NCBI GenBank assembly: GCA_029259775.1
Contig: JAJDEN010000020.1
Location: 78,846-142,845 of the forward strand
Direction of reading: 5' to 3'
DNA: 64,000 nt
Origin: Planctomycetota bacterium
Lineage (GTDB): Bacteria > Planctomycetota > PLA2 > JAEUHO01
In this document: one piece after another, positions 1-64,000 of the stretch
How the letters are laid out: every line of letters starts with the position of its first letter
Numbering within the stretch: position 1 is the stretch's first letter
Position numbers and translations under genes: made by a program
The notes under the pieces: generated by a model
What the model was told of the DNA's origin: nothing
Databases searched by the model: none
Seen by the model: the letters and a program-made list of their open reading frames with translations, nothing else

Positions 1-620
1 AGTTCGAAGCCCAGGAAGAGGCGACGCGCGTCATCATCGTGCTGTCGGCGCTTTCCCTGCTCGTCATGTTTCTCGTGCTCTTCGCGCACTTCCGCTCGGT
101 CAACCTGTCGCTGCAGGTGTTGCTGAACATCCCCGCCGCGTTCCTCGGCGCGGTCGCCATGATCGTGCTCACGGGCCAGACGATGTCGGTAGCGACCCTG
201 GTCGGCCTCGTGGCGCTCGGCGGCGTCGCATCGCGCAACGGCATCCTGCTCATCGACCACTACCTGCATCTCATGCGCGACGAGGGCCTGCCGTTCGGCG
301 ACGACATGATCGTGCAGGCGGGCCGCGAGCGCATCGTGCCCGTCCTGATGACGGCGCTCACCAGCGGCATCGCGCTGCTGCCTCTCGTGCTCGCTCCCGG
401 CCAACCCGGGCGCGAGCTTCTCTACCCCGTGGCCACCGCCATTGTCGGCGGTCTCATCTCGAGCACGCTCCTGGACGTCTTGTTGACGCCCGGGGTGTTC
501 AAGATCTTCGGCCGCGCCGCGGCTGAGGCCCACATGGAGCGCTACGATCAGGACCTGATCGAGAGCGCGCAAACCACCCTGACGTTCGACGATCCCAGAA
601 CCGAGGAGTCCCCCTCATGA
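1..620 (+). CDS. Heavy-metal efflux RND transporter (CzcA/CusA family), C-terminal fragment; 5' end lies outside the window
   Basis: Frame-3 translation gives TM10-12-like segments typical of HME-RND pumps (LLIDHY, VPVLMTALTSGIALLPL, GGLISSTLLDVLLTPGVF). The stop TGA at 618-620 overlaps the ATG of the next gene. Confidence 0.85.
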   Translation, partial: FEAQEEATRVIIVLSALSLLVMFLVLFAHFRSVNLSLQVLLNIPAAFLGAVAMIVLTGQTMSVATLVGLVALGGVASRNGILLIDHYLHLMRDEGLPFGDDMIVQAGRERIVPVLMTALTSGIALLPLVLAPGQPGRELLYPVATAIVGGLISSTLLDVLLTPGVFKIFGRAAAEAHMERYDQDLIESAQTTLTFDDPRTEESPS

Positions 621-1633
621 GCCGCTTCCTGAAGCTTCTTCCCCTCTTCCTCCTATGTTTCGCCCTCGCTGCCTGCGGCGACAAGGCGCCCTCCGGCGAC
701 GCCGACGAGCACGCCGAGGACCATGACGAGCACGATCACAGCGGCCAGCACGGCGGCACGGTCGTCGAGTCGAGCGATCACGGCGCGCATTTCGAGATCG
801 TCCACGACGAGGACGCCGGTCTCGTCAAGCTCTACCTCTACGACGGCGACATGAAGCCCGTCACGACCGACGTCGCGCCGGTGCTGAACGTGTCGCTCGA
901 CGCCGGTCCCGTCCAGATCAAGGGCCAGAGCCCCGGCGGCGCCAAGGTCGCCTCGGAGTGGCACTTCACCGACAAGGCCCTCATCGGGCACGTGCACGAG
1001 GCGCGCTTCCGCGTCTCGGTGATGAACCGGACCTACACGCCGGAGTTCCCCCATGAGGATCACGATGGCGACGAGCATGACGACGACGATGGCCATGAGC
1101 ATGACGCCGACCACAAGCACAAGGGCGGCGACGGCCACAAGCACGACGACGACCATGGCCACGAGCATGACGACGATGGCCACGAGAAGGACGGCCACGA
1201 GCACGACCACGCCCACGAAGGCCCGCACCACGGCATGGTCCACGAGCTGTTCATGGGCACGACGGAGGTCGGCCACATCGAGTTGAAGCTGCACGACGAC
1301 AAGGGCGATCTCGAGCTTTGGATCGCCAGCGACGAGGCCATGAAGAAGCCCATGGACCTCGGCATGGACGCCAAGGTCACGGTCACCTTCACCGCCCCCC
1401 GGAAGAAGAGCGTCACCCTGACCGTGCGCAACCAGGTCAAGAACGAGGACGAGGACGGCACCGGCAACGTGCGCAACGGCAAGACGAACTACTTCATCTT
1501 CCCGGGCAGCAGCGGCGAGGATGCGACCTGGCTCCAGGGCAAGGCCTTCAAGGGCACCGTCACGGTGTCATTCAAGACCGCCAAGGGCACCTACGCGACG
1601 AAGGCGTTCGAGCTCAAGCCGCACAGCCATTAG
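617..1633 (+). CDS. His/Asp-rich periplasmic lipoprotein, putative metal-binding protein, with an internally duplicated domain
   Basis: Lipoprotein signal (LLCFALAACG). Long HDxDHxHEHDDDGHEKDGHEHDHAHEGPHHG tracts. Two similar about 110-aa domains. ATGA overlap with the upstream RND gene. Confidence 0.7.
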   Translation: MSRFLKLLPLFLLCFALAACGDKAPSGDADEHAEDHDEHDHSGQHGGTVVESSDHGAHFEIVHDEDAGLVKLYLYDGDMKPVTTDVAPVLNVSLDAGPVQIKGQSPGGAKVASEWHFTDKALIGHVHEARFRVSVMNRTYTPEFPHEDHDGDEHDDDDGHEHDADHKHKGGDGHKHDDDHGHEHDDDGHEKDGHEHDHAHEGPHHGMVHELFMGTTEVGHIELKLHDDKGDLELWIASDEAMKKPMDLGMDAKVTVTFTAPRKKSVTLTVRNQVKNEDEDGTGNVRNGKTNYFIFPGSSGEDATWLQGKAFKGTVTVSFKTAKGTYATKAFELKPHSH

Positions 1634-1664
1634 CAGCGGGCGACCGTCAGGGTTTCGTGTAGCG

Positions 1665-1732
1665 GCCGGCGAAGAGGATGCTCTTCGTCGGCCGGTGCCG
1701 GATCACGAAGGCGAACGGCAGGTCTACCTGCC
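1665..1732. terminator. Two GC-rich hairpins between convergent genes (GCCGGCGAAGAG-GATG-CTCTTCGTCGGC and GGCAGG-TCTA-CCTGCC); putative bidirectional terminator
   Basis: Inverted repeats read directly from the sequence. No T-tract. Sits at the 3' ends of two convergent CDSs. Confidence 0.3.
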
Positions 1733-2257
1733 GGCAGCCTTCAGGCGGTCCTTCCAGCGCTCGAGCACGGCCATGTTGTGCCGGTCGACCTCGTTGGCCG
1801 CGCCGACGCCTCCCATGGTCCCCAGCTGCTTCTCCATGGCGTCGATCTGTTTGTCGAGCATGGCCTTCATCTGCGGGTTCGTCTCGGCGTCGCGACGCGT
1901 CTTCATCTTCTCGAGCGACTCCTTCATCTTGGGCGCGGCATCCGCGAAGCCGGTCCGGACGGTGCTCGTGCCGATGATCTGCGAGATCTGGACGTACTCC
2001 ATCGCGTTGAAGCGGTACTTGGCGTACAGGGCGGCCGACGGCTTGTCCGCACCCTTCAGTTCCTGGATGAGGTCGACGTAGCGCTGCATCATGTCGTCGG
2101 TCAGCTTGACCTTGCCGCCCGCGGTCATCATGTCCTTCCAGGCGTCGGAATGCGTCGGGCCGGGTACGCCTCCCGGAAGACCGCTGATGGACGACGAGTC
2201 ATCTCCACAGCCGGCGAGGACGACGCAAGCGACGAGGGCGAACAGCAACTGCTTCAC
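1724..2257 (-). CDS. Hypothetical lipoprotein
   Basis: GTG start preceded by GGAAGGAG. Signal plus lipobox (MKQLLFALVACVVLAGCG). The ORF track shows a longer reading frame. Confidence 0.55.
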   Translation of the reverse strand: MKQLLFALVACVVLAGCGDDSSSISGLPGGVPGPTHSDAWKDMMTAGGKVKLTDDMMQRYVDLIQELKGADKPSAALYAKYRFNAMEYVQISQIIGTSTVRTGFADAAPKMKESLEKMKTRRDAETNPQMKAMLDKQIDAMEKQLGTMGGVGAANEVDRHNMAVLERWKDRLKAAGR

Positions 2258-2279
2258 GGGGAACTCCTTCCAATCGGGG

Positions 2280-2873
2280 TCACATCTTGTAGCCCATGTC
2301 GCCGTGCTGCGCGAGTCGCTCTTCGTAGAAGCCCTCGGGGACATCGGGCAGGCCCGCGCCGTCCAGCCAGCGGTTGAAGAAGTTGAAGATCGCAGCGACC
2401 GTCAAGGCGTCGAAGAGCGCGTGGTCGCTCCAGCCTTCCTCCTTGGCGGCGTCGACGTGCGCTTGCGACGTCTTCGCGGGCTCGTCGTTGACGATCGCGA
2501 CGTAGCGCAGCAACGCCTTGTCCTTCTCCGGGAGATCCGAGTCCTCGAAGTCGTGGCACACGGCGTCGACCAGTGCCTTGTCTTCGAGGAGGTGGGCCGC
2601 GACCGCGGCGTGGGCTGAGGTTCAGAACACGCAGTGGTTGCGCGCCGAGACGAAGGCTGCGATCAGCTCACGCTGTCCCGCCGAGAGATCCGAGGGGCCG
2701 CGCATCACTTCGTCCATGAAGTTGCAGAGGTGCGGCGTTGCCTCGGGCCGTCCCGCGAAGAGGTAGTAGATGCCCGGCGGCTCGACGCCCTGCTTGCGGC
2801 TCGCCTCGATGACACGGCCGAAGCGGCCGGTCGCCTCGCCGCGCTTGGCGTCCAACAAGTCCTTCAGGAACAT
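2280..2873 (-). CDS. AhpD-like / carboxymuconolactone decarboxylase family peroxidase-related protein with an in-frame TGA at 2622-2624; candidate selenoprotein (CxxU) or nonsense pseudogene
   Basis: ORFs 2622..2975 and 2280..2561 are in the same frame, separated only by one TGA. Read-through gives ...ARNHCVF-U-TSAHAAVAAHLLEDKALVDAVCHDFEDSDLPEKDKALL, matching the AhpD CxxCxxxH motif with U at the second Cys. ATG at 2873 is preceded by GGGAGG. Confidence 0.6.
2596..2609 (-). other. SECIS-like hairpin candidate (GCCGC-GGUC-GCGGC) starting 12 nt after the in-frame UGA
   Basis: Inverted repeat read from the minus-strand mRNA. Apical loop contains GU, about 19-20 nt after the UGA. Short stem, not diagnostic on its own. 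Confidence 0.25.
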
Positions 2874-2976
2874 GATCCGGCCTCCCAGGGGTGATGGACG
2901 ACATCCTAGGGCGCAGGAAGCGGCCATGGGCAGGCTAGAGTGGGAACGGCCACGTGAGACCGGGAGGCGACCCACG

Positions 2977-3708
2977 ATGAAGCTCTACCTATGCCTGCTG
3001 GCCGTCGGCGCACTCACCTTGGGCGGCTGCTGCTGCGGCGCCGAGACCACGGCACGTCAAGCGGGACCCGCGGCCGATGCGCGCCAGGTGTTCATCTCCA
3101 TGACCTCCGTGCGCGTGCCCGAAGCCGGGGTCGCCGCGGAGATCGGCAAAGACGCCTCCGGCAAGGCCCGCAGGCTCACGCAGGACGAGGCCGAAGCCAT
3201 GATCGCGCGCTGGCACGCGAGCGACACGGCGCTCGTCGTCTCGGCACCCAAGATCCTCGCCCTCCACGGGCAGGCCGCGACGATCTTCGTCGGCGAGTCC
3301 ATCCGCTTTGCGCGAAGCGAGGCGGTCACGAACGAGAAGGGCGGCTTGGACTTCCGCATCGAGAACGACGACCGGGCCGTCAATCTCGGCGAGCAGATGC
3401 GCGTCACCCCGGTGGTCAGCCAGGACGCGAAGACGCTCACGCTGGACCTCGACGCGACGTGGCGCGAGCAGAAGAACACGTACGACATCGAACAGGTCTC
3501 GCGCATGGGTGCGACGGCCTTCGAGCGCGATGGCGTCAACACGTGGGCCATCAGGCGTGCCTTCCGCATGCCGGTCGGCGCCTACGTTCTCCTGGGCAAC
3601 GCTGAGATGGTCGACGGCAACAACGGCCCCAGCCGGCAGTTCGTGATCCTGCACGCGCGCGTCGTCACGCCTGATGAGGCGATCGGCACCAAAGTCGGCG
3701 ACAGCTAG
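2977..3708 (+). CDS. Hypothetical lipoprotein
   Basis: ATG at 2977 preceded by GGGAGG. Signal plus lipobox (MKLYLCLLAVGALTLGGCCC). Coherent protein-like composition. Confidence 0.5.
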   Translation: MKLYLCLLAVGALTLGGCCCGAETTARQAGPAADARQVFISMTSVRVPEAGVAAEIGKDASGKARRLTQDEAEAMIARWHASDTALVVSAPKILALHGQAATIFVGESIRFARSEAVTNEKGGLDFRIENDDRAVNLGEQMRVTPVVSQDAKTLTLDLDATWREQKNTYDIEQVSRMGATAFERDGVNTWAIRRAFRMPVGAYVLLGNAEMVDGNNGPSRQFVILHARVVTPDEAIGTKVGDS

Positions 3709-3874
3709 CGCCGCCTACTTGGCACTCACGGGATCGATCCACGGCGCCTTGCGTGGGTTCTTGTGGGAGCGGAACCAGCGGTCCAGGCGCAGCAGGCTGT
3801 CCAACGGCTTGCCTTGCGCGTCCACGGGGATGCCGACTTGCGCTTCGACCTTGCTGGCCGCATCCTCGCCGCAC

Positions 3875-6800
3875 ATGCGCATCCTCCCCGTCATCACGCT
3901 GCTCGTAGCCCTCCTCCTCGCACCCGCCTGGGCCAAGGACGAGGCGCCGGGGACCAACCTGCTCGCGAACGGATCCTTCGAGCAGGTCGTGCCTGGCACG
4001 CCACCCAAGGACGCGGGCCACGGCGCGTGGGTGCTCGGCGGCGACACGTTGATCCCCGGCGGCTGGAACCTGAACGTCAGCTACCCCGGCACGCTCACCG
4101 TCGGGCAGGACAAGCCGGCCGAGGGCTCCAACGCCATCCGCCTGGAGGCGGGCGCCAAGCGCGACGCACAGATGTTTCACCCGTGCCCGGCCATGCGACC
4201 CGGCACGTGGTACCGGGTGAGCATGCGCGTGCGCGGCGGCACGGCAACGCTGCTCACCTACGAGTACACCAAGGGCGGCAACCCGCATGCCTCCACGCTC
4301 GCCAGCGGGACCGCGTCGCCGGAGGCGTGGCGAACCGTGACCGGCTTCTACACACCGCAGAGCGCGGCCTTCCTGAGCGCGTCCGTGACGCTGCTCGTCC
4401 CGCGCGGCGGCGCCGCCTGGATCGATGACGTGCAGGTCCACGAGATGGGAGGGCCTGCCGCAGGTCCCAAGGCGCGCCCCATCCAACTGTCGACCAAGGC
4501 CTGCCAGCTGCTGATCTCCGGCGCCGGCCAGCTGCAGTCGCTGACGCTCACGGGCACGAAAGACAACCGCGTCGAGGCGCGGCACGGCGCCCCCGTGCTG
4601 GTGGCGACGGTAGGCGGTGTCCGCATGCCCGTCAGCACGCTCACGAAGAAGGGCAGCACCTACGTCGCCCGCTTCCCCGATCCGACCATCCGCGTGAAGC
4701 TGCGTATCAAGCCGATGGGGCGCTACCTGCGCTTCGAGGTCCTGGAGGCCAAGCCGAAGAGCCTGGAGTCGCTGGCCCTCCGGTTTCCCGTGCGCGGCTA
4801 CCGGACTCGAGACAGTTGGATGCCGGGCACCTACGGGGACGACGGCGGCATCACACTCATGGGCGTCAGCCCGAACACGCAGACACGCCTGGCGCGGCAT
4901 GGAAGCGCGGTCGTGCCGGAGGCCCGCTGGTACCGGGAGCAGGGGATCCGCGGCGGGGTCGCGGCGTTGATCGCGACGCCCGACAAGGACTTCCTCCCGA
5001 CGATCCGTCAGATGGAACTCGACACGGGCCTGCCTTCTCCCGTGCTGCGCTCCGACCACGCGAGCACGACAGGCACAGCGGACTGGGCGCGCGTCTCCCC
5101 CGCCATCAAGCAGAGCTATCTCTTTGCGACCCACCTGGGCTTTGGCGACATCGACAAGCTGATCCAGTACGCGAAGGTCGCGGGCCTCGGCCTGATCATG
5201 CTGCATCGCAAGTCCTGGCGTGCCTCCGGCGGTCACGAGACGATCGCGCGAACAGCCTTCCCGGACGGTCTCCCGACCCTGCAGGCGGTATGCAAGCGCA
5301 TTCACGCCGCCGGCCTCGGCGTTGGCTTGCACCTCTACGGACCGGCCGTCGCGACCCACGATGCCTACGTCACGCCGGTGCCGGACAAGCGGCTCTTCGC
5401 CTACGAGGTCACGAAGCTGGCCGCACCCGCCGGGGCCGACGCCACCGAGCTCCGCGTCGCGTCGCTGCCGCCGCTCCCGCGCCAAGGCGCGGCCGACCTC
5501 CATCCAGGCAACCTGCTGCGCCTCGGCGATGAGATCATCCGTTGGACGAAGATCGTGCCGGGAACCCCCGTGCGGATCACGGGCTGCGAGCGCGGCGCGC
5601 TCGGCACGAAGGCCGTCGCGCATCGCAAGAACGCCTCGGTCCGAGCGCTGGTCCTGCGCAACGGCGGGCTGCTCGTCGATCCCGACAGCACGTTGCCCGA
5701 CGAGATGGGCACGCACCTGGCCCGCGTCGTCAACGCCTGCCAAGCGGACCTCGTCTACTTCGACGCCTGCGCCGCGGCGGCGCCCGGCCACAAGCCGGAG
5801 AACTGGTACTACCTCAACAAGGTGCTGCTCGCGAGCTGCGCGAAGTTCGATCATGGCGTGCTCGTGCAGACCGGCATGGGCCCGGGCCGCCAGCTCGCAT
5901 GGCACCTCGTGCCCCGCAGCGCGAGCGCGGACGGTCACGGCGACCTGAAGCACTACCTGGACCAGCGCACGGCGGGCATCCTCCAGATGCGCCGTACGCA
6001 CACGGCGGCCGACATCGGGTGGTACGCCCTGGACATCCACGGGCGGCCGGACGAGCTCGAGTACGTCTGCGCGAAGGCCCTCGCGCTCGACGGCTCCATC
6101 TCGGTGCAGGGCTACAAGGGCCTCCTCGAGTCCCATCCGCGCGCGCGCGAAGTCTTCGAGATGATCGGGAGCTGGGAGCGCCGCAGGAGGGCCGGCGACG
6201 TGCCCGAGAAGATGAAGGCGCTGATCCGCGCCAAGGGCCGTGACGTGCACCTCGTGGAGACCGACGACGCGTGGAGCCTATGGGAGGCCAGCTACGAAGA
6301 CGCGCGCCCGATCCGCCTGATGGACGGCAAGGCCAACCTCTGGAAGGTGACGAACGACCGCAAGCAGGAGGTCACGCTCAGCGTCGAGATCGAGCGCATC
6401 GTCGTCGCCGCGACGCCGGCCGACCACCGCGGGGCGGGCTCCGTGAGCATCGATCCGTTCGCCGAAGCCGGTGGATTCAAGCTGCGCGACGACGAGGCCC
6501 TCAGCCCGTACATCCTCCTCGGAGGCCGCGCCGATCAGGCCGACGGCTTCGCCCGCCGTGGGGTGAAGACCGCGCTGAAGGAGGTGCAGGACGCAGCCGT
6601 GGGCGGCAAGGCGCTCTCCTTCACAGTCGCCAGCTCCATCGGCGGCGCCGGCTGGGGTGGCGCGGGGAAGACCTTCGCCACGCCTCTCGATCTCTCGGCA
6701 GCGAAGTCGATTGGGCTGTGGGTGCACGGCGACGGGCATGGCGCGTCGTGCACGGTCACGCTCGCGGACACGAAGGGCTCACGCGCGCGCTTCACGACGA

Positions 6801-7243
6801 CGCTCGACTACACAGGCTGGCGCTTCCAGAGCTTCGCGCGCAAGGGCCCGAAGGCGCTCGCATGGAACAGCATCGCGCACCTGATCCTCGAGATCGGCCA
6901 CGTCCCGCCGAAGGCCTCGATCACCGCGCGCGTCGCCGCACTGCGCGCGATGCCGACGCTGCACAAGCCGAAGCCGATGCCGGGCGTGACGATCGTCGTG
7001 GGTCGCCGCGAGGTGGACCTGGGCGCGCCCCTGGCTCCCGGGCAGTGCCTCACGATCGACGCGATCGGCCGAGGCGTGTTCTGGCCGGGCGGCATGCAGC
7101 CCGGCTCCGAGCACATGATCGCCGGCGGTCCCCTGCGGGTGGCGCCTGGTGCGAACACGGTGGGCCTCAAGCTCAAGGATCCGAGCGGCTACGCCGGGGA
7201 TCTACGCCTCCGTGTGTGCCGGACGTGGCCGCTGATGCCCTAG
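3875..7243 (+). CDS. Large secreted multidomain protein with an N-terminal CBM4/9-like carbohydrate-binding module; putative glycoside-hydrolase-like
   Basis: Signal peptide MRILPVITLLVALLLAPAWA. NLLANGSFEQ...GWNLN motif typical of CBM_4_9. 1122 aa. The antisense 861-aa ORF is Arg/Ala-rich junk. Confidence 0.65.
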   Translation: MRILPVITLLVALLLAPAWAKDEAPGTNLLANGSFEQVVPGTPPKDAGHGAWVLGGDTLIPGGWNLNVSYPGTLTVGQDKPAEGSNAIRLEAGAKRDAQMFHPCPAMRPGTWYRVSMRVRGGTATLLTYEYTKGGNPHASTLASGTASPEAWRTVTGFYTPQSAAFLSASVTLLVPRGGAAWIDDVQVHEMGGPAAGPKARPIQLSTKACQLLISGAGQLQSLTLTGTKDNRVEARHGAPVLVATVGGVRMPVSTLTKKGSTYVARFPDPTIRVKLRIKPMGRYLRFEVLEAKPKSLESLALRFPVRGYRTRDSWMPGTYGDDGGITLMGVSPNTQTRLARHGSAVVPEARWYREQGIRGGVAALIATPDKDFLPTIRQMELDTGLPSPVLRSDHASTTGTADWARVSPAIKQSYLFATHLGFGDIDKLIQYAKVAGLGLIMLHRKSWRASGGHETIARTAFPDGLPTLQAVCKRIHAAGLGVGLHLYGPAVATHDAYVTPVPDKRLFAYEVTKLAAPAGADATELRVASLPPLPRQGAADLHPGNLLRLGDEIIRWTKIVPGTPVRITGCERGALGTKAVAHRKNASVRALVLRNGGLLVDPDSTLPDEMGTHLARVVNACQADLVYFDACAAAAPGHKPENWYYLNKVLLASCAKFDHGVLVQTGMGPGRQLAWHLVPRSASADGHGDLKHYLDQRTAGILQMRRTHTAADIGWYALDIHGRPDELEYVCAKALALDGSISVQGYKGLLESHPRAREVFEMIGSWERRRRAGDVPEKMKALIRAKGRDVHLVETDDAWSLWEASYEDARPIRLMDGKANLWKVTNDRKQEVTLSVEIERIVVAATPADHRGAGSVSIDPFAEAGGFKLRDDEALSPYILLGGRADQADGFARRGVKTALKEVQDAAVGGKALSFTVASSIGGAGWGGAGKTFATPLDLSAAKSIGLWVHGDGHGASCTVTLADTKGSRARFTTTLDYTGWRFQSFARKGPKALAWNSIAHLILEIGHVPPKASITARVAALRAMPTLHKPKPMPGVTIVVGRREVDLGAPLAPGQCLTIDAIGRGVFWPGGMQPGSEHMIAGGPLRVAPGANTVGLKLKDPSGYAGDLRLRVCRTWPLMP

Positions 7244-7293
7244 ATGTGGCCGAGGGCTTCGGACGACGTGGGCGCGGGTACGATCACGGCGCG

Positions 7294-8916
7294 ATGCCGA
7301 TGCGATCACTGCTCTTGGCCCTCCTGACCCTGACCGCCTGCGGCGGAGCCGGCGCACCGCCGCAAGTTCCCCAGCCGGAGCCGTACGCTCTCGTCGCGCC
7401 GCCACCCAAGGACCCCGACCTCTTCGCATGCGAGCCCTTCAACTACGACGACACGCCCTACCCGAACGGCCTCAGCGGCCAGGAAGGCGGCTTCGGCTTC
7501 GCCCATCCCTGGAACGACGCCGACGGTGATGTCCAGGACCGCGTCATCGGCGGCAGCGCGCTGGGTGTGGCGAGCGACATGGCGCCGGCGTCCACCGGGG
7601 GCCGCTCGATCCACTGGGGCACAACGGGCACGGCCATCTTTCGCGATCTCGACCGGACCCACGGCGCCGACGGCACTACGGTCTGGGTCAGCTTCCGCTG
7701 GATCTGTACCGACGCGACGCCGACCGAGAGGCTTCAAGTAGTTGACTTCAACGACGCAGGTGGAGGCTTTGGCTGCCTCGTCGGGCAGCTCCGTGGCCTG
7801 GCCGACGACGATGCCGACGATGGGATGTACGAACTCGGGGATCACTCGAGCAGGGCGAGCGCGGACATCGCCGCGCGCGATCAGGCCGTGCACTTCGTGC
7901 TGCTGCGATTCAGTTACGGCGCGGCGGACGCCGATACGGTGTCGTGTTGGTGGGATCCGGTCTCGGCGTCGTTCGACGCAGGCCTGCCCGACGCAAGCAT
8001 CATGGCGTCGGATGCCTCCTTCAGCCGGGTCACCCTGCGTAGCGGCGCGGCCGACAGCCTCGACGAGCTCTACATCGGGGCGACGCTCGCCTCCGTCACG
8101 CAGCCGGCCGATCGCATGGCGGTCTACCGCGTCGGCAACAGCCTCACGTGGGACTCGCAGCCCGAGGGCATCGAAGCGCTCGCAGGGCAAGCCGGCTTCC
8201 TGCAAGACCAGGGCTTCCACATCAACTGCGGCAACACGCTCGAGAACATCTTCGCCGTGCCTGCGCAGGTCTGCATCCCCCCGGTGGTGGAGTACGGCAC
8301 GTGGGACGCCGCGCTGCCCGGTCGCACGTGGGACACCGTCACCTTCCAGCCGCACCCCGGAGGCACGTCAACCCTCAGCTCGGATGAGACCGCCATCCTG
8401 GGCATGATCGACCAGCTGCGCATGAACCCGCTGAACTCGGGAACGCGCGTTTACGTGTACGCGGCATGGCCTCCGCGCACAGACTTCTCCGCGACATGGA
8501 CGAGCGCTGTGATCGATGACGACGCGACGCCCACGGTTGCGGCGCAGGCCTACTTCGCGCACCTGATCAATCGCCTGCGGGCTGCGACGGACGCCAAGGT
8601 CTACCTCATCCCCGTCGGCGAGGTCCTGCACGACCTCGACCAGCGGCTGCTGGCCGGCGCCGTCCCGGGACTCACCAGCATCGCGCAGCTCTACCGCGAC
8701 GACGTGCACCTCACGCACGACCTCGGGCGATTCGTCGCCGGGCTCACGACCTACGCCACGCTCTACGCGTCGGATCCCGTGGGCCTCGTGAAACCGGAGC
8801 AGTGGTACGGCGCGTCGGCCGCGCCGTTCACACCGGCGTTCTACGCGGCCGTGCGCGCCGCAATCTGGACGGTCGTCGCGGGCCATGAGCACACGGGCGT
8901 GGCGGCGCCGATCTAG
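7294..8916 (+). CDS. Lipoprotein with a C-terminal SGNH/GDSL-hydrolase-like domain
   Basis: Signal plus lipobox (LLLALLTLTACGG). C-terminal half has a GNSLT block (GDSL-like) and a DDVHLT block (DxxH-like). Confidence 0.55.
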   Translation: MPMRSLLLALLTLTACGGAGAPPQVPQPEPYALVAPPPKDPDLFACEPFNYDDTPYPNGLSGQEGGFGFAHPWNDADGDVQDRVIGGSALGVASDMAPASTGGRSIHWGTTGTAIFRDLDRTHGADGTTVWVSFRWICTDATPTERLQVVDFNDAGGGFGCLVGQLRGLADDDADDGMYELGDHSSRASADIAARDQAVHFVLLRFSYGAADADTVSCWWDPVSASFDAGLPDASIMASDASFSRVTLRSGAADSLDELYIGATLASVTQPADRMAVYRVGNSLTWDSQPEGIEALAGQAGFLQDQGFHINCGNTLENIFAVPAQVCIPPVVEYGTWDAALPGRTWDTVTFQPHPGGTSTLSSDETAILGMIDQLRMNPLNSGTRVYVYAAWPPRTDFSATWTSAVIDDDATPTVAAQAYFAHLINRLRAATDAKVYLIPVGEVLHDLDQRLLAGAVPGLTSIAQLYRDDVHLTHDLGRFVAGLTTYATLYASDPVGLVKPEQWYGASAAPFTPAFYAAVRAAIWTVVAGHEHTGVAAPI

Positions 8917-8918
8917 GC

Positions 8919-9242
8919 ATGTCCACGCCCCGACGCCTCAGCGACGAGGCCTTCAAGGCCACCTTCTCCTTCCGCATGACCGACGTGACGGCGGAGCCTG
9001 GCGACGTGATCGACATCGGGCCCTACGTCGCGTCGGTGCCGCCGGAGGACCTCGCCGGGCATGAGGTCCAAGACGGACTCGTTGCGCACGTCTACCGCGG
9101 CTCGCAGGGTCGCTACGACCACGTCCTCGTGATGACGCGCACGAGGGACGTGTTCCTGGCGATCGTCGTGGACCGTACCGATCGCCGCATCGAGGGCCAC
9201 CACCTCCTGGATCTGCCCGCGCTCTACGGCCTGCGCGAGTAG
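8919..9242 (+). CDS. Hypothetical protein
   Basis: 107-aa ORF with protein-like composition. Start is adjacent to the previous stop. The competing antisense ORF 8913..9560 is Arg/Pro-rich. Confidence 0.45.
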   Translation: MSTPRRLSDEAFKATFSFRMTDVTAEPGDVIDIGPYVASVPPEDLAGHEVQDGLVAHVYRGSQGRYDHVLVMTRTRDVFLAIVVDRTDRRIEGHHLLDLPALYGLRE

Positions 9243-9337
9243 CGCAGGTGCGCCGAGGCCGCTAGCGAGCCCGGTCCCGGACGATTGCGCTTCGTGCCCG
9301 GTCTCCGTACCGCGTGCCGGCGTAGGGCGACGGTGCG

Positions 9338-9685
9338 CTACCCCTGCAACGGGCGCACTTCGACCGGGCCTTCGCACGCGGCGGCCCCGCGCTTCGCCCA
9401 CTCGCGGGCGGCGTCGAGATCCGCCACCTCGATGATCCAGAAGCCCCCCATCTGTTCCGGGCACGGGGCGTAGGGGCCGTCCGCGATGGTCGCTTCGCCG
9501 TCGGTCGAACGCGCGACAGCTGCGGTTGACGCGGGCTGCAGCCCTCCTGCGAACAGCCACGCGCCTGCGGCCTGCAGGTCCGCGTTGAAGGCGCCGACCT
9601 GGGCGATCATGCGCTGCGCGTCGGGTGTGGAGAAGTCGACGTCATAGGCACCGTCGTGCCACACGGAGAGCAGGAACTGGGGCAT
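9338..9685 (-). CDS. YciI-like (DGPF) domain protein
   Basis: Translation MPQFLLSVWHDGAYDVDF...GPYAPCPEQMGGFWIIE matches the YciI family. ATG at 9683-9685. Confidence 0.7.
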   Translation of the reverse strand: MPQFLLSVWHDGAYDVDFSTPDAQRMIAQVGAFNADLQAAGAWLFAGGLQPASTAAVARSTDGEATIADGPYAPCPEQMGGFWIIEVADLDAAREWAKRGAAACEGPVEVRPLQG

Positions 9686-9798
9686 CGCCTCAGTCTCGCG
9701 AGGAGGCGGCGCGCTGGCAACCCCGGAAACGTGCGTACCGAGGCCGGACCCTCGCCTTGTGCCTGGTTCCTTCCTAGGCTCCGGAGGGAGGCATCGAC

Positions 9799-10278
9799 AT
9801 GCAAGCGGATGAGCCAGCGGCGAAGAAGAAGGCCGCCAGGAAGTCGGCACCGGTCGCAGCGAACGATGCCGCCAAGCCGAAGCTGCTCTCAGGCGGAAAC
9901 CCTCAAGTCGCGAAGGCCGACGGCGACGCCCCCGTGCAGATCTACATCGCAGCCATGCCGGGCTGGAAACGCGACGTCGGACGTGGCCTCGATGCGCTCA
10001 TCGCGCGCACCGTTCCCAACGTCCGCAAGGCCGTGCGATGGAACACGCCCTTCTATGGCATCGAGGGGCAGGGCTGGTTCCTCGCCTACCACTGCTTCAC
10101 GAAGTACCTCAAGGTGACCTTCTTCCAGGGTACGTCCCTGCGCCCCGTCCCGCCCGTCGCGTCCAAGCAAGAGAACGTGCGCTACCTGCACATCCACGAG
10201 GACGACGAGTTCGACGAGGAACTCGTGACGTGCTGGATTCAACAGGCCTCCGAGCTACCCGGCGAACGGTGCTTCTAG
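9799..10278 (+). CDS. DUF1801 (YdhG-like) domain protein
   Basis: Strong RBS GGAGGGAGG. Conserved YdhG-like core (VRWNTPFYGIEGQGWFLAYHCFTKYLKVTFF). Confidence 0.7.
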   Translation: MQADEPAAKKKAARKSAPVAANDAAKPKLLSGGNPQVAKADGDAPVQIYIAAMPGWKRDVGRGLDALIARTVPNVRKAVRWNTPFYGIEGQGWFLAYHCFTKYLKVTFFQGTSLRPVPPVASKQENVRYLHIHEDDEFDEELVTCWIQQASELPGERCF

Positions 10279-10293
10279 TCGCGGCCACGGAGG

Positions 10294-10986
10294 TCAACCG
10301 GGCTCGCCGAGGGCCGCCCGAAGCAAGGCGAGAAACAGTGGATGCGGCGCACCAGGGCTCGTGGAGAGCTGCGGCTGGTAGAGCGTTCCCACGAAGAACG
10401 GGTGATCTGGACGCTCCACCGCGCGGACGTCTCCGGTGTCGTCTACGGCGGCGATCCTCATCCCGCCCGCCGAAGCGAGTTCGTGAAGGTCCGGCCGTAG
10501 CCCGTAGTCGCATGTGGTCCTCTCGGTCGAGGTCAGGACTCCATGGGCACGCTGGAGCGACGATCCCGGCGTGAGCAAGACTTCGATCTCTCGATCTCGA
10601 AGCGAGCACGCCAGCTTCGTGATCACGGCGTCGCCGCCCTCGCCGTACTCCGCGTGTGACGCATCAGCGTTGCCCAGGATGTTTCGAGCGTGCTCGACCA
10701 GCACATGCTGAAACCCCGCTCAGGTACCAAGGAGAGGCAGGCCACGCTCCCGCGCATGCCGTATGACCGCGTACGCAGCTCCCTCGACGTCATAGGGACT
10801 CCCCGGACCGACGATGACGCCAGACCCCAGACGCCGGGCGTCACCGTCCCACGCGGGCGTGCGGACGACCCTGGGCACGACGGGGATCGACAGCTCCGCG
10901 CCAGCGTGCTCCAAGGCGCGGCATGTGGCCCGATGAAAGTCGTGGTCTGGGCGGAGGTCCATCAGCACCGAGACTTCGATCGTCAT
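10294..10986 (-). CDS. Class I glutamine amidotransferase (CTP-synthase C-domain-like) with an in-frame TGA at 10720-10722 replacing the catalytic Cys; candidate selenoprotein or nonsense pseudogene
   Basis: ORFs 10720..10986 and 10294..10704 share a frame and are separated by one TGA. Read-through gives ...RGLPLLGT-U-AGFQHVLVEHARNILG, against the GATase1 / CTP synthase motif GICLGMQ...EFARNVLG. Confidence 0.55.
10699..10710 (-). other. SECIS-like hairpin candidate (CAGC-AUGU-GCUG) starting 9 nt after the in-frame UGA, nested inside a GUUUC...GAAAC outer pairing
   Basis: Read from the minus-strand mRNA. GU in the apical loop about 16 nt after the UGA. Weak on its own. Confidence 0.2.
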
Positions 10987-11113
10987 CGTGGAATGCTACT
11001 CGACGTCCAGCCGCCAACGAGGGCGACATCGTGCCCGCACGGCGCCAACCCATCGACGCGCAAAACGCAGCCGCGCTCCTCGTTCGGCCGCGGAGACGCC
11101 CTGTCCGAATCAC

Positions 11114-11175
11114 TGCGGCGATCCGTGCGGCGATCCGTGCGGCGATCCGTGCGGCGGCCGTGCGGCGGCCGTGCG
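11114..11175. repeat. Tandem repeat (TGCGGCGATCCG)x3 + (TGCGGCGGCCG)x2 in the 515-nt intergenic region
   Basis: Direct repeats read from the sequence. Lies between the divergent GATase and S41 peptidase genes. Confidence 0.6.
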
Positions 11176-11502
11176 CTCCGGCCACCGCCAAGGTGCGACG
11201 ACGATTCCAACCTCCCCATCCTGGGAAGACGCCTCTCAGGTTTCCCGTACGGAGGGCCTCGCCCATCCGGCGCCTCATGGCTCGGTGATGCGCAAGGGCG
11301 GTGCGCTCGCTGGCGCACGCGGGCTGCAAGGACATCGCGTCGGGCTCCGACGTGGTGCGTCGCGGCCAACCCTCAGCCAACAGACCCGCTGCGGGTCCCC
11401 CTTCCACCTCAACTCGCTGCACGTCGGACGTGAATCCACCCGTGCGGCAATCGTGCCGAACGGAGGGGCGCAGTCCGCGCTGCTGTATCGTCGTTCGACA
11501 TC

Positions 11503-12480
11503 ATGCAGATTCCGGATCTTGTCGCCTGCTTCTTGGACCTCATCGATGCGAACTACGTCTTCCGAGAGAAGGCGGCCGCGATTCGGAATCGGATCGAGGA
11601 GCAGCTCGCAGCAGGGGCGTATGCGTCTCTCGGGCATCCCGCGTTCGCGGAGTCCATGACGGCCGACCTGCGAGCGTGCGCAGACGACCTCCACTTCAAG
11701 GTCATCCACAAGGAAGAACCGCAGCCGCTGCAGGAGACGGCGACAGAGGAAACGCCGGAAGACGTCGCGGAGTTCCGCAGGATCGCCCGATTCAACAACT
11801 ACGGCTGCTGCGAGGTGAAGCGGCTGCACGGCAACGTTGGATACTGGAAGATCGATGAGTTCTATGACCTCATCGACGGCAGTGGTCCCACGTTCGTTGC
11901 CTCGATGAGCATGCTGGCCAACACGGACGCGATCCTCGTTGATGTACGGGACAACTCGGGCGGAGACCCCGCCGCCGTTGCCCTCGCCTGTTCGTTCTTC
12001 TTCGATGTCGAGCCCGTTCTCCTGAACACGCTCGAGGGCAGGAAGCCCGACGCGGCACGCCAGTGGTGGACCCTGGCCCATCTCGAATGCGAGCGCTACC
12101 TGGACAAGGAAGTCTACGTGCTGATCAACAAGGGGACCGCCTCGGCTGCAGAAGAGTTCGCCTATGACCTGCAGGCTCTGGGCCGGGCCACGCTGGTCGG
12201 ACAATGCACCGCTGGTGCCGCCCACATTCGGGAGCAGTATCAAGTGGACGAGCACTTCTTCATAAACATCCCCATCCAGCGCGCCGTGAATCCGACGACG
12301 AGGACCAACTGGGAGGGCCACGGCGTCGCCCCCGACGTGGAGGCCGCGCCGGCGTCAGCGCTCGCTCTCGCGTACGGCATGGCCCTGCGCACGCTCTCCA
12401 AGAAGAGCGGATCGGCCAACGCGGAGCAGGATGAGATCCGACAGGCATTGGAGCAACTGTCCGAGGATGCCGAGAGCTAG
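11503..12480 (+). CDS. S41 family peptidase (C-terminal processing / tail-specific protease-like)
   Basis: ILVDVRDNSGGDPAAVA and VYVLINKGTASAAEEFAYDLQALGRATLVG (catalytic Ser/Lys blocks). The antisense 348-aa ORF is rejected. Confidence 0.8.
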   Translation: MQIPDLVACFLDLIDANYVFREKAAAIRNRIEEQLAAGAYASLGHPAFAESMTADLRACADDLHFKVIHKEEPQPLQETATEETPEDVAEFRRIARFNNYGCCEVKRLHGNVGYWKIDEFYDLIDGSGPTFVASMSMLANTDAILVDVRDNSGGDPAAVALACSFFFDVEPVLLNTLEGRKPDAARQWWTLAHLECERYLDKEVYVLINKGTASAAEEFAYDLQALGRATLVGQCTAGAAHIREQYQVDEHFFINIPIQRAVNPTTRTNWEGHGVAPDVEAAPASALALAYGMALRTLSKKSGSANAEQDEIRQALEQLSEDAES

Positions 12481-12679
12481 CCAAGCTGCCTGAGGGCTCC
12501 CGCCGCACTTCGCACCACGTAGCCGCGACGAGCCTAGGCGCGCGGGCGGTCCGAAGCAGGGCCGGTATTCGCTTGCAAGGCACGCGCTGACCCGCGCCTG
12601 ACCCTGGGCGCCGTCTGTCGAGTGGATCTGCGCCCGCCCATCCGCACCACCGACACCGACGCTCCGGCCTGTCTGCTCG

Positions 12680-13759
12680 TCAAGCTCGGCGACGGCGCGC
12701 AGCGAACAACGAGGCGATGAGACCAACGGCGGTGAGTGGAAGTGCGAACCCGAACAACGCGACGCCGAAGGCATCTCGTAGGGCGTGCCCACTCGCGGCC
12801 AAGACGAGCCATGCGGCGTACGCGGCGTAGTAGGCCAGCAGAACGGCGCCTTCCCAGCGCGTCACGCGATGCCCGGTCATGAACACAGGCAAGCAGGCGA
12901 TCGTGGCCCCAACCAGGACGGGGAAATCGAAACGCAACGCAGCCTCAGGCACCGCGATGCCTCCCTGTGCGACGGCCGTGACGCCGAGCACGCCGAGCAA
13001 GTTGAACAAGTTGGATCCAATGACGTTGCCCACCGCGATGTCGCGCTCGCCCTTGAAGGCGGCAATGACCGACGTCGCGACCTCGGGCAGGGAGGTCCCG
13101 GGCGCCACGATGAGGAGGCCGATGGTCAGCTCGCTCACTCCGAGAGAACGTGCCACTTGCGAAGCACCGGTAACGAACCAGCTCGAACCCAGCACCAGAA
13201 GCCCCAGCGCGGCGAGCGCTACGACGACGTCGAGCCCCCAACGGCGCGTCCTCGTTCCGAACTCGCGGGCATACTCGGTGGCGACCAACTTCGCCTCCCT
13301 CCGACCGCCTCGGATGGCAAGGACCGTGTAGGCGACGAGACCAAGCAGGAGTCCCGCGCCCGCACCAACGCCGATTCGTCCGCTTGCGGAGAGAGCCCAC
13401 GTCACGCCGCTGACGAGGATGAGCAGCGGCACTTCCCTGCGGACGAAGCGTTGGTGGACCAGCAAGGGCGTGATGGTCGCGGAGAGCCCGAGGATGAACA
13501 GCACGTTGAAGATGTTCGATCCGACGACATTGCCGACCGTCAGGCCGGCCAGGCCCGCGTCAGCAGACTGGAAGCTGACCGCCAACTCCGGGGCACTGGT
13601 CCCGAAGGCCACGACGGTCAGCCCGATGACCAGCGGTGAGACGCCGAGCGCGACGGCAAGCCTGCTTGTGCTGCGTACGAGCAAGTGCCCACCTGCTACG
13701 AGCAGGATCAAGCCAGCCGCGACGCGCCCGAGGGTGATGGGGTCCATGCGCGAGAGCAT
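12680..13759 (-). CDS. Ca2+/Na+ antiporter (CaCA / YrbG family)
   Basis: Two alpha-repeats with GTSAPELAVS and GTSLPEVATS. Multi-TM hydrophobic profile. Confidence 0.85.
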   Translation of the reverse strand: MLSRMDPITLGRVAAGLILLVAGGHLLVRSTSRLAVALGVSPLVIGLTVVAFGTSAPELAVSFQSADAGLAGLTVGNVVGSNIFNVLFILGLSATITPLLVHQRFVRREVPLLILVSGVTWALSASGRIGVGAGAGLLLGLVAYTVLAIRGGRREAKLVATEYAREFGTRTRRWGLDVVVALAALGLLVLGSSWFVTGASQVARSLGVSELTIGLLIVAPGTSLPEVATSVIAAFKGERDIAVGNVIGSNLFNLLGVLGVTAVAQGGIAVPEAALRFDFPVLVGATIACLPVFMTGHRVTRWEGAVLLAYYAAYAAWLVLAASGHALRDAFGVALFGFALPLTAVGLIASLFAARRRRA

Positions 13760-14020
13760 AGGCGCAGAGCGGCGGCAAGGCTGGACTCAGACCGCCAGCG
13801 GAACCGCCCACAACGCGCGTCGCTGGCACGGGCGGTCTCCGCTCGCCCCGACCACCCGTACCGGCGACCCAGAGGTCGAGCCTGGTTGCTCACCCTGGGT
13901 CGCTGGTTCTCTTTTTGGATCGGTCGCGCCAGCACCGGCTCTTGGCAGGAGTTGTAGGTCGTGGGTACCTAGCGGCCCCTCGCCCAAGCGTGAGCCGCTC
14001 TCTCTGGGTATGCTGCGGCT

Positions 14021-14209
14021 ATGGAAACGCTCAAGATCGTCCTGGTCATCGGTCTTGGAGCGAGCGCGGTGGCGATCGGTCTGGCCTACCTCATGTCCAT
14101 CTTCCATGGCAGCACCGTGTCGGGCGACGAGATCTTCCGGTACGTCGTCATCAGCTTCGTCGTCACGGCCACTGCGCTGGTGACGGTACGGCGCCGCCTC
14201 AAGAACTGA
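14021..14209 (+). CDS. Small two-TM membrane protein, hypothetical
   Basis: 62-aa hydrophobic ORF immediately upstream of the nucleotidyltransferase-like gene. No homology recognised. Confidence 0.3.
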   Translation: METLKIVLVIGLGASAVAIGLAYLMSIFHGSTVSGDEIFRYVVISFVVTATALVTVRRRLKN

Positions 14210-14263
14210 GTGCTACACGGCGAGTTGCACCTCCCGCAGCGCGCGTCTGGCAGGGAGCCGAAG

Positions 14264-14713
14264 GTGATCAACCCCGACTTCAACGATCTACTGCTCGCTT
14301 TCAACGCCGCTGAGGTGCGCTACTTGGTGGTTGGCGCGTACGCGGTGACGTTCCACGCACAGCCTCGCTTCACCAAGGACCTCGACCTATGGGTAGAGGC
14401 ATCGCCCGAGAACGCGGCCAAGGTGCACTCGGCGCTAACGGCGTTCGGCGCGCCCCTCGCGGACGTCACACCGGGTGAGTTGGCGAACGAGGACATGGTC
14501 TACCAGATCGGCGTTGCGCCGAACCGCATCAACAACCTCATGGGTGTGTCCGGTCTTGGGTTCAGCGAAGCGTGGCCGCAGCGCGTGGAATCCACCTACG
14601 GGGAGTGTCCGATCCACGTGATCTCGCGGCAGGACCTGATCCGCAACAAACGCGCCGCAGGTCGCCCGCAGGATCTTATTGATCTTCGCGCGCTGGGCGA
14701 AGACGTCGGGTAG
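14264..14713 (+). CDS. Nucleotidyltransferase-fold protein (possible TA-system type)
   Basis: GTG at 14264 preceded by AGGGAG. Motifs VVGAYAV...DLDLWV. Start chosen from the RBS. Confidence 0.5.
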   Translation: MINPDFNDLLLAFNAAEVRYLVVGAYAVTFHAQPRFTKDLDLWVEASPENAAKVHSALTAFGAPLADVTPGELANEDMVYQIGVAPNRINNLMGVSGLGFSEAWPQRVESTYGECPIHVISRQDLIRNKRAAGRPQDLIDLRALGEDVG

Positions 14714-14809
14714 TCAGGCCCACTCCTCGACGTCGAGCACGCGCCACGATGACCGGGTGACGCTCTCGAAGCCCAGAACGTAGCGCAGCAGCACGCTCCG
14801 CGCGCTCAC
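14714..14809 (-). pseudogene. Remnant of the 3' end of an alkA-like gene (encodes ...SSWRVLDVEEWA*)
   Basis: DNA and peptide similarity to the C-terminus of the intact gene at 20275..20940 and to the second remnant at 16220..16285 (CTCGACGTCGAGNACGCGCCAC shared). No upstream body. Confidence 0.4.
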
Positions 14810-14819
14810 TGCACCCCCT

Positions 14820-14844
14820 TGCACCCCCGCGCCAAGGGGGTGCA
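14820..14844. other. GC-rich hairpin TGCACCCCC-GCGCCAA-GGGGGTGCA with a duplicated left arm (TGCACCCCC at 14810-14818)
   Basis: Perfect 9-bp inverted repeat read from the sequence. Lies at the junction of alkA remnant 1 and the downstream cassette. Confidence 0.3.
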
Positions 14845-15046
14845 TCTCATGTGCGAAGAACTTGGGGCTGTGGCGCGATGTACCTCGGCGCGGCTACGCG
14901 ATGCGCGTGACGTGCCGAAGGTATCGCTTGAATATTCAGGATGCGGATTCGTCTCGCATCACAGCATTCGCAAGCGCCTGCGGCGGTACTCGCCGTCCGG
15001 CCCCCGCTCGATCATGTAGCCTCCCTCCGCAAGAGAGGCTCACGCC

Positions 15047-16009
15047 ATGATCGACACACCTCGCATCTCCCTGCTCGCTTCCGTCGTGCTCGCCGCTGGT
15101 CTCGTGGTCGGCTGTGTGTGTCCCAGCAAGCGCCCCCCGGCACGCCGCGCCACGTGCCCTATCGCGGACCCCATCCACGAAAAGAGCCCCGCGACCGTGT
15201 CGCTCGCGGGCGTCGTCCGCGACGAGCACGGCGAGCCCATTCCGGCCGCTCGGATCGACGTGGAGGGCCGCCCCGAGACCCTCAAGAGCCCTCCTCCGTG
15301 GTGGACCGACGTGCACGGGCGATTCGAGATCGACGACATTCCCCCGGGCCTCGTGAAGCTGCTCGTAGCTGCCGCCAAGGGCGCGGAGAACAAGGTCGTG
15401 GAGACCCGGACGGGCGTGCGCGACCTCGTGATCGTGCTGGACCCGGGTCCGCAGATGTTCCTGCGTCTCGTCGGCTACGTGCCCGGCGAGCAGGAGCGAT
15501 CGGCGCGTGTGACGTGGATGGAGCCCGATGGCTCACGCAGGGTCCGCTACGCGCCGATCCGCGCCGACGGCTGGGTGCGCTTCGTCGCCTTGCATCCGGA
15601 CCGGGAGTTCGAATTGTGGGCCGAAACCGAGTCCAAGCGGCGGCACGTTCGGGCCCGGGGTCTGAAGCCTGGGCGAAACGAGCAGCGCATCGAGCAACAC
15701 GAAGTCATGGACATCGCCGGGAAGGTACGTGCGTCGAAAGCCTTCATGGAATCGCGGGTCGAGGAAGTCCCAGGGCCGCTTCGTGATCGACTCACCGTGC
15801 ATGTCTCCGCGCAGGCACCTCGGGGCGCGCCGCATTTCGAATTCCGTGTCGCGCGAACGCGGCTGGAACGCGACGGATCCTTCCGCGTTCGTGGCCTTCC
15901 TCCAGGCACGTATGAGGTCGAGGTGGGCACGGGCATGGGCGAGGTCTTCTTGGTCTCCAAGATCGTCGAGGCAGGGACGACGGACGCGATCATCAGTCTC
16001 GATCGGTAG
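15047..16009 (+). CDS. Lipoprotein with carboxypeptidase-regulatory-like (CarbopepD_reg) beta-sandwich domains
   Basis: RBS AGAGAGG. Lipobox LVVGCVC. GVVRDEHGEPIPAARIDVEG...TDVHGRFEIDDIPPG. Confidence 0.6.
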   Translation: MIDTPRISLLASVVLAAGLVVGCVCPSKRPPARRATCPIADPIHEKSPATVSLAGVVRDEHGEPIPAARIDVEGRPETLKSPPPWWTDVHGRFEIDDIPPGLVKLLVAAAKGAENKVVETRTGVRDLVIVLDPGPQMFLRLVGYVPGEQERSARVTWMEPDGSRRVRYAPIRADGWVRFVALHPDREFELWAETESKRRHVRARGLKPGRNEQRIEQHEVMDIAGKVRASKAFMESRVEEVPGPLRDRLTVHVSAQAPRGAPHFEFRVARTRLERDGSFRVRGLPPGTYEVEVGTGMGEVFLVSKIVEAGTTDAIISLDR

Positions 16010-16219
16010 CGCGCGGCCCATGGCGGCCCGTTCTGCCCCCTTCGCACATCCGCGGCTGGGACGGGCCTGGATCGAGTGCGCGTTCTGACCCTTTCCAACG
16101 CCCGTGCTGGTGCTGGTGCTGGTACAGAGAGACCTCACGCCAAGGTGCCCGCATGCTGGCTGCATTGGCTCCATCTCCGTACGAGTAGTCTCGGCTCGCT
16201 GACTCGAACGAGCGAAGCG

Positions 16220-16285
16220 TCAGCGCCAATCCTCGACGTCGAGAACGCGCCACAGATACGAGCGCGCTCTCCGAAGCCGAATTCA
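16220..16285 (-). pseudogene. Remnant of the 3' end of an alkA-like gene (encodes ...RARSYLWRVLDVEDWR*; in-frame stop further upstream)
   Basis: Matches the AlkA C-terminal motif (compare E. coli PWRSYALLHIW) and the other two copies. Confidence 0.4.
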
Positions 16286-16607
16286 ATGCGCCCTGGAGAG
16301 TGAACCGGGCCGTTACTCCCCCACCTAGTCCCGGGGGAGCGGGAGTTGCGGGGGTGTATCGCAGGAGGCGGCGCGTGCTGCGCTTGGCGGGTCCGACGAC
16401 GCACCGCTCGCGGGCATCCGTGCTCCCCCTCGCCATGCTGTCCGGGAGCAGGTGTTGCCCAACGTTGTCGCCCACGCACGCGCTCCGTTGGGGCGGATAC
16501 GGGAGGCGATGTCCTTGCAGCAGCGCCCGGCACAACTTGTCCGTTTGCCTTCTCAGCGCCGTCCGCGTGAAATGCGTTCGGCGATTCCCCGCCTGCTTGA
16601 TGGGTCG

Positions 16608-19600
16608 ATGCGCGTATCGGTGATAGCCCTCGTCTGCTTGCTGTTGCTCCTGGGCCCCGCTGCGGCTGAAGACGAGAAGAAGGAGGAGCCCAAAAAGCCC
16701 GCCCCGGAGATGACCGAGGCCGAGCGCGAGGCGGCGTTGAAGAAGGCGAAGCGACTGAACCAGCGGCTCGTCAGTCTGCACGGGGAAGCCAAGTACGCGC
16801 AGGCCCTGCCGGTGGCGCGCGAGGCTCTCAAGATCCGGGAGAACGCGCTCGGGCCTGAGCACCCCGACGTGGCCTTGTCCCTCTACAACCTGGCCTCGCT
16901 GCTCGATAACCTCCGGCACTACGAAGAGGCGAGGCCGCTCTACGAGCGCGCGCTCAAGATCCGGGAGAAGGCGCTCGGGGCCGAGCACCCCGACGTGGCC
17001 TTGACCCTCAACAACCTGGCCTCGGTGCTCGTTACCCTCAGGCAGTACAAGGAGGCGAGGCCGCTCTTTGAGCGCGCGCTCAAGATCCGGGAGAAGGCGC
17101 TTGGGCTCGAGCATCCCAGGGTGGCCTTGTCCCTCCACAACCTGGCCTCGATGCTCGTTACCCTGCGGCAGTACGAAGAAGCGAGGCCGCTCTATGAGCG
17201 TGCGCTCAAGATCCGGGAGAATGCCTTCGGGCCCGGGCACCCCGACGTGGCCCCGTCCCTCAACAACCTAGCCTCGCTGCTCCTTGACCTCAGGCAGTAC
17301 GAGGAGGCGAGGCCGCTCTTTGAGCGCGCGCTCAAGATCTGGGAGAAGGCGCTTGGGCTCGAGCATCCCAGGGTGGCCTTGTCCCTCAGCAACCTGGCAT
17401 TGCTGCTCCAAAACCTGCGGCAGTTCGAAGAGGCGAGGCCGCTCCATGAGCGCGCGCTCAAGATCCGGGAGAAGGCCTTCGGGCCCGAGCACCCCGACGT
17501 GGCCTCGTCCCTCCACAACCTCGCCTCGCTGCTCAAGACCCTTGGGCAGTACGAAGAGGCGAGGCTCCACTACGAGCGCGCGATCAAGATCCGGGAGAAG
17601 GCGCTCGGGGCCGAGCACCCCAACGTGGCCTCCTCCCTTCACAGTCTGGCCTCGCTGCTCCAGACCCTCGGGCAGTACGAAGAGGCGAGGCTCCTCTACG
17701 AGCGCGCGCTCAAGATCCGGGAGAATGCCTTCGGGCCCGGGCACCCCGACGTGGCCCCGTCCCTCCACAACCTAGCCTCGCTGCTCCTTGACCTCGGGCA
17801 GTACGAAGAGGCGAGCCCGCTCTGCGAGCGCGCGCTCGAGATCTGGGAGAAGGCGCTCGGGCCGGAGCACCCCTACGTGGCCTCGTCCCTCAACAATCTG
17901 GCCTCGGTGCTCCAGGCCCTCGGTCAGTACGAAGAGGCGAGTCTCCACTTAGATAGCGCTCTCAACATCCTGGCGAAGGCGATCGGGCCCGATCACCCCA
18001 CGGTGGCCTCGTCCCTAAACACCCTGGCCTCGCTGCTCAATACCCTCGGGCAGTACCAAGAGGCGAGGCTCCTCTACGAGCGCGCACTCAAGATCCTGGA
18101 GAAGACGCTCGGGCCTGAGCGCCCCAGGTTGGCCTTGTCCCTCAACAACCTGGCCTCGCTGCTCGCTACGCTCAGGCAGTACAAGGAGGCGAGGCCGCTC
18201 TTTGAGCGCGCGCTCAAGATCTGGGAGAAGGCGCTTGGGCTCGAGCATCCCAGGGTGGCCTTGTCCCTCAACAACCTGGCCTGGCTGCTCGGGGACCTCG
18301 GGCGATACGAAGAGGCGAGGCCGCTCTACGAGCGCGCGCTCAAGATCCGAGAGAAGGCGCTCGGGCCCGAGCACCCCGACGTGGCCTCGTCCCTCAACAA
18401 CCTGGCCTCGCTGCTCGGTACCCTCGGGCAGTACAAGGAGGCGAGGCCGCTCTTTGAGCGCGCGCTCGAGATCCGGGAGGAGGCGCTCGGGCCCGAACAC
18501 CCCAAGGTGGCCTGGTCCCTCAACAACCTGGCCTTGCTGCTCGGTAGGCTCGGGCAGTACGAACGAGCGGTGCCCTTGCTGGCGAGGTGTCTCAGAGCAA
18601 CTGAAGGGCGCGTGCGACGTGGCCTCTCCGGACTCCAGACCTCCGAGCGGCTTGGCCTGTTGCATTCCCTGCGTCGCTACTTGGCGACATGGCACCGGGT
18701 TGCGCCACACGTCAGGCGTTCAGGTCTTGCCGAGACCCTGCGTTTCAAGGGGATCCTGTCCCGCGCCATGGTGGCGGAGCGCCGTCTGGCCCGAGGTGCC
18801 AACGCCGAGGTGCTCGCACGCATCGCCGCTCTGCGCGCCGCCGAACGCCAACTCGCCAAGATCGCCAGCTCGCCGCCTTCGTTCCGCGACAAGAAGAAGA
18901 AGGCGAAATGGCAAGAGGCGTACGCGAATGCAGCGACTGAGCGCGAGGAACTCGCCGTTGCATTGGCGAGGGACTTCGCCCCTCTTCGCCAAGGGCTCGA
19001 ACGACTCGACCTCAAGTTGCCGGACATCCAAGCAGCGATCGCCCAGGACGCTGTCCTCGTGGACTACCTACGCTCCGGCGACCAGTACATCGCCTGGGTC
19101 GTGCCGCAGAACGGCGACGTGAAGCGCGTGGACCTGGGCAAGGCGGAGAAGATCGAAGCCGCTTCGGCCGCGTTCGCCGAACAGGCGGCGGATTCCGACG
19201 ACCCCGCTTGGGGCACGGCGGCGAAGGCACTCCGCGACCTGATCTTCAAGCCCATCGAAGCGCACATCGGAAAGAGTGTGACGACACTCAACATCTGTCC
19301 CGACGCCGCGCTTGCCGCCGTCCCCTTTGGGGCGCTGCCTTCGTCAGATGGCAGGACACCCCTTGGTGTTCGGTACACGATCTCCACCCTCTCGATGGCT
19401 CAGGATCTGGTCCCGTGGGAGGGTGCTCCCAAGCCTGGCACCGGAGCACTTCTTCTCGGCGGCGTGGACTACGGCAAGGCGACTGCACCCGAGAAGAACG
19501 GACAACCCCGCGTCTTCGTGGACCGTGCTCCTCGCGGCGGCAAGTACCTTTACCTAGCCGGAACGAAGGCGGAGGTCACGGCCATCAAGCCCGGGCTGGG

Positions 19601-20222
19601 CAAGGGGACTACGACTGTCCTCGGAGCCGACGCCACGGAGTCCGCCGTCAGAACAGCCTCGAATGGGAAGCGCGTGCTCCACCTCGCCACGCACGGCTTC
19701 GTGCGCGACAACCTGATGCGCGGCCTGATCCGCGGTCGTGACGACAAGCGCTGGCTGGGCGCATCCAAGGAACGCCAATTCGCGGCAGGCCACGATCCGA
19801 TGAATCTCTCCGGCCTGGCCATGGCCGGAGCCAACACGCGCAAGGGCGGCGGCGACGACGACGGCATCCTCACGGCGCTGGAGGCATCGCACCTGGACCT
19901 CGACGGCGTGGAACTCGTTGTCCTGTCTGCCTGCGAGACGGCGCTCGGGACGGCTGAGTCGGGCGAGGGCGTCATCGGTCTCGTGCGCGGGTTTCAGATG
20001 GCCGGAGCCAAGCAGGTCATCGGAAGCCTGTGGAAGGTGGACGACGACGCGACGACAGCGTTGATGGTGAAGATGTACGAACTCTGGGCACCCAAGGACG
20101 GCGGGAAACGCATCCCTGCCGCCGTAGCGCTGAGGAAGGCACAGGAGTACGTGCGCGGTCACGACAAGTGGAAGCACCCCTACTACTGGGCGGCGTGGGT
20201 GATCTGGGGCGTCGGGGACTGA
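16608..20222 (+). CDS. Secreted TPR-repeat protein with a C-terminal CHAT (caspase-like protease) domain
   Basis: Signal peptide MRVSVIALVCLLLLLGPAAA. About 14 consecutive 42-aa TPR_12-like units (ALSLNNLASLL...YEEARPLYERALKIREKALGPEHPDVA). C-terminus has the CHAT His/Cys dyad context (LHLATHGFV, VLSACETALG). Alternative start 16572. Confidence 0.8.
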   Translation: MRVSVIALVCLLLLLGPAAAEDEKKEEPKKPAPEMTEAEREAALKKAKRLNQRLVSLHGEAKYAQALPVAREALKIRENALGPEHPDVALSLYNLASLLDNLRHYEEARPLYERALKIREKALGAEHPDVALTLNNLASVLVTLRQYKEARPLFERALKIREKALGLEHPRVALSLHNLASMLVTLRQYEEARPLYERALKIRENAFGPGHPDVAPSLNNLASLLLDLRQYEEARPLFERALKIWEKALGLEHPRVALSLSNLALLLQNLRQFEEARPLHERALKIREKAFGPEHPDVASSLHNLASLLKTLGQYEEARLHYERAIKIREKALGAEHPNVASSLHSLASLLQTLGQYEEARLLYERALKIRENAFGPGHPDVAPSLHNLASLLLDLGQYEEASPLCERALEIWEKALGPEHPYVASSLNNLASVLQALGQYEEASLHLDSALNILAKAIGPDHPTVASSLNTLASLLNTLGQYQEARLLYERALKILEKTLGPERPRLALSLNNLASLLATLRQYKEARPLFERALKIWEKALGLEHPRVALSLNNLAWLLGDLGRYEEARPLYERALKIREKALGPEHPDVASSLNNLASLLGTLGQYKEARPLFERALEIREEALGPEHPKVAWSLNNLALLLGRLGQYERAVPLLARCLRATEGRVRRGLSGLQTSERLGLLHSLRRYLATWHRVAPHVRRSGLAETLRFKGILSRAMVAERRLARGANAEVLARIAALRAAERQLAKIASSPPSFRDKKKKAKWQEAYANAATEREELAVALARDFAPLRQGLERLDLKLPDIQAAIAQDAVLVDYLRSGDQYIAWVVPQNGDVKRVDLGKAEKIEAASAAFAEQAADSDDPAWGTAAKALRDLIFKPIEAHIGKSVTTLNICPDAALAAVPFGALPSSDGRTPLGVRYTISTLSMAQDLVPWEGAPKPGTGALLLGGVDYGKATAPEKNGQPRVFVDRAPRGGKYLYLAGTKAEVTAIKPGLGKGTTTVLGADATESAVRTASNGKRVLHLATHGFVRDNLMRGLIRGRDDKRWLGASKERQFAAGHDPMNLSGLAMAGANTRKGGGDDDGILTALEASHLDLDGVELVVLSACETALGTAESGEGVIGLVRGFQMAGAKQVIGSLWKVDDDATTALMVKMYELWAPKDGGKRIPAAVALRKAQEYVRGHDKWKHPYYWAAWVIWGVGD
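16790..18560 (+). repeat. About 14 near-identical tandem 126-bp repeats inside the TPR-CHAT CDS
   Basis: GAGCGCGCGCTCAAGATCCGGGAGAAGGCGCTCGGGCCCGAGCACCCCGACGTGGCC recurs with few substitutions. Confidence 0.7.
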
Positions 20223-20274
20223 CGCGTAGGCGCCGTCTGATCGAGTCTGATACAGCGGCGACAACGTTGGGCAA

Positions 20275-20940
20275 CTACGGGGTCCACTCCCCCACGTCAT
20301 GTACGCGCCACATGTACCAGGCGAAGATGGACCGATACGGGCGGTGAGGGTCGCCGCGGGGCTCGAGCTGCTTCGCCGTCGGCGCTGCCTTGGCTCCCAT
20401 GAACTTCGCGTAGCCATTGCGGACGCCGAGATCGAGCACCGGCCACACATCCATGCGGCCGAGGGAGAACATCAGGTGCATCTGCGCCGACCATGCACCG
20501 ATCCCCCACACCTGGGTGAGCGATTCGATGACGTCAGCGTCCTCCATCGACGACAAGGCCTCGGGGTCGACATGGCCCGCCGTGATGTGACGCGCCAGGT
20601 CCTTGATGCTCTTCGTCTTGGCGCCGGAGAGGCCGGCCTTGCGGTAGGTCGTGTCCCGCTTGCGCAGTACCGCGCGCGGCTCGAACCCGTCGTCGGGAAA
20701 GAGCGCCGTCACCCGCCCCCAGATCGCCGACGCCGCCGCGCCGGCCAACTGCTGGTAAGCGATCGATCGCGAGATGCTCTCGAAGGTCGACGGACGCAGC
20801 TCGACAGACGGCCGCCCCACCACCTCCACGAGGCGCGCGAAGCGCTCGTCGCGCGCGGACAACTCGCGCACAGCCTTGGCAGGTCGCCAGTAGCGGGTCG
20901 TCACGTCACCTCCGGCCGGCGAGGGTAGCGTGACCAGCAA
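20275..20940 (-). CDS. alkA: DNA-3-methyladenine glycosylase II family (AlkA-like HhH-GPD) protein
   Basis: HhH-GPD region (IAYQQLAGAAASAIWGRV, VWGIGAWSAQMHLMF) and C-terminus RPYRSIFAWYMWRVHDVGEWTP. Start uncertain: TTG at 20940, or GTG at 20904 with GGAGGT upstream. Confidence 0.7.
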   Translation of the reverse strand: MLVTLPSPAGGDVTTRYWRPAKAVRELSARDERFARLVEVVGRPSVELRPSTFESISRSIAYQQLAGAAASAIWGRVTALFPDDGFEPRAVLRKRDTTYRKAGLSGAKTKSIKDLARHITAGHVDPEALSSMEDADVIESLTQVWGIGAWSAQMHLMFSLGRMDVWPVLDLGVRNGYAKFMGAKAAPTAKQLEPRGDPHRPYRSIFAWYMWRVHDVGEWTP

Positions 20941-20963
20941 CGCGGCTCATGCGATACTGAAGA

Positions 20964-21482
20964 ATGACGCTGATGGATGCCGTATTCACCAAGGCTGAGT
21001 GGGACCTCTTGCCGGAGGGATTCCCCGCCGAGCTGATCGAGGGAACGCTCGTGCGCGAGCCGTCCCCCACGTACGGACACCAGTGCGTGGCCGCTCGCTT
21101 GCGGGCGCGACTGTTCGGCGTCGTAGGACCCGACCTGTGTCCCGACACGCCGGCCGACGTGTTCCTTGATGAGATCAACATCTTCGAGCCTGATCTCGTG
21201 GTACTGCGCGAACGGCCTGCGATGGACACGCCCTACGTCGGTATCCCATTGCTCGTCATCGAGGTCCTCTCGCCCTCCGCCGCGCGGCGCGACCGAACCG
21301 TCAAGAAGGACAAGCTGCTCGAAGCGGGCGTCGAGGAAGTCTGGCTCGTGGATCGCCGCACACGCTCGATCGAGATCCATCGGTCGGGGCCGGACGTGCG
21401 CAGTTTCCGTGCGGAGGAGACAGCCTCGTCGCGCGCGTTGCCCGGCTTTGAGGTCGTGCCGCTCGCGCTCTTCGCCGAATAG
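20964..21482 (+). CDS. Uma2 family (DUF820) endonuclease
   Basis: FPAELIEGTLVREPSPTYGHQ, IPLLVIEVLSPS, EVWLVD; end-to-end Uma2 architecture. Confidence 0.8.
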   Translation: MTLMDAVFTKAEWDLLPEGFPAELIEGTLVREPSPTYGHQCVAARLRARLFGVVGPDLCPDTPADVFLDEINIFEPDLVVLRERPAMDTPYVGIPLLVIEVLSPSAARRDRTVKKDKLLEAGVEEVWLVDRRTRSIEIHRSGPDVRSFRAEETASSRALPGFEVVPLALFAE

Positions 21483-21484
21483 GG

Positions 21485-21540
21485 CGTGCTCGCGGATGAA
21501 GGCGTGTTCGCGGACGAATGGCTGTTCGCGGACGAAGGCG
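21485..21540. repeat. Three tandem copies of an 18-19-nt unit (GTGTTCGCGGACGAAGGC-like) between convergent genes
   Basis: Direct repeats read from the sequence. Confidence 0.5.
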
Positions 21541-21549
21541 ATCAACAAG

Positions 21550-22827
21550 TCAGGGGCGCGCGGGCGTCAGCGGGTCCATGGCGATGCCCGCCGAGCGGAG
21601 CAACAGGCACACGAGCTCGTACGCGGTGAAGCGCCCGAGCCCGCCCTCCGCACACGCGCGCTCGCCGAAGGACATGCAGCCGTCCGCCGTCCCGCCCGGC
21701 ACGCGAACCAGCGTGGGCACGGGATCGCTCGTGTGGTTGCCCGTACGACTATCGGTCGTGTGGTCGGCCGAGACGCCGATGACCCAGGGTTGCTCGAGCA
21801 GCGGCGCGAGGGCGGCGTCCGCGCGCTCGAGGAACAGGCGCTTCGCGTCGGGATTGCGGTCATGCGCGGCGATGTCGGTGCCCTTGACGTGCAGCCAGAC
21901 GACGTCATGATCCGACAGCGCGTCGGAGGCAGCAGCCACCTTCGCGTCGATGTCCGTATCGAGAAGACCTGTGAAGCTGGGGTGCGTCACGCAGGCGAAG
22001 CCAAGCAGCGAGCCCATGCCGAGCACCGTGCGGTCGCCTGATACGACGGCCCCCGTCAGCCCCACCGCGCTGACCACGCTCTCGAACGACTGGGCCATGC
22101 CCGCGCCGCGCGTGAGCAGGCCATTGGCCGGCGGCAGGCCCTGGGCCGCGCGCGCCTGGTTGACCGGATGTGCAGCGAGAACGTCATGCGCCCGCAGCAG
22201 CCAGGCGTTCAACGCGGCGGCCGTGCGGACAGCGGCTGCGTCGCCGGACGCCACGGCCTCGCTCGGCAGCAGTCGCTGGACGTCGCTCTCGCCACCGGGA
22301 TCCGTGTCGGTGATGTCGGCGCCGACGTCCCCACCGGAGATGCGCAATACGCCGCGATGCTGCCCAAGCGGCTCCAGGTGCATGGCCATGCCGTCGACGG
22401 GCGGCAGCGCGTTCACGGCTTGGGCCAGCTCGACGGTGCCGTGCTGGATGCGGCCCGCACGCCGGTCGAGGATGTCGAGTCCGCCGTCGCGCGACACGAC
22501 GGTCGCGAAGTTGACCCGCAAGGCGATGTCGCCGCGCGCAAGCTCCAGCCCCACCCCCGCCGCTTCCACCGGGCCGCGGCTCAGGCCCTGGGCCCCCTCG
22601 ATGTGCAGCCCCATGAGGGCTCCGGTGCCCGTCTGCGTACCGACGGTGACGCCCGGGCGCAGGGGATCCACGAGGCCGCAGCGCCCCTCGCTCGCGAGAC
22701 GATCGAGTACGGGCGTGTGCGCCGCTTCGAGCGGCGTCGCGTGGCCCAGCATGGGGATGGGGAGATCGCCCAGCCCGTCGAAGATGACGAGCAGGATCTT
22801 TCGGCGGGCAGGTGTCCCGTCCGTCAT
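21550..22827 (-). CDS. apgM: Cofactor-independent phosphoglycerate mutase, archaeal type (ApgM family, alkaline-phosphatase superfamily)
   Basis: KILLVIFDGLGD...HTPVLDRLA; VWLHVKGTDIAAHD; VIGVSADHTTDSRTGNHTSDPVP. ATG at 22825-22827 with GAGG upstream. Confidence 0.8.
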   Translation of the reverse strand: MTDGTPARRKILLVIFDGLGDLPIPMLGHATPLEAAHTPVLDRLASEGRCGLVDPLRPGVTVGTQTGTGALMGLHIEGAQGLSRGPVEAAGVGLELARGDIALRVNFATVVSRDGGLDILDRRAGRIQHGTVELAQAVNALPPVDGMAMHLEPLGQHRGVLRISGGDVGADITDTDPGGESDVQRLLPSEAVASGDAAAVRTAAALNAWLLRAHDVLAAHPVNQARAAQGLPPANGLLTRGAGMAQSFESVVSAVGLTGAVVSGDRTVLGMGSLLGFACVTHPSFTGLLDTDIDAKVAAASDALSDHDVVWLHVKGTDIAAHDRNPDAKRLFLERADAALAPLLEQPWVIGVSADHTTDSRTGNHTSDPVPTLVRVPGGTADGCMSFGERACAEGGLGRFTAYELVCLLLRSAGIAMDPLTPARP

Positions 22828-22861
22828 CACGAAGCCTCGCTCATCAGACGACCCATGCTCA

Positions 22862-24049
22862 TCAGAAGACCTCGTCAGGCGTGCCGTCGAAACGGTCTGC
22901 CAGCTCGGCCATGAGGATGCCCATGACCTGGTGGACCGTGTCGTCGACGTTCTCGTTCGCCACGATCGGAACCCCGAGCTGATCGGCCTCCGAGAGCATG
23001 AACGACTGCAGGTTCCAGATCTCGTCGAAGAAGTTGAGGTAGCGCTTCGCACGGCGGTCGGGCTCACGCTTGCCGCGGCCCGTGATGCGGGCCTTGAGCT
23101 GGCGCGGCTTGAGCACGGCGAGCATCACGCGCACGAAGATCGCGTCGTTGTCATCGCCCAGGCTCTTGATCAGGCCGGGGTGGGCATGCACACCTTCGAG
23201 CACCAGGGAGACACGCTCGCGCAACGCACGTCGGATCACGGCTTCGCACGCCACGGAGACGAGCTTGGCCTGGGTGAGGTAGCCGTTGACCAGCGCGGAG
23301 TCCGCGCCCTCCCCAATCTGCTCGTCGGCCGCCACGCGCTGCGGGAGCGTCTGCCACGCCTTGAAGGTCGATGTGTGGAGCACCGGCAAGAGGCCCTGCG
23401 GCATCATCATCCGCATGACCTCGCGCAGCATGTCGGTGGACTGCGTGCGTACGATCTCCATGCGGTGCGCGATCTGGGCAGCGATCGTGCTCTTGCCGCT
23501 ACCGACCGCACCGCCGACGACCAGGACCAGCGGACGCTTGCTGCGCCGGAACTCCTGCCACACGAGGTAGTGGCGTGCCGGCTCGTCGCCGAGATGGGCG
23601 AGCAGATGCGTATGCGTCAGGTGGCGCAGGTCGCGCGACGACAAGATCTTCACGTTGCGGTTGACGAGATCCTCGTAGATGAACGCAGCGGCCGTAGCAG
23701 CGGCGTCCGGAGCAATACCGCAGGAGACGAGGCTCAGCCGATGGCGTCCACGGGAGAAGGGGCTCTCGTGCCCGTCGGAGTGATGGATCAGGATCTCGGC
23801 CGGTGAGGTCGGGTTGAGGTAGCGCTGCACGACCTCGGCGCCGAAGCGCTCGATGCGCGGCACGAGCCGGCTGCGCAGTTCGTCGGTCGTGAGGTCGCCC
23901 GTCGTATCGAGTTCCTGACGCACGCCGGAGGCGATGGCGTAGGCCTCTTCGAACGGCACGCCGGCGGTCTGCAGGGACCGGGTGAGGATCCCGCGCAGGA
24001 AGGGGAAGCGCGTCCCCTCCGCCTCATCGATCACCATCGGGCGCGCCAC
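22862..24049 (-). CDS. 2-phosphoglycerate kinase family protein (ATP-cone + P-loop kinase)
   Basis: N-terminal ATP-cone-like region. Walker A VVGGAVGSGKSTIAAQIA. Architecture of bacterial or archaeal 2PGK. Confidence 0.75.
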   Translation of the reverse strand: MARPMVIDEAEGTRFPFLRGILTRSLQTAGVPFEEAYAIASGVRQELDTTGDLTTDELRSRLVPRIERFGAEVVQRYLNPTSPAEILIHHSDGHESPFSRGRHRLSLVSCGIAPDAAATAAAFIYEDLVNRNVKILSSRDLRHLTHTHLLAHLGDEPARHYLVWQEFRRSKRPLVLVVGGAVGSGKSTIAAQIAHRMEIVRTQSTDMLREVMRMMMPQGLLPVLHTSTFKAWQTLPQRVAADEQIGEGADSALVNGYLTQAKLVSVACEAVIRRALRERVSLVLEGVHAHPGLIKSLGDDNDAIFVRVMLAVLKPRQLKARITGRGKREPDRRAKRYLNFFDEIWNLQSFMLSEADQLGVPIVANENVDDTVHQVMGILMAELADRFDGTPDEVF

Positions 24050-24173
24050 TAGGTTGCACCTCGGGCGCCGTGTTCCGTGCGCGGCGACGGGAGATCCATC
24101 AGGTCAGGCATGGGCAGGAAGATACACCCCCGGCCTCCCACGCGACGGGCAATCCACTGCAGAGCGGCGCGCC

Positions 24174-24836
24174 CTACTCGGAGTAGCCGATGCGGTCGAA
24201 CGGGCTCACGACGGACGACGCCATGTTCCGGGCATGAGCGCTGATGCGCTTCAGGAAGCGGATGTACAGCGCCAGGGCCGCGGCCGTGCCCGTGTCGAGC
24301 TCGACCTCGCCGCCCACGAGCGCATCCTCGAGGCGACGGTAGTGGCGGCGCACGTCGCCGGTGTAGTCGCGCATGAGGCTGCGAGCAGCGTCTTCGTCGC
24401 CCTCCTTGAAGGCGGCCACAGCGTGATCGAAGAGATCCATCGTCTCCTTCTCGAGCTGGGCCAGACGATCCTCCATCGGCCCGCCATCGAGCCGCGTGGG
24501 GTGGCTCACGGCGATGTCGTAGATGTTCTTCGCGTAGTCGCCGATGCGCTCGATGTCGATGACGATCACGACGAGTACGAGGCCCGAGGAAAGATCGGCC
24601 ACGTTGCCGAGCGAGAGGTGCGTCAGCACCTTGCGGCGGACGTCGCGCTCGAAGGAGTTGATGCGCTGGTCCAAGGCCGCGATGTCCACGTCCACCGTCG
24701 CGTCGTCGCGCCGACGAAGCGTCTCGATGGACGCGTGGATCATCTGGCGGCAGACGTCCAGCATCTCATGGCACTCCTGCAGGGCCTGCGCCTGCATGTT
24801 GTCCTTGCGGAGGAGATCCAGGAACTTGCGTAGCAT
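24174..24836 (-). CDS. PhoU-like phosphate-transport regulator (TIGR00153-type, two PhoU repeats)
   Basis: ATG at 24834-24836 preceded by GGGAG, 2 nt after the upstream stop. IERIGDYAKNI motif. Confidence 0.75.
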   Translation of the reverse strand: MLRKFLDLLRKDNMQAQALQECHEMLDVCRQMIHASIETLRRRDDATVDVDIAALDQRINSFERDVRRKVLTHLSLGNVADLSSGLVLVVIVIDIERIGDYAKNIYDIAVSHPTRLDGGPMEDRLAQLEKETMDLFDHAVAAFKEGDEDAARSLMRDYTGDVRRHYRRLEDALVGGEVELDTGTAAALALYIRFLKRISAHARNMASSVVSPFDRIGYSE

Positions 24837-24838
24837 GA

Positions 24839-26023
24839 CTATCTCCCGAAGAACACGATCAGGAACGGGATCGCGTAGAAGACGACGATGATGTAGACGA
24901 GCGGGATCAGCTTGTTCCGCATCGCGATGGTACTGAACGCTTGGGCCATGCGAATGGGGATCCAGCGGATCCACCAGACGATGGCGACACCCACGACGTT
25001 GAAGATCACATGGTGGAACGCCAGCTCGAGACCGAGGAACGCCTTGGTGTAGGCCGCTGGATCGGCGATGTCCGCCGCGGCCAACGCGGCGAGGGACGCG
25101 ATCAGCGCCGTGATCGTGGTGCCGATGTTGGCGCCCATCGTGTAGGGCATCACCTGGTGGATGGTCAGGATGCCCGCACCCACGAGGGGCACCGCGATGG
25201 ACGTGGTGATCGAACTGCTCTGGACGAGCACCGTCAAGATGAAGCCGAAGAACAGCCCACGGGCCGCGGACTTGAAGATCACCCGATCGAACAGGTTCTC
25301 CAGCTTCTCGAGCATGATGCTCTTGAGCACCTTCACCAGCATGATCAGGCCGAGGAACGTCATGGCCACACCGATGGCGAGCATGATCCCGCTACCGTTG
25401 CCGAACCACTCCGTGCTTAGGGTGTCCCCCAGCCAGCCGGCCACGCTGTCGCAGAACTTCTGGATCCCCTCGATGATCGGCTTCGTGATGGCCTTGATCG
25501 GGTTGGCGAGCTTCGTGCCGCCGATGTCCTGGAAGGCGTGGGCCGACCAGCCTGCCATCTTGTCCAGGAAGCCGGTGTAGACCTCGAGCGGGAACAGGAT
25601 CACGAGCACGATGAGATTGAAGAAGTCGTGTACCGTCGCGGCCGCGAAGGCACGTTGGTACTCCGCCGTCTGGCGCATGTGGCCGATGGAGACGAGCGTG
25701 TTCGTGACCGTCGTGCCGACGTTGGCGCCCATGACCATGTAGATGCCGGCGCTGTAGCCGACCTGTCCGCTCGCGACGAGCGCGACGACCATGCTCGTCG
25801 TCGTCGAGGAGCTCTGGACGAGCGTCGTGGCCAGGATGCCGATGAACAGCGAGACCAGGGGACCCGTAGCGCCGCCGAGCAGTTCCTCGGTGTAGCCCGC
25901 ACCCATGGCCTTGAACGAGCCACCCAGCGTCCCGATGCCGAGCAGGAAGAGGTAGAGGAAGCTGAAGGTCAGCAGGACCTTCACCCACGTGGGCAGTCGG
26001 GAGAGCAGGCTAGGGGCACCCAT
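24839..26023 (-). CDS. nptA: Na+/phosphate cotransporter (NptA / Na_Pi_cotrans family)
   Basis: Duplicated VQSSSTTTSMVVALV and VQSSSITTSIAVPLV blocks. Multi-TM. Confidence 0.8.
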   Translation of the reverse strand: MGAPSLLSRLPTWVKVLLTFSFLYLFLLGIGTLGGSFKAMGAGYTEELLGGATGPLVSLFIGILATTLVQSSSTTTSMVVALVASGQVGYSAGIYMVMGANVGTTVTNTLVSIGHMRQTAEYQRAFAAATVHDFFNLIVLVILFPLEVYTGFLDKMAGWSAHAFQDIGGTKLANPIKAITKPIIEGIQKFCDSVAGWLGDTLSTEWFGNGSGIMLAIGVAMTFLGLIMLVKVLKSIMLEKLENLFDRVIFKSAARGLFFGFILTVLVQSSSITTSIAVPLVGAGILTIHQVMPYTMGANIGTTITALIASLAALAAADIADPAAYTKAFLGLELAFHHVIFNVVGVAIVWWIRWIPIRMAQAFSTIAMRNKLIPLVYIIVVFYAIPFLIVFFGR

Positions 26024-26203
26024 AGCTCGGAAGATTCCTCCAAGGCAGCTTGCTGTGTCGCTCTGTCTGCGGGTCTGATAGCACGGACCGCTCCGGTGCA
26101 AGATGGCAAATCGGGTTGGTTTCCGCCTGCGCGATTGCGAGGGCGCGGTCTGTTCCACTCCGCAGGGGAACAGTACGCTCTACGCCCCCCTCCTGGAGGC
26201 CCC

Positions 26204-28246
26204 ATGAACGTCACCATGCCCGCCCCCGCCTACGTCACGCTCCACGCGGCACGGCCCGGATCGAGGCCCATGGACGCCGAGGTCCTCTGGTCGATCCCGC
26301 GCGTCGGCACGCCGATCCCGGCGCCCGGCGGGGATCACCTGGCGGTGCCCGTGACCACCTTCTCCACCGAGACCAATCGGGGCACGACTCGGCTCTGGCG
26401 GGTCCCGACGGACGGCGGCACGCCCCAGCCGCTGACGTCCACCGAGCGCACGGCGAGCCAGCCGGCCTTCTCGCCATGCGGCGGGCACATGGCCTTCGTC
26501 GCGAGCGCCGCCGATGACCCCAAGGCGCCGGCGCAACTCCACGTGCTGCCGCTGCTCGGCGGCGAGGCCGAAGGCGTCACGGACATGCCGCTCAGTGTGT
26601 TCGACCCGACCTGGCTGCCCGACGGCTCCGGCATCGTCTTCGGTGCGTGGCTCTTCCAGGAGCATCCGGACGTCGAGGCCACGCGCACCGAGGCCGCGCG
26701 GCGCAAGGAGGACCCGTACACGGTCCACGCGACCGAAGACCGCATGTTCCGATTCTGGGACACCTGGATCGCCGGCGGCACCTTCGCGCGTCTGTTCCTC
26801 TACGACGTCGCCAGCGGCACGGTCCGCGACCTCATGCCGGGCAGCACGCTGTGGTTCAACTGGATGGACCCGGCGGGCGCCTACGACATCGCCCCCGCGG
26901 GGGATGAGATCGTGTTCACGGGCCTGCATGTCGGTGGTCCGGAGAAGCGCCTCCGCAGCGATGTCTACCGGCTGCCCCTCGCTGCCGAGGGCGCCGAGCC
27001 CGCATGCCTCACGGCCGGCAACCCGGCGGCCTCCGTCCGGCCGCGCTACACGCCCTGCGGCGCGGCGATCCTCTACGGCAAGACGGAGGATCCGGACTTC
27101 TACGCGGATCGCGCGCGCATCATGCGCATCGACCGCGCGACGCTCGAGCACGACGCCTGGCTCGCGGACTGGGATCGCGCGCCCTCGGGCTGGGTCTTCG
27201 GCGATGGCGGCGACCTCTGGTTCCAGGCCGAGGACGACGGCGGCGCCCCCATCTGGCGCCTCGACCTCAAGGCGGCGCGCAACGGAGCCACCGAGCCCGA
27301 GGCGATGATCCGGGGCGGCTCCTGCGGTGCGCCGAAGCCCGCGTCGGACGGGCACGTCTACTTCACGAGGCACGCCGTCTCCGAGCCGCCGGAGATCTGG
27401 CGCGTGCCCACGTCGGGCGGCGCCGGCGAGCGAGTGACGACCTTCACGGACGAGGCCCTGGTCGACGTGGCCCTGGGCGAGGTGCGCGACTACCGCTTCG
27501 AGGGTGCCGAGGGGGAGACCGTGCAGGCGGTCGTGATCCTGCCGCCGGGCTACGAGGAGGGGACCCGGATGCCGCTCGTGCACATGATCCACGGTGGGCC
27601 GCACGGCACCTTCGGCGACCTCTGGCACTTCCGCTGGAGCACGCATTGTTTCGCGCAACCTGGCTACGTCGTCGCCTGCGTCAACTTCCAGGGCTCGACA
27701 TCCTGGGGCAACGACTTCGCCCAGCGCATCCAAGGAGCCTGGGGCGACCGGCCGTACGGCGACGTCTTGGCCGGCACCGATCACCTGATCGCCGCGGGGC
27801 TCGTGGACGAGACCAGGATGGCCATCAGCGGAGGCTCGTACGGTGGGTACCTGACCGCGTGGATCGCAACGCAGACGCAGCGGTTCGCGTGCGCGGTGAA
27901 CCACGCCGGCGTGTTCGACCTGCCCCTGCAGTACGCCAGCGACATCACGTGGGGCCGGCCGCGCACCATGGGCGGCGAGATCTGGGACGCGCCGGACGCG
28001 ATCGACCGCTGGAACCCCGCGCGGCACACGGCGGGCATGGCGACGCCCATGCTCGTGATCCACGGCGAGAAGGACTACCGGGTGCCGATCAACCACGCGC
28101 TCGAGTGCTACGGCATCCTCAAGTCCAAGGGCGTCGAAGCGCGCCTGCTCTACTTCGCCGACGAGAACCACTGGATCCTGAAGCCCAGGAACTCGCTGCG
28201 TTGGTACGCGGAAGTTCTCGACTGGTACGAGCGCTTCCTGTCCTAG
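26204..28246 (+). CDS. S9 family peptidase (prolyl oligopeptidase / acylaminoacyl peptidase-like; beta-propeller + alpha/beta hydrolase)
   Basis: RBS GGAGG. GGSYGGYLTAW (GxSxGG nucleophile elbow). C-terminal Asp/His. Confidence 0.8.
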   Translation: MNVTMPAPAYVTLHAARPGSRPMDAEVLWSIPRVGTPIPAPGGDHLAVPVTTFSTETNRGTTRLWRVPTDGGTPQPLTSTERTASQPAFSPCGGHMAFVASAADDPKAPAQLHVLPLLGGEAEGVTDMPLSVFDPTWLPDGSGIVFGAWLFQEHPDVEATRTEAARRKEDPYTVHATEDRMFRFWDTWIAGGTFARLFLYDVASGTVRDLMPGSTLWFNWMDPAGAYDIAPAGDEIVFTGLHVGGPEKRLRSDVYRLPLAAEGAEPACLTAGNPAASVRPRYTPCGAAILYGKTEDPDFYADRARIMRIDRATLEHDAWLADWDRAPSGWVFGDGGDLWFQAEDDGGAPIWRLDLKAARNGATEPEAMIRGGSCGAPKPASDGHVYFTRHAVSEPPEIWRVPTSGGAGERVTTFTDEALVDVALGEVRDYRFEGAEGETVQAVVILPPGYEEGTRMPLVHMIHGGPHGTFGDLWHFRWSTHCFAQPGYVVACVNFQGSTSWGNDFAQRIQGAWGDRPYGDVLAGTDHLIAAGLVDETRMAISGGSYGGYLTAWIATQTQRFACAVNHAGVFDLPLQYASDITWGRPRTMGGEIWDAPDAIDRWNPARHTAGMATPMLVIHGEKDYRVPINHALECYGILKSKGVEARLLYFADENHWILKPRNSLRWYAEVLDWYERFLS

Positions 28247-28337
28247 GCCTCCGCGCGGAGCGGCGAGCGGGAGGGATGAGCGGGGCCCCCGTGCAGGTGT
28301 GGCGGTACGCTCCGGGCACTCACGGGGAGCAACAACC

Positions 28338-29207
28338 ATGCACCAGGGCGCATCGGCGGAAATCGGCCTCATCGGCGGCACCGGCCTCTACGACATGCAG
28401 GGTCTCAGCGACGTGCGCGAGATCACGGTCGAGACGCCGTACGGTCCCCCGTCGTCCTCGGTGCGGGTGGGCACCCTCGAGGGGCGCAGCATCGCGTTTC
28501 TCGCGCGCCACGGCGAGGGCCATCGGCTGCTGCCCTCCGAGGTGCCCTACCGCGCCAACGTGTACGCACTCAAGATGCTCGGCGTCTCCAAGGTGCTCGC
28601 CCTGTCCGCCGTGGGCAGCCTCGTCGAGGAACTCCCCCCGCGCGCGCTCGTCGTGCCGGACCAGTTCCTGGATCGCACACGCCACCGTGCGGACACCTTC
28701 TTCGGTGACGGTCTCGTCGCACACGTCTCGATGGCCGAGCCGTTCGCACCGGCGATGCGCCAGGTGTTGCTTGAAGCGGCGCGCGCCGAGGGTCACGAGG
28801 TCCGCGACGGCGGCACGCAGATCTGCATGGAGGGCCCGCAGTTCTCCACGCGCGCGGAGAGCCTGATCTGGAAGGGGCTGGGCTGCCAGGTGATCGGCAT
28901 GACGAGCTTCACCGAAGCCCGGCTGTGCCGCGAGGCGGAGATCGCGTACGCGAACCTCAACATGGTGACGGACTACGACGCGTGGCGTCCCGAGGAGGCC
29001 GGCGTCGACGCCGCCGAGATCATGGCCGTCCTGCGAGACAATGCGCACGTCGGCCAGGCGGTCCTGCGGGCGGCGGTCGCGCGCGTGCCGTCGGAGGCGC
29101 TGCCGGAGAACCGCGTGCTCGACGCGGCCATCATCACGGCCCTGGACAAGGTCCCAGCCCCCACCATCGAGCGCCTGCGGGCCATCTTGAGCCGCCTCCT
29201 CGCCTAG
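28338..29207 (+). CDS. mtnP: S-methyl-5'-thioadenosine phosphorylase
   Basis: IGLIGGTGLYD, LARHGEGHRLLPSEVPYRANVYALKMLGV, VIGMTSFTEARLCREAEIAYANLNMVTDYD. RBS GGGGAG. Confidence 0.85.
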   Translation: MHQGASAEIGLIGGTGLYDMQGLSDVREITVETPYGPPSSSVRVGTLEGRSIAFLARHGEGHRLLPSEVPYRANVYALKMLGVSKVLALSAVGSLVEELPPRALVVPDQFLDRTRHRADTFFGDGLVAHVSMAEPFAPAMRQVLLEAARAEGHEVRDGGTQICMEGPQFSTRAESLIWKGLGCQVIGMTSFTEARLCREAEIAYANLNMVTDYDAWRPEEAGVDAAEIMAVLRDNAHVGQAVLRAAVARVPSEALPENRVLDAAIITALDKVPAPTIERLRAILSRLLA

Positions 29208-29231
29208 CGCTGGCTCACCTCCGGCCCGGAT

Positions 29232-29252
29232 GTTGGCCTTCCGAGGGCCAAC
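29232..29252 (+). terminator. Hairpin GTTGGCC-TTCCGAG-GGCCAAC downstream of mtnP; possible terminator, no T-tract
   Basis: 7-bp inverted repeat read from the sequence. Confidence 0.25.
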
Positions 29253-29270
29253 CGCAACCTCCGTGGGTCC

Positions 29271-31337
29271 ATGAGGTTTATCCTCTTGGCACCCGCCCCG
29301 GAGATCCAGCCTGTGAGCAACCCGACCGCACGCGCGTCCGACTCTCGCCTCAGCCCGCTGCCGGGGAAAGGCCTGCTGCGCCTCTTCGCAGGGGCCATGG
29401 CGCTCCTCGTGGTCATCGCCGGCATCACCGACATCGGCCATGCCCGCGAAGATGGCGTCCGCGACGTCGCGGACTGGCGCCGGGTCGTCGCCGCCGTCGA
29501 CGGCACGATCGAGGCCAAGCTGGCGGAAGAAGGCGTGAAGCCCGCCGCCCGCTCGGGCGACAGCGAGTTCCTGCGCCGCCTCTACCTCGACGTGCTCGGC
29601 ACCGTGCCGACACCCGAGGAAGCCGACGCCTTCCTGAACGACAAGCGCGAGGACAAGCGCGCCCGCAAGATCGACGAGCTCATGGCCTCGGAGACCTTCG
29701 CCGAGAACCAGGCGTCGTTCTGGTTCCGCACCCTGACCGGCTTGAGCGTCCATCAGCAACGCCAGCGCGAGGGCCAGGGCGGCCGCTACGTCACGGGCGA
29801 CGCCGGCCAGAAGTTCCACGAGTGGCTCAGCGGCCAGATCAGCCAGAACCGCCCGTGGAGCGAGATGGCCGAGGACCTGATCTCCGCTACCGGTCGCACC
29901 GACGAGAACGGCGCGGCGGTCTACCTCGCCCGCTGGGAAGGCGAAGTCAACAACACGGCCGGCGCCGTCGCCAAGCACTTCCTCGGCGTCCAGATCCAGT
30001 GTGCCCAGTGCCACGACCACATCTACGAGCCCGACTGGAAGCAGAAGGACTTCGAGGGCATGGCCGCGTTCTTCGCGCTGACATCGGTTCGTCGCGTGCC
30101 CGAATACGGCCAGCTGCGCCAGCTGCGGCGCGCCATGCAAGACATCCAGCAGGGCAAGGCGCCCGGCACCTCCAAGCAGGGCAAGGGTCTCGACCTCCGC
30201 CGCAGGAAGGGCAAGGGCCGCCCCGGCGCCGACATGCCTGGTGAGATGGGCGGTGAGATGGGCGGCGAGATGGGCGGAGGCAACGCGGCCCCGATGACCC
30301 GCTCGGACGTCCAGAAGAAGCTCCGGGACCTCGCCAAGTACCGCAACATCGTCGAGGTCCGCGACGCGGCCGTGAACCCGCGCTACGCCGACCGCATGAT
30401 GCGCCGGCTCAAGAACGCGAAGAACGAGGAGCTGCGCGCCCGCGCGAAGCTCATGTCGACCACGCCCAAGTTCTGGCTGGCCTCGCAGGCGGCCGACTTG
30501 CCGGGCGTGTCGCGCCGCTACCTGCTGGCGCGCTGGGTGACCTCGAACGAGAACCCCTACTTCGCCAAGTCGCTGGTCAACCGCATGTGGGGCCAGTACA
30601 TGGGCCGCGGCATCGTCGATCCCATCGACGACTTCAACAGCTTCCAGGCGCCGTCGCACCCCGAGCTCCTGAAGCTCCTCGCCGAGGACTTCCGCGCGAG
30701 CGGGCACGATCTGCAGCGCCTGCAGAAGATCCTGCTCAACTCCGCGACGTACCAGCGCAGCTCGCGTTGGAGCGCCGAGGAACAGCCGGACCCGGCGCTG
30801 TTCGCGAAGGCGCCGGTTCGCTCGCTCAACACGGAGCAGCTCTACTTCGCCCTCGTCCGTGCCACGGGCATGGAGAAGCGCCTCGATCGCGTCTCACGCC
30901 GCAACGGCCAGGCGATCCAGCGCGCCATCTTCTCGACCTTCACGTTCGTCTTCGATGACGACGAGGGCAAGGCCGAGGAGGACTTCTCCGGCAGCATTCC
31001 GCAGGGCCTGTTCCTCATGAACGGCGAGCTGATCCAGCGCGCCTTGAGCGGCGGCCGCGACCTGCCCTCGGGTGCGTCGGACAGGCAGCGCCGCAACCGC
31101 CGCAACCGCATGCGCAACCGTCCCGCGCAGACCATGCTCGAAGACCTGCTTCGCACGGAGACGAGCGACAGCGCTCGCGTCGATCAGCTCTACGTGCGCG
31201 CCTACGGACGCCACGCCGATGCGGCCGAGCGCCGCGGCGCCGTGAGTTTCGTGAAGTCCAAGGGCGGCGGTGCCGCGGCCTACGAGGACTTCTTCTGGGC
31301 CATCCTCAACTCCGCCGAGTTCATGACGAACCACTAG
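29271..31337 (+). CDS. DUF1549/DUF1553 (PSCyt2/PSD1) domain protein
   Basis: FLRRLYLDVLGTVPTPEEADAF; GVQIQCAQCHDHIYEPDWKQKDFEGMAAFF. Contains a (GEMG)3 micro-repeat. Confidence 0.75.
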   Translation: MRFILLAPAPEIQPVSNPTARASDSRLSPLPGKGLLRLFAGAMALLVVIAGITDIGHAREDGVRDVADWRRVVAAVDGTIEAKLAEEGVKPAARSGDSEFLRRLYLDVLGTVPTPEEADAFLNDKREDKRARKIDELMASETFAENQASFWFRTLTGLSVHQQRQREGQGGRYVTGDAGQKFHEWLSGQISQNRPWSEMAEDLISATGRTDENGAAVYLARWEGEVNNTAGAVAKHFLGVQIQCAQCHDHIYEPDWKQKDFEGMAAFFALTSVRRVPEYGQLRQLRRAMQDIQQGKAPGTSKQGKGLDLRRRKGKGRPGADMPGEMGGEMGGEMGGGNAAPMTRSDVQKKLRDLAKYRNIVEVRDAAVNPRYADRMMRRLKNAKNEELRARAKLMSTTPKFWLASQAADLPGVSRRYLLARWVTSNENPYFAKSLVNRMWGQYMGRGIVDPIDDFNSFQAPSHPELLKLLAEDFRASGHDLQRLQKILLNSATYQRSSRWSAEEQPDPALFAKAPVRSLNTEQLYFALVRATGMEKRLDRVSRRNGQAIQRAIFSTFTFVFDDDEGKAEEDFSGSIPQGLFLMNGELIQRALSGGRDLPSGASDRQRRNRRNRMRNRPAQTMLEDLLRTETSDSARVDQLYVRAYGRHADAAERRGAVSFVKSKGGGAAAYEDFFWAILNSAEFMTNH

Positions 31338-31394
31338 TCGGCCGCCACGAGACCAACCCGCCAGCCCCCGTTCTGCATCCTTCAGGAGTCCGTC

Positions 31395-32768
31395 ATGTGC
31401 AAGCAATGTGACAACGCCACGCCCGCCCCCGTCTCGCGCCGCAACGTCCTGCGCTACAGCGCGGGCGCGATGGCCGCCGCCGGTGTGCTCGCGACGCCCT
31501 TCCGCCACGTCTTCGCGGAGGAAGGCACGGATCAGGTAGACAAGGCCATCGCGAACCGAGGCAAGGCCAAGCAGGTCATCGTGCTCTACATGAGCGGCGG
31601 CGCGAGCCACCTCGATACGTTCGATCCGAAGCCGGGTGCCGCCACGCAGGGCGACACGCGTGCGATCGACACCAACGTGACGGGCGTCAAGATCGCGAAG
31701 ACATTGCCCCAGATCGCCAAGCACATGAACGACATCGCGCTGATCCGCGGCATGTCCAGCAAGGAAGGCAACCACGAGCGTGCGCGCTACTTGATGCACA
31801 CCGGCTACCCGCCGACGCCGACCGTGGTCCACGCGGGCCTCGGCTCGATCGTCTCGCACGAGATGGGCGTCAAGACGGCCGAGCTGCCCGAGTACATCGC
31901 CATCAACGGCCCGGGCGCACGTCCCGGCTACCTCGGTGTGCACCACGCCCCCTTCGCGATCCAGGTCCGTGCCCCCGAGGGCGGCTCGGACGAGCGCGGT
32001 CGCCGCCAGCGGCCCGGCCAGAAGACGGGCGGCGCCGTCGTGCAGAACCTCACGCTGCCCAAGGGCGTCACGAAGGAGCGTCGCGACGAGCGCGTCGGCT
32101 TCCTCGAGAAGCTCAACCAGCGCTTCAGCAAGGACCGTACGAAGAGCGTCGGCGAGGCGCAGCAGGCCATGTTCGAGCGCGCCCGGCGCCTGATGGACTC
32201 GCCCAAGAACACCGCCTTCGATCTCAAGAGCGAGAAGGCCTCCACGATTGCGCGCTACGGCAAGACGCGCTTCGGCATGGGCTGCCTCATGGCCCGCCGG
32301 CTCATCGACGAGGGCGTCAAGTGCGTCGAGGTCCTCATGGGCGGCTGGGACACGCACGACGACGGATTCAACAAGGTCCGTGGACTCAACGCACAGCTCG
32401 ACCCGGCCGTCGCCGCGCTGATGGACGACCTCAAGTCGTCCGGCAAGTTCGACGAGACGCTCATCGTGTGGGTTGGCGACTTCGGTCGCACGCCGCGCAT
32501 CGACACGGGGCGTAACGGCCGCGGTCACTACCCGCGCGCCTGGTCGGCGTGGCTCGCCGGCGGCGGCGTCCAGGGCGGCCGCGTGATCGGCAAGACCGAC
32601 GCGAAGGCCGAGACGGTCGTCGACGGCGCAGTGAAGCCCGAGGACTTCTACGCCTCGATCATGCACGCCACCGGCATCGATGCGTCGAAGACCTTCTACA
32701 CAGGCCAGGGTCGGCCGATCCAGATCGTCTACAAGGACGGCCGCGTCGTGAAGTCGCTGTTCGCCTGA
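31395..32768 (+). CDS. DUF1501 domain protein (sulfatase-like, Tat signal)
   Basis: RBS AGGAG. Twin-arginine-like leader SRRNVLRYSAGAMAAAGVLA. Canonical partner of DUF1549/DUF1553. Confidence 0.8.
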   Translation: MCKQCDNATPAPVSRRNVLRYSAGAMAAAGVLATPFRHVFAEEGTDQVDKAIANRGKAKQVIVLYMSGGASHLDTFDPKPGAATQGDTRAIDTNVTGVKIAKTLPQIAKHMNDIALIRGMSSKEGNHERARYLMHTGYPPTPTVVHAGLGSIVSHEMGVKTAELPEYIAINGPGARPGYLGVHHAPFAIQVRAPEGGSDERGRRQRPGQKTGGAVVQNLTLPKGVTKERRDERVGFLEKLNQRFSKDRTKSVGEAQQAMFERARRLMDSPKNTAFDLKSEKASTIARYGKTRFGMGCLMARRLIDEGVKCVEVLMGGWDTHDDGFNKVRGLNAQLDPAVAALMDDLKSSGKFDETLIVWVGDFGRTPRIDTGRNGRGHYPRAWSAWLAGGGVQGGRVIGKTDAKAETVVDGAVKPEDFYASIMHATGIDASKTFYTGQGRPIQIVYKDGRVVKSLFA

Positions 32769-32841
32769 TCTGAGCGCGAAGCGCTCAGATCAACGGGCCC
32801 ACGCTACGCGCATCCTGCTCGCGAAGCTCGCAGGATGGCGC

Positions 32842-33282
32842 CTAGTCGTCGCGGGACGGCGGGCGGCGGCCGCGCTTCGTGTCCCCTCGGCGCCGCTTGC
32901 CCTCGATCCGGCGCCTCTGCGACGCACGCGTCGGCTTCGTCTTGCGCCGCTTGCGCTGCCGCACGAGCGCTTCACGCAGCAGCGCGGCGAAGCGCTCGAT
33001 CGCGTCGTCCACGTTGCGGGACTGCTCACGGTGGCGCTCGCTCGTCACGAGCAACTCCCCCTCCTCGGTGAGACGCGGGGCGAGCTTCTCTTCGAGCCGT
33101 GCGCGATCCTCGTCGCTCAGCGACGGAGACGCCCGCAACCCCCAGCGCAGCAGCACCTTGCTCGAGGTCTTGTTCACATGCTGGCCGCCGGGGCCGCCCG
33201 AGCGGGCATAGGACAACTCCACCTCGTGCGCGGGGATGCGCAGGCGCTCGTTGATCTCGATGAGGGCGGGCAGGCGAGCCAT
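32842..33282 (-). CDS. arfB: Peptidyl-tRNA hydrolase ArfB (alternative ribosome-rescue factor B)
   Basis: GGQ motif in SGGPGGQHVNKTSSKV. Basic C-terminal tail. 146 aa. Confidence 0.75.
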   Translation of the reverse strand: MARLPALIEINERLRIPAHEVELSYARSGGPGGQHVNKTSSKVLLRWGLRASPSLSDEDRARLEEKLAPRLTEEGELLVTSERHREQSRNVDDAIERFAALLREALVRQRKRRKTKPTRASQRRRIEGKRRRGDTKRGRRPPSRDD

Positions 33283-33360
33283 GCCCCCCATTCTGCCGTG
33301 GGGAGGCGCGCTGTGCCGCGCGACGTCCTGCAGGCGGAGCTCCTGGGGTAGGCTCCCCGC

Positions 33361-34110
33361 ATGCAGGTAGAGGTCACCCCCGAACGAGGCAAGGCCCGGC
33401 GCAGGCTGCGCCGCGCCGGCGCGACGGTGCTCTACGAAGACAACCACCTGATCGGCCTCAGCAAGAGCGCCGGGCTGCTCTCCCAGGGCGGGCCGAAGGG
33501 CGTCATCTCGCTGCCCGAGCTGCTCGACGCCTACCGGGGCGAGGCCGAGGGCAAGCCGGGCCGCGCCTACATCGGCCTCGTCCAGCGCCTCGACCGCAAC
33601 GTCTCGGGTGTGATGATCGTCGCCAAGACCTCCAAGGCCGCCGGTCGCCTCTCGAAGCTCTTCCGCGATCGATCGCCGGAGCTGAAGAAGACCTACCTCG
33701 CGTGGGTCGAGAGGGTCCCCGAGGAGGATCACGCCGAGCTGGTGCACGTGCTCCGGCGCGATAGCGGCATCACGCGCATCGCCGCTCCAGGCGACGACGA
33801 CGGGCGCGAGGCACGGCTCAGCTACGACGTGGTCGCGCGCGGCCATCGCGCCGCGCGGCTGCAGATCGCGCTGGGCACGGGCCTGCCGCACCAGATCCGG
33901 TGCCAGCTGGCGTTCGTCGGGCATCCCATCCTGGGCGACCTGAAGTACGGCGGCGAGCCCGCGAAGCGGCCTGCGCTGCACGCGTACCGGCTCGAGTTCC
34001 CGCATCCCATCGGAGGCAAGATCCTCACGGTGGAGGCGCCGATTCCGACCGATCTCGTGAAGATCGATGTACGCCGGCTGTTGCGGCCGCTCGCCCAGCC
34101 CCCGTCGTAG
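33361..34110 (+). CDS. RluA family pseudouridine synthase
   Basis: YIGLVQRLDRNVSGVMIVAKT (catalytic Asp block); GLPHQIRCQLAFVGHPILGD. Confidence 0.8.
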   Translation: MQVEVTPERGKARRRLRRAGATVLYEDNHLIGLSKSAGLLSQGGPKGVISLPELLDAYRGEAEGKPGRAYIGLVQRLDRNVSGVMIVAKTSKAAGRLSKLFRDRSPELKKTYLAWVERVPEEDHAELVHVLRRDSGITRIAAPGDDDGREARLSYDVVARGHRAARLQIALGTGLPHQIRCQLAFVGHPILGDLKYGGEPAKRPALHAYRLEFPHPIGGKILTVEAPIPTDLVKIDVRRLLRPLAQPPS

Positions 34111-34123
34111 GTACGCTGCCGGT

Positions 34124-34948
34124 ATGACGATCCATGTGCACGTCCTGGGTACGGCGCAAGACGGCGGCTTCCCGCATGCGGGCTGTGCGTGCGCCCACTG
34201 CGAGCACGCGCGCGAGAACCCGCTGCTCCGCCGCAAGGTGTCCTGCATCGCCGTCGTGGGCGAGACGGGCAAGTGCTTGGTGGTCGATGCCACACCGGAC
34301 TTCGCCACGCAGCTCGCAGACCTCGCCAAGGCGTCGGGGCGCGAGACGGTCGGCCTCGAGGCCCTCATCCTCACGCACGCCCACATCGGCCACTACCTGG
34401 GCCTGGCCATGCTCGGCAAGGAAGCGATGAGCGCGCAGGGCGTGCCGGTGCACTGCACTGCGAGCATGCGGCGCTTCCTCGAGCAGAACCGCCCGTGGTC
34501 GCATCTGATCGACCGCGACGAGATCCGCATCGAACCTCTCGGACCCGGCGAGATGCTCTCGTTCGACGGCGCCGAGATCCACCCCTTCCTCACGCCGCAT
34601 CGCGGCGAAGACACCGACACGATCGGCGTCGAGATCCGCGGCCCGTCGCGCACGCTCATCTACGTCTCGGACGCCGATGTGTTCCCGCCGGCCCTGGCCG
34701 CGCGCATCGAGGACGCCGATGTCGCGCTCATCGACGGCACGTTCTACGCCCGCGACGAGCTCCCCCACCGCGAGATCCTCGAGGTGCGCCATCCCTTCGT
34801 GACCGAGAGCGTCGAACGCTTCGCCAACGCGCGCGGCGACGTGTATTTCATCCACCTCAACCACACGAACGCGCTGCTGTCGCCCGAGCCGCCTGCCCTG
34901 CCCGACGGGTTCCGCGTGGCGCGCGAGGGCGACGCCTTCGCGCTCTAG
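34124..34948 (+). CDS. PqqB-like MBL-fold metallo-hydrolase
   Basis: MTIHVHVLGTAQDGGFPHAGCAC...LILTHAHIGHYLGL. Confidence 0.65.
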   Translation: MTIHVHVLGTAQDGGFPHAGCACAHCEHARENPLLRRKVSCIAVVGETGKCLVVDATPDFATQLADLAKASGRETVGLEALILTHAHIGHYLGLAMLGKEAMSAQGVPVHCTASMRRFLEQNRPWSHLIDRDEIRIEPLGPGEMLSFDGAEIHPFLTPHRGEDTDTIGVEIRGPSRTLIYVSDADVFPPALAARIEDADVALIDGTFYARDELPHREILEVRHPFVTESVERFANARGDVYFIHLNHTNALLSPEPPALPDGFRVAREGDAFAL

Positions 34949-35907
34949 ACGCTGTCTTCCGGCAGGAAGGGATGCGGATCGGCATGCACGTGCACCTGCG
35001 CGCCAGGCAGGGCAGCCTCCACGGCCTTGGCGACGCGATCCGAGAGCAAGTGCGCTTCGGGGAAGCTGAGCTCGCGATCGAAGGCGACGTGCATCTCGAT
35101 GAAGATGTCGGGGCCGGACTTGCGCGTGCGCAGGTTATGGACGTCGAAGGCCTCGGGCACCTGCTCGGCGATCGTGGCCCGGATCCGGTCGATCTGTTCG
35201 GTCGAGAGGCTCGCATCCATCAGCTCGCGCGCTGAGCTGCGCAGCACGCGGAACGCGGTCCACAGCACGATGAGCGCCACGGCGCACGACACCGCGCCGT
35301 CCACCCAGTGCCAACCCGTCGCCTTCACGATGAGCAGGGACGCGAGCACGCCGAGGTTCATCCACACGTCGGACGTGTAGTGCGCGGCATCGGCCTGCAG
35401 CGCGACCGAGCCCGTCCGTCGGCCCGTGCGCAACAGGAGCCAGCCGATCCAGGCACTGGCGACGAGCGAGAGCAGCATCACGCCGATGCCCACCTCGCCG
35501 TGGGCCAGCTCGTAGCCGCCTTGGATGAGCCGGTTCGCGCCGCCGACACCGAGGTAGAGGCCGACGAAGAGGATCAGCAGCCCCTGGCCGAGCCCCGCGA
35601 TGCCCTCCGCCTTGCCGTGGCCGTACCGATGCTCGTCGTCCGCAGGCTGCCCGGCGACACGCACCGCGAAGAAGTTCACGCTCGAGGCGATCACATCCAT
35701 CACGGAATCGGTCAGAGCGGCGGCGACCGCCAGCGAGCCGGTCATGACGACCGCCGCCAGCTTGGCCAGCGCCAGCACCGTCGCCGTGATGACGCTCAGC
35801 CGCGCGACCCGCAGATTCGTCGCAGCGCACTCGTCACGGCCGAGCCCCGCGGGCTCGTCACCAGGCGGGTGAGGCCTATTCGGGGGATGACTGTGATGCA
35901 GGCCCAT
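34945..35907 (-). CDS. Cation diffusion facilitator (CDF) family metal exporter
   Basis: TM domain with DSVMDVIAS and HYTSDVWMNLGV. C-terminal cytoplasmic domain. 3' end overlaps the convergent gene by 4 nt. Confidence 0.8.
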   Translation of the reverse strand: MGLHHSHPPNRPHPPGDEPAGLGRDECAATNLRVARLSVITATVLALAKLAAVVMTGSLAVAAALTDSVMDVIASSVNFFAVRVAGQPADDEHRYGHGKAEGIAGLGQGLLILFVGLYLGVGGANRLIQGGYELAHGEVGIGVMLLSLVASAWIGWLLLRTGRRTGSVALQADAAHYTSDVWMNLGVLASLLIVKATGWHWVDGAVSCAVALIVLWTAFRVLRSSARELMDASLSTEQIDRIRATIAEQVPEAFDVHNLRTRKSGPDIFIEMHVAFDRELSFPEAHLLSDRVAKAVEAALPGAQVHVHADPHPFLPEDSV

Positions 35908-38509
35908 CTACGCTCTCTGGCTCTGATGACCAACGCGCCTCGAGCTTCTCCATGCGCCCGATCAGCGTCGCGTTCTGCTTGCGTAGCTTCTCCAGGTCGT
36001 CCGACATGCGCGCGACCTCGGGTGCGCGGCCACCGGCCTTGCCCAGCCGCAGGGACGCGGCCTTCGCCTCGCGGCGCACGCGGCCGTCCGGATGGCGCGC
36101 GGGCGCGCCGGCCAGGATGCCGACGCCGCGAGGATCGCCGATGGCTCGCAGGGCCGCAGCCGCGGAGATCACGATGCGGAGGTCGGACTCCTCGCTGCGA
36201 TCGGCGAGGGTCTCGAGGATCGGCTCCCGAAGGGCCATGCGCTGGCCGACCGCACCCAGCGCGCGGATCGCCGCGGCGCGCAGGCGCGGATGCCGGCCGT
36301 AGGCGCTGGCGCTCGTGATGGCGTCGACCACGTCCTCGCTGCCCAGCGCGGCGAGGCCCTGCACGCAGCCGATCCGAATCGCCTCGGCCCAGGCGTCCTT
36401 GCTCTCGAGAGCGGCGAGCAGCGCCGCCTTGGCACCCGCAGCACGCGTGCGGCCGAGCGCCGTCGCGGCCGCGGCCTCGACGAACTGCGACGCATCGCCG
36501 TTCTCCAAGACGCCGGCGAGCGCCGCGCCGGCGACGTCGTCGTGTCGGAACGCGCCGAGCGCGATCACCAGGCCCTTGCGGGACTTCGGATCCTCGCACG
36601 TGCCCAGCGCAGCAATGAGCGCGTCCCGCGCAGCCATCGTGCGCATGCCGGAGAGAGCCTTGGCGCACTCCGCGGCCAGCCCGTGGAAGGCGGTCGGAAG
36701 CTCGGCGGCGAGCGCCGCGACGTTCTCGGGTGTCGGCTCCTCCGTGAGCGCGTGCGCCGCGCGGATGCGGGCCGCCAGCGGCGCGTCGCTTGCGAGCGTC
36801 GCACGGCTGGCCTTCGCCGGCTGCTCGAGCTTGATCACGGCCAAGAGGTCGCCGTCGGGATCGACCTCGACGCGCGCCGGCTCGTTCTCGAGCGCCACAT
36901 GGAACGTGTGGTCGCGCCGGGTCATGGGGAAGCTGTTCTCGCAGCGCGTGCCGTCCTGCGCCGTGACGTGCACGTCCACGTTCGCGCGGAAGACGTCGAC
37001 CATCTCGTCTCCGGTCTTCTGGGTCTGCGTCACGGTGACCGCCAGGAGCTTCGTCGCGGCGTCCCAGGCGTAGGACACCGTGAGCTCCGGATGGCCGGCG
37101 TGATAGACCCACTGGTCCAGGAACCAGTCGAGATTCCGTCCCGTGGCCGCCTCGATGGCGACCCGCAGATCCTCGGTGACGACGCTCCCGCCCCGGTTCA
37201 GCTCGGCGTAGGTCGTGATGGCGCGCCAGAACGCGTCCTCACCGAGCTCCCTGCGCAGCATGTGCAGCACGCAGCTGCCCTTCTCGTAGAGGTGGTGATC
37301 GAAGAGGTCGATCGGCTCCTCGAAGCGGCGATCGACGATCGCGCGGCGGTACTCGCCGGCGTCCTCGGTCCGGTAGTTGGCAGCCTGCTGGAAGCGCTCC
37401 CACGCCGCGGAATCCGGGCCCTCGGCATGCTCCTTCCAGACGACCTGCGTCCACGTGGCAAAGCCCTCGTTGAGCCAGGCGTGCGGCCACTCGCGGCACG
37501 TGAGCAGATCCCCCCACCACTGGTGGGCAAGCTCGTGAGCGATGAGGTCATCGAGGTCGAAGTCGAGCGCGGCCCGGTCGTCGTAGAGCACGAGATCGAT
37601 CAGCGTGGTCGCCGACGTGTTCTCCATGCCGCCGAAGATGAAGTCCTCGACGACGACCTGCGCGTACTTCTCGTAGGGGTAGGGCACGCCGAAGCGCTCG
37701 CTGAGATGCTTGACCATCTCGGCGGTACGACCGAAGGCGCGCTCGGCGATGGCGCGCCGGCCCTTGGGCACGTAGGCCGTGAGCGGGACGGGGTCGTCGC
37801 CGAGGACCAGCTCCTCGAACGCACCGACGCACAGTGTGACGAGGTAGGCACTGTGCTCGGCCTCCTGCGACCAATGCCACGTGACCGTGCCGTCGGCGTG
37901 CGTCGTCTTGCCCTGCAGCGCGCCGTTGCTGACGGCCGTGTACTTGGCGGGCACGCGCGCGAGGACCTCACTGGAGAACTTCTCCGTGGGATGGTCGAAC
38001 CCCGGAAACCAGTACCGGCTGTCCTCATCCTGGCCCTGGGTCCAGACCTGGTACGCCTTGTCGGGGTAGCCGGCGTCCGGATGGATGAAGTAGATGCCCC
38101 GGCGCGGGGTGCCGCTGTAGCGGACCGTGACCGTTCCGGACTCGTCGAACGCGAGCGCGTGCCGCAGGTCGATGTAGAGGTCTTCGCCATCCTGGCGGAA
38201 GGTGAGTTCGGCCCCGCTCTCGTCGCTGGCGCCCTCGATGGCCAACTCCCCCGCATGCAGGTGGAGGCGGGCCATGTCGTCGGACAGCGACGTGAAGTCG
38301 TGCGTGACGCTGCCCTCGATCGCGATGACCTCAGGGTCGAGCGCGATCTCGATGCGCGTGTGCCGGATGTCGGCGCTGCGGTCGGGCGCGTAGCGCCGCT
38401 CGGTGCCGGGGAACACGAACGGCTCGCGTCCACCCCCACCGGCGCTCATGCGGCGACGGCCGCAGCCAAACTCGAGGTGTCCGTAGGCGGCCATGAGCGT
38501 CTCCGTCAC
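35876..38509 (-). CDS. pepN: Aminopeptidase N (M1 family zinc metallopeptidase) with C-terminal HEAT-like repeats
   Basis: HELAHQWWGDL (HEXXH), WLNEGFATW. ATG overlaps the stop of the upstream ZIP gene (ATGA). Confidence 0.85.
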   Translation of the reverse strand: MTETLMAAYGHLEFGCGRRRMSAGGGGREPFVFPGTERRYAPDRSADIRHTRIEIALDPEVIAIEGSVTHDFTSLSDDMARLHLHAGELAIEGASDESGAELTFRQDGEDLYIDLRHALAFDESGTVTVRYSGTPRRGIYFIHPDAGYPDKAYQVWTQGQDEDSRYWFPGFDHPTEKFSSEVLARVPAKYTAVSNGALQGKTTHADGTVTWHWSQEAEHSAYLVTLCVGAFEELVLGDDPVPLTAYVPKGRRAIAERAFGRTAEMVKHLSERFGVPYPYEKYAQVVVEDFIFGGMENTSATTLIDLVLYDDRAALDFDLDDLIAHELAHQWWGDLLTCREWPHAWLNEGFATWTQVVWKEHAEGPDSAAWERFQQAANYRTEDAGEYRRAIVDRRFEEPIDLFDHHLYEKGSCVLHMLRRELGEDAFWRAITTYAELNRGGSVVTEDLRVAIEAATGRNLDWFLDQWVYHAGHPELTVSYAWDAATKLLAVTVTQTQKTGDEMVDVFRANVDVHVTAQDGTRCENSFPMTRRDHTFHVALENEPARVEVDPDGDLLAVIKLEQPAKASRATLASDAPLAARIRAAHALTEEPTPENVAALAAELPTAFHGLAAECAKALSGMRTMAARDALIAALGTCEDPKSRKGLVIALGAFRHDDVAGAALAGVLENGDASQFVEAAAATALGRTRAAGAKAALLAALESKDAWAEAIRIGCVQGLAALGSEDVVDAITSASAYGRHPRLRAAAIRALGAVGQRMALREPILETLADRSEESDLRIVISAAAALRAIGDPRGVGILAGAPARHPDGRVRREAKAASLRLGKAGGRAPEVARMSDDLEKLRKQNATLIGRMEKLEARWSSEPESVDGPASQSSPE

Positions 38510-39543
38510 TTGTCCTTGCGGTCGTCGGCGCGTTTCTTCTCGTCGTCGTCATGGTCGTCATGGTCGTGATCGTGGCCGTCGTCGTGCGCATGGCCGTGAC
38601 CACCGTCTTTGGCCTTGCCCTTGCGCGAGCCGCCCCCGGTGCCCTTGCCCGTGCCCTGGCCGGAGCCACCGCCCGTGCCCTTGCCGGTGTGGCTGCCGTC
38701 CTTGGACTTCGCGGGCCCATGCTGGTGCCCCGAGTGGTCGTGGTGGTCATGCGCACCGTGGCCGTGCCCGTCGTGGTCGTGGTCGTGGCCGGAGAGCTCG
38801 TGAACCGCGACCATCAGCCCGAGCCCGACCAGCAGCGCCAGGACCGTCGAGATCAGCTCCGTGCCGCGCGCACGCTTGCGCATCTCGGGGACGAGATCGG
38901 CGCACGCGATGTAGAGGAAGCCGCCCGCCGCGACCGGCACGAGGAACTGGGCAAGCCCATGGTCGCCCGCCGTAGCGAGTACGAATACGGCGCCGAGCAC
39001 GGCGGCCAGGCCGCTCAGGAGATTGAGCAGGATGGCCTTCTTGGCGCTGAAGCCGGCATGCAGCAACACACCGAAGTCACCGAACTCCTGCGGAATCTCG
39101 TGCAGCGCGACCGCGATGGTGGTCGCCAAGCCGGCTTCCGGGCTCACGAGCCACGCACCGGCGATGAGCATGCCGTCGATGAGGTTGTGGAGGCCGTCGC
39201 CGATCAGATTCATCCAGCCGAAGCTGTGGATGCCGTGCGGACCATGGTCGTGCACGTCCTCACCATGGTGGTGCCAGTGCAGCACACCCTCGATGAGGAA
39301 GAAGCCGAGCAGCCCCGCAAGGACGCCGTAGGCGATCGTCGCGGTGAAGCCGCCCTGCTCCGCGACCGCGTGCGGCAGGAGATGCAGGAAGGTGTCGCCG
39401 AGCAGGGCTCCCGCGGCGAGCGCAATGAGCAGCGGCAGCAGGGACTTCACCCAACCGCGACCAAGCAGCACGAGGGCGCCGAGGACGGACAGCAGGCTGA
39501 TGGCCGTGACGGCCGTGAGGACGGGGATGGTTTCGGAGGGCAT
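38506..39543 (-). CDS. ZIP family metal transporter (ZupT-like) with a His/Gly-rich C-terminal extension
   Basis: HNLIDGMLIAGAW, ALHEIPQEFGDFGVL. Tail SGHDHDHDGHGHGAHDHHDHSGHQHG...GHGHAHDDGHDHDHDDHDDDEKK. Confidence 0.8.
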   Translation of the reverse strand: MPSETIPVLTAVTAISLLSVLGALVLLGRGWVKSLLPLLIALAAGALLGDTFLHLLPHAVAEQGGFTATIAYGVLAGLLGFFLIEGVLHWHHHGEDVHDHGPHGIHSFGWMNLIGDGLHNLIDGMLIAGAWLVSPEAGLATTIAVALHEIPQEFGDFGVLLHAGFSAKKAILLNLLSGLAAVLGAVFVLATAGDHGLAQFLVPVAAGGFLYIACADLVPEMRKRARGTELISTVLALLVGLGLMVAVHELSGHDHDHDGHGHGAHDHHDHSGHQHGPAKSKDGSHTGKGTGGGSGQGTGKGTGGGSRKGKAKDGGHGHAHDDGHDHDHDDHDDDEKKRADDRKDK

Positions 39544-39559
39544 CGGCTCTCTTCGTGGT

Positions 39560-42500
39560 CTAGAGGTTGCGGCGGTACTTGCCGCCGACCTCGTAGAGCG
39601 CATTCGTGATCTGCCCCAGCGATGCGTGGCGCACGGTTGACATCAGTTCCTCGAAGACGTTGCCGCCCGCGCGAGCGACTTCCTTCAGGCGTACGAGCGC
39701 GGCCGCGGTATCGCCGGCGTGTTCGGCCTGGAACGACGCGAGGTGATCGAGCTGGGTCTGCTTCTCCTCCGTCGTCGCCCGGGTGAGCTCGGCGACGGCG
39801 GGGGTCATGTCCTCGGCGTCGTCCGGCAGGAAGGTGTTGACGCCGATGATGGGCAGCGAGCCGTCGTGCTTGCGCTGCTCGTAGTAGAGGCTCTGGCTCT
39901 GGATCTCGCCGCGCTGGTATTGCGTCTCCATCGCGCCGAGCACACCGCCACGGTCGTTGATGCTCAGGAACTCGTCCAGCACGGCACCCTCGACGAGATC
40001 GGTCAGATGATCGACGAAGTAGCTGCCCTGGAGCGGGTTCTCGCTCTTGAGCCAGCCGAGCTCGCTCGTGTTGATGAGCTGGACGGCCATCGCGCGGCGC
40101 ACGCTCTCCTCGGTCGGGGTCGTGATGGCCTCGTCGTAGGCGTTCGTGTGCAGCGAGTTGCAGTTGTCCTGCAACGCGAGCAGCGCCTGCAGGGTCGTGC
40201 GGATGTCGTTGAACTGGATCTCCTGCGCGTGCAGGGAACGTCCGCTCGTCTGGATGTGGTACTTCAGCTTCTGGCTGCGCCGGTTGCCGCCGTAGCGCTC
40301 GCGCATCGCCACCGACCAGATCCGCCGGGCGACGCGACCGATGACCGTGTACTCGGGATCGAGTCCGTTGCTGAAGAAGAAGGACAGGTTCGGCGCGAAC
40401 TCGTCGATGTGCATCCCGCGCGCGAGGTAGTACTCGACGAGGGTGAAGCCATTGGCGAGGGTGAAGGCCAGCTGGCTGATCGGATTCGCCCCGGCTTCGG
40501 CGATGTGGTACCCGCTGATCGACACGCTGTAGTAGTTGCGCACCTTCTTGCGGATGAAGTACGCCTGGATGTCGCCCATCATCTTCAGCGCGAAGTCCGT
40601 GCTGAAGATGCAGGTGTTCTGGGCCTGGTCCTCCTTGAGGATGTCGGCCTGCACGGTCCCGCGCACCATCATGAGCGTGCGGTCGCGAATGCTCGTCCAC
40701 TCGTCGGGGGTCGGAGCGCGCCCCTGCTCCTTCTCGAAGGCCGCCGTCTGCTGGTCGGTGGCGGCATTGAGGTACATCGCGAGAATGATCGGCGCCGGGC
40801 CGTTGATCGTCATCGACACCGAGGTGTTGCGATCGCACAGATCGAAGCCGCTGTAGAGGATGCGCATGTCGGCGAGCGTGCAGACCGACACGCCGCTCTC
40901 CCCCACCTTGCCGTAGATGTCCGGCCTCAGGTGCGGGTCCTCGCCGTACAGCGTGACCGAGTCGAACGCCGTAGAGAGCCGTGTTGCCCGCGCGCCGCTC
41001 GAGAGGTAGTGGAAGCGCTTGTTCGTCCGCGCGGGCGTGCCCTCGCCGGCGAACTGGCGCTTCGGATCCTCGTCGACGCGCTTGAAGGGGAAGACGCCGG
41101 CCGTGTAGGGGAACTCGCCGGGCACGTTCTCGAGCAGCAGGAAGCGCAACGCGGCGCCGGGCTCGTCGATGGCCGGCAGGGTCACCTTGGGAATGCGAAG
41201 TCCCGAGAGGGACTCGGTGGTCGCGCGCGCGGTCAGCGGGTGGCCGCGGACCTCGTAGACGATCTCGTCGCCCGCGTACTTCGTTCGCATGGCGGGCCAG
41301 GCGGCGAGCAACTCGGCCGCGCGCGGGTCCAGGCGCTTGCGGGCACGCTCGAGGGCTGCTTCCAGGCCCGGGCGTGCCGTCTCGTCCTCGATCAAGGCGA
41401 GCGCGCCCTCGAGGTGAGCGACGTCGCGGGCGAGCTGCCCCTGTTGGTCGGCCCAGGCGCGGTAGTCGCGCACCGAACGCACGATCTCGGCCAGGTAGCT
41501 GGTGCGGTCCGCCGGGATGATCGCGCCGTGCGTCTCGCCGTTGCGCTCCGCGGCGGACGGCGGCAGACGGAACGGGGGCGCCTTGCCTCCGAGGGCGCCG
41601 GCGCGCAGGGCCAGCGCGCGGAAGAGATCGTCGACGCCGCGGTCGCAGAAGCGGCTTGCCACCGTGCCGAAGACGCCGAGGTCTTCCTCGGGCGCCTCGA
41701 AGGCCTTGCGGTTGCGCCGGACCTGCTTGCGCACGTCGCGCAGTGCGTCCGCGCCGCCGCGTCGGTCGCTCTTGTTGACGGCCACGAGGTCCGCGTAGTC
41801 GAGCATGCCGATCTTCTCGAGCTGCGAGGCGGCGCCGTACTCCGGCGTCATCACGTAGAGCGAGAGGTCGGAGAGTTGGCTGACCTCGGTGTCCCCCTGC
41901 CCGATACCGCTGGTCTCGACGATCACCCAGTCGAAGCCGGCGAGACGGCAGAAGCGCACCGCGTCTTCGGTGGCCTCGGACAGCTCGCCGCGCGCGCCGC
42001 GCGTAGCGAAGCTGCGCATGTAGGCGCGCGGATGCGGCAGCGAGTTCATGCGGATGCGGTCGCCGAGCAGCGCGCCGCCGGTCTTGCGGCGGGACGGATC
42101 GACGCTGATCACCGCGACGGTCGCGTCGTCGCTCAGCTCGAGGAACCGCAGGACGAGCTCATCGACGAGCGAGGACTTGCCCGCGCCCCCTGTGCCGGTG
42201 ACCCCGATCACGGGCGCGCGCTCGTTCTGGGGGATCTGATCCACGGCCAGGCGCAGGGCGCCGCCCAGCGGCGTGTCGCCGAAGCCCTCCTTCTCCGCGG
42301 CCGTCAGGCACTGGGCCAGCAAGCGCTGGTCGCTCGCGCTGACGTCGGGCAGCGTCGGCGAAGCCGTGTCGATCACGCTCGGCAGCGGGACCGCGGCCTC
42401 CTCGAGCATGATGTCGATCATGCCCTGCAGGCCCATCTTGCGACCGTCCTCGGGCGTGAAGATCCGCGTGACGCCCGCGGCGTGCAGCGCCGCGACCTCC

Positions 42501-42823
42501 TCGGGCACGATGACGCCCCCGCCGCCGCCGAACAGCTTGATGTGCTCGGCGCCGCCCTCTCTCAGGAGCTCGAGGGCATAGCGGAAGTACTCGTTGTGGC
42601 CGCCCTGGTAGGACGAGATGGCAATGCCCTGGGCATCCTCGGCGATCGCGGCGCGGACGACCTCGTTGACCGAGCGGTTGTGGCCCAGGTGGATCACCTC
42701 GGCGCCGGAGTCCTGCAGGATGCGGCGCATGATGTTGATGGCGGCGTCGTGGCCGTCGAACAACGAGGCGGCAGTCACGAACCGCACAGGCTGGGCGCAG
42801 ACGGGGGTGACGGTGTCGCTCAT
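39560..42823 (-). CDS. icmF: Fused isobutyryl-CoA mutase (B12-binding domain + MeaB-like GTPase + mutase domain)
   Basis: 1087 aa. N-terminal B12-binding (DGHDAAINIM). P-loop GVTGTGGAGKSS. C-terminal methylmalonyl-CoA-mutase-like domain. Confidence 0.85.
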   Translation of the reverse strand: MSDTVTPVCAQPVRFVTAASLFDGHDAAINIMRRILQDSGAEVIHLGHNRSVNEVVRAAIAEDAQGIAISSYQGGHNEYFRYALELLREGGAEHIKLFGGGGGVIVPEEVAALHAAGVTRIFTPEDGRKMGLQGMIDIMLEEAAVPLPSVIDTASPTLPDVSASDQRLLAQCLTAAEKEGFGDTPLGGALRLAVDQIPQNERAPVIGVTGTGGAGKSSLVDELVLRFLELSDDATVAVISVDPSRRKTGGALLGDRIRMNSLPHPRAYMRSFATRGARGELSEATEDAVRFCRLAGFDWVIVETSGIGQGDTEVSQLSDLSLYVMTPEYGAASQLEKIGMLDYADLVAVNKSDRRGGADALRDVRKQVRRNRKAFEAPEEDLGVFGTVASRFCDRGVDDLFRALALRAGALGGKAPPFRLPPSAAERNGETHGAIIPADRTSYLAEIVRSVRDYRAWADQQGQLARDVAHLEGALALIEDETARPGLEAALERARKRLDPRAAELLAAWPAMRTKYAGDEIVYEVRGHPLTARATTESLSGLRIPKVTLPAIDEPGAALRFLLLENVPGEFPYTAGVFPFKRVDEDPKRQFAGEGTPARTNKRFHYLSSGARATRLSTAFDSVTLYGEDPHLRPDIYGKVGESGVSVCTLADMRILYSGFDLCDRNTSVSMTINGPAPIILAMYLNAATDQQTAAFEKEQGRAPTPDEWTSIRDRTLMMVRGTVQADILKEDQAQNTCIFSTDFALKMMGDIQAYFIRKKVRNYYSVSISGYHIAEAGANPISQLAFTLANGFTLVEYYLARGMHIDEFAPNLSFFFSNGLDPEYTVIGRVARRIWSVAMRERYGGNRRSQKLKYHIQTSGRSLHAQEIQFNDIRTTLQALLALQDNCNSLHTNAYDEAITTPTEESVRRAMAVQLINTSELGWLKSENPLQGSYFVDHLTDLVEGAVLDEFLSINDRGGVLGAMETQYQRGEIQSQSLYYEQRKHDGSLPIIGVNTFLPDDAEDMTPAVAELTRATTEEKQTQLDHLASFQAEHAGDTAAALVRLKEVARAGGNVFEELMSTVRHASLGQITNALYEVGGKYRRNL

Positions 42824-42903
42824 GGGGGCCGCACAACGTACCGGCCCGACGCCATGGGCTCAATCCAGGGCGGGGGGGGCGTACGGGCGCGCAAGGCCTG
42901 ATT

Positions 42904-43407
42904 TCAGGCCTCAGGCGGGGCGTGGCTCTCGTCGGTGACGGGTCCGACGACCACGGCGACCAGATGCGGCAGGGCCCTGGCGACGAAGCGAAAGCACGCG
43001 ACGGCGCCCTGGGGGCGCCCTGGCAGGTTCACGACGACCGCGCGGCCCGCGATGACCCCCGCCGTCGCCCGGCTGCCAAGGGCGTGGATCGTGCTGTCGA
43101 CGCTCCGGCGGCGCATCTCCTCGCCGAGACCGGGGATCTCGAAATCAACGACTTCGAGGGTTGCCTCGGGCGTCACATCCCGAGGGCCGACACCCGTCCC
43201 GCCCGTCGTGAGGACGAGCGGCGCGAGGCCCGCGGATGCGAGGAGGGCGGCCGCGATGGCCGCCCGCTCATCCGCCACCGTGCGCACGTCGACCAGATCG
43301 AACCCGGCCTCGGTCAGCACCGGTCGCAGCAGGTCGGCCGTCTCGTCGGCGCGCTCGCCGGACGCGGCTCGATCGCTGATCACGAGGAGGCTCGTCTTCA
43401 CGCTCAT
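42904..43407 (-). CDS. moaB: Molybdenum cofactor biosynthesis protein (MoaB/MogA family)
   Basis: LLVISDRAASGERADETADLL...LVLTTGGTGVGPRDVTPEA. RBS GAGGGGG. ATGA overlap with the upstream gene. Confidence 0.75.
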   Translation of the reverse strand: MSVKTSLLVISDRAASGERADETADLLRPVLTEAGFDLVDVRTVADERAAIAAALLASAGLAPLVLTTGGTGVGPRDVTPEATLEVVDFEIPGLGEEMRRRSVDSTIHALGSRATAGVIAGRAVVVNLPGRPQGAVACFRFVARALPHLVAVVVGPVTDESHAPPEA

Positions 43408-44657
43408 ACCACCCCCTCGGGATGCACGCCCTCCTGGGCGAGGATGCCCAGCACCCATTCGTACTCGCGCGCCAGCGCCTCGACGAGGTCGAAGCCCGAG
43501 CCGGCCGCGCGCTCCGCGTCAGGCAGCACGTCCCACGTGTAGGTCTCGATCTCGATGTGATCGGTCAGGCCGTCGCGGGCGGTGGCACGCAGCGCCCGCT
43601 CCAGATCGGGCTGCGTCGTGCGCAGGGGCCCCACGCCTTCGTGCCGGAACACCGGCACGTGGAAGTGGCTGCGCCACGGGCCGCGCGCCTGCCAGACCGG
43701 ATCGTCAAGCACCACGCCGAGGTCGTCAGCGACGTGCACGACGCCGTCCTCGTCCCGGGCGCTCACCTGATGCAGGTACACGGGCTCGTCGAACGCGGCG
43801 AGGGCCGCGCGCCCGTCCGCGTCGGTCGGATCGGGAAGCTCGAGCGCGCACGAAGCCTGCAGCTTCGCGACGGCGATGCCGTCGGCCGCGAGCGCCGCGA
43901 GGTTGGCCTCGACGTCTTCCCACTCGACGGCCTGGTGGCAGACGTCGTAGCAGACGCCGATGTGCGCCTTCAACTCGGGCGCGTCCGCCAACACGTCGGC
44001 GAGGGGCCCCGCGAAGAACGCGCGCAGCTCCGCGGTGGTCTCGAGCGTGCAGCCGGGCTCGGGCTCGATGCCCAGCGTGATGTGCTTGCCCGTGTTGCGT
44101 GCGGTCTGATGCAGCCCACGTAGTACGCCGAGGAGGTTGCGCGCGCAGGTGCGCTGCTCGTCGGCGCCGCCGCCCCAGCCCTTCCAGGAGAGCGGGGACG
44201 TGCTGAGCGAGAGGCGCTCGGCACCGGACGGCAGCAGCGCCAGCACGGTGGCGAAGGCCTGTGTGTAGGCCGCGCGCGGCAGCTCGGTCCACGCAGGCCT
44301 GTAGACCTCGTCCTTCAGCGGCTTGCCATGGAAGTCGCCGTGGACGAACGCGTTGCCGCTGAAGATGTGCAGATCGTGCGCTTCGAGGAGATCAGGCAGA
44401 CCGCCCAGGCCCCCGGGGTCGCGCAGCAGCTCGGCGATGCCCGCCCAGCTCCAGCGCACCGCGAGGCCGAAGGGGCCCTCGACGCCCAGCCGCTGGCGTA
44501 GCGGCAGCACGGTGTCGTGGATCGCGTCGCGCGTGGAGGCGGCGTCGCCGCCCGGGTGGACGTTCATCCCGTAGGCGAGCCAGAGGGTCCGGCCGTCGGA
44601 GGTGGTGAGGCGCACGGGCGGCAGCGTACCGCGAGCGCCCGCGTAGGATGCCTGCAT
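43404..44657 (-). CDS. Sugar phosphate isomerase/epimerase family (xylose-isomerase-like TIM barrel) protein; start uncertain
   Basis: TIM-barrel-like pattern (LWLAYGMNVHPGG, HITLGIEPEPG, IGVCYDVCHQAVEWED). The ATG at 44655-44657 overlaps the divergent ATG at 44656. Confidence 0.5.
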   Translation of the reverse strand: MQASYAGARGTLPPVRLTTSDGRTLWLAYGMNVHPGGDAASTRDAIHDTVLPLRQRLGVEGPFGLAVRWSWAGIAELLRDPGGLGGLPDLLEAHDLHIFSGNAFVHGDFHGKPLKDEVYRPAWTELPRAAYTQAFATVLALLPSGAERLSLSTSPLSWKGWGGGADEQRTCARNLLGVLRGLHQTARNTGKHITLGIEPEPGCTLETTAELRAFFAGPLADVLADAPELKAHIGVCYDVCHQAVEWEDVEANLAALAADGIAVAKLQASCALELPDPTDADGRAALAAFDEPVYLHQVSARDEDGVVHVADDLGVVLDDPVWQARGPWRSHFHVPVFRHEGVGPLRTTQPDLERALRATARDGLTDHIEIETYTWDVLPDAERAAGSGFDLVEALAREYEWVLGILAQEGVHPEGVV

Positions 44658-45627
44658 GCGCCGCCTCCTCCCGCTTCTGCTCTTGCTCCTCGCGGCCTGC
44701 GGCGACGAGCGCGCTGGAGGCCCCCCGCCGGACGAGCTGCCGGGCGATCCCGAGGAGGCGCTCGCCTGGGTGCGCGCAGCGGAGGATGACGACGCGGAGC
44801 TACGCCGACGCCTCGGCCTCTGGCGCTTCGACGGCGACTTCGAGTCCATGCCGGAGACGCAGCAAGCGGTGACGTGGCGCCTGCAGCTGGCGCTGCGTGC
44901 CGGCGACGTCGAGGCGGCCGCCGAGGACGTCGAGCTGCTGGAGGAACACTTCGACGGGCAAGGGGAACATCCAGAGGGACGCGAGTTCACGTCGGACGCG
45001 ATCCGCCTCGGTGTGTTCGAGGAGGCCTTGAACGAGGCGCGGCGGCGCAGCGAGGGCCCGAAGCCGGACGCGAGGGCCGCGCGCAGCGCCCTGGACGTCG
45101 CACGGGCACAGCTGCACGACGGCGACGTCGAAGACCTCGCCCGGCTGGCGGGCATCTCCGCGTGGGTCCGGAGCGGCCGGGGCGTCAAGCTCCTCACGCG
45201 GCTCGGCTCCGACGCCCCCATCAGCCCCAAGGTGGACGCCACCCTCGTCCTGATCGTGGACGACTTCAGCTTGGGCGAAGGCATGTTGACGGAGGTCTTG
45301 AAGCAGTGGACGCGTGACCACGCCGAGCGCCGCTTCGACCGCGTGCTGGTGCCGCTGCTGCGGGGTCAAGTGCGCATGGGCCTGCGCTTGGTCCCGGTGG
45401 AGGACGAGGCAGAGGAGCTGGCCTCGTTCGCGACGCGTGCGAAGGACATCGGCCTCGCGCAGGAGACGCCGATCCCGGCGACGGCCCTACGCAAGCTCGG
45501 CCTCGACGTCGGGGACGCGGCCATCCTCCTGCTGGACCGCCAGGGCCGCATCGCGGCGCGCCTCTCGGGTCGCGGGCTCGACCTGCGCACGCTCGAGCCC
45601 GTACTCCAGAAGCTCCTCACGCGCTGA
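44656..45627 (+). CDS. Hypothetical lipoprotein
   Basis: Signal plus lipobox MRRLLPLLLLLLAACGDE. Acidic helical protein. Confidence 0.55.
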   Translation: MRRLLPLLLLLLAACGDERAGGPPPDELPGDPEEALAWVRAAEDDDAELRRRLGLWRFDGDFESMPETQQAVTWRLQLALRAGDVEAAAEDVELLEEHFDGQGEHPEGREFTSDAIRLGVFEEALNEARRRSEGPKPDARAARSALDVARAQLHDGDVEDLARLAGISAWVRSGRGVKLLTRLGSDAPISPKVDATLVLIVDDFSLGEGMLTEVLKQWTRDHAERRFDRVLVPLLRGQVRMGLRLVPVEDEAEELASFATRAKDIGLAQETPIPATALRKLGLDVGDAAILLLDRQGRIAARLSGRGLDLRTLEPVLQKLLTR

Positions 45628-45669
45628 ACGCGGGGGACGCAGGGCCTTGCCCCGGCACCTGGGTCACGT

Positions 45670-45750
45670 GGGCGGCCACAAGGGCCGCCCCTACCCGTAA
45701 GGGCGCACGACAGAGGCAGCGTCCCGGGCGGCCACAAGGGCCGCCCCTAC
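45670..45750. repeat. Palindromic double-hairpin intergenic element, copy 1: two GGGCGGCC-ACAAG-GGCCGCCC hairpins flanking a ~35-nt CCGTAAGGGCGCACGACAGAGGCAGCGTCCC spacer
   Basis: Read from the sequence. A near-identical copy lies at 51241..51321 with arm changes that preserve pairing. Confidence 0.7.
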
Positions 45751-45814
45751 ATCGGGCCTTGTCCCGTCCTGGCGCCACATGTGGTTCAATTCCGAACCTG
45801 GCAGCCGCTGGCGA

Positions 45815-46957
45815 CTAGAGCTTGAAGGTGAGGCCGGCGAAGCCACCAAAGTCGATCGTGGCCTGCTGGTCCTCGAGGTTCTCGGTGAACCCGATCTCGA
45901 ACTCGATACGCTCGCTGATGTCGGCCTTCATCGCCACGTTGATGTAGGCGCTGATGCCCGGGTAGGCGGCGAGATTCTTGACCAGGCGGCTCGCCGCGTT
46001 GACCTCGATGATGAAGCTGTGGCTCTGGTTCCACGCGAACTCGAGCGCCACGAAGCCCTGGCCACGCACCGACTCGTACTCGATGCCATCGAGGGAGGTG
46101 TCGCTGAACCATGTGCCGCCGAGGCCCGCGTACAGGTCCCAGCGATGCCCGAGCTGCTTCGCCACCACGAACTGCAAGCCGACGTCGACACCGCCGCTGT
46201 CGTACGGATCCGTGCCGGTCGGCAGCGCGAGACGGGTGATCACCGAGCCGCGCCAGTCCGAGCGGCAGCAGGGCTGGATCACGTTCCAGTGCGCCTCGAG
46301 CTCGATGTTGCCGAGGCCGACGCCGCGCTTGTCGTCCCACGAGATCGCGTTGAACGCGTCGTCCCGCCCGTTGACGAAGTAGGAGTCGTTGGTGAAGAAC
46401 GGGCGGCCGTTGTCGAGGAACCCGAGCGGTTCGGTCAGCTCGTGGAACCAGTCGATGGGACCGTCCATGAAGCCGGCACCGCGCCACTGGAGCGGCACGC
46501 GGATCCCGACGCTCAGGCGCGGGTAGAGGCCGTAGCGGAGGTTGAGCTCGGTCGTCTGATGCTCGCCGTCGACGATGAAGCGACGGTCGGCGGGCGTGGG
46601 ACCGATGTTGCTCTGGTTCCAGCCGAAGTCGTTGCCCCGGTCGACGTGGAACTTCACGATCCACGAGCGGTAGGGCAGGGGATCCGGCGCACTCGCCGGC
46701 AGGGTCAGCTTGGGCTGCGCGAGGATCCACTCGTCCCGGATCTCGCTCGGACCCTTCGGCGCCCACGCGTCGCGCAGGATCTCGTAGCGCCCAGGCCGGG
46801 GCTGGCGCGTCAGACGCGGCTGCCGGACGGTGACCTGGTCGGCCCGCGCCCCGGCGGGCACGGCGATGCTCGTCGGACGCAGGTCCTGCGCGACGGCCTC
46901 GGCGGTGGTGAGTGCGCCATGCAGAATGCAGGCAACGATGGCGAACGCAGTACGCAT
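45815..46957 (-). CDS. Putative outer-membrane beta-barrel protein
   Basis: Signal peptide MRTAFAIVACILHGALTTAEAVA. Alternating amphipathic beta-strand pattern. Aromatic-rich C-terminus (FAGLTFKL). Confidence 0.55.
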   Translation of the reverse strand: MRTAFAIVACILHGALTTAEAVAQDLRPTSIAVPAGARADQVTVRQPRLTRQPRPGRYEILRDAWAPKGPSEIRDEWILAQPKLTLPASAPDPLPYRSWIVKFHVDRGNDFGWNQSNIGPTPADRRFIVDGEHQTTELNLRYGLYPRLSVGIRVPLQWRGAGFMDGPIDWFHELTEPLGFLDNGRPFFTNDSYFVNGRDDAFNAISWDDKRGVGLGNIELEAHWNVIQPCCRSDWRGSVITRLALPTGTDPYDSGGVDVGLQFVVAKQLGHRWDLYAGLGGTWFSDTSLDGIEYESVRGQGFVALEFAWNQSHSFIIEVNAASRLVKNLAAYPGISAYINVAMKADISERIEFEIGFTENLEDQQATIDFGGFAGLTFKL

Positions 46958-47021
46958 GGCTGGGTGGATCCCTCCGGGGCGGACTCTAGCAAGGAATTGC
47001 CCGGAACTGGCGCCAGGCCCG

Positions 47022-49757
47022 CTATCCAACGTCGCGCCCCGGACGCGGGTCCCGGCGCCAGACGTTGCGCATGAGGCGACGGCGCTCCCGGGGATCGGAC
47101 GCGGCGCGGGCCAGGGTGCGCATGCCGCGGCGGGCAGCGAAGCGGTGACCGACCGCGCGACCGTCGTCGCCCACGCCGCGGAAGACGCGCGCCAGGACGT
47201 CATGCAGGCGCACGTCGTCGGCTCGGTTACGGCGTGTGACCTCGAGCAGCGAGGAAGCCGCGACCGCGGCCGCCCGTGCTTCTTCGAGGCGTCCGGCCGT
47301 CCGGAGCGCGTCGGCCAGGTGCGCGTAGCACGTCGCGCGTAGATCGACGGGCAAGTGTGTGTCGGCACCGAGCAGCTCGAATCCGGCGCACGCCTCCTCC
47401 ACGCGCCCCGCCGCCATGTGCAGGCGCGCGGCCGCCATGCGCCCGACAGCCTTCTGGGGTCCGACGGGGAGGATGTCGCGCGCACGGCCGGCGTCGCCAG
47501 ACCGCAAGCTCGCGTCCACGAGCGCGGCGCGGGCGCGATCGGCCTCCTCTTCGAAGCCGGCACTGCGAAGATCGCGCTCGCAGCGCACGAGCAGATGATC
47601 TGCGCCGGGCACGCCGGCGCGGAGGTCGGCGCGCGCCAGGACGGCGGCGGCCTTGACGCGCCCGAGCGCCGTGGACGCGAGGCCTGCCGCCATCTCCGCG
47701 TGGTGGCGCTCGCGCAGCAGGTCGCCGCAGCCTCGGAAGGCGGAAGCCAAGGCCAGGTGGATGCGCGGCAGCAATCGGCTTGCGCGGCTGGACTCCGCTG
47801 CGGCCAGGGCAACGCGCAGGCGATCTGCGGCGCGGTCGTAGTCGTCGAGCCACATGAGCGTCCGGCCCGCGAGCAAGTTCGCCTCGGCCGTACCCCGCGC
47901 GTCGCCGAGCAGACGCAAGAGGTTGCCCGCACGCTGCAACGGCTCGAGCGCCGCGGCCAGACGGCCGTGCCGGATCTCGCTGGAACCGAGCGCGAGAAGC
48001 AGCTCCCCCGCCGCATGGACATCTCCGTGCATGAGGCGGAGCCGCACGGCACGGCGCCGATGCGACGCGGCCGCACGCGGTCGATCGTCCGCCGTGGCAC
48101 AGGCTGCGAGCCCCTCGTGCCAGCGGGCGCTGCGCTCCAGATCGCCAGGTGCGCAGGTCGGTGCGGCGTGGCGCCACGCGCGACGGGCGGCGGCCGGATC
48201 ACCAGCGCTCAGGTCGAGTTTCGCGAGCAGGGCCCAGGCGTCGAAGTGGATGGCGTCCTGTTGGACGGGAAAGCACGGTAGGCCCTCCGCGAGGAGGGTG
48301 CGCGCCTCGTCGGCCTGCCTATGACGGGCCTGGGCAAGCAGGTGCGCGGCGGACGGCGTCGCCGACAGCGCGGCGGGGCCGAGCAACGCGCGGGCCGCGG
48401 ACTCGCGGCCCGCATGCCAGAGGCGGTGCGCGACGTGCGCGACGCCGGCATCCCCGGCCGACAACCGCGCGGCCGCCTCCGCGAGCACGTCGAGATGCCA
48501 GCCCTCGGCCGTGCGCAGGACGGGAAGCTGCTCGAGGCACGCGGCGAGGCCCTCGCCGACGGCGCCGGGCTCGCTCCCCATCGCAACGAGCCGCAACCGG
48601 CGCACGGCATCGTCGCGATGCGCGCCGCCACGGACGACGCGCCGGGTCCATGCCGCCTCGAGACGCGCGCGCGCACCCGAGCGCGCGGCCGGCGACATGC
48701 GCTCACGGTAGGCACGCTGCTTCGCGCGGGTGGCGAAGTAGCGAGCGGACGCCAGACCACCGCGTGCGGCCACGGCCTCGTCGAGCAGGGCGCGGGCGAA
48801 GGACCGTTTCACGCCCGCCGCGTCGGCGAGCAGGGCTACGTCGTCCGGGGTGCCCTGGACGGCGGCCACTTCGAGCACGCGACGGGCCGGCGCGCCCTGC
48901 GTCCGGATCCATTGCAGGAACGCGCCGCCGGTGCGGCGTCCGTCCGGCCAGGTCTCGGGAGCGCGCGTGACGACGACGCTGCGACCGCGAAGCTCGAGTT
49001 CGCCGGCTCGCGCCATGCGGCGGACGGCCTCGATGACGCGCCCGGGCAGTCCATCGCACGTCTTCGTGAGCGCCGGCGCCAGACGCCGAGCGGTGGCCGG
49101 ATGGCGCAGCCAACGTCGGAGCAGGAGCTCGACCTGCGTCACGCCGAGCGGCTCGACTTCCCACGCGATCTGCGAGACGACACGGGAGGACCCGTCGGTG
49201 GCGCCCGCGATGACGCCGAAGCCATGTCCTTGGGCCGAGGGCATGAGGACGGCGAGCGTGGCCTCGTCGAGGTCATGCAGGTCGTCGACGAGCACCGGGC
49301 CGATCGGGGCGAGGCGCTCGACCAGGGAACGCACGAGCCGCGGGTCGAGTGCGGAGGCGCCGCGCCGGCTCGGACGGTCGCCCAGCCACGCAGCCAACAC
49401 GAGGATCTCGTCGCGAGCGAGGGGGTGCACGGCGCGCAGCGCACGCTCGAGGGCAGGCCCGGCCGGCTGGGGGAACACGCGTCGCAACAGCTCGTGGAGC
49501 GGGGCCATCGGGATGCGTGCGTCGGGCGCCGGGTGGATACGCAGGAGTCGCGGCGCGCCGGTCTCGCGGATCAACTGGTCGGCCTCGTCGAGCATGCGTG
49601 AGATGCCCGCGCCGGAGGGCCCCCAGAGCGTGATCCATCCCGCACCGCGCTGCCGCACCCGCAGCTGCGTCTTGAGACGTCCGAGCAGCGGCTCACGCCC
49701 TGTCAGGGGGACCGCGTGGCGGTACTCGAACCAGTCCGGGGCGCCTGAGGGTTGCAC
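47022..49757 (-). CDS. STAND-type AAA+ ATPase with C-terminal TPR/helical repeats (AfsR/MalT-like regulator)
   Basis: Walker A WGPSGAGISRML; hhhhDDLHDLD Walker B. Long Ala/Leu/Arg-rich TPR-like region. Confidence 0.7.
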   Translation of the reverse strand: MQPSGAPDWFEYRHAVPLTGREPLLGRLKTQLRVRQRGAGWITLWGPSGAGISRMLDEADQLIRETGAPRLLRIHPAPDARIPMAPLHELLRRVFPQPAGPALERALRAVHPLARDEILVLAAWLGDRPSRRGASALDPRLVRSLVERLAPIGPVLVDDLHDLDEATLAVLMPSAQGHGFGVIAGATDGSSRVVSQIAWEVEPLGVTQVELLLRRWLRHPATARRLAPALTKTCDGLPGRVIEAVRRMARAGELELRGRSVVVTRAPETWPDGRRTGGAFLQWIRTQGAPARRVLEVAAVQGTPDDVALLADAAGVKRSFARALLDEAVAARGGLASARYFATRAKQRAYRERMSPAARSGARARLEAAWTRRVVRGGAHRDDAVRRLRLVAMGSEPGAVGEGLAACLEQLPVLRTAEGWHLDVLAEAAARLSAGDAGVAHVAHRLWHAGRESAARALLGPAALSATPSAAHLLAQARHRQADEARTLLAEGLPCFPVQQDAIHFDAWALLAKLDLSAGDPAAARRAWRHAAPTCAPGDLERSARWHEGLAACATADDRPRAAASHRRRAVRLRLMHGDVHAAGELLLALGSSEIRHGRLAAALEPLQRAGNLLRLLGDARGTAEANLLAGRTLMWLDDYDRAADRLRVALAAAESSRASRLLPRIHLALASAFRGCGDLLRERHHAEMAAGLASTALGRVKAAAVLARADLRAGVPGADHLLVRCERDLRSAGFEEEADRARAALVDASLRSGDAGRARDILPVGPQKAVGRMAAARLHMAAGRVEEACAGFELLGADTHLPVDLRATCYAHLADALRTAGRLEEARAAAVAASSLLEVTRRNRADDVRLHDVLARVFRGVGDDGRAVGHRFAARRGMRTLARAASDPRERRRLMRNVWRRDPRPGRDVG

Positions 49758-49838
49758 GGTCCCCTATCGGCACTTCCCGCGCATGCCCCAAGGCCGAAGC
49801 ATCCCCCGGCGAGAGGTCCATTGGAAGGCCTCCAGGGC

Positions 49839-51005
49839 CTAGAGCGCACCGTGGAACAGAGGGCCGCGGACGGTCTCCTCGGTCTGCATCGTGGAGGCCA
49901 CATGATCCACGATGTCGGCGGCCGCCGAGGGCCGCCCCATGTGGCGGGCGCGGCGAGCCAGAGTGGCCCGCAGATCGGGGTCGTCCAGCAGCTGGACGGT
50001 CCGGCAGCGAACCTCTTCCGGGGTCAGGGCGCGGAAGCCCGCGCGCGCCTCGACGACAGCATCTGCGTTGCGCTCTTCCTGCCCGGGAATCGAGCCGGAG
50101 ATCACCATCGGCCGGCCGGCTGCCATGCACTCCGAGGTGCTCATGCCGCCGCTCTTGGAGATGACGACGTCGGCGACGGCCATGAGGTCGCGCACGTCGT
50201 GGACAAAGCCCAGAGGCAGCAGGACCGCGCCCTCCGGCCGAGGCAAGCGGGCGATGCGTCGGCGCAGCCGCTCATTGCGGCCGCACACGGCGATGACCTG
50301 GATGTCGCGGCGGTCGCGCCACAGACCGAGGATGGAGCGGCCCATCGGGCCGGCAGCGAAGCCCCCGCTCAAGAACAGCACCGTGGGCCGGTCCGGGTCC
50401 AGCCCATAGCGCACGCGCACGCGGGCGAGGTCCGGTTGGGTGGAGAAGTCGGGCCGGACGGGGATGCCCGTGACGTCGATCCGCTTCTCATCGACTCCGT
50501 AGGTGAGAACCATGCGTGTCTTCACCAGGTCGCTCGCCACGTAGTAGTGGTCGACCTCGGGGTAGTACCAGTTGCGGTGCGTGTCGTGATCGGTGATCAC
50601 CGCATGCAACCGAGTGTCGATCTTGCCCTTGCGCAGGGCCCGCCCCAGCAGCTCGGGGGCAAGAAAGTGCGTGCACAGCACCACGTCGGGCTTGCGCTGC
50701 TTGACCAGGCGCACGAAGCGCCTGCCGGCGATGACCGTGATGGCGTGGGCGAGGCGTGACGTCTTCTCGTTCGTGATGTCGTAGAGATGGCGCCAGAGCA
50801 GCGGGTGCTTGTCGACGAGGCGGATGTAGCCCCAGCGGTAGACGTGCTTGAAGACGTTGTTCGTCAGCGCGACGCAGTCCACATGGGTCGTCTCGATCTC
50901 GGGATGCCGCAGCTTCAGCGCGGCGGCCACGGCCTTGCCGGCCATCGTGTGACCGTGCCCCGCCGAGCCGCTGACCACGAGCACACGAGGATTCGAGGGG
51001 GACAC
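49839..51005 (-). CDS. Glycosyltransferase family 28 (monogalactosyldiacylglycerol synthase / MurG-like)
   Basis: VLVVSGSAGHGHTMAGKAV N-terminus. C-terminal GT-B fold motifs (VISKSGGMSTSECMAAGRPMV). Confidence 0.8.
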   Translation of the reverse strand: MSPSNPRVLVVSGSAGHGHTMAGKAVAAALKLRHPEIETTHVDCVALTNNVFKHVYRWGYIRLVDKHPLLWRHLYDITNEKTSRLAHAITVIAGRRFVRLVKQRKPDVVLCTHFLAPELLGRALRKGKIDTRLHAVITDHDTHRNWYYPEVDHYYVASDLVKTRMVLTYGVDEKRIDVTGIPVRPDFSTQPDLARVRVRYGLDPDRPTVLFLSGGFAAGPMGRSILGLWRDRRDIQVIAVCGRNERLRRRIARLPRPEGAVLLPLGFVHDVRDLMAVADVVISKSGGMSTSECMAAGRPMVISGSIPGQEERNADAVVEARAGFRALTPEEVRCRTVQLLDDPDLRATLARRARHMGRPSAAADIVDHVASTMQTEETVRGPLFHGAL

Positions 51006-51240
51006 GACGGCTCCGGTTGGCGCACTCCGGCTGGGGCGGGGCGCGGGATGCTACCACGTTACCTACGGCTCACATGCCTAGCAGCGGCCTCCTTCCCTGC
51101 GGCTCGGTCGACCGTCGTCAGCACCCGCGTAGGGGCGCCCCTCGTGGGCGCCCACACCAGCCTGATGTTCGGCCTTGGGCCATGGCGTGACGCATCCGGC
51201 TGCTCACCTGCGCCGGGAAGATGGAACGCCGTCCGCGGAA

Positions 51241-51321
51241 GGGCGACCACAAGGGTCGCCCCTACCCGTAAGGGCACGCGACGGAGGGGGCGTCCCGGGC
51301 GACCACAAGGGTCGCCCCTAC
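51241..51321. repeat. Palindromic double-hairpin intergenic element, copy 2: GGGCGACC-ACAAG-GGTCGCCC x2, immediately 3' of nrdJ
   Basis: Same architecture as 45670..45750. The G>A change in the left arm is matched by C>T in the right arm. Confidence 0.7.
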
Positions 51322-51379
51322 ACGCCCCGAGCCACCGATCGCCCCCGGCATCAAGCTCAGCGCCCTCCCAGTGCGCCGG

Positions 51380-54300
51380 CTACGAGCAGCCGGAGGTGGC
51401 TCCGCAGGTCTCACACTTCTCACACGTGCCGTTGCGCACCATGGTGAACGAACCGCAGTCGGGGCAGGCGTCGCCGGTGTAGCCCTGCAGACGCGCCTTC
51501 TCGGCCTCGGTCATCGCCACGCTTCCGCGGTAGCTGAACCGCGCTTCGCGCACCTCGGAGCGGGTCTGGACCGTGACGTTCTCGGCCGACGGCGAGGCCG
51601 GCTGCGAGAGCGAGTAGCCGGTGCTCTTGGGACGCAGGGTCTCGCTCGCAAACACGCCTTTCGACGTACCCGCGCCATGCTCGACGCCGTGGCCGTTGCC
51701 GTTGCCATTCCCGCCTCCAGCGCCGCTTCCGCTGGCATGTGCCTCGCCGGACGCGCTCCCGTTGGACCCGCCCCCGTCAGCCCCGCCCGCATCAGACCCG
51801 CCCGCATCAGACACGTCCTGGGTGACCGTGCGCTCCTCGACGAGCTCTTCGCTGTCGTACTCGGGCGTGGCCTCGCCGGCGTCCGCATCGCCACGGACCG
51901 CGTCGGACGTGAGGTCCTCGGGCGTGACCTGCGCGAGATCCTTGCGGTCCAGGTAGGACACAGCCAGCTCGCGGAAGATGTAGTCGATGATCGACGTGGA
52001 CATCTTGATCCGGTCGTTGCCCTTGACGATGCCGTTGGGCTCGAAGCGCGTGAACGTGTAGGCGTCCACGAACTCCTCGAGCGGCACGCCGTACTGCAGG
52101 CCGATCGAGACGGCGATCGCGAAGCAGTTCATCAAGCTCCGGAAGGCAGCGCCCTCCTTGTGCATGTCGATGAAGACCTCTCCGATGTGGCCATCGGTGT
52201 ACTCGCCCGTGCGCAGGTACACCTTGTGCCCGCCGATCATGGCCTTCTGCGTGTACCCGCCGCGACGCTGGGGCATCCGGCGACGCTTGGACAGGTAGCG
52301 GACGACAACGCGCTCGCGGATCTTGTTCGCCGCGGCGCGGACGCGCGTGTCGAGGCGATCGCTGACGAGATCTTCGGGCCCGGTCGCATCGGGGCCGGTG
52401 GCGTTGGGATTGCCACCCTCGGCCTCCTCGAGCAGCTCGGCGAGATCGAGCTCGGTCGTCGTGTTGAGCGGCTGGCTCAGCTTGCTGCCGTCGCGGTAGA
52501 GCGCCATCGCCTTGATCATCTTGCCCCAGGAGAGGCGGTAGGCGTCGGTGACGTCCTCCACGCTCGCCTCGTGCGGCATGTTGATCGTCTTGCTGATCGC
52601 GCCGGAGATGAACGGCTGCGCGGCCGCCATCTGATTGATGTGGCCGACGGCCGAGATCGAGCGCTGGCCGTAGCGGCCGCACTTGTTGGCGCAGTCGAAG
52701 ACGGGGAGATGTTCGTCCTTGAGGCCCGGCGCGCCCTCGATGGTCATCGTGCCGCAGATGGCGTCGTTGGCCTCGTGCACCTGGTCCCGATCGAACCCGA
52801 GGAAGCCCAGCAGGTCGAAGCTCGGATCCTCATAGATGTGCGTCGGCACCTTCAGCTCGTCGCGCAGGAAGTCGTCGCCCACGGTGAAGCGGTTGATGAC
52901 GAACGAGATGTCGAACGCGGACGGCAACTGCGCTTCGATCCGGTCGATGATCTCGGACGTGAAGCCCTTGACCCGCAGCGTCACCTCGTTGATCTGCGGC
53001 GCGCCCCTGAGCGACCCGGTGCCCTTGACGTACCGGACGATCTCCTCGGTCTGCTTCTCGTCGTAGCCGAGGTTGCGCAGCGCGATCGGGACCGAGCGGT
53101 TGATGATCCGGAAGTAGCCGCCTCCGGCGAGCTTCTTGAACTTGACCAACGCGAAGTCCGGCTCGATGCCGGTCGTGTCGCAGTCCATGACCAGACCGAT
53201 CGTGCCCGTGGGCGCGAGGACACTGACCTGGGCGTTGCGGTAGCCGTGGCGCTCGCCCTGCTCGACGGCGCGATCCCAAGCGTCACGCGCCGCGGCGACG
53301 AGGTACGACGGGCAGTGCTCGGGGTCGATGCCCATGGGCGTGACCGTGAGCCCCTCGTACTCGGCGGCCGGCGCGTCGTAGGCCGCGCGACGGTGGTTGC
53401 GCATGACGCGCATCATCGACGAGGCGTTGCGCTTGTGACGCGCGAACGGCCCGAGAGCCTCGGCCAACTCGGCGGAGGTGGCGTAGGCCTCGCCCGTCAG
53501 GATCGCCGTGATGGAGCCGTTCCACGAGCGGCCTTCCGGCGAGTCGTAGGGCACACCGAGCTGCATGAGCAGCGAACCGAGGTTCGCGTAGCCGAGACCG
53601 AGCGTGCGGTAGTCCCACGACAGGCGCGCGATGCGCTTGCTCGGGTACTGCGCCATCAGGACGGAGATCTCGAGCACCGTCGTCCAGATGCGAACGGCGT
53701 GGCGGAAGCCCTCGACGTCGAACGACCCCTCGTCCGCGTTGAAGAACGTCACGAGGTTGAGCGAGGCCAGATTGCAGGCCGTGTCATCGAGGAACATGTA
53801 CTCGGAGCACGGGTTGGACGCGTTGATGCGCCCGTCCTTCGGGCACGTGTGCCACTCGTTGATCGTCGTGTCGAACTGGACACCCGGGTCGGCGCAGGCC
53901 CACGCGCTGTAGGCGATGCGCTCCCAGAGGTCACGAGCCCGCAGGGTGCGCGCGATCTGGCGCTCGCCCTGGGGGCCGGGCGTGCGCAGGTAGAGGTGCC
54001 ACTCGCGGTCGTCTTCGACAGCCTTCATGAAGTCGTTGTCGAGACGAACGGAGTTGTTCGAGTTCTGGCCGGAGACGGTGACGTAGGACTCGCTGTCCCA
54101 GTCGGTGCTGTACGTCGGGATGTCGATGCCGGAGAAGCCCTGCTGCGCGAGGGAGACGCAGCGCATCACGTAGTTCATCGGGACGAGCGCGTCACGGGCC
54201 GCCTTGATGGCGACGCGCAGGCGGCTGTTCTGCTTGGGGTCGAAGCGGGCGTCCTCATCGCTGCAGTCCGCGCGCAGCAGGGGATCGGCGCAGGCGCCAA

Positions 54301-55216
54301 AGACGCCGTTGAGCGACTTCTCGAGCATGCGCGAGCCAGACACCAGCGCGGCGACCTTCTGCTCCTCGCGGGACTTCCAGTCGACGAACTCCTCGATGTC
54401 GGGGTGGTCGACGTCGAGGCAGACCATCTTGGCCGCACGACGGGTCGTGCCGCCCGACTTGATGGCGCCGGCTGCGCGGTCGCCGATCTTGAGGAACGAC
54501 ATGAGGCCGGAGGACTTGCCGCCGCCCGAGAGGGGCTCGCCCTCGCCGCGCAGGGCGCTGAAGTTCGTGCCGGTCCCCGAGCCGTACTTGAAGAGACGCG
54601 CCTCACGGACCCAGAGGTCCATGATGCCGCCTTCGCCCACGAGGTCGTCGCCGACGCTCTGGATGAAGCAGGCGTGCGGCTGGGGCCGCTCGTAGGCCGA
54701 CTTGCTCACGTTCAGCCGGCCCGTCTCGGGATCGACGTAGCTGTGGCCCTGGGCCGGACCGTCGATGCCGTAGGCAAAGTGCAGGCCTGTGTTGAACCAC
54801 TGCGGGCTGTTCGGCGCGCAGCGCTGGTCAGCGAGCATGCGGCACAGCTCGTCGTAGAACGCCGACGCGTCCTCCTCGCCGTCGAAGTAGCCGTAGCGCT
54901 CGCCCCAGTGGGTCCAGCAGCCGGCCAGGCGGTGGAACACCTGCCGGGCATCGGTCTCGCCGCCGCAGACCTGCTCACCGCCCGAGTCCAGGACGGGGTC
55001 GCCCGACGGATCGGTCTGGGGCACGCCGGCGCGGCGGAAATACTTCTGGGCCAGCACGTCGGTGGCGACCGAGGACCAGGTGGCCGGGACGCTCACGTCG
55101 TCGAGGTGAAAGACGACCGTGCCGTCCGGATTGCGGATCTCCGAGGTCCTGGAGCTCCACTCGATCCCCTCGTAGGGGTCCTGCCCGGCGGTCGTGAATC
55201 GACGACTGAACTTCAT
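51380..55216 (-). CDS. nrdJ: Adenosylcobalamin-dependent ribonucleoside-triphosphate/diphosphate reductase, class II, with a low-complexity Gly/Ser/Asn insert and C-terminal zinc ribbon
   Basis: RBS AGAGG at the [20 protein letters not shown] start. Class II RNR blocks throughout. C-terminal CPDCGS...CEKCETCG. Confidence 0.85.
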
Positions 55217-56324
55217 ACGTGCCTCTCTCGCAGCGCGCACACGCGCGCGATCTCTCAAATAGCCGTGTCGAAATGAACGTGTTGTCTGCCTGGGCGTGCC
55301 GCGCCGACTGACATGACGTCAGGCGGCAAGACATCCCTGGAACGTCTCTCCCCAGGAGGATCTCTCCCCAGGAGGAGTCGTGCCCCTGGCGATCTGCATT
55401 GGATCCGCCCAGGCGGCGGCCCAGCGCGCCCCCTCCAGGCTCGCTCGTTGCCGTACCCGTCGCATCCCGTCGCACATCGCCACGGCACTGCTTCGCAGCA
55501 CTGCACTGCTTCGCAGCACTCAGGCGCGCGTCACGGCAACGCCCGACAGCCCGCCGCAGGCAGCGCCTCGGAGCCCGCCGCCGTTGCGGCCGGCCTCCCG
55601 GGACTCCCGCCTCCCGGGACTCCCGCCTCTCGGGACCTCCCGGGGCCTTCCCCGAAGTCGTCCCGAAGGTGCTGCCAAACGTGCCGTCGGGCGATCCCGA
55701 CCAACGCAACCCATCTGGTGCCAACCCCAACAGGTTGTGGTCCCATGGGGGTGACTCCACAGCATGTCGTAGCACGACCGCCGTGAGAGCGCACGAAGAA
55801 GTTCCGTCGCCAAACCGGATGGCAGCCACTCTCGGCCGCGTCACCAGCTCCACGAGCCCGCCTCACGAACCCGCCTCACGAAGGACAGGCGCCCGCGACC
55901 GGGTTCCTGTGCTGTGCGACGCGCTTCCGCAACGGATCCCTCCGCAACGAGACGCATCCCTCCGCGAAGAGACGGATCCCTCCGCGGCGAGACGTAACCG
56001 CTTCACCCCCCAAGACACGCCTGTCCGGGGTCGAAGAAGTTACGCCCGGGGTGGGACAGTCCCGGGCGGGGTAGGGATCCCGTCGCCGGCGTCCGTGCGG
56101 CAGTGAGGAGGCAGCCTGACGTGCCCCCAAAGCGTCCAAATCCACACCGGCCTGCGCCGCTTCTTGCGGCCGTCTGAAGCCAGTCTGGCGCGCTCGCGAC
56201 GAGCCATCGACGTCCAAGCGCCACCAATGGGGCTGCGCGGGATGACAGACGCCGACAACCGGAATCGCGACGCGATTTGGCGCGAACCAACCGTCCGCCT
56301 TCGGGGTTCGTATAGATAGACGAA

Positions 56325-56443
56325 GTCGCGGGGGTCGAGCCGACCACCCTCCTCCCTCCCTACCTGAGACGCCTCCCCGTTTCACCGGCTCCCTCCGCGG
56401 CTGACGGGCCGGGCCCGCAAGGGTCCGGCCCGTTCCTTTTTTT
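56325..56443 (+). ncRNA. Candidate small RNA: TATAGAT -10-like box at 56312-56318, CU-rich body with several CCUCC motifs, ending in an intrinsic terminator
   Basis: GACCACCCTCCTCCCTCCCTACCTGAGACGCCTCCCCGTTTCACCGGCTCCCTCCGCGG followed by the hairpin plus T7 tract. No + strand CDS upstream. Confidence 0.3.
56406..56443 (+). terminator. Rho-independent terminator: GGGCCGGGCCC-GCAA-GGGTCCGGCCC (11 bp, one G.U, GNRA loop) followed by TTCCTTTTTTT
   Basis: Read directly from the sequence. Strongest terminator signature in the window. Confidence 0.65.
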
Positions 56444-56829
56444 GGTCACGGGAATTTGATCCGCACGTGCGCCCGTCCCCGCGGCACGCACCGTGCGTGG
56501 ACGCGCGCTGGCGCACGTCGAAGAACGACGTGCGCGCGCGGGCCTCGAGGCATCGCCAAGCGGTCGAGCCTGCTACGTGAATTCGCGACCGGGCGGCCGG
56601 TTTCAGGTCGGTTATTTGGTTACGGAGGGTGTCGGAGGCGGTGGTACAGTCCGCCGCCAATCGGCCCGTCAGCGGGCTGATTCGACGTTTCTGGCGACTT
56701 CGCTGCGTGCGAAACGCCGAAAACAGACGATCAAAAACCAAGATGTCCGTCGCGCAGGCGTTCACCCCACGATCACGTGGACACACGACCGGCGAAGACG
56801 CGGGCATCCACAAGAGGCAGGAGAGGTTC

Positions 56830-57057
56830 ATGGCTGCGAGGAAGAAGTCGAAGAAGAAGGCCGCGCGTCGGGCCAAGAAGCCGGCGTTGAACGTCGTCGT
56901 CGGTTCCAAGGTCAAGGAAGCCGTCAAGAGCCACGGCGTGCGCTGTTCGGGCGATCTCGTCGAGGCGCTCAACGGCAAGGTCATCGCCATGCTCAGCGAC
57001 GCGGTCGCGCGCTGCGAGGCCAACCGCCGCGGTACGGTCCGCCCCCAGGACCTCTAA
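56830..57057 (+). CDS. Small basic histone-like protein (Lys/Ala-rich N-terminal tail + folded C-terminal domain)
   Basis: RBS GGAGAGG 6 nt upstream. MAARKKSKKKAARRAKKPALNVVVGSKVKEAVK... Confidence 0.55.
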   Translation: MAARKKSKKKAARRAKKPALNVVVGSKVKEAVKSHGVRCSGDLVEALNGKVIAMLSDAVARCEANRRGTVRPQDL

Positions 57058-57238
57058 GCAAGAGTTCAGCTGGCGCGGCGATCCTTCGGGGTCGCCGCGC
57101 ACATCTGCCCAAGAGCAGGTACCCAAGAGGGCGTCGCGCTTCGCGCGGCGCCCTCTTGTCATGTTGACCTCGATCCTTGTTTCGTCCTTCCGTGTCGCCT
57201 CGTGCGACGTTTCTTCCTGCGACCTCCCCCACCGTGAG

Positions 57239-57730
57239 ATGCCCCCCGCCATGAGGCGCGACGCCACCCAGATCCTCCGGATGCTGCAAGCCACGGCCGC
57301 CGAGACGCGCGACCGGGACGAGCTCGCCGCGACCGCGCTCCGGGGCCTGCGCGACACGCTGCCGCAAGCGTCGTGGAGCGGCATCTACTGGCTGGAGGGC
57401 CAGGAACTGGTACTGGGACCCTTCCACGGCCCCGCGACGGATCACACGCGCATCCCCGTCGGGCGCGGCGTCTGCGGGACGGCCGTCGAGGAAGGCGCCG
57501 ACCAGCGGGTGGATGACGTCCGCGAGCGGGCCAACTACCTCGCCTGCTCCGCGTCGGTCCGCAGCGAGTTGGTCGTGCTGATCCGCGCACGCGACACCAT
57601 CGTCGGGCAGTTCGACTTCGACGCGGAGGAGGTGGGTGCGTTCGATGCCGACGACCTCTGTGTGGTGCGCGCCGTGGCGGATGCGTTCGGCGCCCTGATC
57701 GCGGCGCTGTCGGATGCGCCGGGCGGCTGA
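57239..57730 (+). CDS. GAF domain protein, free methionine-(R)-sulfoxide reductase-like
   Basis: IPVGRGVCGTAVEEG and GQFDFDAEE blocks typical of fRMsr-type GAF proteins. Start chosen among nearby ATGs. Confidence 0.65.
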   Translation: MPPAMRRDATQILRMLQATAAETRDRDELAATALRGLRDTLPQASWSGIYWLEGQELVLGPFHGPATDHTRIPVGRGVCGTAVEEGADQRVDDVRERANYLACSASVRSELVVLIRARDTIVGQFDFDAEEVGAFDADDLCVVRAVADAFGALIAALSDAPGG

Positions 57731-57764
57731 GCGCGACCGGCTGATCCCGGGCTACGATCCCTTC

Positions 57765-58865
57765 ATGCCCACACGCACGAGCATGCAGCGCCTCCGACGA
57801 CCCCGACGCCGACGCTACGTCCTTCGCCGTCTCGGGTGCCCGCTGCTGGTCGCCTGCCTTCTGGCCTTGACGGTCGCCCGCGCCGAGGGCGAGGAGGGCG
57901 CGCCGGAGCGGGCGGGCCCGCTCGTCCTCGAGAAGACGCTGATCGAGTACGGCGTCGTCGAGCAGGACGCGGAGTACACGGCCGAAGTCAGCTACGAGAA
58001 CAAGGGCAGCGCACACATCACGAAGCTGCGTGCCAAGGCCGGGTGCAGCTGCGCTTCGATCGGCCTCTCCGAGACAGCCCTCGCGCCGGGCGCCCGCGGC
58101 AAGCTCACGGCGCGCTTCCGAACGCACGGCTTCCTCGGTGTCGCGACCAAGAAGGTGAACCTGCTCTACGAAGAGGACGGCACGCCGCGACGCCTGGTGC
58201 TGAAGCTCAAGATCTCCGTGATTGGCGGCGTCTTGATCGACCGGCTGCATCTCGGCGAGGTCCTCGACGGCACGGCGCCCGAGGGCACGGCCCTGGTGCG
58301 CTGGCACGTCGGCGTCGGCAAGCCCTTCAAGATCACGTCCGTGACGGTTCCGGGCCACCCCATCGAGACGAAGGTCGAGCCCTACGAGCCGGGCCCGGGC
58401 GTCGCCTACAAGGGCTGGCTCGTCCACTTCCGCTTCACGCAGCCGCCACCGAAGGGCGTCTTCTCGGCGAAGGCGATCGTGATCACGACGCATCCGAAGC
58501 AGGGCAAGGTCCTCCTCCCCCTCACGGCACGCGTCCTCGGCAAGGTCTGGGTGCAGACGAGCCACCTCTACCTGGGTCTGGTCGCGCAGGGCAAGGGCAA
58601 GAGCGCCAGCGTCACCTTCCGCGGCTTCAACAAGACGATCAGGCTCGGCAAGGTCTCGGCGCGCGCCCGCAAGGGCGTGCTGCAGGTCTCGATCGAAGAC
58701 ACCGCGACCCGCCGTGGACCCGCCAAGAAGCTCACGGTCACCGTCCCGAAGGACGCGCCACCGGGCTCCCTGGACGACGTGATCGAGCTCCACACCGAGG
58801 TGCCCGGCGAGAAGCTGGTCACGATCGACGTCCGCGGGCGGATCTTCGTGCCCGCGAAGCGCTGA
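57765..58865 (+). CDS. DUF1573 domain protein (two DUF1573 repeats), secreted
   Basis: Signal peptide. YENKGSAHITKLRAKAGCSCAS core motif. Confidence 0.7.
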   Translation: MPTRTSMQRLRRPRRRRYVLRRLGCPLLVACLLALTVARAEGEEGAPERAGPLVLEKTLIEYGVVEQDAEYTAEVSYENKGSAHITKLRAKAGCSCASIGLSETALAPGARGKLTARFRTHGFLGVATKKVNLLYEEDGTPRRLVLKLKISVIGGVLIDRLHLGEVLDGTAPEGTALVRWHVGVGKPFKITSVTVPGHPIETKVEPYEPGPGVAYKGWLVHFRFTQPPPKGVFSAKAIVITTHPKQGKVLLPLTARVLGKVWVQTSHLYLGLVAQGKGKSASVTFRGFNKTIRLGKVSARARKGVLQVSIEDTATRRGPAKKLTVTVPKDAPPGSLDDVIELHTEVPGEKLVTIDVRGRIFVPAKR

Positions 58866-58901
58866 GGGGGCCCTGTGCCGAGGCACCGCTACCATGGGCC
58901 G

Positions 58902-60095
58902 ATGCCCTGCCCCGCCACCCCCTCGCTCGCTCGCCTCCTGCTCCTCGTCGCAGGGCTGCTCCTGCTCGGCGGCCCCACGGCCCGCGCGGACGAGCCGCCG
59001 CTGGGCCCCAAGGGACCGGAGCGCGACAAGCGCCACGCGGACCTTGAGGTCGACCGCTACGAGCACGACTTCGGCTACGCGAAGCAGAACACCGTCAACC
59101 GGGCCGAGTTCACCTACACGAACAAGGGCAACGCGAAGGTCACGGGCATCCGCGCGCGAGGTGAGTGCGGCTGCAACGTCGCCCTGGTCAGCAAGCGCGA
59201 GCTCGCCCCGGGTGAGTCGGGGGTGCTGAAGGTCGAGTTTAACACCCTCACGCTCGGTGGCCACCTGTACAAGCGCATCCACCTCTACTCGAGCGACCAC
59301 ACGCGCGGCGAGTCGCTCATCGGGCTCAAGATCGCGATCGTGAAGGGCCTCGTCGTGCGCCCGCCTGGCCTCTCGTTCGGTGACGTGCAGCTCGGCACGA
59401 AGCCCGCGAAGTCCTTCTCGCTGCGCTGGTACGACGGCGTTGGCAAGCCATTCACCATCGAGGAGATCGACGCGCCCAAGGGCTTCGATGTCGTCAAGAC
59501 GGCGTACGAGGATCCGAAGGACCCTCGCTGGAAGGGCTGGCGCATCGAGCTCCAGCTCACCAGGGAACTGCCGCTCGGCATGTACTCTGCCGAGGTGCTC
59601 GTGCGCACGACGGACAAGGAACGCCCGCGCATCGTGACCGCACTCAGCGCCAACGTCTGCGGCAAGGTCTGGCTGCAGTCGCGCCGTCTCAGCTTCGGGA
59701 CGTTCACGCAGGGCCGCAAGCGCAGCTCGAGCATCAAGTTCCGTCCGTTCGACGAGACGGTCACCTTCGGCGAGGTGTCGGCGAAGTCGCGGAGCGGCCG
59801 CCTGCAGGTCGAGGTGAAGCCCGATCCCTACATGGGCGACAAGGGCGTGTGGAAGCTGATCGCGACCGTGCCCGTCGACGCGGCGGCCGGCAGCCTCGAG
59901 CAGGAGATCATCGAGCTCCACACCGGCGTGCCCGGTGAAGAGGTCACGCTGCTGAAGGTGCGTGGGCGGGTACGCCCCAAGAAGGGCGGTCGCGTGGGCC
60001 CGAAGAAGGGCCCCGCTGCGAAGGCACCGGCCGAGAAGGCTCCGGCCGAGAAGGCTGCCGCCAAGTCCACGGGAACCGGCGCCGATGGGCGCTGA
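58902..60095 (+). CDS. DUF1573 domain protein (paralog in tandem), secreted
   Basis: Signal peptide LARLLLLVAGLLLLGGPTARA. YTNKGNAKVTGIRARGECGCNVA. Confidence 0.7.
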   Translation: MPCPATPSLARLLLLVAGLLLLGGPTARADEPPLGPKGPERDKRHADLEVDRYEHDFGYAKQNTVNRAEFTYTNKGNAKVTGIRARGECGCNVALVSKRELAPGESGVLKVEFNTLTLGGHLYKRIHLYSSDHTRGESLIGLKIAIVKGLVVRPPGLSFGDVQLGTKPAKSFSLRWYDGVGKPFTIEEIDAPKGFDVVKTAYEDPKDPRWKGWRIELQLTRELPLGMYSAEVLVRTTDKERPRIVTALSANVCGKVWLQSRRLSFGTFTQGRKRSSSIKFRPFDETVTFGEVSAKSRSGRLQVEVKPDPYMGDKGVWKLIATVPVDAAAGSLEQEIIELHTGVPGEEVTLLKVRGRVRPKKGGRVGPKKGPAAKAPAEKAPAEKAAAKSTGTGADGR

Positions 60096-60609
60096 CGGAC
60101 CGTCCCCCGTCCGGCGATCGCGACGCGACGACGGCGGCGGCGGCGGCGCGAAGGGCCGCAAGCGCAAGAAGGGCGGCGGCACCGTCCTCCTGTTCCTGCT
60201 CTTCGGTGCCGTTCCCGTGGGGCTCCTAGCCTACTTCTACGCCCAGTCGGCCGAGCGTCAGCAGCAGATCCTCGACAAGGTGCCCGCCGGCGCGGGAGGA
60301 CGCGGCATCAAGGCGGCGATCTGCATCGGCATCCTGTTCGGTCTGGCCAAGATCGCGCTGCCCGCCTTCCACGGCACCGGCGCGACGCTCAAGGGCTGGC
60401 TCGACGCGCTCAAGCAGAAGCCCAAGGCCATGCGGGTGCTGCTCTTCCCCGTCGAGTTCGTCGTGTGGCTCCTGTGGTTCACCGTACAACTGCTGTTCGC
60501 CTTGGACGCGGTCCTCATCGTCGCGGCGGCGGTCGGTACGCTCGTCCTCGTGGCACGGATCCTCAAGCCGGAGCTGTTCGAGGGCGTGCTGCCCGAGATC
60601 CTGAAGTAG
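60085..60609 (+). CDS. Hypothetical membrane protein with a basic N-terminus
   Basis: ATG overlaps the preceding stop (ATGGGCGCTGA). KGRKRKKGGG then hydrophobic helices. Confidence 0.45.
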   Translation: MGADGPSPVRRSRRDDGGGGGAKGRKRKKGGGTVLLFLLFGAVPVGLLAYFYAQSAERQQQILDKVPAGAGGRGIKAAICIGILFGLAKIALPAFHGTGATLKGWLDALKQKPKAMRVLLFPVEFVVWLLWFTVQLLFALDAVLIVAAAVGTLVLVARILKPELFEGVLPEILK

Positions 60610-60618
60610 GTGTCGCCG

Positions 60619-61491
60619 ATGGCCGACGACAGCACTCTCCGGCTGGGCTTGATCCAGACGCATGCGGACGCCGGTGCCGGCGAGAACCTCGAGCGCACGA
60701 CCGCGCTCATGCGCCAGGCGGCAGCCGACGGCGCGCAGGTCATCTGCACGCAGGAGCTGTTCCTCTCGCCCTACTTCCCGCAGGTCGAGAGCGACGAGCA
60801 CTTCCAACTCGCCGAATCGATTCCCGGTCCCACGACCGAGACCTTGGGCATGCTGGCGGCGGAGCTCGGCGTCGTGATCGTCGCGAGCCTCTTCGAGAAG
60901 CGCGCACCCGGTCTCTTCCACAACACGGCGGTCGTACTCGACGCTGACGGCTCGCTCGTCGGGCGCTACCGCAAGATGCACATCCCCGACGACCCGCGCT
61001 TCTACGAGAAGTTCTACTTCACGCCGGGAGACCTGGGCTTCCGCGTGTTCGACACGCGCTTCGGCAAGCTCGGCGTGCTCATCTGCTGGGACCAGTGGTA
61101 CCCCGAGGCCGCACGCCTCACCGCCCTGGCGGGCGCCGAGGTGTTGATCTACCCGACGGCCATCGGCACGTGGCAGGGCGAGATGGAGCTCGCCGCGACG
61201 CAGCACGAGGCGTGGCGCACGGTGCAGCGCTCGCACGCGATCACGAACGGCGTCTTCGTCGCGGCGGTCAACCGCATGGGCGCCGAGGACGAGCTCTCGT
61301 TCTGGGGCCGCTCCTTCGTCGCCGGGCCCGACGGCCAGGTGCTCGCCGAGGCGGGCCAGGACGAAGCCGTGTTGATCGTCGAATGCGACCGCGCCCAGAT
61401 CGACACGGCGCGCGAGGGTTGGCCCTTCTTGCGCGACCGGCGCATCGACGCCTATGGCGACCTCGAGAAGCGCTGGCGCGATGACAGCTGA
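60619..61491 (+). CDS. aguB: N-carbamoylputrescine amidase (carbon-nitrogen hydrolase family)
   Basis: Nitrilase-superfamily E-K-C triad context (VICTQELF, RYRKMHIP, GVLICWDQWYPE). Confidence 0.8.
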   Translation: MADDSTLRLGLIQTHADAGAGENLERTTALMRQAAADGAQVICTQELFLSPYFPQVESDEHFQLAESIPGPTTETLGMLAAELGVVIVASLFEKRAPGLFHNTAVVLDADGSLVGRYRKMHIPDDPRFYEKFYFTPGDLGFRVFDTRFGKLGVLICWDQWYPEAARLTALAGAEVLIYPTAIGTWQGEMELAATQHEAWRTVQRSHAITNGVFVAAVNRMGAEDELSFWGRSFVAGPDGQVLAEAGQDEAVLIVECDRAQIDTAREGWPFLRDRRIDAYGDLEKRWRDDS

Positions 61492-62554
61492 CCCGCCGCC
61501 GAACGTCGGAGGGCCCGACGAGAGTCCGCGCGGCCAGGGCTACCGCTGGCCCGCCGAGTGGGCGCCGCACGAAGCGACGCTGCTCGCCTGGCCACACGAC
61601 GAGACGACGTTTCCGAGCGGCGTCGAGCATGCCGAGCGCGCGTTCGCGCACTTCGCTGCGGCGATCAGCCAGGGGGAGACGGTCCACCTCTGCGTGGCCG
61701 ACGAGGCGATGGCCGAGCGCGCAATGCCGCTGCTCGAAGATGCCGGCGGCCAGGACATCGAGCTGCACCTGATCGAGACGGCCGATGTGTGGTTCCGCGA
61801 CTACGGTCCGATCACCGTGGCGCGCGGCGAGGGGGCCCAGCGCGAACGCTTGGCGATCGACTTCACATTCAATGCGTGGGGCGGCAAGTACGAGGAGTTG
61901 CTCGCCGACGACACGATCCCCGTCCGCATCCAGCCCGCGCTGGGGTTGCCGCTGATCAGCACGGACCTCGTTCTCGAAGGCGGCAGCATCGACGGCGACG
62001 GCGAAGGCACGCTGCTCACCACCGAGCAATGCCTGCTCCACGAGAATCGCAACGGTGACCTCTCGCGCGACGACATCGCGGAGGCGCTGTCGATGTTCCT
62101 CGGTGTCGAGAAGGTGCTGTGGCTGGGCGACGGCATCGACGGCGACGACACGGACGGCCACATCGACGACATCACGCGCTTCGTGGCACCGGGCAAGGTC
62201 GTGACGGCCATGCAGCCCGACCCGAAGGACCCTGACCACAAGGCGCTGAAGGCCAACTTCCGACGCTTGCAGAAGATGCGCGACGCGCAGAACCGGCGTA
62301 TCGAGATCATCGAGCTGCCGATGCCGGAGCCGCTGGTGAGCGCGGCGGGGCAGCGACTGCCGGCCTCGTACGCGAACTTCTACGTATGCAACGCGGCGGT
62401 CTGCGTACCCGTCTTCGGGGGCGCCGAGGACGGGCGCGCGCTGGAGATCCTGGGCGCGTGCTTCCCGGGCCGCGACGTCGTGCCGATCCGCAGCGAGCAT
62501 CTGGTCGAGGGGTTGGGATCGCTGCATTGCGTGAGCCAGCAGGTCCCCCGGTAG
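61481..62554 (+). CDS. aguA: Agmatine deiminase
   Basis: YRWPAEWAPHEATLLAWPH, DTDGHIDDITRFVAP, C-terminal LHCVSQQVP. ATGACAGCTGA overlap with aguB. Confidence 0.85.
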   Translation: MTADPPPNVGGPDESPRGQGYRWPAEWAPHEATLLAWPHDETTFPSGVEHAERAFAHFAAAISQGETVHLCVADEAMAERAMPLLEDAGGQDIELHLIETADVWFRDYGPITVARGEGAQRERLAIDFTFNAWGGKYEELLADDTIPVRIQPALGLPLISTDLVLEGGSIDGDGEGTLLTTEQCLLHENRNGDLSRDDIAEALSMFLGVEKVLWLGDGIDGDDTDGHIDDITRFVAPGKVVTAMQPDPKDPDHKALKANFRRLQKMRDAQNRRIEIIELPMPEPLVSAAGQRLPASYANFYVCNAAVCVPVFGGAEDGRALEILGACFPGRDVVPIRSEHLVEGLGSLHCVSQQVPR

Positions 62555-62683
62555 CTCATCGAGACTCCCACGACACGCGCCTACGGGGCCTCTGAACACC
62601 CACACGCCCACCCCAACTCCCACGCCCCCTAGCGCACCCTCACCCGCACGAGAGTCACCCGCGCTACCTCGCACCACCTCACA

Positions 62684-62760
62684 CGGACACGGACACGGAC
62701 TGGGACTGGGACTGGGGCTGGGGCTGGGGCTGGGGCTGGGGCTGGGGCTGGGGCCAGGGC
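62684..62760 (+). repeat. Compound hexanucleotide microsatellite (GGACAC)3-(TGGGAC)2-(TGGGGC)7; G4-prone on the + strand
   Basis: Read directly. 40 nt upstream of the coaB start. Confidence 0.85.
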
Positions 62761-62799
62761 AAGAGCCACCCCCTCCCACGCCCAAGCTATCCTTCCCCC

Positions 62800-63459
62800 A
62801 TGCCCGCCAAGCGCCTCCCCCTCGCCGGCCTGCGCCTCGTCGTCACATCGGGACCGACGCGCGAACATCTGGATGACGTGCGCTTCCTCTCCAATGCCTC
62901 GACCGGCCGCATGGGCCACGCGCTCGCGCGCCTGGCCGCACGGCGCGGCGCGCACGTGACCCTCGTGCAGGGCCCCTGCGAGCTGCCGGAGCTGAAGGCC
63001 GTCACGACGATCCCCGTCGTCTCGACGAAGGACCTGCTCACCGCGACACGCGCAGCCGTCGAGCACGCCGACCTCGTGATCTTCGCCGCCGCGCCGTCGG
63101 ACTTCCGTCCGCGCCGCCGGCAGAAGGGCAAGCCCGGCCGCGAAGCCACAGGCGCCATGACGCTCGACCTCGTGGCCACGCCGGACGTCGCCAAGACCCT
63201 CGGACGTGGCAAGGGCGCGCGGATCCACGTGGGCTTCGCCCTCGAGGTGGGTGGCGGGGAAGCACGCGCGCGGCGCAAGATGGCCCGCAAGGGCCTCGAC
63301 GCGATCGTCCTCAACAGCCCGGCCAACTTCGGCGCCGGCGGCGGCCAGGCGACCTGGCTGGGCAAGGACGGCTCCACGCTGGCGCTGGCGAACGCCTCGA
63401 AGGCGGGACTCGCGCGGGCGGTCCTGGACCGCGCTCTCCGCCTGGTCGAAGGCGGGTAG
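62800..63459 (+). CDS. coaB: Phosphopantothenate--cysteine ligase (CoaB domain, stand-alone)
   Basis: LRLVVTSGPTREHLDDVRFLSNASTGRMG; DLVIFAAAPSDFRP. Confidence 0.75.
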   Translation: MPAKRLPLAGLRLVVTSGPTREHLDDVRFLSNASTGRMGHALARLAARRGAHVTLVQGPCELPELKAVTTIPVVSTKDLLTATRAAVEHADLVIFAAAPSDFRPRRRQKGKPGREATGAMTLDLVATPDVAKTLGRGKGARIHVGFALEVGGGEARARRKMARKGLDAIVLNSPANFGAGGGQATWLGKDGSTLALANASKAGLARAVLDRALRLVEGG

Positions 63460-63474
63460 CATCCGGACATGGCG

Positions 63475-64000
63475 GCCGCCGACACCCCCACGCACGACGC
63501 CGTGCCACCGAAGAAGGTGCCCCCGATGAAGGTGCCCCTCGAGAGCGGAGAGCTCGAGACGCGGGTGCCCTTGGAGGCGTTGATCGAGGGCCTGTCGCGG
63601 CCCGGGGCCATCGACGAGAACGAGAGCGCGCGCGTCGTGCAGACGCACATCAGCGTCGTGTTCATCACCGGGACGCGTGCCATCAAGGTGAAGAAGCCGA
63701 TTCGTCTCTGGGGCTTCCTCGACTATGGCACCGTCGAGGCACGCCGCGCGATGTGCGAGGCCGAGGTGCGGCTCAACCAGCGGCTGGCGCCGGACATCTA
63801 CAAGGGCGTGGTCCCGATCACCCAAGAGGGCGGCGCCCTGCGCGTGCGCGCCGCGGAGGACGTCGAGGCCGCTGACGTCCTCGAGTGGGCCGTGGAGATG
63901 GTGCGCATGCCCAAGGGCGCCACGATGCTGGAGCGCCTCCACGCGGGCTCGCTCACGGCGGCGGAGCTCGAGCGCGCGGGTCGGCGGCTGGCCGAGTTCC
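63475..64000 (+). CDS. Phosphotransferase (APH-like kinase) family protein, N-terminal fragment; runs off the window
   Basis: Open frame from ATG 63475 to the window end. VQTHISVVFITGTRAIKVKKPIRLWGFLDY...LNQRLAPDIYKGVVPIT. Confidence 0.4.

Follow-up and report, generated by a model that had tools for sequence, protein, structure and literature searches.

AhpD-like selenoproteins carrying the CxxU motif (COG2128) were first reported in 2005, when Zhang et al. described 27 sequences from the Sargasso Sea (PMC1088965), and in 2006 they were found in completed genomes (PMC1794560). In the GOS data, this group (named "AhpD-like 1") was the fourth in abundance, represented by 299 sequences with Sec and 902 with Cys (PMC2398784), and a 2026 review of prokaryotic selenoproteomes lists it as "AhpD-like protein, TIGR01926, CxxU". 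The chemistry of the fold has been described for forms that use two cysteines. In AhpD from Mycobacterium tuberculosis, the second cysteine of the motif, Cys133, is exposed and cross-links to Cys61 of AhpC, while Cys130 is partly buried (PMC6626918). A proton relay has been assigned to Glu118, Cys130, Cys133, and His137 in this protein, and to Glu36, Cys48, Cys51, and His55 in PA0269 (PMC3141380). As for the RNA signal that directs selenocysteine to a UGA codon, the distance from the UGA to the apical loop in bacterial SECIS elements is 16 to 37 nt (PMC10778597).

Here, we describe a gene of this kind in a 64-kb stretch of DNA from an uncultured Planctomycetota lineage, which we analysed as a whole and call the window. 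The gene belongs to this already known and widespread selenoprotein family, catalogued since 2005. It shares with the other members (COG2128/TIGR01926) the CxxU motif with Sec at the second Cys, a length of about 200 aa, and a SECIS hairpin within the ORF that has a G in its loop. Nothing essential sets it apart from them: it is a copy from an uncultured lineage, and the stem of its hairpin has 5 bp and not 6. We consider it very probable, from sequence comparison, that UGA codon 84 of this gene is decoded as selenocysteine.

The AhpD-like gene, its family, and its probable chemistry

The positions on which the following argument depends are these:

2280..2873, minus strand: complete gene for an AhpD-like (TIGR01926/CMD-fold) putative selenoprotein, with 197 sense codons plus the terminal TGA
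2881..2886, minus strand: Shine-Dalgarno-like GGGAGG, 7 nt upstream of the ATG at 2873-2871, read from the sequence, with a presumed function
2667..2669, minus strand: Glu69 codon, 12 residues before Cys81, nearly invariant in the family alignment (A1), with the spacing compared with that in PMC3141380
2631..2633, minus strand: Cys81 codon, first residue of C-x-x-U and presumed resolving thiol, invariant in A1, the counterpart of Cys48 in PA0269 and Cys130 in M. tuberculosis AhpD
2622..2624, minus strand: in-frame UGA, codon 84, probably read as selenocysteine, which aligns with the second Cys of CxxC in homologues
2610..2612, minus strand: His88 codon (CxxUxxxH), invariant in A1, presumed proton-relay His by analogy with PMC3141380
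2280..2282, minus strand: terminal stop of the gene, a TGA, read from the sequence

The first-pass annotation had noticed two open reading frames in the same frame, parted by exactly one TGA at 2622-2624, and had proposed that reading through it yields the AhpD motif with the stop at the second cysteine. Both observations hold. The minus-strand ORFs 2622..2975 and 2280..2561 lie in the same frame, and translation from 2873 to 2280 gives 197 sense codons interrupted by a single internal stop (TGA 2624-2622) and ended by TGA 2282-2280. By itself, such a split carries no weight: the window has 68.8% GC and contains more than 200 pairs of long same-frame ORFs parted by one stop, and we therefore do not count this pattern as evidence. 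Three other features do stand above chance: homology that continues across the stop, the placement of the hairpin, and conservation among genomes. The start is likely the ATG at 2873-2871, since orthologues begin at a Met that matches 2873, and for the same reason the GTG at 2975 was rejected as a start.

Around codon 84, the frame reads ...ARNHCVF-stop-TSAHAAVAAHLL, and the protein obtained by reading through the TGA contains ...RELIAAFVSARNHCVF-U-TSAHAAVAAHLL..., with the motif E69...C81-V-F-U84-T-S-A-H88. In full-length Cys homologues retrieved from a collection of 5.8 billion proteins, the codon-84 stop aligns with the second Cys of N-x-C-x-F-C-x-x-x-H. C81, position 84 (C84), and H88 do not vary in the family alignment, and E69 hardly does.

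For the profile searches, the U or stop of codon 84 was replaced by C. The protein scores 106.9 bits against NCBIfam TIGR01926 (peroxidase-related enzyme), for which the curated cut-off is 81.8 (E = 9.9e-31), 54.6 bits against Pfam CMD PF02627 (cut-off 23), and 29.9 bits against TIGR00778 ahpD_dom (cut-off 27.8). The suggestion that AhpD-like proteins are a recognised bacterial selenoprotein family thus agrees with both the TIGR01926 score and the literature on the CxxU family. Membership of NF041238, "AhpD_rel_CFYUT", was rejected, with 58.3 bits against a cut-off of 175 and a match limited to profile positions 213-334, the C-terminal third of the 357-residue model. The proteins of NF041238 and the CMD-like (PF02627) CxxU selenoproteins known as "AhpD-like 2" resemble ours in their CMD fold and in a CxxU followed by Thr, but the gene in the window belongs to a different subfamily.

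The solved homologues (3c1l, 2prr, 6k40, 2oyo, and 2pfx) are described as AhpD-like or as "uncharacterized peroxidase-related", and although their sequence identity to our protein is low (E values from 8e-20 to 6e-13), they align straight across the motif, with nhcvfCtsah against NHCYYCLTAH. M. tuberculosis AhpD, PA0269 (2O4D), 3c1l, 2prr, and 6k40 would share with it the helical CMD/AhpD core and a second motif position that acts as the exposed attacker. The arrangement Glu-x11-Cys-x-x-Cys/Sec-x3-His has the same spacing in our protein as in PA0269 and M. tuberculosis AhpD, so that the Glu69-Cys81 interval equals Glu36-Cys48. The difference is that M. tuberculosis AhpD and the AhpD-like structures use Cys at the second motif position, where our gene has UGA.

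Taken together with the codon assignment, these similarities suggest with high confidence that the gene encodes a 197-residue thiol/selenol oxidoreductase of the TIGR01926 family with Sec at position 84. By analogy with AhpD, Sec84 would stand where the CxxC motif has its second Cys, which is exposed and carries out the attack. The selenolate of Sec84 may attack a peroxide or, alternatively, a peroxiredoxin-type protein at its sulfenate or disulfide. The resulting adduct would be resolved by Cys81 as a selenenyl-sulfide, with Glu69 and His88 as the proton relay, and a cellular thiol reductant would regenerate the enzyme. The canonical ahpD adjoins ahpC and reduces AhpC, whereas the gene described here has no ahpC or peroxiredoxin nearby; its neighbours encode a lipoprotein, a secretin-domain protein, an RND pump fragment, and a His-rich protein. 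Neither AhpC, a peroxiredoxin, nor another redox partner was found near the gene in the window, and none is conserved in the orthologous neighbourhoods. Judged by linkage to ahpC or to a conserved peroxiredoxin neighbour, we rejected its classification as a canonical AhpC-reducing AhpD of the M. tuberculosis type, and, because no redox partner lies nearby, the substrate part of the mechanism is inferred only.

Conservation of the UGA codon and selection past it

To place codon 84 in its family, we scanned GTDB species representatives, one genome per species, with the family alignment and kept the 80 best matching loci. The first-pass annotation had proposed comparing orthologues for Cys or TGA at this codon. 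In these loci, the aligned codon is TGA in 77 and Cys in the remaining three (L034, L044, and L053), and the segments extracted on both sides are conserved and in frame. The TGA carriers belong to Planctomycetota, Acidobacteriota (many of them), Myxococcota, and Gemmatimonadota, and include cultured Myxococcota such as Myxococcus xanthus, Corallococcus, Archangium, and Vitiosangium. The closest relatives among the genome matches are Planctomycetota MAGs with 75-85% identity, the best being 85%. The full ORF was confirmed to be intact in nine genes that were translated end to end.

Protein collections give a fragmented picture of the same gene. Several of the best protein matches are short fragments that start just past the motif, and in every metagenome record examined, the gene had been called as one fragment of 83 aa and another of 108-114 aa. 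The DNA of these contigs has TGA exactly at codon 84 in two further lineages.

A comparison with the four closest relatives, in which all genes have 594 nt and no indels, gave dN/dS values of 0.11-0.24 downstream of the TGA (113 codons, at dS 0.77-0.98) and 0.10-0.27 upstream of it (83 codons), with dS over both parts between 0.6 and 1.0. Since dN/dS is similar on both sides and there are no indels, the downstream part must be translated, which rules out a nonsense mutation, a sequencing error, or a dead gene. As judged from these substitution patterns, the 113 codons past the TGA are translated, and purifying selection acts on them as it does on the 83 codons upstream. The proposal that the gene is a selenoprotein is therefore sustained by a TGA conserved in 77 of 80 loci from at least four phyla, by the low dN/dS downstream of it, by TIGR01926 membership, and by the conserved hairpin described below.

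A hairpin within the coding sequence

The first-pass annotation had also reported a GCCGC-GGUC-GCGGC hairpin with GU in its loop, beginning 12 nt downstream of the UGA. We located it, on the basis of the sequence and of pairing in 75 species, as follows:

2596..2609, minus strand: candidate bacterial SECIS-type hairpin GCCGC-GGUC-GCGGC, within the ORF, encoding A-A-V-A-A

The hairpin starts 12 nt after the UGA, and the distance from the UGA to the apical loop is 17 nt, so that with its GGUC loop, which contains a G, it falls within the 16-37 nt geometry of bacterial SECIS elements. In analogy with the known bacterial mechanism, it would act as the SECIS element: SelB carrying Sec-tRNA(Sec) would bind it and deliver Sec with the UGA in the A site, after which translation would run on to the real stop at 2282-2280. 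The SECIS of E. coli fdhF offers a close comparison, as it is also an in-ORF stem-loop directly downstream of the UGA, with a loop distance within 16-37 nt and GU in the apical loop, although the AhpD-like hairpin is shorter and simpler, with 5-6 bp, a 4-nt loop, and no bulged U. The loop of E. coli fdhF also contains GGUC, and its G and U are contacts of SelB.

For comparison among species, 75 distinct 48-nt segments were aligned without gaps from the TGA onward. The family consensus is UGA-N11-CGCCGC-GGUC-GCGGCG, and the homologous 6-bp stem has standard pairs in 97.3% of cells; when the 3' partners are slid by 1-3 columns, pairing falls to 17-79%. The loop is GGUC in 48 species, AGUU in 17, and GGUA in 1, so that the central GU is present in 66 of the 75. 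In the window, the stem has 5 bp compared with 6 in the family: the next codon encodes His and not Glu, which leaves C.C as the outermost pair. The third base of the His88 codon takes the outer place in the 6-bp stem of the family and is unpaired here.

Changes on both sides of a pair were found at two pairs, in a total of 8 cells: four are GC to UG, three are CG to UA, and one is CG to AU. In 500 column shuffles, the counts of paired cells, of both-sided cells, and of pair types, as well as the covariation score, never came up to those of the real alignment, while the number of pairs with a both-sided change (two) was reached by 38 of the 500. At columns 18-27, the paired bases are the third positions of two Ala codons, so that covariation there is purely synonymous. 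At columns 16-29, the GC-to-UG change requires Ala-to-Ser and Ala-to-Gly replacements together, and it occurs in four species with the base pair kept; on this alignment, the peptide in those four species follows the RNA. That the covariation is only modest is explained by the conserved peptide encoded at the hairpin, which the Cys forms keep too. In Cys-form genes encoding the same HAAVAA peptide (L090 and others, few sequences in all), the stem is broken and the loop is CGUC, while one of the three Cys loci above, L044, retains most of the hairpin.

The folding energy of this hairpin is unremarkable (z = -0.35, with 68 of 200 shuffles folding at least as well, and a further z-score of +1.23). 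In a sequence with 69% GC, energy is unfit as a test of significance, and we therefore used positional frequency and cross-species pairing instead. Among the 1339 TGA triplets on both strands of the window, 11 (0.8%) are followed at 9-14 nt by a perfect hairpin of at least 5 bp with a GU-containing loop, and the TGA of codon 84 is the only one with a 4-nt loop at an offset of 11-12. More broadly, the alignment of this in-ORF hairpin in 75 species shows cleanly how an RNA element can shape a conserved peptide.

A second gene, rival explanations, and selenium use in the lineage

A second gene with a similar pattern, about 8 kb away, had been pointed out by the first-pass annotation as an argument against a random nonsense mutation. 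Its features are these:

10294..10986, minus strand: candidate second selenoprotein gene, for a class-I glutamine-amidotransferase domain that stands alone and is related to the C-terminal part of CTP synthase, from a domain match and an orthologue
10690..10704, minus strand: hairpin GUGCU-GGUCG-AGCAC, 15 nt after the UGA of this gene and 20 nt from UGA to loop, from comparison with the orthologue

In this gene, TGA 10722-10720 on the minus strand replaces the nucleophile Cys (...PLLGT-stop-AGFQH, that is, G-T-U-A-G). An orthologue (L094) has TGA at the same codon, within A-T-U-G-G, and in the protein search many C-terminal fragments of 131-148 aa show the same split. Another matching sequence (L095) is identical to the window at this gene, and a 1.7-kb contig from run SRR15505517 is 100% identical to 9406-11143. 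The best NCBIfam match is NF004836, with 218 bits over profile positions 2-227 of 228, which is below the equivalog cut-off of 260. A CTP-synthase C-terminal-related GxUxG selenoprotein family is listed in the 2026 review, and the second gene resembles it in having a class-I GATase domain with TGA at the nucleophile Cys, but by the NF004836 cut-off it is a divergent relative. Its hairpin appears in the orthologue as GUGCUC-GUG-GAGCAC, with weak support, as only two distinct sequences were compared. The resemblance between the two genes is thus borne out, and so is the argument drawn from it, since the second gene is intact and the TGA at its catalytic Cys is kept in the orthologue. The second gene is unrelated to the AhpD-like gene and lies on the same strand 8 kb away, with unrelated genes on both strands in between, and the two do not form an operon.

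As for the machinery that would decode these codons, a Pfam scan of the approximately 40 coding-like ORFs of the 64-kb window found no SelA, SelB, or SelD domain, and the tRNA and Rfam scans of the window found no tRNA, hence no tRNA-Sec, and no Rfam match. When 60 orthologous loci were scanned for tRNAs, no tRNA-Sec was seen beside the gene either, which is uninformative because selC need not be linked. We assume that the source genome has the Sec machinery, from indirect evidence that includes the second TGA-containing gene.

If that assumption were wrong, the AhpD-like gene could be a relic: with the Sec machinery lost or absent, translation would halt at codon 84, and the remainder would be a recently orphaned remnant. 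Such a history would fit the lack of any Sec machinery gene or tRNA-Sec within the 64-kb window, as well as a stem one pair shorter than the family consensus. We nevertheless consider it very improbable, as 113 downstream codons free of indels and stops, with the dN/dS and dS values given above, are unlike neutral decay, and the second, unlinked TGA-containing gene of the window is intact too.

It is also conceivable that the UGA is read through with no selenium involved, by near-cognate insertion of Trp or Cys or by a local reassignment of the stop codon. Leaky UGA decoding might be tolerable in a lineage in which TGA is a minority stop and TAG accounts for about 70% of stops. However, the gene's own terminator is TGA, so UGA has not been reassigned genome-wide, and TGA also terminates 11-12 further ORFs of the window. 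Moreover, leaky decoding sits poorly with a TGA placed exactly at the catalytic Cys position and followed by a hairpin of SECIS geometry with a conserved GU loop, in a family that is curated as Sec-containing; we regard it as extremely improbable.

That a nonsense mutation, a pseudogene, or a sequencing or assembly error affected a TGC or TGT Cys codon is scarcely credible, given that 77 independent species genomes, and several independent metagenome assemblies, have TGA at the identical codon. The one metagenome contig with TGC at codon 84 and an otherwise intact hairpin (L089), which has a coverage of about 1 and a disrupted N-terminal part, is not reliable. The same 725-nt contig (P0001/L089) had been considered as the closest Cys-form control and was set aside for its low coverage and scrambled N-terminus. 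Decoding of codon 84 as selenocysteine is, therefore, the reading that we retain.

With two such genes in 64 kb, the first-pass annotation had remarked on an unusually high density of selenoproteins, a claim that we do not uphold, as two genes are too small a sample. A systematic search of the window found no further TGA-split coding pairs, and those at 14207 and 58863 are ordinary adjacent genes. Reported bacterial selenoproteomes reach 57-63 genes. The suggestion that this Planctomycetota lineage has an unusually large selenoproteome, with a depletion of UGA stops that co-evolves with heavy use of Sec, has very thin support, namely, two genes and about 40 stop codons, and we consider it unlikely. 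If it were true, the occurrence of two unlinked genes within 8 kb would reflect that richness rather than coincidence.

A side observation on stop codons may bear on this suggestion. In the window, 26-29 of about 40 coding-like ORFs have TAG as their stop, as do 28 of 38 in the closest relatives. TGA makes up approximately 25% of stops in this lineage, despite 69% GC, and 65% of stops in Myxococcota of similar GC. The preference for TAG could also be a trait of the lineage that has nothing to do with Sec.

For annotation, the consequence is that standard gene callers split the AhpD-like gene into two unannotated fragments, as they do the amidotransferase-like gene, and the window merits annotation with two Sec-containing CDSs. 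It also follows as a prediction that the source genome is expected to encode selA, selB, selC, and selD. For biology, the AhpD-like gene matters little, as it would add one more member to a selenoprotein family that is found in most of its closest relatives.

The second TGA-containing gene and public gene calls

The AhpD-like gene is not the only gene in the window with an in-frame TGA, and judging from its sequence, the following locus is a second predicted selenoprotein gene, with Sec predicted at the nucleophile Cys.

10294-10986, minus strand: second selenoprotein gene (predicted), a stand-alone GATase class-I domain with kinship to the C-terminus of CTP synthase
10720-10722, minus strand: in-frame TGA of this GATase-like gene, at the nucleophile Cys (G-T-U-A-G)
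10690-10704, minus strand: hairpin of the GATase-like gene

The top match of the GATase-like protein is NF004836, but at 218 it falls short of the 260 required by the cut-off. Orthologue L094 retains the TGA. In public gene calls (the AhpD-like loci L001-L008, the ERZ27296333 contig, and L094 and L095, counterparts of the GATase-like gene), the AhpD-like gene is cut into ORFs of 83 and 108-114 aa and the GATase-like gene into ORFs of 88 and 134-136 aa, all of them unannotated and none with a recorded Pfam match. The annotation gap is systematic for both selenoprotein families.

The SECIS stem and the nearest apparent Cys form

Downstream of the Sec codon, the peptide of four Acidobacteriota loci (L042, L043, L054, and L062) carries paired replacements, Ala to Ser (GCC to UCC) and Ala to Gly (GCG to GGG), which jointly turn one G-C pair in the SECIS stem into U-G (columns 16 and 29 of A2, the ungapped alignment of 75 distinct 48-nt segments beginning at the Sec TGA). 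RNA structure and protein sequence co-vary at the stem in these loci. The nearest apparent Cys form, L089 (ENA ERZ5385936, 725 nt, coverage of about 1), has 72% identity, reads CHVCTSAH, and retains a perfect SECIS-type hairpin, while its N-terminal region is unrelated; this sequence could stem from a read error, from chimerism, or from very recent replacement of Sec by Cys.

Gene neighborhood, stop codons, and source organism

3-620, plus strand: AcrB-type RND pump, C-terminal end
617-1633, plus strand: extremely His/Asp-rich lipoprotein with long HDxxH and DHEHD runs
29208-32768, plus strand: PSCyt2/PSD1 (DUF1549/DUF1553) and DUF1501 gene pair
57699-60095, plus strand: two DUF1573 paralogues in tandem

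The lipoprotein gene lies immediately 3′ of the pump end, and the pair also adjoins the AhpD-like gene in the relatives L009 and L011. The lipoprotein matched no Pfam family and may have an accessory role in metal binding or metal efflux. The PSCyt2/PSD1, DUF1501, and DUF1573 families are typical of Planctomycetota, and their presence agrees with the taxonomic placement given by the AhpD-like orthologues. TAG is the main stop codon in the window (26-29 of about 40 coding-like ORFs), as it is in the closest Planctomycetota relatives (28 of 38 stops, loci L009-L012), a dominance that is unusual given a 69% GC genome; in Myxococcota loci of similar GC, about 65% of stops are TGA.

L095, a 1738-nt Logan contig from run SRR15505517, is 100% identical to window positions 9406-11143 over its entire length, so the run must contain the source organism itself or a clone. 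This run offers access to the remaining genome of the source organism.

Follow-up and report, generated by a model that had tools for sequence, protein, structure and literature searches.

Bacterial SECIS elements recruit SelB-GTP-Sec-tRNA(Sec). The prototype of these elements is that of E. coli fdhF, with an apical loop of GGUC containing G23/U24. The published constraints for a bacterial SECIS (bSECIS) element are a loop of 3–9 nt with G in the first two loop positions, a spacing of 16–37 nt, and a minimum free energy of –7.5 kcal/mol or lower (PMC13188914). The deep-Sep study (2025) reported, for Desulfosediminicola ganghwensis, a "glutamine amidotransferase (COG0504, PyrG)" that contains Sec, along with both TGA- and Cys-containing homologues of this PyrG-like protein elsewhere (PMC12013277). 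A 2026 review, citing deep-Sep, lists the family as a selenoprotein with the motif GxUxG (PMC13188914), and the NCBIfam model NF004836 already carries the name "(seleno)protein". The AhpD-like CxxU form of TIGR01926 is also a known selenoprotein family.

In this work, a stretch of 64,000 nucleotides from a contig assigned to a Planctomycetota bacterium (referred to below as the window) was analysed. The gene on its minus strand at 10986..10294 is a new member of this predicted and already named selenoprotein family; it belongs to a sister subclade and comes from a host lineage that is new for the family. Like the Desulfosediminicola protein and the NF004836 family, the window protein is a stand-alone domain of about 230 residues, with the predicted Sec in GT-U-xGFQH. 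The Desulfosediminicola protein (...IPYLGTUSGFQHALVEY...) can be aligned with it from end to end, and U falls in the same column. However, the two are only 32% identical, and the window protein belongs to a separate subclade and another host lineage. The initial annotation of this DNA, made from the letters alone, had raised the possibility of a new selenoprotein family. No new family is opened here, because the Sec form has been both published (PMC12013277, PMC13188914) and named in NF004836.

Reading frame of the window gene

Translation of the minus strand from 10986 to 10294 gives a single frame of 231 codons, which starts at ATG 10986 and ends at the terminal TGA at 10296..10294. It is a complete CDS of 230 residues plus stop, and its product is a relative of the GATase domain that CTP synthase carries at its C-terminus. 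The frame is interrupted once, in the context LLGT*AGFQHVLVEHARNILG, by a TGA at codon 89 (10722..10720), and neither other stops nor frameshifts were found. The two open reading frames 10720..10986 and 10294..10704 share one frame and are split only by this TGA, just as the initial annotation had described. Its placement of the stop exactly on the catalytic Cys also holds, as the TGA aligns with the Cys of GICFGFQ and GICLGMQ in the CTP synthases of the PDB. The in-frame UGA is thus the proposed codon for Sec as residue 89, at the nucleophile position of GT-U-AGFQH. In the window, TGA terminates 9 of the 32 confident genes, and therefore the codon is not reassigned genome-wide.

We hypothesize that 10986..10294 is very probably one intact gene for a selenoprotein of 230 residues in which UGA specifies Sec89. 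This reading is supported by the conservation of the TGA, by purifying selection on both of its sides, by a SECIS-type hairpin, and by a second candidate selenoprotein gene in the window. Translation would start at ATG 10986, and at the UGA (10722..10720) the ribosome would insert Sec rather than terminate. The mRNA just downstream would fold and offer a SECIS-like GGUCG loop, 20 nt from the UGA, to SelB-GTP-Sec-tRNA(Sec), and translation would carry on to the true stop at 10296..10294.

The gene is separated from a divergent S41-peptidase-like gene (11503..12480, plus strand) by an intergenic region of 516 nt. This region includes the 12-nt tandem repeat that had been noticed earlier (TGCGGCGATCCG), for which TRF gives 5.3 copies at 11114..11175 with a score of 96. 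Neither a promoter-like site nor a meaningful match to Rfam was found in the 516 nt, and the upstream context of the window gene is not shared among the homologous loci compared. Elsewhere, the window carries an IcmF gene, the product of which is 83–84% identical to proteins of Planctomycetota MAGs, and PSCyt2, PSD1, and DUF1501 genes. These genes indicate that the host probably belongs to the Planctomycetota.

Homologues and selection at the TGA codon

The best NCBIfam match of the window protein is NF004836 (218 bits, E = 9e-65), in which residues 4–225 match positions 2–227 of 228, that is, end to end. The runner-up family, CTP synthase, reaches 85 bits. The score is nevertheless under the curated cut-off of 260 bits, and the same applies to a Cys-containing sister protein (P0003, 213 bits), whereas P0093 and P0097, both of them annotated as members, reach 300 and 286 bits. 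In a neighbour-joining (NJ) tree of 108 sequences, the window protein was placed in a "VEHARN" subclade of 30, which comprises all the collected Sec forms together with a Cys subgroup with HLLVEHARN. The motif of the subclade, GT[U/C]xGFQH[V/L]LVEHARN, occurs in Dormibacterota, Acidimicrobiia, other Actinomycetota, Chloroflexota MAGs, and the window contig. The Desulfosediminicola Sec form was placed among other Cys forms. This distance tree tentatively suggests that Sec was probably gained at the nucleophile position more than once. The invariant residues of the family in this set are all kept in the window protein, namely PGSPY, R79, Q93, H94, E98, H111, E113, and C127, and further E155, C159, R188, E191, P205-Q206, and H215.

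The protein search returned full-length Cys homologues about 40–55% identical to the window protein and, in addition, many matches of 131–148 residues that start with (M/V)LVEHAR and are 61–75% identical. These short matches are C-terminal halves, cut by gene callers at the homologous TGA. When genomes were scanned, one for each species, 80 loci emerged, the best of them 62% identical. The codon is TGA in 28 of the 80, in the context PLVGT*GGFQH(V/M)LVEHAR, and these loci belong to Dormibacterota, Acidimicrobiia, other Actinomycetota, and Chloroflexota MAGs. Beyond these genome loci, TGA was also found in L082, L083, L084, and L087. In total, the same codon is TGA in at least 33 homologous genes of several phyla, while it is TGC or TGT in the loci of Acidobacteriota and Solirubrobacteraceae. 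An alignment of homologues for Cys or TGA had been recommended in the initial annotation, and both forms do occur at this codon. The layout of the window gene, with 88 codons, TGA, and about 140–141 further codons, recurs in its closest relatives (L083, L084, and L087). In nearly all the TGA genes the start lies 82–91 codons upstream of the TGA, and about 136–145 codons follow it. Cys occupies the Sec column in 84 of the 86 full-length homologues, and all the non-TGA relatives but one have Cys there. The apparent Trp at this site in P0002, a JGI gene call, is TGA at the DNA level.

Both sides of the TGA are under purifying selection. Between the window gene and L083, dN is 0.34 and dS 1.57 in the N-terminal half (dN/dS about 0.22), and the respective values are 0.19 and 1.27 in the C-terminal half (about 0.15). 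As dN/dS is low while the synonymous sites are saturated, both halves have been kept as coding sequence. Moreover, the five G/A-G-F-Q-H codons that separate the TGA from the next possible start vary almost solely at third positions. No partner gene, for a synthase or otherwise, is conserved across the 33 Sec-form loci, among which synteny was seen only between closely related MAGs of Acidimicrobiales.

Hairpin, second TGA gene, and alternative readings

A conserved apical hairpin with the stem U-GUGCU/AGCAC-G and the loop GGUCG was located at 10705..10689 of the minus strand by RNAalifold and pair counts. Its core, GUGCU-GGUCG-AGCAC, lies at 10704..10690, and the loop (10699..10695) begins 20 nt after the UGA. 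In this genome, an additional lower stem completes a full hairpin at 10718..10675, and the fold of 10722..10670 has –19.6 kcal/mol (z = –1.8). With the loop GGUCG, an upper stem of 5–6 bp, a distance of 20 nt, and this energy, the element lies within all the published bSECIS constraints. Across 29 genes, 93% of the cells of the conserved stem are paired, compared with 22–63% after a shift of the partner by one to three columns. Covariation was seen for one pair (GC in 12, GU in 9, AU in 8), where the change from Val to Met (GUG to AUG) is matched by a synonymous change of His (CAC to CAU). All 33 Sec-form genes have, at this position, an apical stem that is 6 bp or longer and bears a G-first loop. 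In about one third of the Cys-form genes, some hairpin is likewise found there, usually with a GAUCG or AUC loop. The hairpin lies inside a conserved coding stretch, and the codons of HVLVEH (His CAC/Val GUG, Leu CU./Glu.AG) are naturally self-complementary. The support from covariation is therefore modest, as it consists of one covarying pair in self-complementary conserved codons. The columns of the lower stem, in an alignment judged by eye, vary among the homologues without clear compensation.

Like the SECIS of fdhF, the window hairpin is situated within the coding region directly after the UGA, and its loop starts with GGUC. It differs from that of fdhF in that the distance from the UGA to the loop G-U is greater by 2 nt, that a bulged U is not obvious, and that the lower stem varies among homologues. 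By its sequence, the hairpin is a candidate SelB site. From the SECIS geometry and the loop motif, we infer that it would take part in decoding. The initial annotation had instead pointed to a small hairpin, CAGC-AUGU-GCUG (10710..10699, minus strand), which overlaps the 5' arm of the conserved one. It is indeed present 9 nt after the UGA, but it fails as a conserved signal and was rejected as the SECIS: only 71% of its cells pair, no covariation was seen, and the G-C pair of columns 21/28 is broken in 21 of the 29 homologues. This smaller hairpin is probably non-functional. Rfam at gathering thresholds gave no relevant match in the whole window, and a search of 10250..11550 with E up to 1 gave only a chance lncRNA match.

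A scan of the window for coding frames split by TGA yielded a second case at 2624..2622 of the minus strand. Here, the TGA stands at the second Cys of the CxxC motif in an AhpD-like gene (...RNHCVF*TSAHAAV...), and the read-through product matches TIGR01926, "peroxidase-related enzyme", with 107 bits against a cut-off of 81.8. The gene has the hairpin GCCGC-GGUC-GCGGC, the loop of which is 20 nt after the U of its UGA. AhpD-like selenoproteins are a classical thiol-redox family with a fold unrelated to that of the GATase-like window protein, but the two genes share the GGUC-loop type of hairpin. On both strands together, the whole window has only 15 hairpins in which a GGUC loop tops a stem of 5 bp or more, and two of these follow the two Cys-aligned TGAs, at +20 and +23 nt. 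A third GGUC-loop hairpin, which lies at 11386 of the minus strand and 25 nt downstream of a TGA, was discarded as a chance occurrence, since that TGA is in no coding frame and since, by a rough estimate from the hairpin count and the TGA frequency, about one to two such coincidences are expected. No other convincing candidate emerged from a relaxed scan for further TGA-split genes across the window. The occurrence of the same signal in two unrelated genes is the best available evidence that the organism may decode UGA as Sec. ARAGORN detected no tRNA whatsoever in the 64-kb window, and thus no tRNA-Sec, and no tRNA-Sec in 33 related loci. Nothing credible emerged when the window and 87 further loci were searched for motifs of SelD, SelA, and SelB. 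The putative Sec-decoding trait of this genome is deduced only from the two candidate genes in the window.

The lack of Sec machinery within the 64-kb window would also suit two other explanations of the internal TGA. According to one of them, the locus is a pseudogene in which a single-base change from TGC or TGT to TGA abolished the catalytic Cys and decay has set in. Either codon for Cys is a single substitution away from TGA, and the third-position G+C of the gene (0.75–0.77) is under that of its neighbours (0.80–0.94). The lower G+C, together with the setting of the L087 homologue among transposase and phage genes, makes a horizontal acquisition of the gene plausible. On the other hand, a dead codon is hard to reconcile with TGA in at least 33 homologues of several phyla at synonymous saturation, with dN/dS well below 1 on both sides of a frame free of other lesions, and with the conserved SECIS-type hairpin. 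The initial annotation had named Cys in close relatives, along with further decay of this locus, as the pattern that would speak against its proposal; the close relatives also have TGA and no further decay is apparent. We thus consider a pseudogene very unlikely. According to the other explanation, the UGA is read through without Sec, either by near-cognate insertion of Trp or Cys or as programmed read-through stimulated by the hairpin. The W in the JGI call of P0002 could be cited in its favour, but this W is merely a TGA in the DNA, and a Trp at the nucleophile elbow would be inactive. The presence of Cys at the site in all the non-TGA relatives but one is the signature of a Sec/Cys pair. 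Furthermore, the G-G-U of the loop is of the SelB type at the canonical distance, and the TIGR01926 gene in the window has the same signal. Read-through of this kind is therefore given little credence.

The TGA could also be a genuine end, so that the locus would encode two polypeptides, an N-terminal one of 88 residues and a fragment of 136 residues starting from GTG 10704. Gene callers annotate it so in many assemblies, and GTG or ATG is found 6 codons past the TGA in many homologues. However, this start-like codon is the conserved Val/Met of HVLVEH, both fragments would lack the nucleophile and the invariant GFQH, and the Cys-form homologues are single chains. Moreover, the five intervening codons are conserved as amino acids, so they are translated, which rules out the reading as two polypeptides; we regard it as highly improbable. 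A sequencing or assembly error, which had likewise been listed as a threat to the proposal, is next to inconceivable. The independent Logan assembly of run SRR15505517 (L081) has 100% identity to the window across 1738 nt, including the TGA, which therefore is not an artefact of a single assembly, and the TGA is also conserved in homologues. By comparing these explanations, a single selenoprotein gene with Sec89 is by far the preferred reading.

Fold, active site, and significance

With Cys substituted for the UGA, the window protein matches the Pfam GATase family PF00117 (33.5 bits, cut-off 22.8) and, with E-values as low as 3e-18, CTP synthase chains of the PDB. For the Cys sister P0003, which is 52% identical to the window protein, the AlphaFold model has a pLDDT of 94.7 and a TM score of 0.90 to the GATase domains of CTP synthases, and its Cys84 lies between the strand 80–83 and the helix 85–97. 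The model of this sister shows the GATase fold of CTP synthase, which is assigned to the window protein as well, with the predicted Sec at the strand-turn-helix nucleophile elbow. The window protein shares this fold and the elbow with the GATase domain of PyrG (for example 1S1M of E. coli and 3NVA of S. solfataricus), and it has also retained the Gln of GxQ and, as E113, the Glu of S-T-E. Unlike PyrG, the window protein is without the synthetase domain and would have Sec as the nucleophile. The oxyanion motif PGGFG of PyrG is replaced by PGSPY, and GGTMRLG and RHRHRYE by motifs that each bear an invariant Cys in the window family. These two extra Cys, C127 and C159, are present in all 108 sequences, as are H94, H111, E113, R188, and E191.

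The motif HPE, which contributes the catalytic His and Glu, is changed to QPQ in the window protein and to [Q/V]PQ elsewhere in the family. The His of HPE in 3NVA and 9KAO is matched by Gln204, in a column that is Gln or Val in the family, and Gln206 aligns with the Glu, being Gln in 105 of the 108 members. The assignment to class I GATases in the initial annotation is thus borne out by the PF00117 match and the elbow fold, but not by the catalytic triad, the His and Glu of which are replaced family-wide. Judged by these alignments, the family is non-canonical, having kept neither His nor Glu of the Cys-His-Glu triad, and the label "glutamine amidotransferase" therefore calls for caution. Our best guess from the sequences is that Sec/Cys89 would be nucleophilic or redox-active, perhaps with a resolving Cys, and that no classical His-assisted glutaminase is to be expected. 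More specifically, but as a rather doubtful proposal, the site may be a non-glutaminase redox or metal centre made up of Sec/Cys89, C127, C159, and invariant His, or it may hydrolyse amides through a selenoester. To our knowledge, almost all known selenoenzymes are oxidoreductases.

The window gene, its many relatives in MAGs of Dormibacterota, Acidimicrobiia, and other Actinomycetota, and the AhpD-like gene are routinely split or truncated by gene callers. As the subclade scores below the NF004836 cut-off, there is no automatic rescue in annotation. With the present locus, a selenoprotein family known only from prediction gains a distinct subclade and a probable host among the Planctomycetota. 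If the reading as a redox or metal centre is true, the chemistry of the enzyme would be undescribed; if amide hydrolysis persists, it would be the first natural enzyme with a selenoester acyl intermediate. Finally, the repeated exchanges of Cys and Sec, if true, would provide a natural test case for the benefit of Sec at the nucleophile elbow.

An AhpD-like gene with an in-frame TGA

In addition to the predicted CTP-synthase-GATase-like selenoprotein gene, referred to here as the Sec gene, the window contains a candidate for a second selenoprotein gene on the minus strand at ~2280..2873. Its product, an AhpD-like "peroxidase-related enzyme", matched TIGR01926 with 107 bits (cut-off 81.8), and TIGR01926 is a selenoprotein family that is already known. 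The in-frame TGA (2624..2622, minus strand) occupies the CxxU position, in the context HCVF-U-TSAH, and is followed by the hairpin GCCGC-GGUC-GCGGC (2609..2596, minus strand), the loop of which starts 20 nt past the U of UGA.

A third hairpin with a GGUC loop, of 5 bp, was found on the minus strand at 11386, 25 nt past a TGA at 11411..11409, within the intergenic region that precedes the Sec gene. This TGA is outside any coding frame, and the hairpin was rejected as a third Sec signal; it is probably due to chance, because about 1–2 such coincidences of a GGUC hairpin with a TGA would be expected according to our rough estimate from the hairpin count and the TGA frequency. The intergenic region, 516 nt long and divergent, separates the Sec gene from an S41-peptidase-like gene (11503..12480) and carries 5.3 copies of the 12-nt tandem repeat TGCGGCGATCCG with 96% matches (11114..11175). 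The search of these 516 nt gave neither a promoter-like site nor a meaningful Rfam match or coding signal.

Genomic setting and possible signs of transfer

At 29271..32768, 39560..42823, and 51380..55258, the gene content is typical of Planctomycetota. Paired PSCyt2/PSD1 and DUF1501 genes occur there, as do a fused isobutyryl-CoA mutase, IcmF, with 83–84% identity to proteins of Planctomycetota MAGs, and a ribonucleotide reductase of the B12-dependent class II that carries a TSCPD domain. An IcmF protein with 100% identity is encoded on a 318-kb NCBI contig. The third-position G+C of the Sec gene is 0.75–0.77, lower than that of its neighbours (0.80–0.94). On a contig from ENA (locus L087, 1..20396), a homologous gene with TGA at the nucleophile codon lies amid genes for integrases and transposases (rve, HTH_Tnp_1, DDE_Tnp_1_6) and for the portal and terminase proteins of phages. 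This mobile and phage gene setting, together with the low third-position G+C in the window, gives a hint of horizontal transfer of the Sec gene.

Homologues and the chemistry of the family

About one third of the homologous genes with a Cys codon at the nucleophile position (L032–L080, mostly Acidobacteriota) also have a hairpin of 6–9 bp at the SECIS position, ~15–40 nt past the Cys codon, with a loop that is usually GAUCG or AUC and not GGUCG. These hairpins could be fossil SECIS elements or a pre-adaptation, or they could arise as a side effect of the peptide's codons, which are self-complementary. In one member of the Sec subclade, protein P0008 from an ENA metagenome contig (LVVTRGVFQHVLVEHARS), Arg replaces Sec/Cys; CGA, a codon for Arg, is a single step from TGA, and P0008 may represent an inactivated copy or an error.

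According to an alignment of 108 members, the NF004836-like family as a whole lacks the triad residues His and Glu of class I GATases, with HPE replaced by [Q/V]PQ. The motifs CSL and TTCDYGL each contain an additional, invariant cysteine (C127 and C159, respectively). Judged from these sequences, "glutamine amidotransferase" may be the wrong label for the chemistry of this family.

Follow-up and report, generated by a model that had tools for sequence, protein, structure and literature searches.

To our knowledge, no well-understood system other than integrons stockpiles single promoter-independent cassettes at one site of the chromosome; how cassettes are formed, and whether the same strategy has evolved with other recombinases, are questions of general interest. 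The SCC and pseudo-SCC islands of staphylococci occupy the 3' end of rlmH (orfX), where the gene end is reconstituted and direct repeats of the target lie at the junctions. These islands measure tens of kb, employ the CcrAB/CcrC serine recombinases, possess short terminal inverted repeats and no long conserved arm, and accrete in tandem, including recombinase-less elements that rely on supply in trans. IMEX are small integrative elements at dif, a 28-bp XerC/XerD site at the replication terminus, which use the host XerCD, have no recombinase of their own and accumulate in tandem at one site. The accounts of Dehalococcoides ssrA islands and of CIME/ICE accretion describe serial site-specific integration at one 3' end with repeated copies of that end, as well as integrase-less elements open to mobilisation either in cis or in trans (PMC3146451, PMC5704250).

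In this study, we investigated a window of 64,000 nucleotides (the whole stretch of DNA that was analysed) from a member of the Planctomycetota, in which the 3' end of alkA recurs between accessory genes. Our main reading, to which we assign a probability of about 0.78, is that the alkA 3' end serves as the primary site of attachment for small circularisable cassettes, inserted serially by site-specific recombination. The primary insertion site is the last codons of the intact alkA (Table 1), and GTGGCGC[G/A]T is the portion common to all junctions. The three co-oriented, minus-strand alkA ends reported by the initial annotation were found where it had placed them, and its assignments of HhH-GPD, Uma2, TPR plus CHAT and CarboxypepD_reg were borne out by Pfam. 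Its figure of 83% identity with alkA was too high, the values being 68-73% over 44 nt and 80% over 20 nt, and in tblastn the displaced copies matched the window alkA with E values of 0.5-2.9. The alkA-derived part of each copy is real and shorter than had been proposed, about 45-50 nt, comprising the tail, a 15-nt core and ~12 nt upstream; the remainder of the proposed copy A, which had been drawn as far as 14809, belongs together with the sequence up to 14867 to a conserved arm unrelated to alkA. Altogether 605 homologues of the window AlkA were retrieved, under names as given by their sources, and P0001 is identical to it. The tail peptide of copy B, WRVLDVEDWR*, recurs unchanged at the C-terminus of orthologue P0003, which ends in ...WYMWRVLDVEDWR, and that of copy A, WRVLDVEEWA*, is identical to the C-terminus of orthologue P0004, ending in ...WYMWRVLDVEEWA; orthologue P0005 ends in ...GEWTP, resembling the intact window gene. 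The orthologue C-termini are the decisive support for an alkA origin of the copies, similarity to the window alkA being weak by itself. Both copies also have in common a 22-mer, CTCGACGTCGAG[C/A]ACGCGCCAC, which was found only at 14726-14747 and 16232-16253 (0.03 matches expected in shuffled sequence with up to 3 mismatches). The motif is no genome-wide GC-rich repeat, and no full-length paralogous alkA genes lie at the sites of the copies.

Table 1. Features of the alkA locus, in positions of the window.
Feature	Positions	Strand	Description
alkA	20275..20904	-	209 aa, HhH-GPD DNA-3-methyladenine glycosylase II family; Pfam HhH-GPD, E 1e-10
Core site within alkA, attL-like junction	20297..20311	-	sequence GTGGCGCGTACATGA
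Current alkA tail	20275..20296	-	..DVGEWTP*
19-nt perfect inverted repeat, right arm	20257..20275	.	GGCGACAACGTTGGGCAAC on the + strand; abuts the alkA stop codon
TPR-CHAT protein gene, cargo of cassette 1	16572..20222	+	Pfam TPR_12 and CHAT
19-nt perfect inverted repeat, left arm	16454..16472	.	upstream of the TPR-CHAT start
Arm B, of the TPR-CHAT cassette	16254..16385	-	divergent member of the arm family, GATACACCCCC...; small hairpin CTCCCCC/GGGGGAG
Displaced alkA end, copy B	16220..16253	-	core GTGGCGCGTTCTCGA 16239-16253; tail ..DVEDWR* 16220-16238
Post-tail sequence after copy B	16144..16218	-	GCTTCGCT..GCGAGCCGAGAC..; nhmmer post-tail profile E 7.5e-14
CarboxypepD_reg-domain lipoprotein gene, cargo of cassette 2	15047..16009	+	Pfam CarboxypepD_reg, E 1e-13
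Arm A (P arm), conserved, non-coding	14748..14867	-	hairpin 14810-14844; nhmmer E 4e-42
Displaced alkA end, copy A	14714..14747	-	core GTGGCGCGTGCTCGA 14733-14747; tail ..DVEEWA* 14714-14732
DUF6036-type nucleotidyltransferase gene	14264..14713	+	Pfam DUF6036, weak; convergent with and abutting copy A
Probable decayed distal junction, Z	13776..13900	-	remnant ..GCTCGACCT.. then conserved post-tail sequence; beside a Na/Ca-exchanger gene

Two cassettes can be delimited between the cores. Cassette 1 (16254-20296, 4058 bp from core to core) encodes the TPR-CHAT protein, in which fourteen 126-nt tandem TPR units are accompanied by a CHAT domain and, at the N-terminus, by a hydrophobic segment, and cassette 2 (14748-16238, 1506 bp from core to core) encodes the CarboxypepD_reg lipoprotein. 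A plus-strand gene had been noticed beside each alkA end, and this holds for these two as cassettes; the third, a Uma2 gene, is not a cassette and simply adjoins alkA upstream, as an upstream neighbour also present in L005. On the distal side, the array of the window probably runs further left, through the DUF6036 gene to ~13776, where junction Z is the probable decayed distal junction and far end of the array. Its core remnant was read by eye, its post-tail profile match has an E value of 1.2e-16, and blastn aligns it to positions 16091-16151 (84%) and 13592-13645 (78%) of L010; likewise, the post-tail sequence after copy B is related to the sequences following modules m3 and m4 of L010. The DUF6036 gene, which directly abuts the intact alkA in L089, L092 and L093, may be an older cassette or a base neighbour. 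The best reading of the order in the window is thus alkA, TPR-CHAT, copy B, CarboxypepD_reg, copy A, DUF6036 (truncated) and decayed junction.

The core of the displaced copies is preceded by an arm of ~120 nt, which is conserved, does not code for protein and contains a GC-rich hairpin. Arms are 70-83% identical in pairs and resemble alkA for just ~12 nt before the core. In four copies their blocks keep an exact 81-nt spacing without indels, those of arm A being GATGCACCCCCT, GCAAGGGGGTGCA, CTGCGCTACGTTCTGGGC and CACC.GGTCATC, and arm A is 80% identical over 144 nt to L006 5420-5563. Arm B can be aligned to the long modules with two small insertions, while nhmmer matches just its final ~45 nt. 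The hairpin at 14810-14844, pointed out earlier as a 9-bp stem at a junction, is real with a stem of 12 bp (TGCACCCCCTTG/CAAGGGGGTGCA), and it is no oddity of that junction, as it belongs to the conserved cassette-borne arm. When four modules were folded as single-stranded DNA, each strand in turn, the internal GC-rich hairpin was the one structure common to the folds and the ends stayed unpaired, and a search of the modules against Rfam matched no family.

Arrays of alkA ends were also found in four other lineages (L006; L010/L089/L115; L093/L094; L119), so that the architecture recurs in five lineages, each with different cargo. One cassette lies downstream of alkA in L006, four junctions make up the array of L010, three junctions are found in L119, and in L093 the DUF6036 gene is bracketed by alkA and a long module. 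The cassettes hold one or two genes each, mutually unrelated and in either orientation, and their cargo comprises TPR-CHAT, CarboxypepD_reg, FGE-sulfatase, DUF6036 with a partner, a lipoprotein, Glyoxalase with an MBL protein, and Pkinase-TPR. Since the cassettes are unrelated to each other, the cassette duplication that had been offered as an alternative is unsupported, whereas the serial site-specific insertion suggested alongside it is supported by these arrays together with two independent presence/absence pairs. In the first pair, L089 and L010 are 99.6-99.98% identical as contigs, with 99.6% and 99.96% for the two flanks, the site is empty in L089, and L010 carries a clean insert of 1309 bp with an FGE-sulfatase gene and a 15-bp direct repeat, GTGGCGCGTGCTGGA, at both sides. 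In the second, L093 matches L094 at 99.9% identity for 1133 nt, up to a divergence that falls exactly 5' of GTGGCGCG, where one contig enters alkA coding sequence and the other enters a cassette arm. The breakpoints of both pairs coincide with the 5' edge of GTGGCGCG, and in both the variable cassette is the one adjoining alkA. Because of the comparison of L010 with L089, the current alkA tail of the window is taken as cassette-borne, and it appears to have come in with the TPR-CHAT cassette as its P' side. In L007, alkA is followed by the same tail type and TTGCCCAACGTTG, and a TPR-CHAT homologue follows there as well.

If cassettes enter in this manner, each would usually consist of one accessory gene, and the crossover would fall within GTGGCGC(G/A)T, ~10 codons ahead of the alkA stop. 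One cassette end would supply a replacement for the last 8-11 alkA codons together with a stop, so that alkA would be kept intact; all tails observed retain an in-frame stop within 8-12 codons. The other end is the conserved ~120-nt hairpin arm, terminating in ...TCGTCATC beside the core. Insertion at alkA would shift the previous tail outward, and the array would therefore read alkA-core-tail(n)-gene(n)-arm(n)-core-tail(n-1)-..., alkA having the most recent cassette as its neighbour. Movement would presumably proceed via a circular intermediate, and insertion, beyond excision alone, is probably still active.

The initial annotation had remarked that no integrase is present, and this was confirmed by Pfam over the whole 64-kb window, in which five batches of searches, gaps between the ORFs included, disclosed no integrase, recombinase or transposase domain in the sizeable ORFs. 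Similarly, no recombinase was detected in L010 or in the gene tables of L005, L006, L007, L115 and L119, the search having covered 64 kb of the source genome and pieces of at most 20 kb of the related genomes. The enzyme is therefore hypothetical; it would be a recombinase encoded elsewhere in the genome and acting in trans, most likely a tyrosine recombinase, a type favoured because of the 7-9-bp shared overlap and the long one-sided arm.

With reference to the systems described above, the resemblance to integrons and CALINs is considerable. The loci are arrays of mostly single-gene cassettes, each with one structured site of ~60-140 nt, all sites being co-oriented and separating mostly single ORFs; entry of new cassettes would be confined to a single primary site, the array head, where both polymorphic cassettes lie beside alkA; and the sites within a lineage are a family in sequence, which is also true of VCR-type attC sites. 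CALINs, which are clusters of attC sites lacking an integrase, are likewise without a nearby integrase gene (PMC4889954). However, an attC site is an end-to-end imperfect palindrome with R''/R' and L''/L' stems, whereas here there is just a 35-nt hairpin at 81 nt from the core. The primary site here lies inside a housekeeping coding end that is rebuilt by the cassette, the cassette genes are mostly oriented against the array and so leave no Pc-type expression logic, and IntI, the tyrosine recombinase with an IntI-specific insertion that integrons encode next to the primary site, was not found. Of the attC boxes, R'' being RYYYAAC and R' being GTTRRRY with crossover at G|TT, no RYYYAAC...GTTRRRY pair occurs in window 13700-20400, in L010 10500-16260 or in the L006 array, GTTRRRY is absent from both strands of every module, and no GTT stands at the crossover. 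Membership among attC sites and integrons was rejected on the absence of R''/R' boxes, of an end-to-end fold and of an Rfam match.

As for elements that integrate at gene 3' ends, the locus displays direct repeats of the target end, a restored gene end and an empty site in a close relative, but not an integrase or recombinase encoded by the element itself. It shares with SCC the insertion in a housekeeping 3' end, the rebuilding of that end, short target repeats and tandem accretion, whereas the units here are single genes of 1.3-4 kb with a 120-nt arm, in Planctomycetota. The ssrA, CIME and ICE islands are multi-gene and carry or adjoin a cognate integrase gene, while none was seen at the alkA array. 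The likeness to IMEX lies in small recombinase-less elements in tandem at one chromosomal site, and the difference in the alkA site being GC-rich and coding, without dif features of the ATAA...TTAT type by eye. Our best reading is serial site-specific insertion at an attI-like site inside alkA, served by a hypothetical recombinase in trans, with integron-like or SCC-like logic but different sites.

It is unlikely, in our estimation, that the cassettes are decayed prophages, ICEs or IMEs, each once with its own integrase and placed in tandem at the alkA 3' end, so that the conserved arm would be a leftover attP arm and the polymorphisms deletions. Direct repeats and tail replacement are compatible with such an origin, tandem accretion at gene 3' ends is well known, for instance from the ssrA islands of Dehalococcoides (PMC3146451), and integrase-less derivatives (CIMEs) are reviewed in PMC5704250. 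Nevertheless, no integrase or integrase fragment is left in ~12 cassettes of five lineages, and the sequence upstream of the arms is unrelated among cassettes (37-43%), whereas int normally adjoins attP. Furthermore, contigs with 99.6-99.98% identity are set apart by a single-gene unit of 1.3 kb, indicating that the small units themselves move or get lost precisely. Some observations do speak against serial insertion: no recombinase turned up in the sequence covered, each of the two polymorphisms could be a precise deletion instead of an insertion, and the 15-bp repeat could support RecA-independent deletion. On the same side stand the hairpin, where 0 of 13 pairs show compensatory changes in the alignment of eight arm copies, so that covariation gives no support for a role of the folded structure; the relatives, all of which are metagenome assemblies; and the junctions of L119 and L090, which have no alkA body nearby.

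We consider it quite improbable that no dedicated recombinase is involved and that the arrays arose by homologous recombination after DNA uptake, with alkA plus arms or DUF6036 as the flanking homology and slippage between short repeats as the cause of the precise losses. The DUF6036 block is 95% identical in nucleotides between the window and L010, with an identity at 4-fold sites of 0.85 vs 0.47 for alkA, which indicates horizontal exchange at the locus, and arms that are 70-83% alike could act as homology. Homologous exchange, however, cannot make the first arm-core junction and leaves the identical break base at every junction unaccounted for, 70-83% identity over 120 nt is a poor RecA substrate, and no tract of donor polymorphisms lies beside the L010 insert, with no more than 1 mismatch in either the 652 nt upstream or the 2656 nt downstream. 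Decayed tandem alkA paralogues, or a small gene of 43 codons sharing the C-terminal motif of AlkA, can be regarded as effectively refuted. In every long module the tail does share its reading frame with an ATG-initiated 43-aa ORF (14714-14845 in the window), but the arm does not resemble the alkA body and all copies are truncated at one same base. The variable columns of the arm number 13/12/11 per codon position, each pair differs by 10-15 non-synonymous and 1-3 synonymous codons, and the small-protein interpretation of this ORF was rejected for want of codon-position bias and of a Pfam match.

Serial insertion at alkA would give the locus a wider meaning, as a second, independent-looking cassette system with clear recombination sites and natural empty and occupied alleles. 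We give even odds to its being a new gene-capture platform of Planctomycetota, integron-like in its primary site, single-gene cassettes, ~135-nt sites and head insertion, embedded in alkA, with a site family of its own made of hairpin arm and GTGGCGC, and with a recombinase neither IntI nor linked to the array. The cargo is varied, from secreted lipoproteins and nucleotidyltransferase pairs to TPR-CHAT and kinase-TPR giants, and few genetic tools exist for the phylum. The recombinase, once identified, could be turned into a new tool for site-specific integration in GC-rich genomes, and would also let the flux of accessory genes be read in uncultured Planctomycetota. If a helper element proved to encode the enzyme as a conventional integrase, the locus would still be a clean example of trans-mobilised mini-cassettes.

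Among the cargo proteins, PADLOC returned generic TPR and kinase-domain matches only. The sole close copy of the FGE cassette protein comes from the same lineage (L115), and no modules were found in L116-L118, which hold FGE homologues of 58% identity. The 239-nt 5' end of L115 has no match to L010, showing that assemblies at the alkA locus can be unreliable. Terminal inverted repeats were rejected as a general cassette trait, being present in the TPR-CHAT cassette only. Three pattern scans of viral contigs gave only seeded chance matches inside phage genes, the nhmmer follow-up found no module in L095, and a 43-nt match in L098 lies within a coding sequence. One contig was returned by a metagenome scan with the strict module pattern. 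Dyad symmetry at the core, absent from the other sites, was recognised by eye in the reconstructed site of the L010 FGE cassette, as CACCTC...GAGGTG.

With reference to the 3' end of alkA, it can be observed that the window carries three co-oriented alkA ends, as the initial annotation had proposed, namely that of the intact gene and two displaced copies, A and B. The copies show modest likeness to the window's own alkA (68-73% over 44 nt), with non-significant tblastn E-values. They are nevertheless unmistakable as alkA ends, because the tails they encode match exactly the C-termini of alkA orthologues that share about 78% identity with the window protein: copy B ends as orthologue P0003 (...WRVLDVEDWR) and copy A as P0004 (...WRVLDVEEWA), and a third orthologue, P0005, ends in ...GEWTP, as does the intact alkA. 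Both copies harbor the motif CTCGACGTCGAG[C/A]ACGCGCCAC, which, at up to three mismatches, has no further occurrence in the 64-kb window (0.03 expected by chance; window G+C 69%), and is thus not a generic GC-rich motif. Between the copies lie the genes of a TPR-CHAT protein and a CarboxypepD_reg lipoprotein (Pfam), with core-to-core distances of 4058 bp and 1506 bp. Both were rightly taken as cassettes; Uma2, placed with them at first, is a neighbour, since it sits upstream of alkA in the window and in the related locus L005.

Features of the alkA 3'-end array, read in the alkA direction (window positions)
Feature	Position	Strand	Content
alkA	20275-20904	minus	genuine HhH-GPD glycosylase (Pfam), hundreds of homologues
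Array part 1	core 20297-20311		alkA up to core
Array part 2	arm B 16254-16385		cassette 1: tail DVGEWTP*, TPR-CHAT, divergent arm B
Copy B, alkA 3' end	16220-16253	minus, same strand as alkA	
Array part 3			core B, then tail EDWR*
Array part 4	arm A 14748-14867		cassette 2: post-tail sequence, CarboxypepD_reg, arm A
Copy A, alkA 3' end	14714-14747	minus, same strand as alkA	
Array part 5			core A, then tail EEWA*
Array part 6			DUF6036

Two independent polymorphisms with the same breakpoint provide the strongest evidence for site-specific recombination. In the pair of loci L089 and L010, whose flanks are 99.55% and 99.96% identical on the two sides, L089 lacks exactly 1309 bp present in L010, comprising a new alkA tail (..LEVDFEA*), an FGE-sulfatase gene and a long arm, and flanked on both sides by GTGGCGCGTGCTGGA; alkA of L089 continues directly into the tail ..LDLEEWV* and DUF6036. 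In the second pair, L093 and L094 (two related JGI samples), a stretch of 1133 nt with 99.9% identity ends exactly at the 5' edge of GTGGCGCG, past which L093 continues as alkA coding sequence (...GCCTGGTACAT) and L094 as cassette arm (...CACCGCGTCATC). The variable cassette adjoins alkA in both pairs, and the direction of the two events, insertion or loss, is one that we infer.

The L010/L089 pair gives the cassette order as post-core tail (8-11 new codons plus stop), cargo in either orientation, arm of about 120 nt, and core. The arms form a sequence family of which eight copies align, 70-83% identical pairwise, with unrelated sequence immediately upstream and a spacing from GATGCACCCCCT to GTCATCGTGGCGC of exactly 81 nt in the four best copies. 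Their variable columns fall 13/12/11 by codon position and codon differences are mostly non-synonymous, which excludes a small ORF and shows the arm to be non-coding. A GC-rich hairpin is the one structure predicted consistently; its 5' arm is invariant and it displays no compensatory changes among the arm copies, which makes it a conserved inverted repeat of unproven folding and presumed role. Only GTGGCGC(G/A)T is common to all junctions; a tyrosine-recombinase overlap region would be of this size, and the motif may be one. Modules (arm, core and tail) were rejected as attC sites, as they have no attC boxes or end-to-end folding and matched no Rfam family.

No recombinase, integrase or transposase domain was detected in the 64-kb window, in agreement with the initial annotation, or in L010, and the genes tabulated for the other loci include none; the recombinase acting on the cassettes is thus a presumed one. 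The cassettes are unlikely to be decay products of classical integrase-bearing islands: integrase fragments are missing from all of them, the DNA next to the arm of one cassette shows no relation to that of another, and strains that are otherwise near-identical differ by a single-gene unit of 1.3 kb. Homologous exchange by itself can neither make junctions nor fix the breakpoint, and the flanks of the L010 insert have no donor SNP tract. Decayed remains of full-length alkA paralogues at these sites are excluded by the tblastn result and by the arms, whose likeness to alkA is limited to the ~12 nt that immediately precede the core.

The logic of these arrays matches that of integrons and CALINs (PMC4889954) and of SCC-type and ssrA-type tandem accretion at a gene 3' end (PMC3146451, PMC5704250). 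None of these systems shows the alkA arrays' site family, their coding-end target with tail replacement, or their lack of a linked recombinase. The literature, in the part covered, yielded nothing on cassette arrays or integration at alkA; because that coverage is partial, this silence is weak evidence of novelty.

The same architecture was noticed in relatives, which are uncultured Planctomycetota MAGs, some carrying an Acidobacteria label; the comparative data are metagenome assemblies throughout, and the rough picture of module distribution comes from a single scan each of metagenomes and of genomes. In L006, a convergent 137-aa ORF comes after alkA (tail EEWA*), and behind it lies a second alkA end, whose surrounding 144 nt are 80% identical to window 14719-14862. 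L010 harbors four extra junctions after alkA, three clear and one decayed, separating an FGE-sulfatase gene, DUF6036 with its small partner, a lipoprotein gene and a Glyoxalase+MBL pair. Locus L115 is 99.98% identical to L010 over 5474 nt, and its positions 1-239, including the FGE-sulfatase N-terminus, do not match, reflecting either chimeric assembly or rearrangement within the cassette gene. In L093, intact alkA and a long module bracket DUF6036, and L007 displays alkA and TPR-CHAT as in the window (~80% nt identity), its contig ending inside the TPR repeats. On L119, a 309-kb contig (ERZ25072999 ctg318806), two long modules and one short remnant separate two ~1150-aa Pkinase-AAA_16-TPR proteins and DUF6036. 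No alkA body lies within 20 kb of this array (5857-14200), which sits after a GNAT gene; alkA may have been lost there, or else arrays are able to occupy secondary sites. The more distant alkA loci L011-L019 carry no extra alkA ends. In L090 (GCA_024227775.1, ~1933-1990), DUF6036 abuts a 15-codon alkA remnant (..YMWRIHHVDGWA*) that retains alkA-type upstream sequence; nothing else of alkA is left, and the next genes are those of DHFR and thymidylate synthase. A viral contig (L098, IMGVR_UViG_3300037119_003445, 6308-6350) has a 43-nt stretch like arm end plus core (..CACCGTCATCGTGGCGCGTGCCCGAC..); it lies within a coding sequence whose end reads ..MTPSSWRVPDFFMVRL* and probably reflects chance matching to the seed.

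DUF6036 adjoins alkA directly in L089, L092 and L093, suggesting that the window array is this base state plus two later insertions. Leftward of DUF6036, likeness to L010 ends at 14238; the small partner gene (MASVTRIITGNLARRG...), found upstream of DUF6036 in L010, L092 and L093, is lost from the window, and unrelated DNA with a 62-aa hydrophobic ORF (14021-14209) stands in its place. The DUF6036 block (window 14238-14713, L010 11937-12412) is 95% identical at the nucleotide level with a 4-fold-site identity of 0.85, versus 73% and 0.47 for alkA in the same comparison, indicating that it was exchanged far more recently than the neighbouring housekeeping gene diverged.

A decayed junction with conserved post-tail sequence lies at 13776-13900, beside a Na/Ca-exchanger gene. 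This ~90-nt sequence (..GCGAGCCGAGAC.ACCCGT.CCAGCGACC..GTTGTGGG..; window 13776-13867 and 16144-16218, L010 13574-13664 and 16073-16161) stands behind several tails of the EDWR* type, in two genomes; it may represent the flank that ancestrally lay downstream of alkA, or else a second (P') arm belonging to the recombination site. On either side of the TPR-CHAT gene lies one arm of a perfect 19-nt inverted repeat (GTTGCCCAACGTTGTCGCC and its complement; 16454-16472 and 20257-20275), the right arm abutting the stop codon of alkA; by estimate, chance would give about 1e-4 such matches in 8.5 kb. L007 carries the alkA-side arm with three differences, and terminal inverted repeats were found in no other cassette. 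The two arms may serve as paired regulator sites or in inversion, or may mark where a separate mobile unit begins and ends. The TPR-CHAT gene holds, at 16698-18639, fourteen tandem 126-nt (42-aa) TPR units of 81-90% nucleotide identity, and all four same-population contigs (L001-L004) stop inside it, at or before the repeat block, ~1.8 kb into the gene (L004 at 0.2 kb). The upstream side of alkA is variable too (window 20964-29207 versus L007 9054-10000): PNP_UDP_1 immediately precedes alkA in L007, whereas ~7 kb separate them in the window, harboring Peptidase_S9, Na/Pi cotransporter, PhoU, ATP-cone kinase, phosphoglycerate mutase and Uma2.

Follow-up and report, generated by a model that had tools for sequence, protein, structure and literature searches.

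In the planctomycete DNA analysed here (the window, 64,000 nucleotides; G+C 68.8%), copies of a short GC-rich hairpin unit lie at two loci. An 82-nt composite of two such units (composite 1, 45670-45751) occupies the 187-nt gap between the convergent genes for a lipoprotein-like protein and a DUF3187 protein. A single unit and a second composite (composite 2, 51241-51322) share one 374-nt gap, with the gene for a class II ribonucleotide reductase (RNR) upstream and that for a glycosyltransferase downstream, both on the - strand. Two composites and five units at two loci, all intergenic, were thus directly seen in the 64-kb window (Table 1, where the units are labelled as REP units). REP repeats are short GTAG-tagged palindromes that are spread by a domesticated transposase and are selfish or semi-domesticated.

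Table 1. Repeat features and neighbouring genes at the two loci, in window coordinates.
Feature	Position	Strand	Remarks
Lipoprotein-like gene	44683..45627	+	stop codon 43 nt upstream of composite 1; 314 aa in public data, 323-aa ORF in the window; lipobox MRRLLPLLLLLLAAC
REP unit A1, composite 1	45670..45694	-	GTAG-GGGCGGCC-CTTGT-GGCCGCCC; stem variant GG/CC; covariance model (CM) 44.8 bits; hairpin in fold
Middle segment, composite 1	45697..45725	+	GTAA and imperfect hairpin GGGCGC-12 nt-GCG(T)CCC; opposite in orientation to the units on either side
REP unit A2, composite 1	45726..45750	-	identical to A1, same orientation; head-to-tail dimer, period 56
DUF3187 gene	45815..46957	-	380 aa on host contig L124; stop 64 nt from composite 1, convergent with the lipoprotein gene
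MGDG-synthase-like glycosyltransferase	49839..51005	-	5' end faces the 374-nt gap with the single unit and composite 2
Single REP unit	51129..51153	+	GTAG-GGGCGCCC-CTCGT-GGGCGCCC; stem GC/GC, loop variant; CM 44.9 bits
REP unit A1, composite 2	51241..51265	-	stem variant GA/TC; CM 45.3 bits
Middle segment, composite 2	51268..51296	+	GTAA and imperfect hairpin GGG(C)ACGC-10 nt-GCGTCCC; homologous to 45697-45725
REP unit A2, composite 2	51297..51321	-	identical to its partner at 51241-51265
Class II (B12) ribonucleotide reductase	51380..55258	-	stop codon 58 nt from composite 2

The initial annotation had placed the element at convergent 3' ends, which applies to composite 1 (lipoprotein and DUF3187 genes) and not to composite 2, which lies between two - strand genes. 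The lipobox of the upstream ORF is in keeping with the lipoprotein gene that it named beside composite 1. Given the position of the RNR stop codon, a read-through RNR transcript would carry the GTAG strand of composite 2. All named homologues of the flanking proteins came from Planctomycetota MAGs. GC skew was flat across the window and gave no information on how the units are oriented relative to replication direction. Other repeats were also seen in the window. At 16698-18639 a 126-bp unit (42 codons if coding) is repeated in tandem at least 14 times, with 81-90% identity among the copies; this is probably a gene for a repeat-domain protein. A short tandem run of the GGGCTG/GGACTG type at 62685-62762 and reiterated 24-30-nt GC-rich motifs (ACGA.GGCCACGAGCA...) near 1 kb (696-1216) are probably low-complexity coding sequence.

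Each composite is built of two identical 25-nt units in direct orientation, which flank a conserved 31-nt spacer; the unit consensus is GGGCG[G/A]CC-ACAAG-GG[C/T]CGCCC-CTAC. On the + strand 45670-45751 reads GGGCGGCCACAAGGGCCGCCCCTAC, the 31-nt spacer (CCGTAAGGGC...GCGTCCCG), GGGCGGCCACAAGGGCCGCCCCTAC again and a final A. The double hairpin described by the initial annotation for 45670-45750 was found there as described, two identical copies of GGGCGGCC-ACAAG-GGCCGCCC being located at 45670-45690 and 45726-45746; the gap between them is 35 nt from stem to stem and 31 nt between the full 25-nt units including the CTAC tail. Read on the opposite strand, all units have the form GTAG-GGGCNNCC-CTTGT-GGNNGCCC (GTAG, 8-bp stem and 5-nt loop), and the GTAG foot (CTAC on the other strand) directly abuts the stem in all five units of the window. 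The hairpins were stable on both strands when folded (-53 to -61 kcal/mol per 101 nt, z down to -4.1). A second copy of the element at 51241, also claimed earlier, is real (89% identity over 82 nt) but inexact, since a stem pair and five spacer positions differ. The palindrome GGGGCGCCCC noted near 51120 as a related single palindrome is indeed related, and is actually a complete fifth unit, inverted, with a third stem variant.

A covariance model was built from the unit variants and run without filters on the whole window. Five units were recovered at 44.8-45.3 bits, and everything else scored 13.9 bits or less. Matches to the unit pattern numbered 5-6, against 0.01-0.04 per window in shuffled sequence. 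A generic scan of the window for GT[AG][AG] followed by any hairpin gave 34 matches against 20-45 in shuffles and was uninformative; only the specific unit stands out from shuffles, and the generic foot-plus-hairpin does not. A perfect GC-rich palindrome at 43245-43265, GGGCGGCC-GCGAT-GGCCGCCC, shares the stem of composite 1, lies within long ORFs and has no CTAC/GTAG foot. It scored only 13 bits with the unit model, and its likeness to the composite 1 stem is probably coincidental.

Similarity between the two composites ends at the borders of the element and the flanks are unrelated, so the composites are not part of a larger duplication. The nine differences between them comprise four in the units and five in the spacer (26 of 31 positions identical, 84%). 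Both units of composite 2 carry the same compensatory G:C to A:T change, by which the stem GGGCGGCC/GGCCGCCC becomes GGGCGACC/GGTCGCCC. Partner units are identical within a doublet and differ between doublets by this compensatory base pair; with three variants and two doublets, identity of the partners could be due to chance (about 1 in 9). In both composites the spacer carries GTAA and an imperfect hairpin, which read on the other strand from the units on either side. This hairpin was not recognised by the unit model in the window, and no counterpart of it was found in the metagenome scan. Judged from these two sequences, the spacer may be a degenerate inverted (B-type) REP, in an A> B< A> layout reminiscent of BIMEs. 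The single unit at 51129-51153 and the first unit of composite 2 (51241-51265) form an inverted pair with GTAG outside (HH, REPIN-like), 87 nt apart, which is a heterodimer of the GC/GC and GA/TC variants; in an ssDNA fold of the region its two units join in one long stem, as in a REPIN (z = -3.8).

Direct arrays of the unit were found in other genome loci with periods of 39, 45, 48 and 56 nt, and a metagenome scan yielded 52 loci with head-to-tail (HT) dimers at 27-35-nt spacing. The spacers of these metagenomic dimers are lineage-specific and often reiterated identically within an array, and none resembles the spacer of the window. Since spacers are reiterated in place within arrays, local tandem amplification of a unit-plus-spacer module is indicated. 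The stem variant was common to both partner units in 42 of 69 HT dimers. The junction specific to the composite (unit 3' half followed by CTAC-NN-GTAAGGGC) had no match in the metagenome scan. HT is a defined but minority REP arrangement (Di Nocera 2013, PMC3733652); for the present unit family HT dimers and arrays are not rare. What is particular to the window is the same spacer at two loci 5.5 kb apart, from which it follows that the composite or a module of it was copied between sites. The less common features are thus the HT arrangement with a spacer common to both loci, and partners that are identical within and different between doublets.

The host was represented in short-read unitigs of Logan runs SRR15505515/18/19, which hold the exact flanking proteins. 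Unitigs L121 and L122 cover window positions 42053-45751, and L124 covers 45722-51178. L121/L122 meet L124 in exactly 30 nt (45722-45751; k-1, k = 31), consisting of TCCC, unit 2 of composite 1 and the A. A unitig break at a 30-mer implies that the 30-mer occurs elsewhere in the sample with different neighbours, and composite 2 is not that other occurrence because its stem differs. The 30-nt node lies within the element, which implies at least one further copy with the same spacer end (the last 4 nt of the spacer). Unitig L124 ends at 51178, a point that is not a unit boundary: the single unit ends 25 nt earlier and composite 2 begins 63 nt later; strain-level variation or a drop in coverage are possible causes. 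The alternative allowed for by the initial annotation, that only two copies exist and lie within an ordinary duplicated region, was checked: the flanks proved unrelated, a fifth unit was found, and the 30-nt unitig node points to a further copy.

Orthologous sites in relatives were compared. In a relative with an 89%-identical lipoprotein orthologue (L123) the genes on both sides are present and a distal stretch of the gap is conserved, but the element is missing. Three further relatives (L125-L127; 77-79% identity) were searched at their syntenic loci, and no unit was found within 3 mismatches. This absence at orthologous sites, together with the assembly breaks, indicates a dispersed, mobile repeat and not a locus-specific RNA gene. 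One of the three relatives (L125, GCA_024639415.1) carries a different GT[AG]G-footed hairpin, GCGTGG-N4-CCACGC-[TC]AC, at 832-850 and 6390-6408. These two copies (0.03 expected) lie in both orthologous gaps, and the hairpin is absent from the window. The comparison of these sequences suggests that REP-bearing gaps are permissive landing sites colonised by lineage-specific REP families, with turnover of the families.

The pattern GGGCNNCCACNAGGGNNGCCCCTAC was scanned over one genome per species, with matches at 120 or more loci. At least a dozen phyla, by record titles, are represented among the matches listed: Acidobacteriota, Chloroflexota, Bacteroidota, Pseudomonadota, Planctomycetota, Latescibacterota, Thermodesulfobacteriota, Armatimonadota, Gemmatimonadota, Verrucomicrobiota, Zixibacteria, Margulisbacteria and Bacillota, the last including isolate genomes (Flavonifractor, Pseudoflavonifractor). 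The pattern leaves two pairs of the stem unconstrained, and these were Watson-Crick in 152 and 157 of 171 matches (the at least 120 public loci plus the window), against about 25% by chance, and at least eight stem variants occurred among the 171. The covariance-model alignment had 96.9% paired cells and 30 double-sided changes. Its covariation score was 0.240 against 0.102 in shuffles, none of 500 shuffles reaching 0.240, and the pairing and covariation figures collapsed when the partners were slid by 1-3 columns. The variants of the window (GG/CC, GA/TC and GC/GC) are mutually compensatory. Outside the 25-nt unit no conservation was found among the public loci.

After de-duplication by locus, stem mismatches that read as A.C on the CTAC-tail strand, and so as G.T wobbles on the GTAG strand, prevailed by 15:5 (p = 0.04). 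This bias modestly favours the GTAG strand as the folding strand. With a crude gene caller, 58% of the units in public loci were non-genic, against 13% of random positions, and about 42% lay within the crude ORF calls; for the unit family, 'extragenic' is an enrichment and not a rule. Between co-directional gene pairs in public loci the GTAG strand was the sense strand by 28:14. The 25-nt unit was also seen in 76 stretches of viral or proviral IMG/VR contigs (L180-L255), sometimes as inverted pairs near contig ends (L227, L231); a RAYT-like gene was found in none of the 76. These contigs may be vehicles for spread across phyla, or may be host-derived sequence.

No Y1/HUH transposase or RAYT was found in the 64-kb window by motif regex and tblastn (best E about 1). 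When the proteins of loci L071 and L061 were used as tblastn queries, RAYT-like genes were found in 5 of the genome loci listed (at least 120) and in 11 of the 52 metagenomic HT-dimer loci (260 kb), where the dimer lies within or abuts the gene. The expectation for a gene with one or a few copies per genome is well below one occurrence in the 52 metagenomic loci. The unit thus lies beside or inside RAYT/TnpA(REP) genes at 16 loci in total. Locus L011 is a REPtron, in which a RAYT gene (4237-4698) is flanked by three and four strong units. In L061, L071 and L094 the stretch from the HUH motif (PNH[FM]H) to LWQRNY.EH contains units in frame, which encode VGATLVVA, VGAPLVGA and GQPQGLPL. The intact L071 protein matched the NCBIfam model REP_Tyr_transpos (NF047646, REP-associated tyrosine transposase) with E = 8.9e-14 and 51.6 bits, below the 80-bit cut-off, and the Pfam model Y1_Tnp (PF01797) weakly, with 17 bits, below the 23-bit cut-off. 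These scores are probably lowered by the REP-encoded insert, which splits the domain.

Several of these loci had features of their own. L011 (3708-5399, from a Ca. Poriferihabitaceae MAG) holds seven strong A units on one strand interleaved with six weaker B units (GGGCGGGCACAAGACCCGCCCCTAC) on the other, in modules of 148-214 nt that are themselves tandemly reiterated; the same wobble pattern was seen in its A and B units. In L061 (1698-2550, from a Longimicrobiaceae MAG) the RAYT-like gene is split by a frameshift within an internal REP array and is either a pseudogene or an assembly error. Two RAYT-like copies lie within about 2.3 kb in L116 (139-2368). The composite was also considered as the remnant of a RAYT internal insert and this was rejected: the gaps measure only 187 and 374 nt, and the sole tblastn match within them was the unit-encoded peptide.

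The element of the window is very probably a small cluster of GTAG-type REP units of the RAYT subclass-2.4 type, present here as HT doublets. In the REP literature (Nunvar 2010; Di Nocera 2013, PMC3733652; Quentin 2018, PMC6006769) a GT[AG]G foot that abuts a GC-rich palindrome is given as the defining mark of REPs. Subclass 2.4 of TnpA(REP) has canonical GT[AG]G REPs whose stem base consists of three G-C pairs, REPs inside tnpA(REP), and a patchy distribution consistent with horizontal transfer (Quentin 2018, PMC6006769). Judged by sequence, the unit family and its RAYT association match this published subclass. In Table S1 of the same paper REPs beginning with GTAGGGGC appear 105 times; that foot is present there and the present loop form was not found. 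The initial annotation had proposed a REP/BIME-type palindrome or a structured RNA. The REP part of that proposal stands on the GTAG foot, the GC-rich 8-bp stem, the compensatory changes, the dispersal and the link to RAYTs; the doublets do not look like a classical BIME, the two strong units being direct.

By analogy with the published biochemistry of other TnpA(REP) enzymes, a mechanism can be outlined. In those systems the enzyme binds and cleaves only the ssDNA hairpin of the GTAG strand, cutting between C and T on the 5' or 3' side of the hairpin, and GTAG is essential for cleavage (PMC8266576). The host would encode a RAYT of the subclass-2.4 type that acts on the units of the window. 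The GTAG strand would fold as ssDNA, for example at a replication fork, and the HUH/Y1 enzyme of the host would bind the hairpin with its GTAG foot and cut at a nearby CT; such sites are present in the loop and in the spacer on the GTAG strand. New intergenic sites would then receive copies of units, either by cleavage with strand transfer or by priming. The 82-nt HT dimer would most likely have arisen from a unit-plus-spacer module that was copied to the second locus and locally duplicated or homogenised, a sequence of events that would leave partners identical within a doublet and a compensatory pair between doublets. Any effects on the RNR, glycosyltransferase, lipoprotein and DUF3187 transcripts, such as pausing or a block to 3' exonucleases, would be incidental.

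Other readings were weighed against REP units copied as modules. The 82-nt composite might itself be mobile, as a miniature non-autonomous element of the IS200/IS605 style, PATE-like and a direct-repeat counterpart of a REPIN, whose same-strand hairpins would be left and right ends and whose whole ssDNA segment would be excised and pasted by a Y1 transposase. The shared unit-spacer-unit layout and homologous spacer of the two copies between unrelated flanks agree with such an element, as do the further copy with the same spacer end implied by the unitig node (last 4 nt of the spacer, unit 2 and A) and the same-strand hairpins at the ends of IS200/IS605 elements (PMC8266576, PMC6006769). However, only two whole copies were seen, the junction specific to the composite had no match in the metagenome collection, and the lineage-specific spacers of HT arrays elsewhere are reiterated in place, as expected of local tandem amplification. 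Copying of the whole would also need four parallel substitutions or gene conversion to account for the identity of partners in each doublet and the different stems of the two doublets, and this origin is considered unlikely. A distinct non-autonomous element of this planctomycete lineage, consisting of unit, inverted degenerate hairpin and unit, copied whole by a RAYT and with its arms kept identical by conversion, is given a slimmer chance. Mobility of the composite, if true, would mean RAYT-driven mobilisation of head-to-tail dimers, an arrangement reported to be rare or absent in most genomes.

The element could alternatively be primarily an RNA element of 3' UTRs, either a terminator or a stabilising block to 3' exonucleases, kept under selection for expression; the initial annotation had suggested a structured RNA that terminates or stabilises transcripts. 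Scans of both strands at both loci for a hairpin with a T-run found no terminator, the hairpins being followed by CCCCTAC or GGGACG; no sigma-70-like promoter was found at the two loci, and a scan of 40000-56000 against Rfam 15 gave no match at E <= 1. That claim is not supported, given the lack of a U-tract terminator and of an Rfam match and the absence of the element at orthologous sites of relatives at 77-89% identity. Across phyla, moreover, the unit is found in settings unrelated to one another, coding regions among them, and composite 1 lies between convergent genes, where either strand could be transcribed. The stability of the hairpins on both strands, the position of both composites 43-64 nt downstream of stop codons, the sense bias of the GTAG strand and the tolerance of G.T wobbles are all in keeping with a function in RNA, and 3'-UTR effects of E. 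coli REPs are documented; a primary RNA role is nevertheless judged very unlikely. Regularly spaced direct repeats with a palindromic core, and a spacer of a length within the CRISPR range, also recall an orphan mini-CRISPR array with two 25-nt direct repeats and a 31-nt spacer. Such an array is excluded for practical purposes, since spacers are conserved and reiterated: the two loci share 84% identity in the spacer, and identical spacers recur within arrays of the same unit elsewhere. The unit is also found as singletons, as inverted pairs and inside RAYT genes, and the flanking genes are not cas genes.

The REP units of the window were compared with known systems. They resemble the REPs of subclass 2.4 (PMC6006769; PMC3733652) in the GTAG foot at the stem base, in the three basal G-C pairs (GTAG-GGGC...GCCC), in being extragenic and dispersed, and in stem sub-variants that differ by complementary changes; elsewhere members of the unit family lie on either side of RAYT genes, and also within them as in-frame insertions that separate the HuH motif from the Y motif. 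Subclass 2.4 REPs are abundant in Cyanobacteria and Bacteroidetes and scattered elsewhere, whereas the present unit comes from a planctomycete. A literature search for the precise short form (8-bp stem, CTTGT loop, 25 nt) gave no match in main texts, in the supplements of Di Nocera 2013 or in Table S1 of Quentin 2018. The REP of S. maltophilia (SMAG; Corneloup 2021, PMC8266576) likewise has GTAG, a perfect 8-bp palindrome and a short loop, but measures 23 nt with a 3-nt loop, against 25 nt with a 5-nt loop here, and its stem and loop sequences differ. Its RAYT belongs to group 3 / subclass 2.5, unlike subclass 2.4, and binding and cleavage between C and T were shown there in vitro, while the present unit is known from sequence.

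With the BIMEs of E. coli (clusters of REP Y/Z) the composites share the clustering of REPs, conserved linkers and an intergenic position near 3' ends, and in the L011 REPtron two unit subtypes alternate in opposite orientation as they do in BIMEs. BIMEs consist of regularly spaced, alternating REPs, whereas the strong units of the window are direct; alternation is obtained only if the degenerate middle hairpin is counted, which is GTAA-footed, imperfect, opposite in orientation and unseen by the unit model. REPINs, pairs of inverted REPs that fold into a single long hairpin and are copied together as one unit, were reportedly described by Bertels and Rainey in 2011. The inverted pair at 51129-51265, with its GTAG ends outside and one long ssDNA hairpin, is like a REPIN; it is an accessory heterodimer and a candidate only, and the 82-nt composite differs in consisting of direct repeats.

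For annotation, hairpins of this form should be labelled as REP units and not as terminators, sRNAs or mini-CRISPRs, and REP units explain the breaks in short-read assemblies of this organism at this site. What is new here is the short 25-nt form, the HT doublet and the planctomycete host; the kind of element is already known, and current understanding is not overturned. One and the same 25-nt REP unit, its variation confined almost entirely to compensatory changes of the stem, is shared by at least a dozen phyla and by IMG/VR contigs, and it is tied to RAYT genes that carry it inside their own coding sequence. This unit family regularly forms HT dimers and arrays. Related genomes, with different GTAG-footed hairpins in the same two intergenic sites, provide an example of what the sequences suggest to be turnover of REP families.
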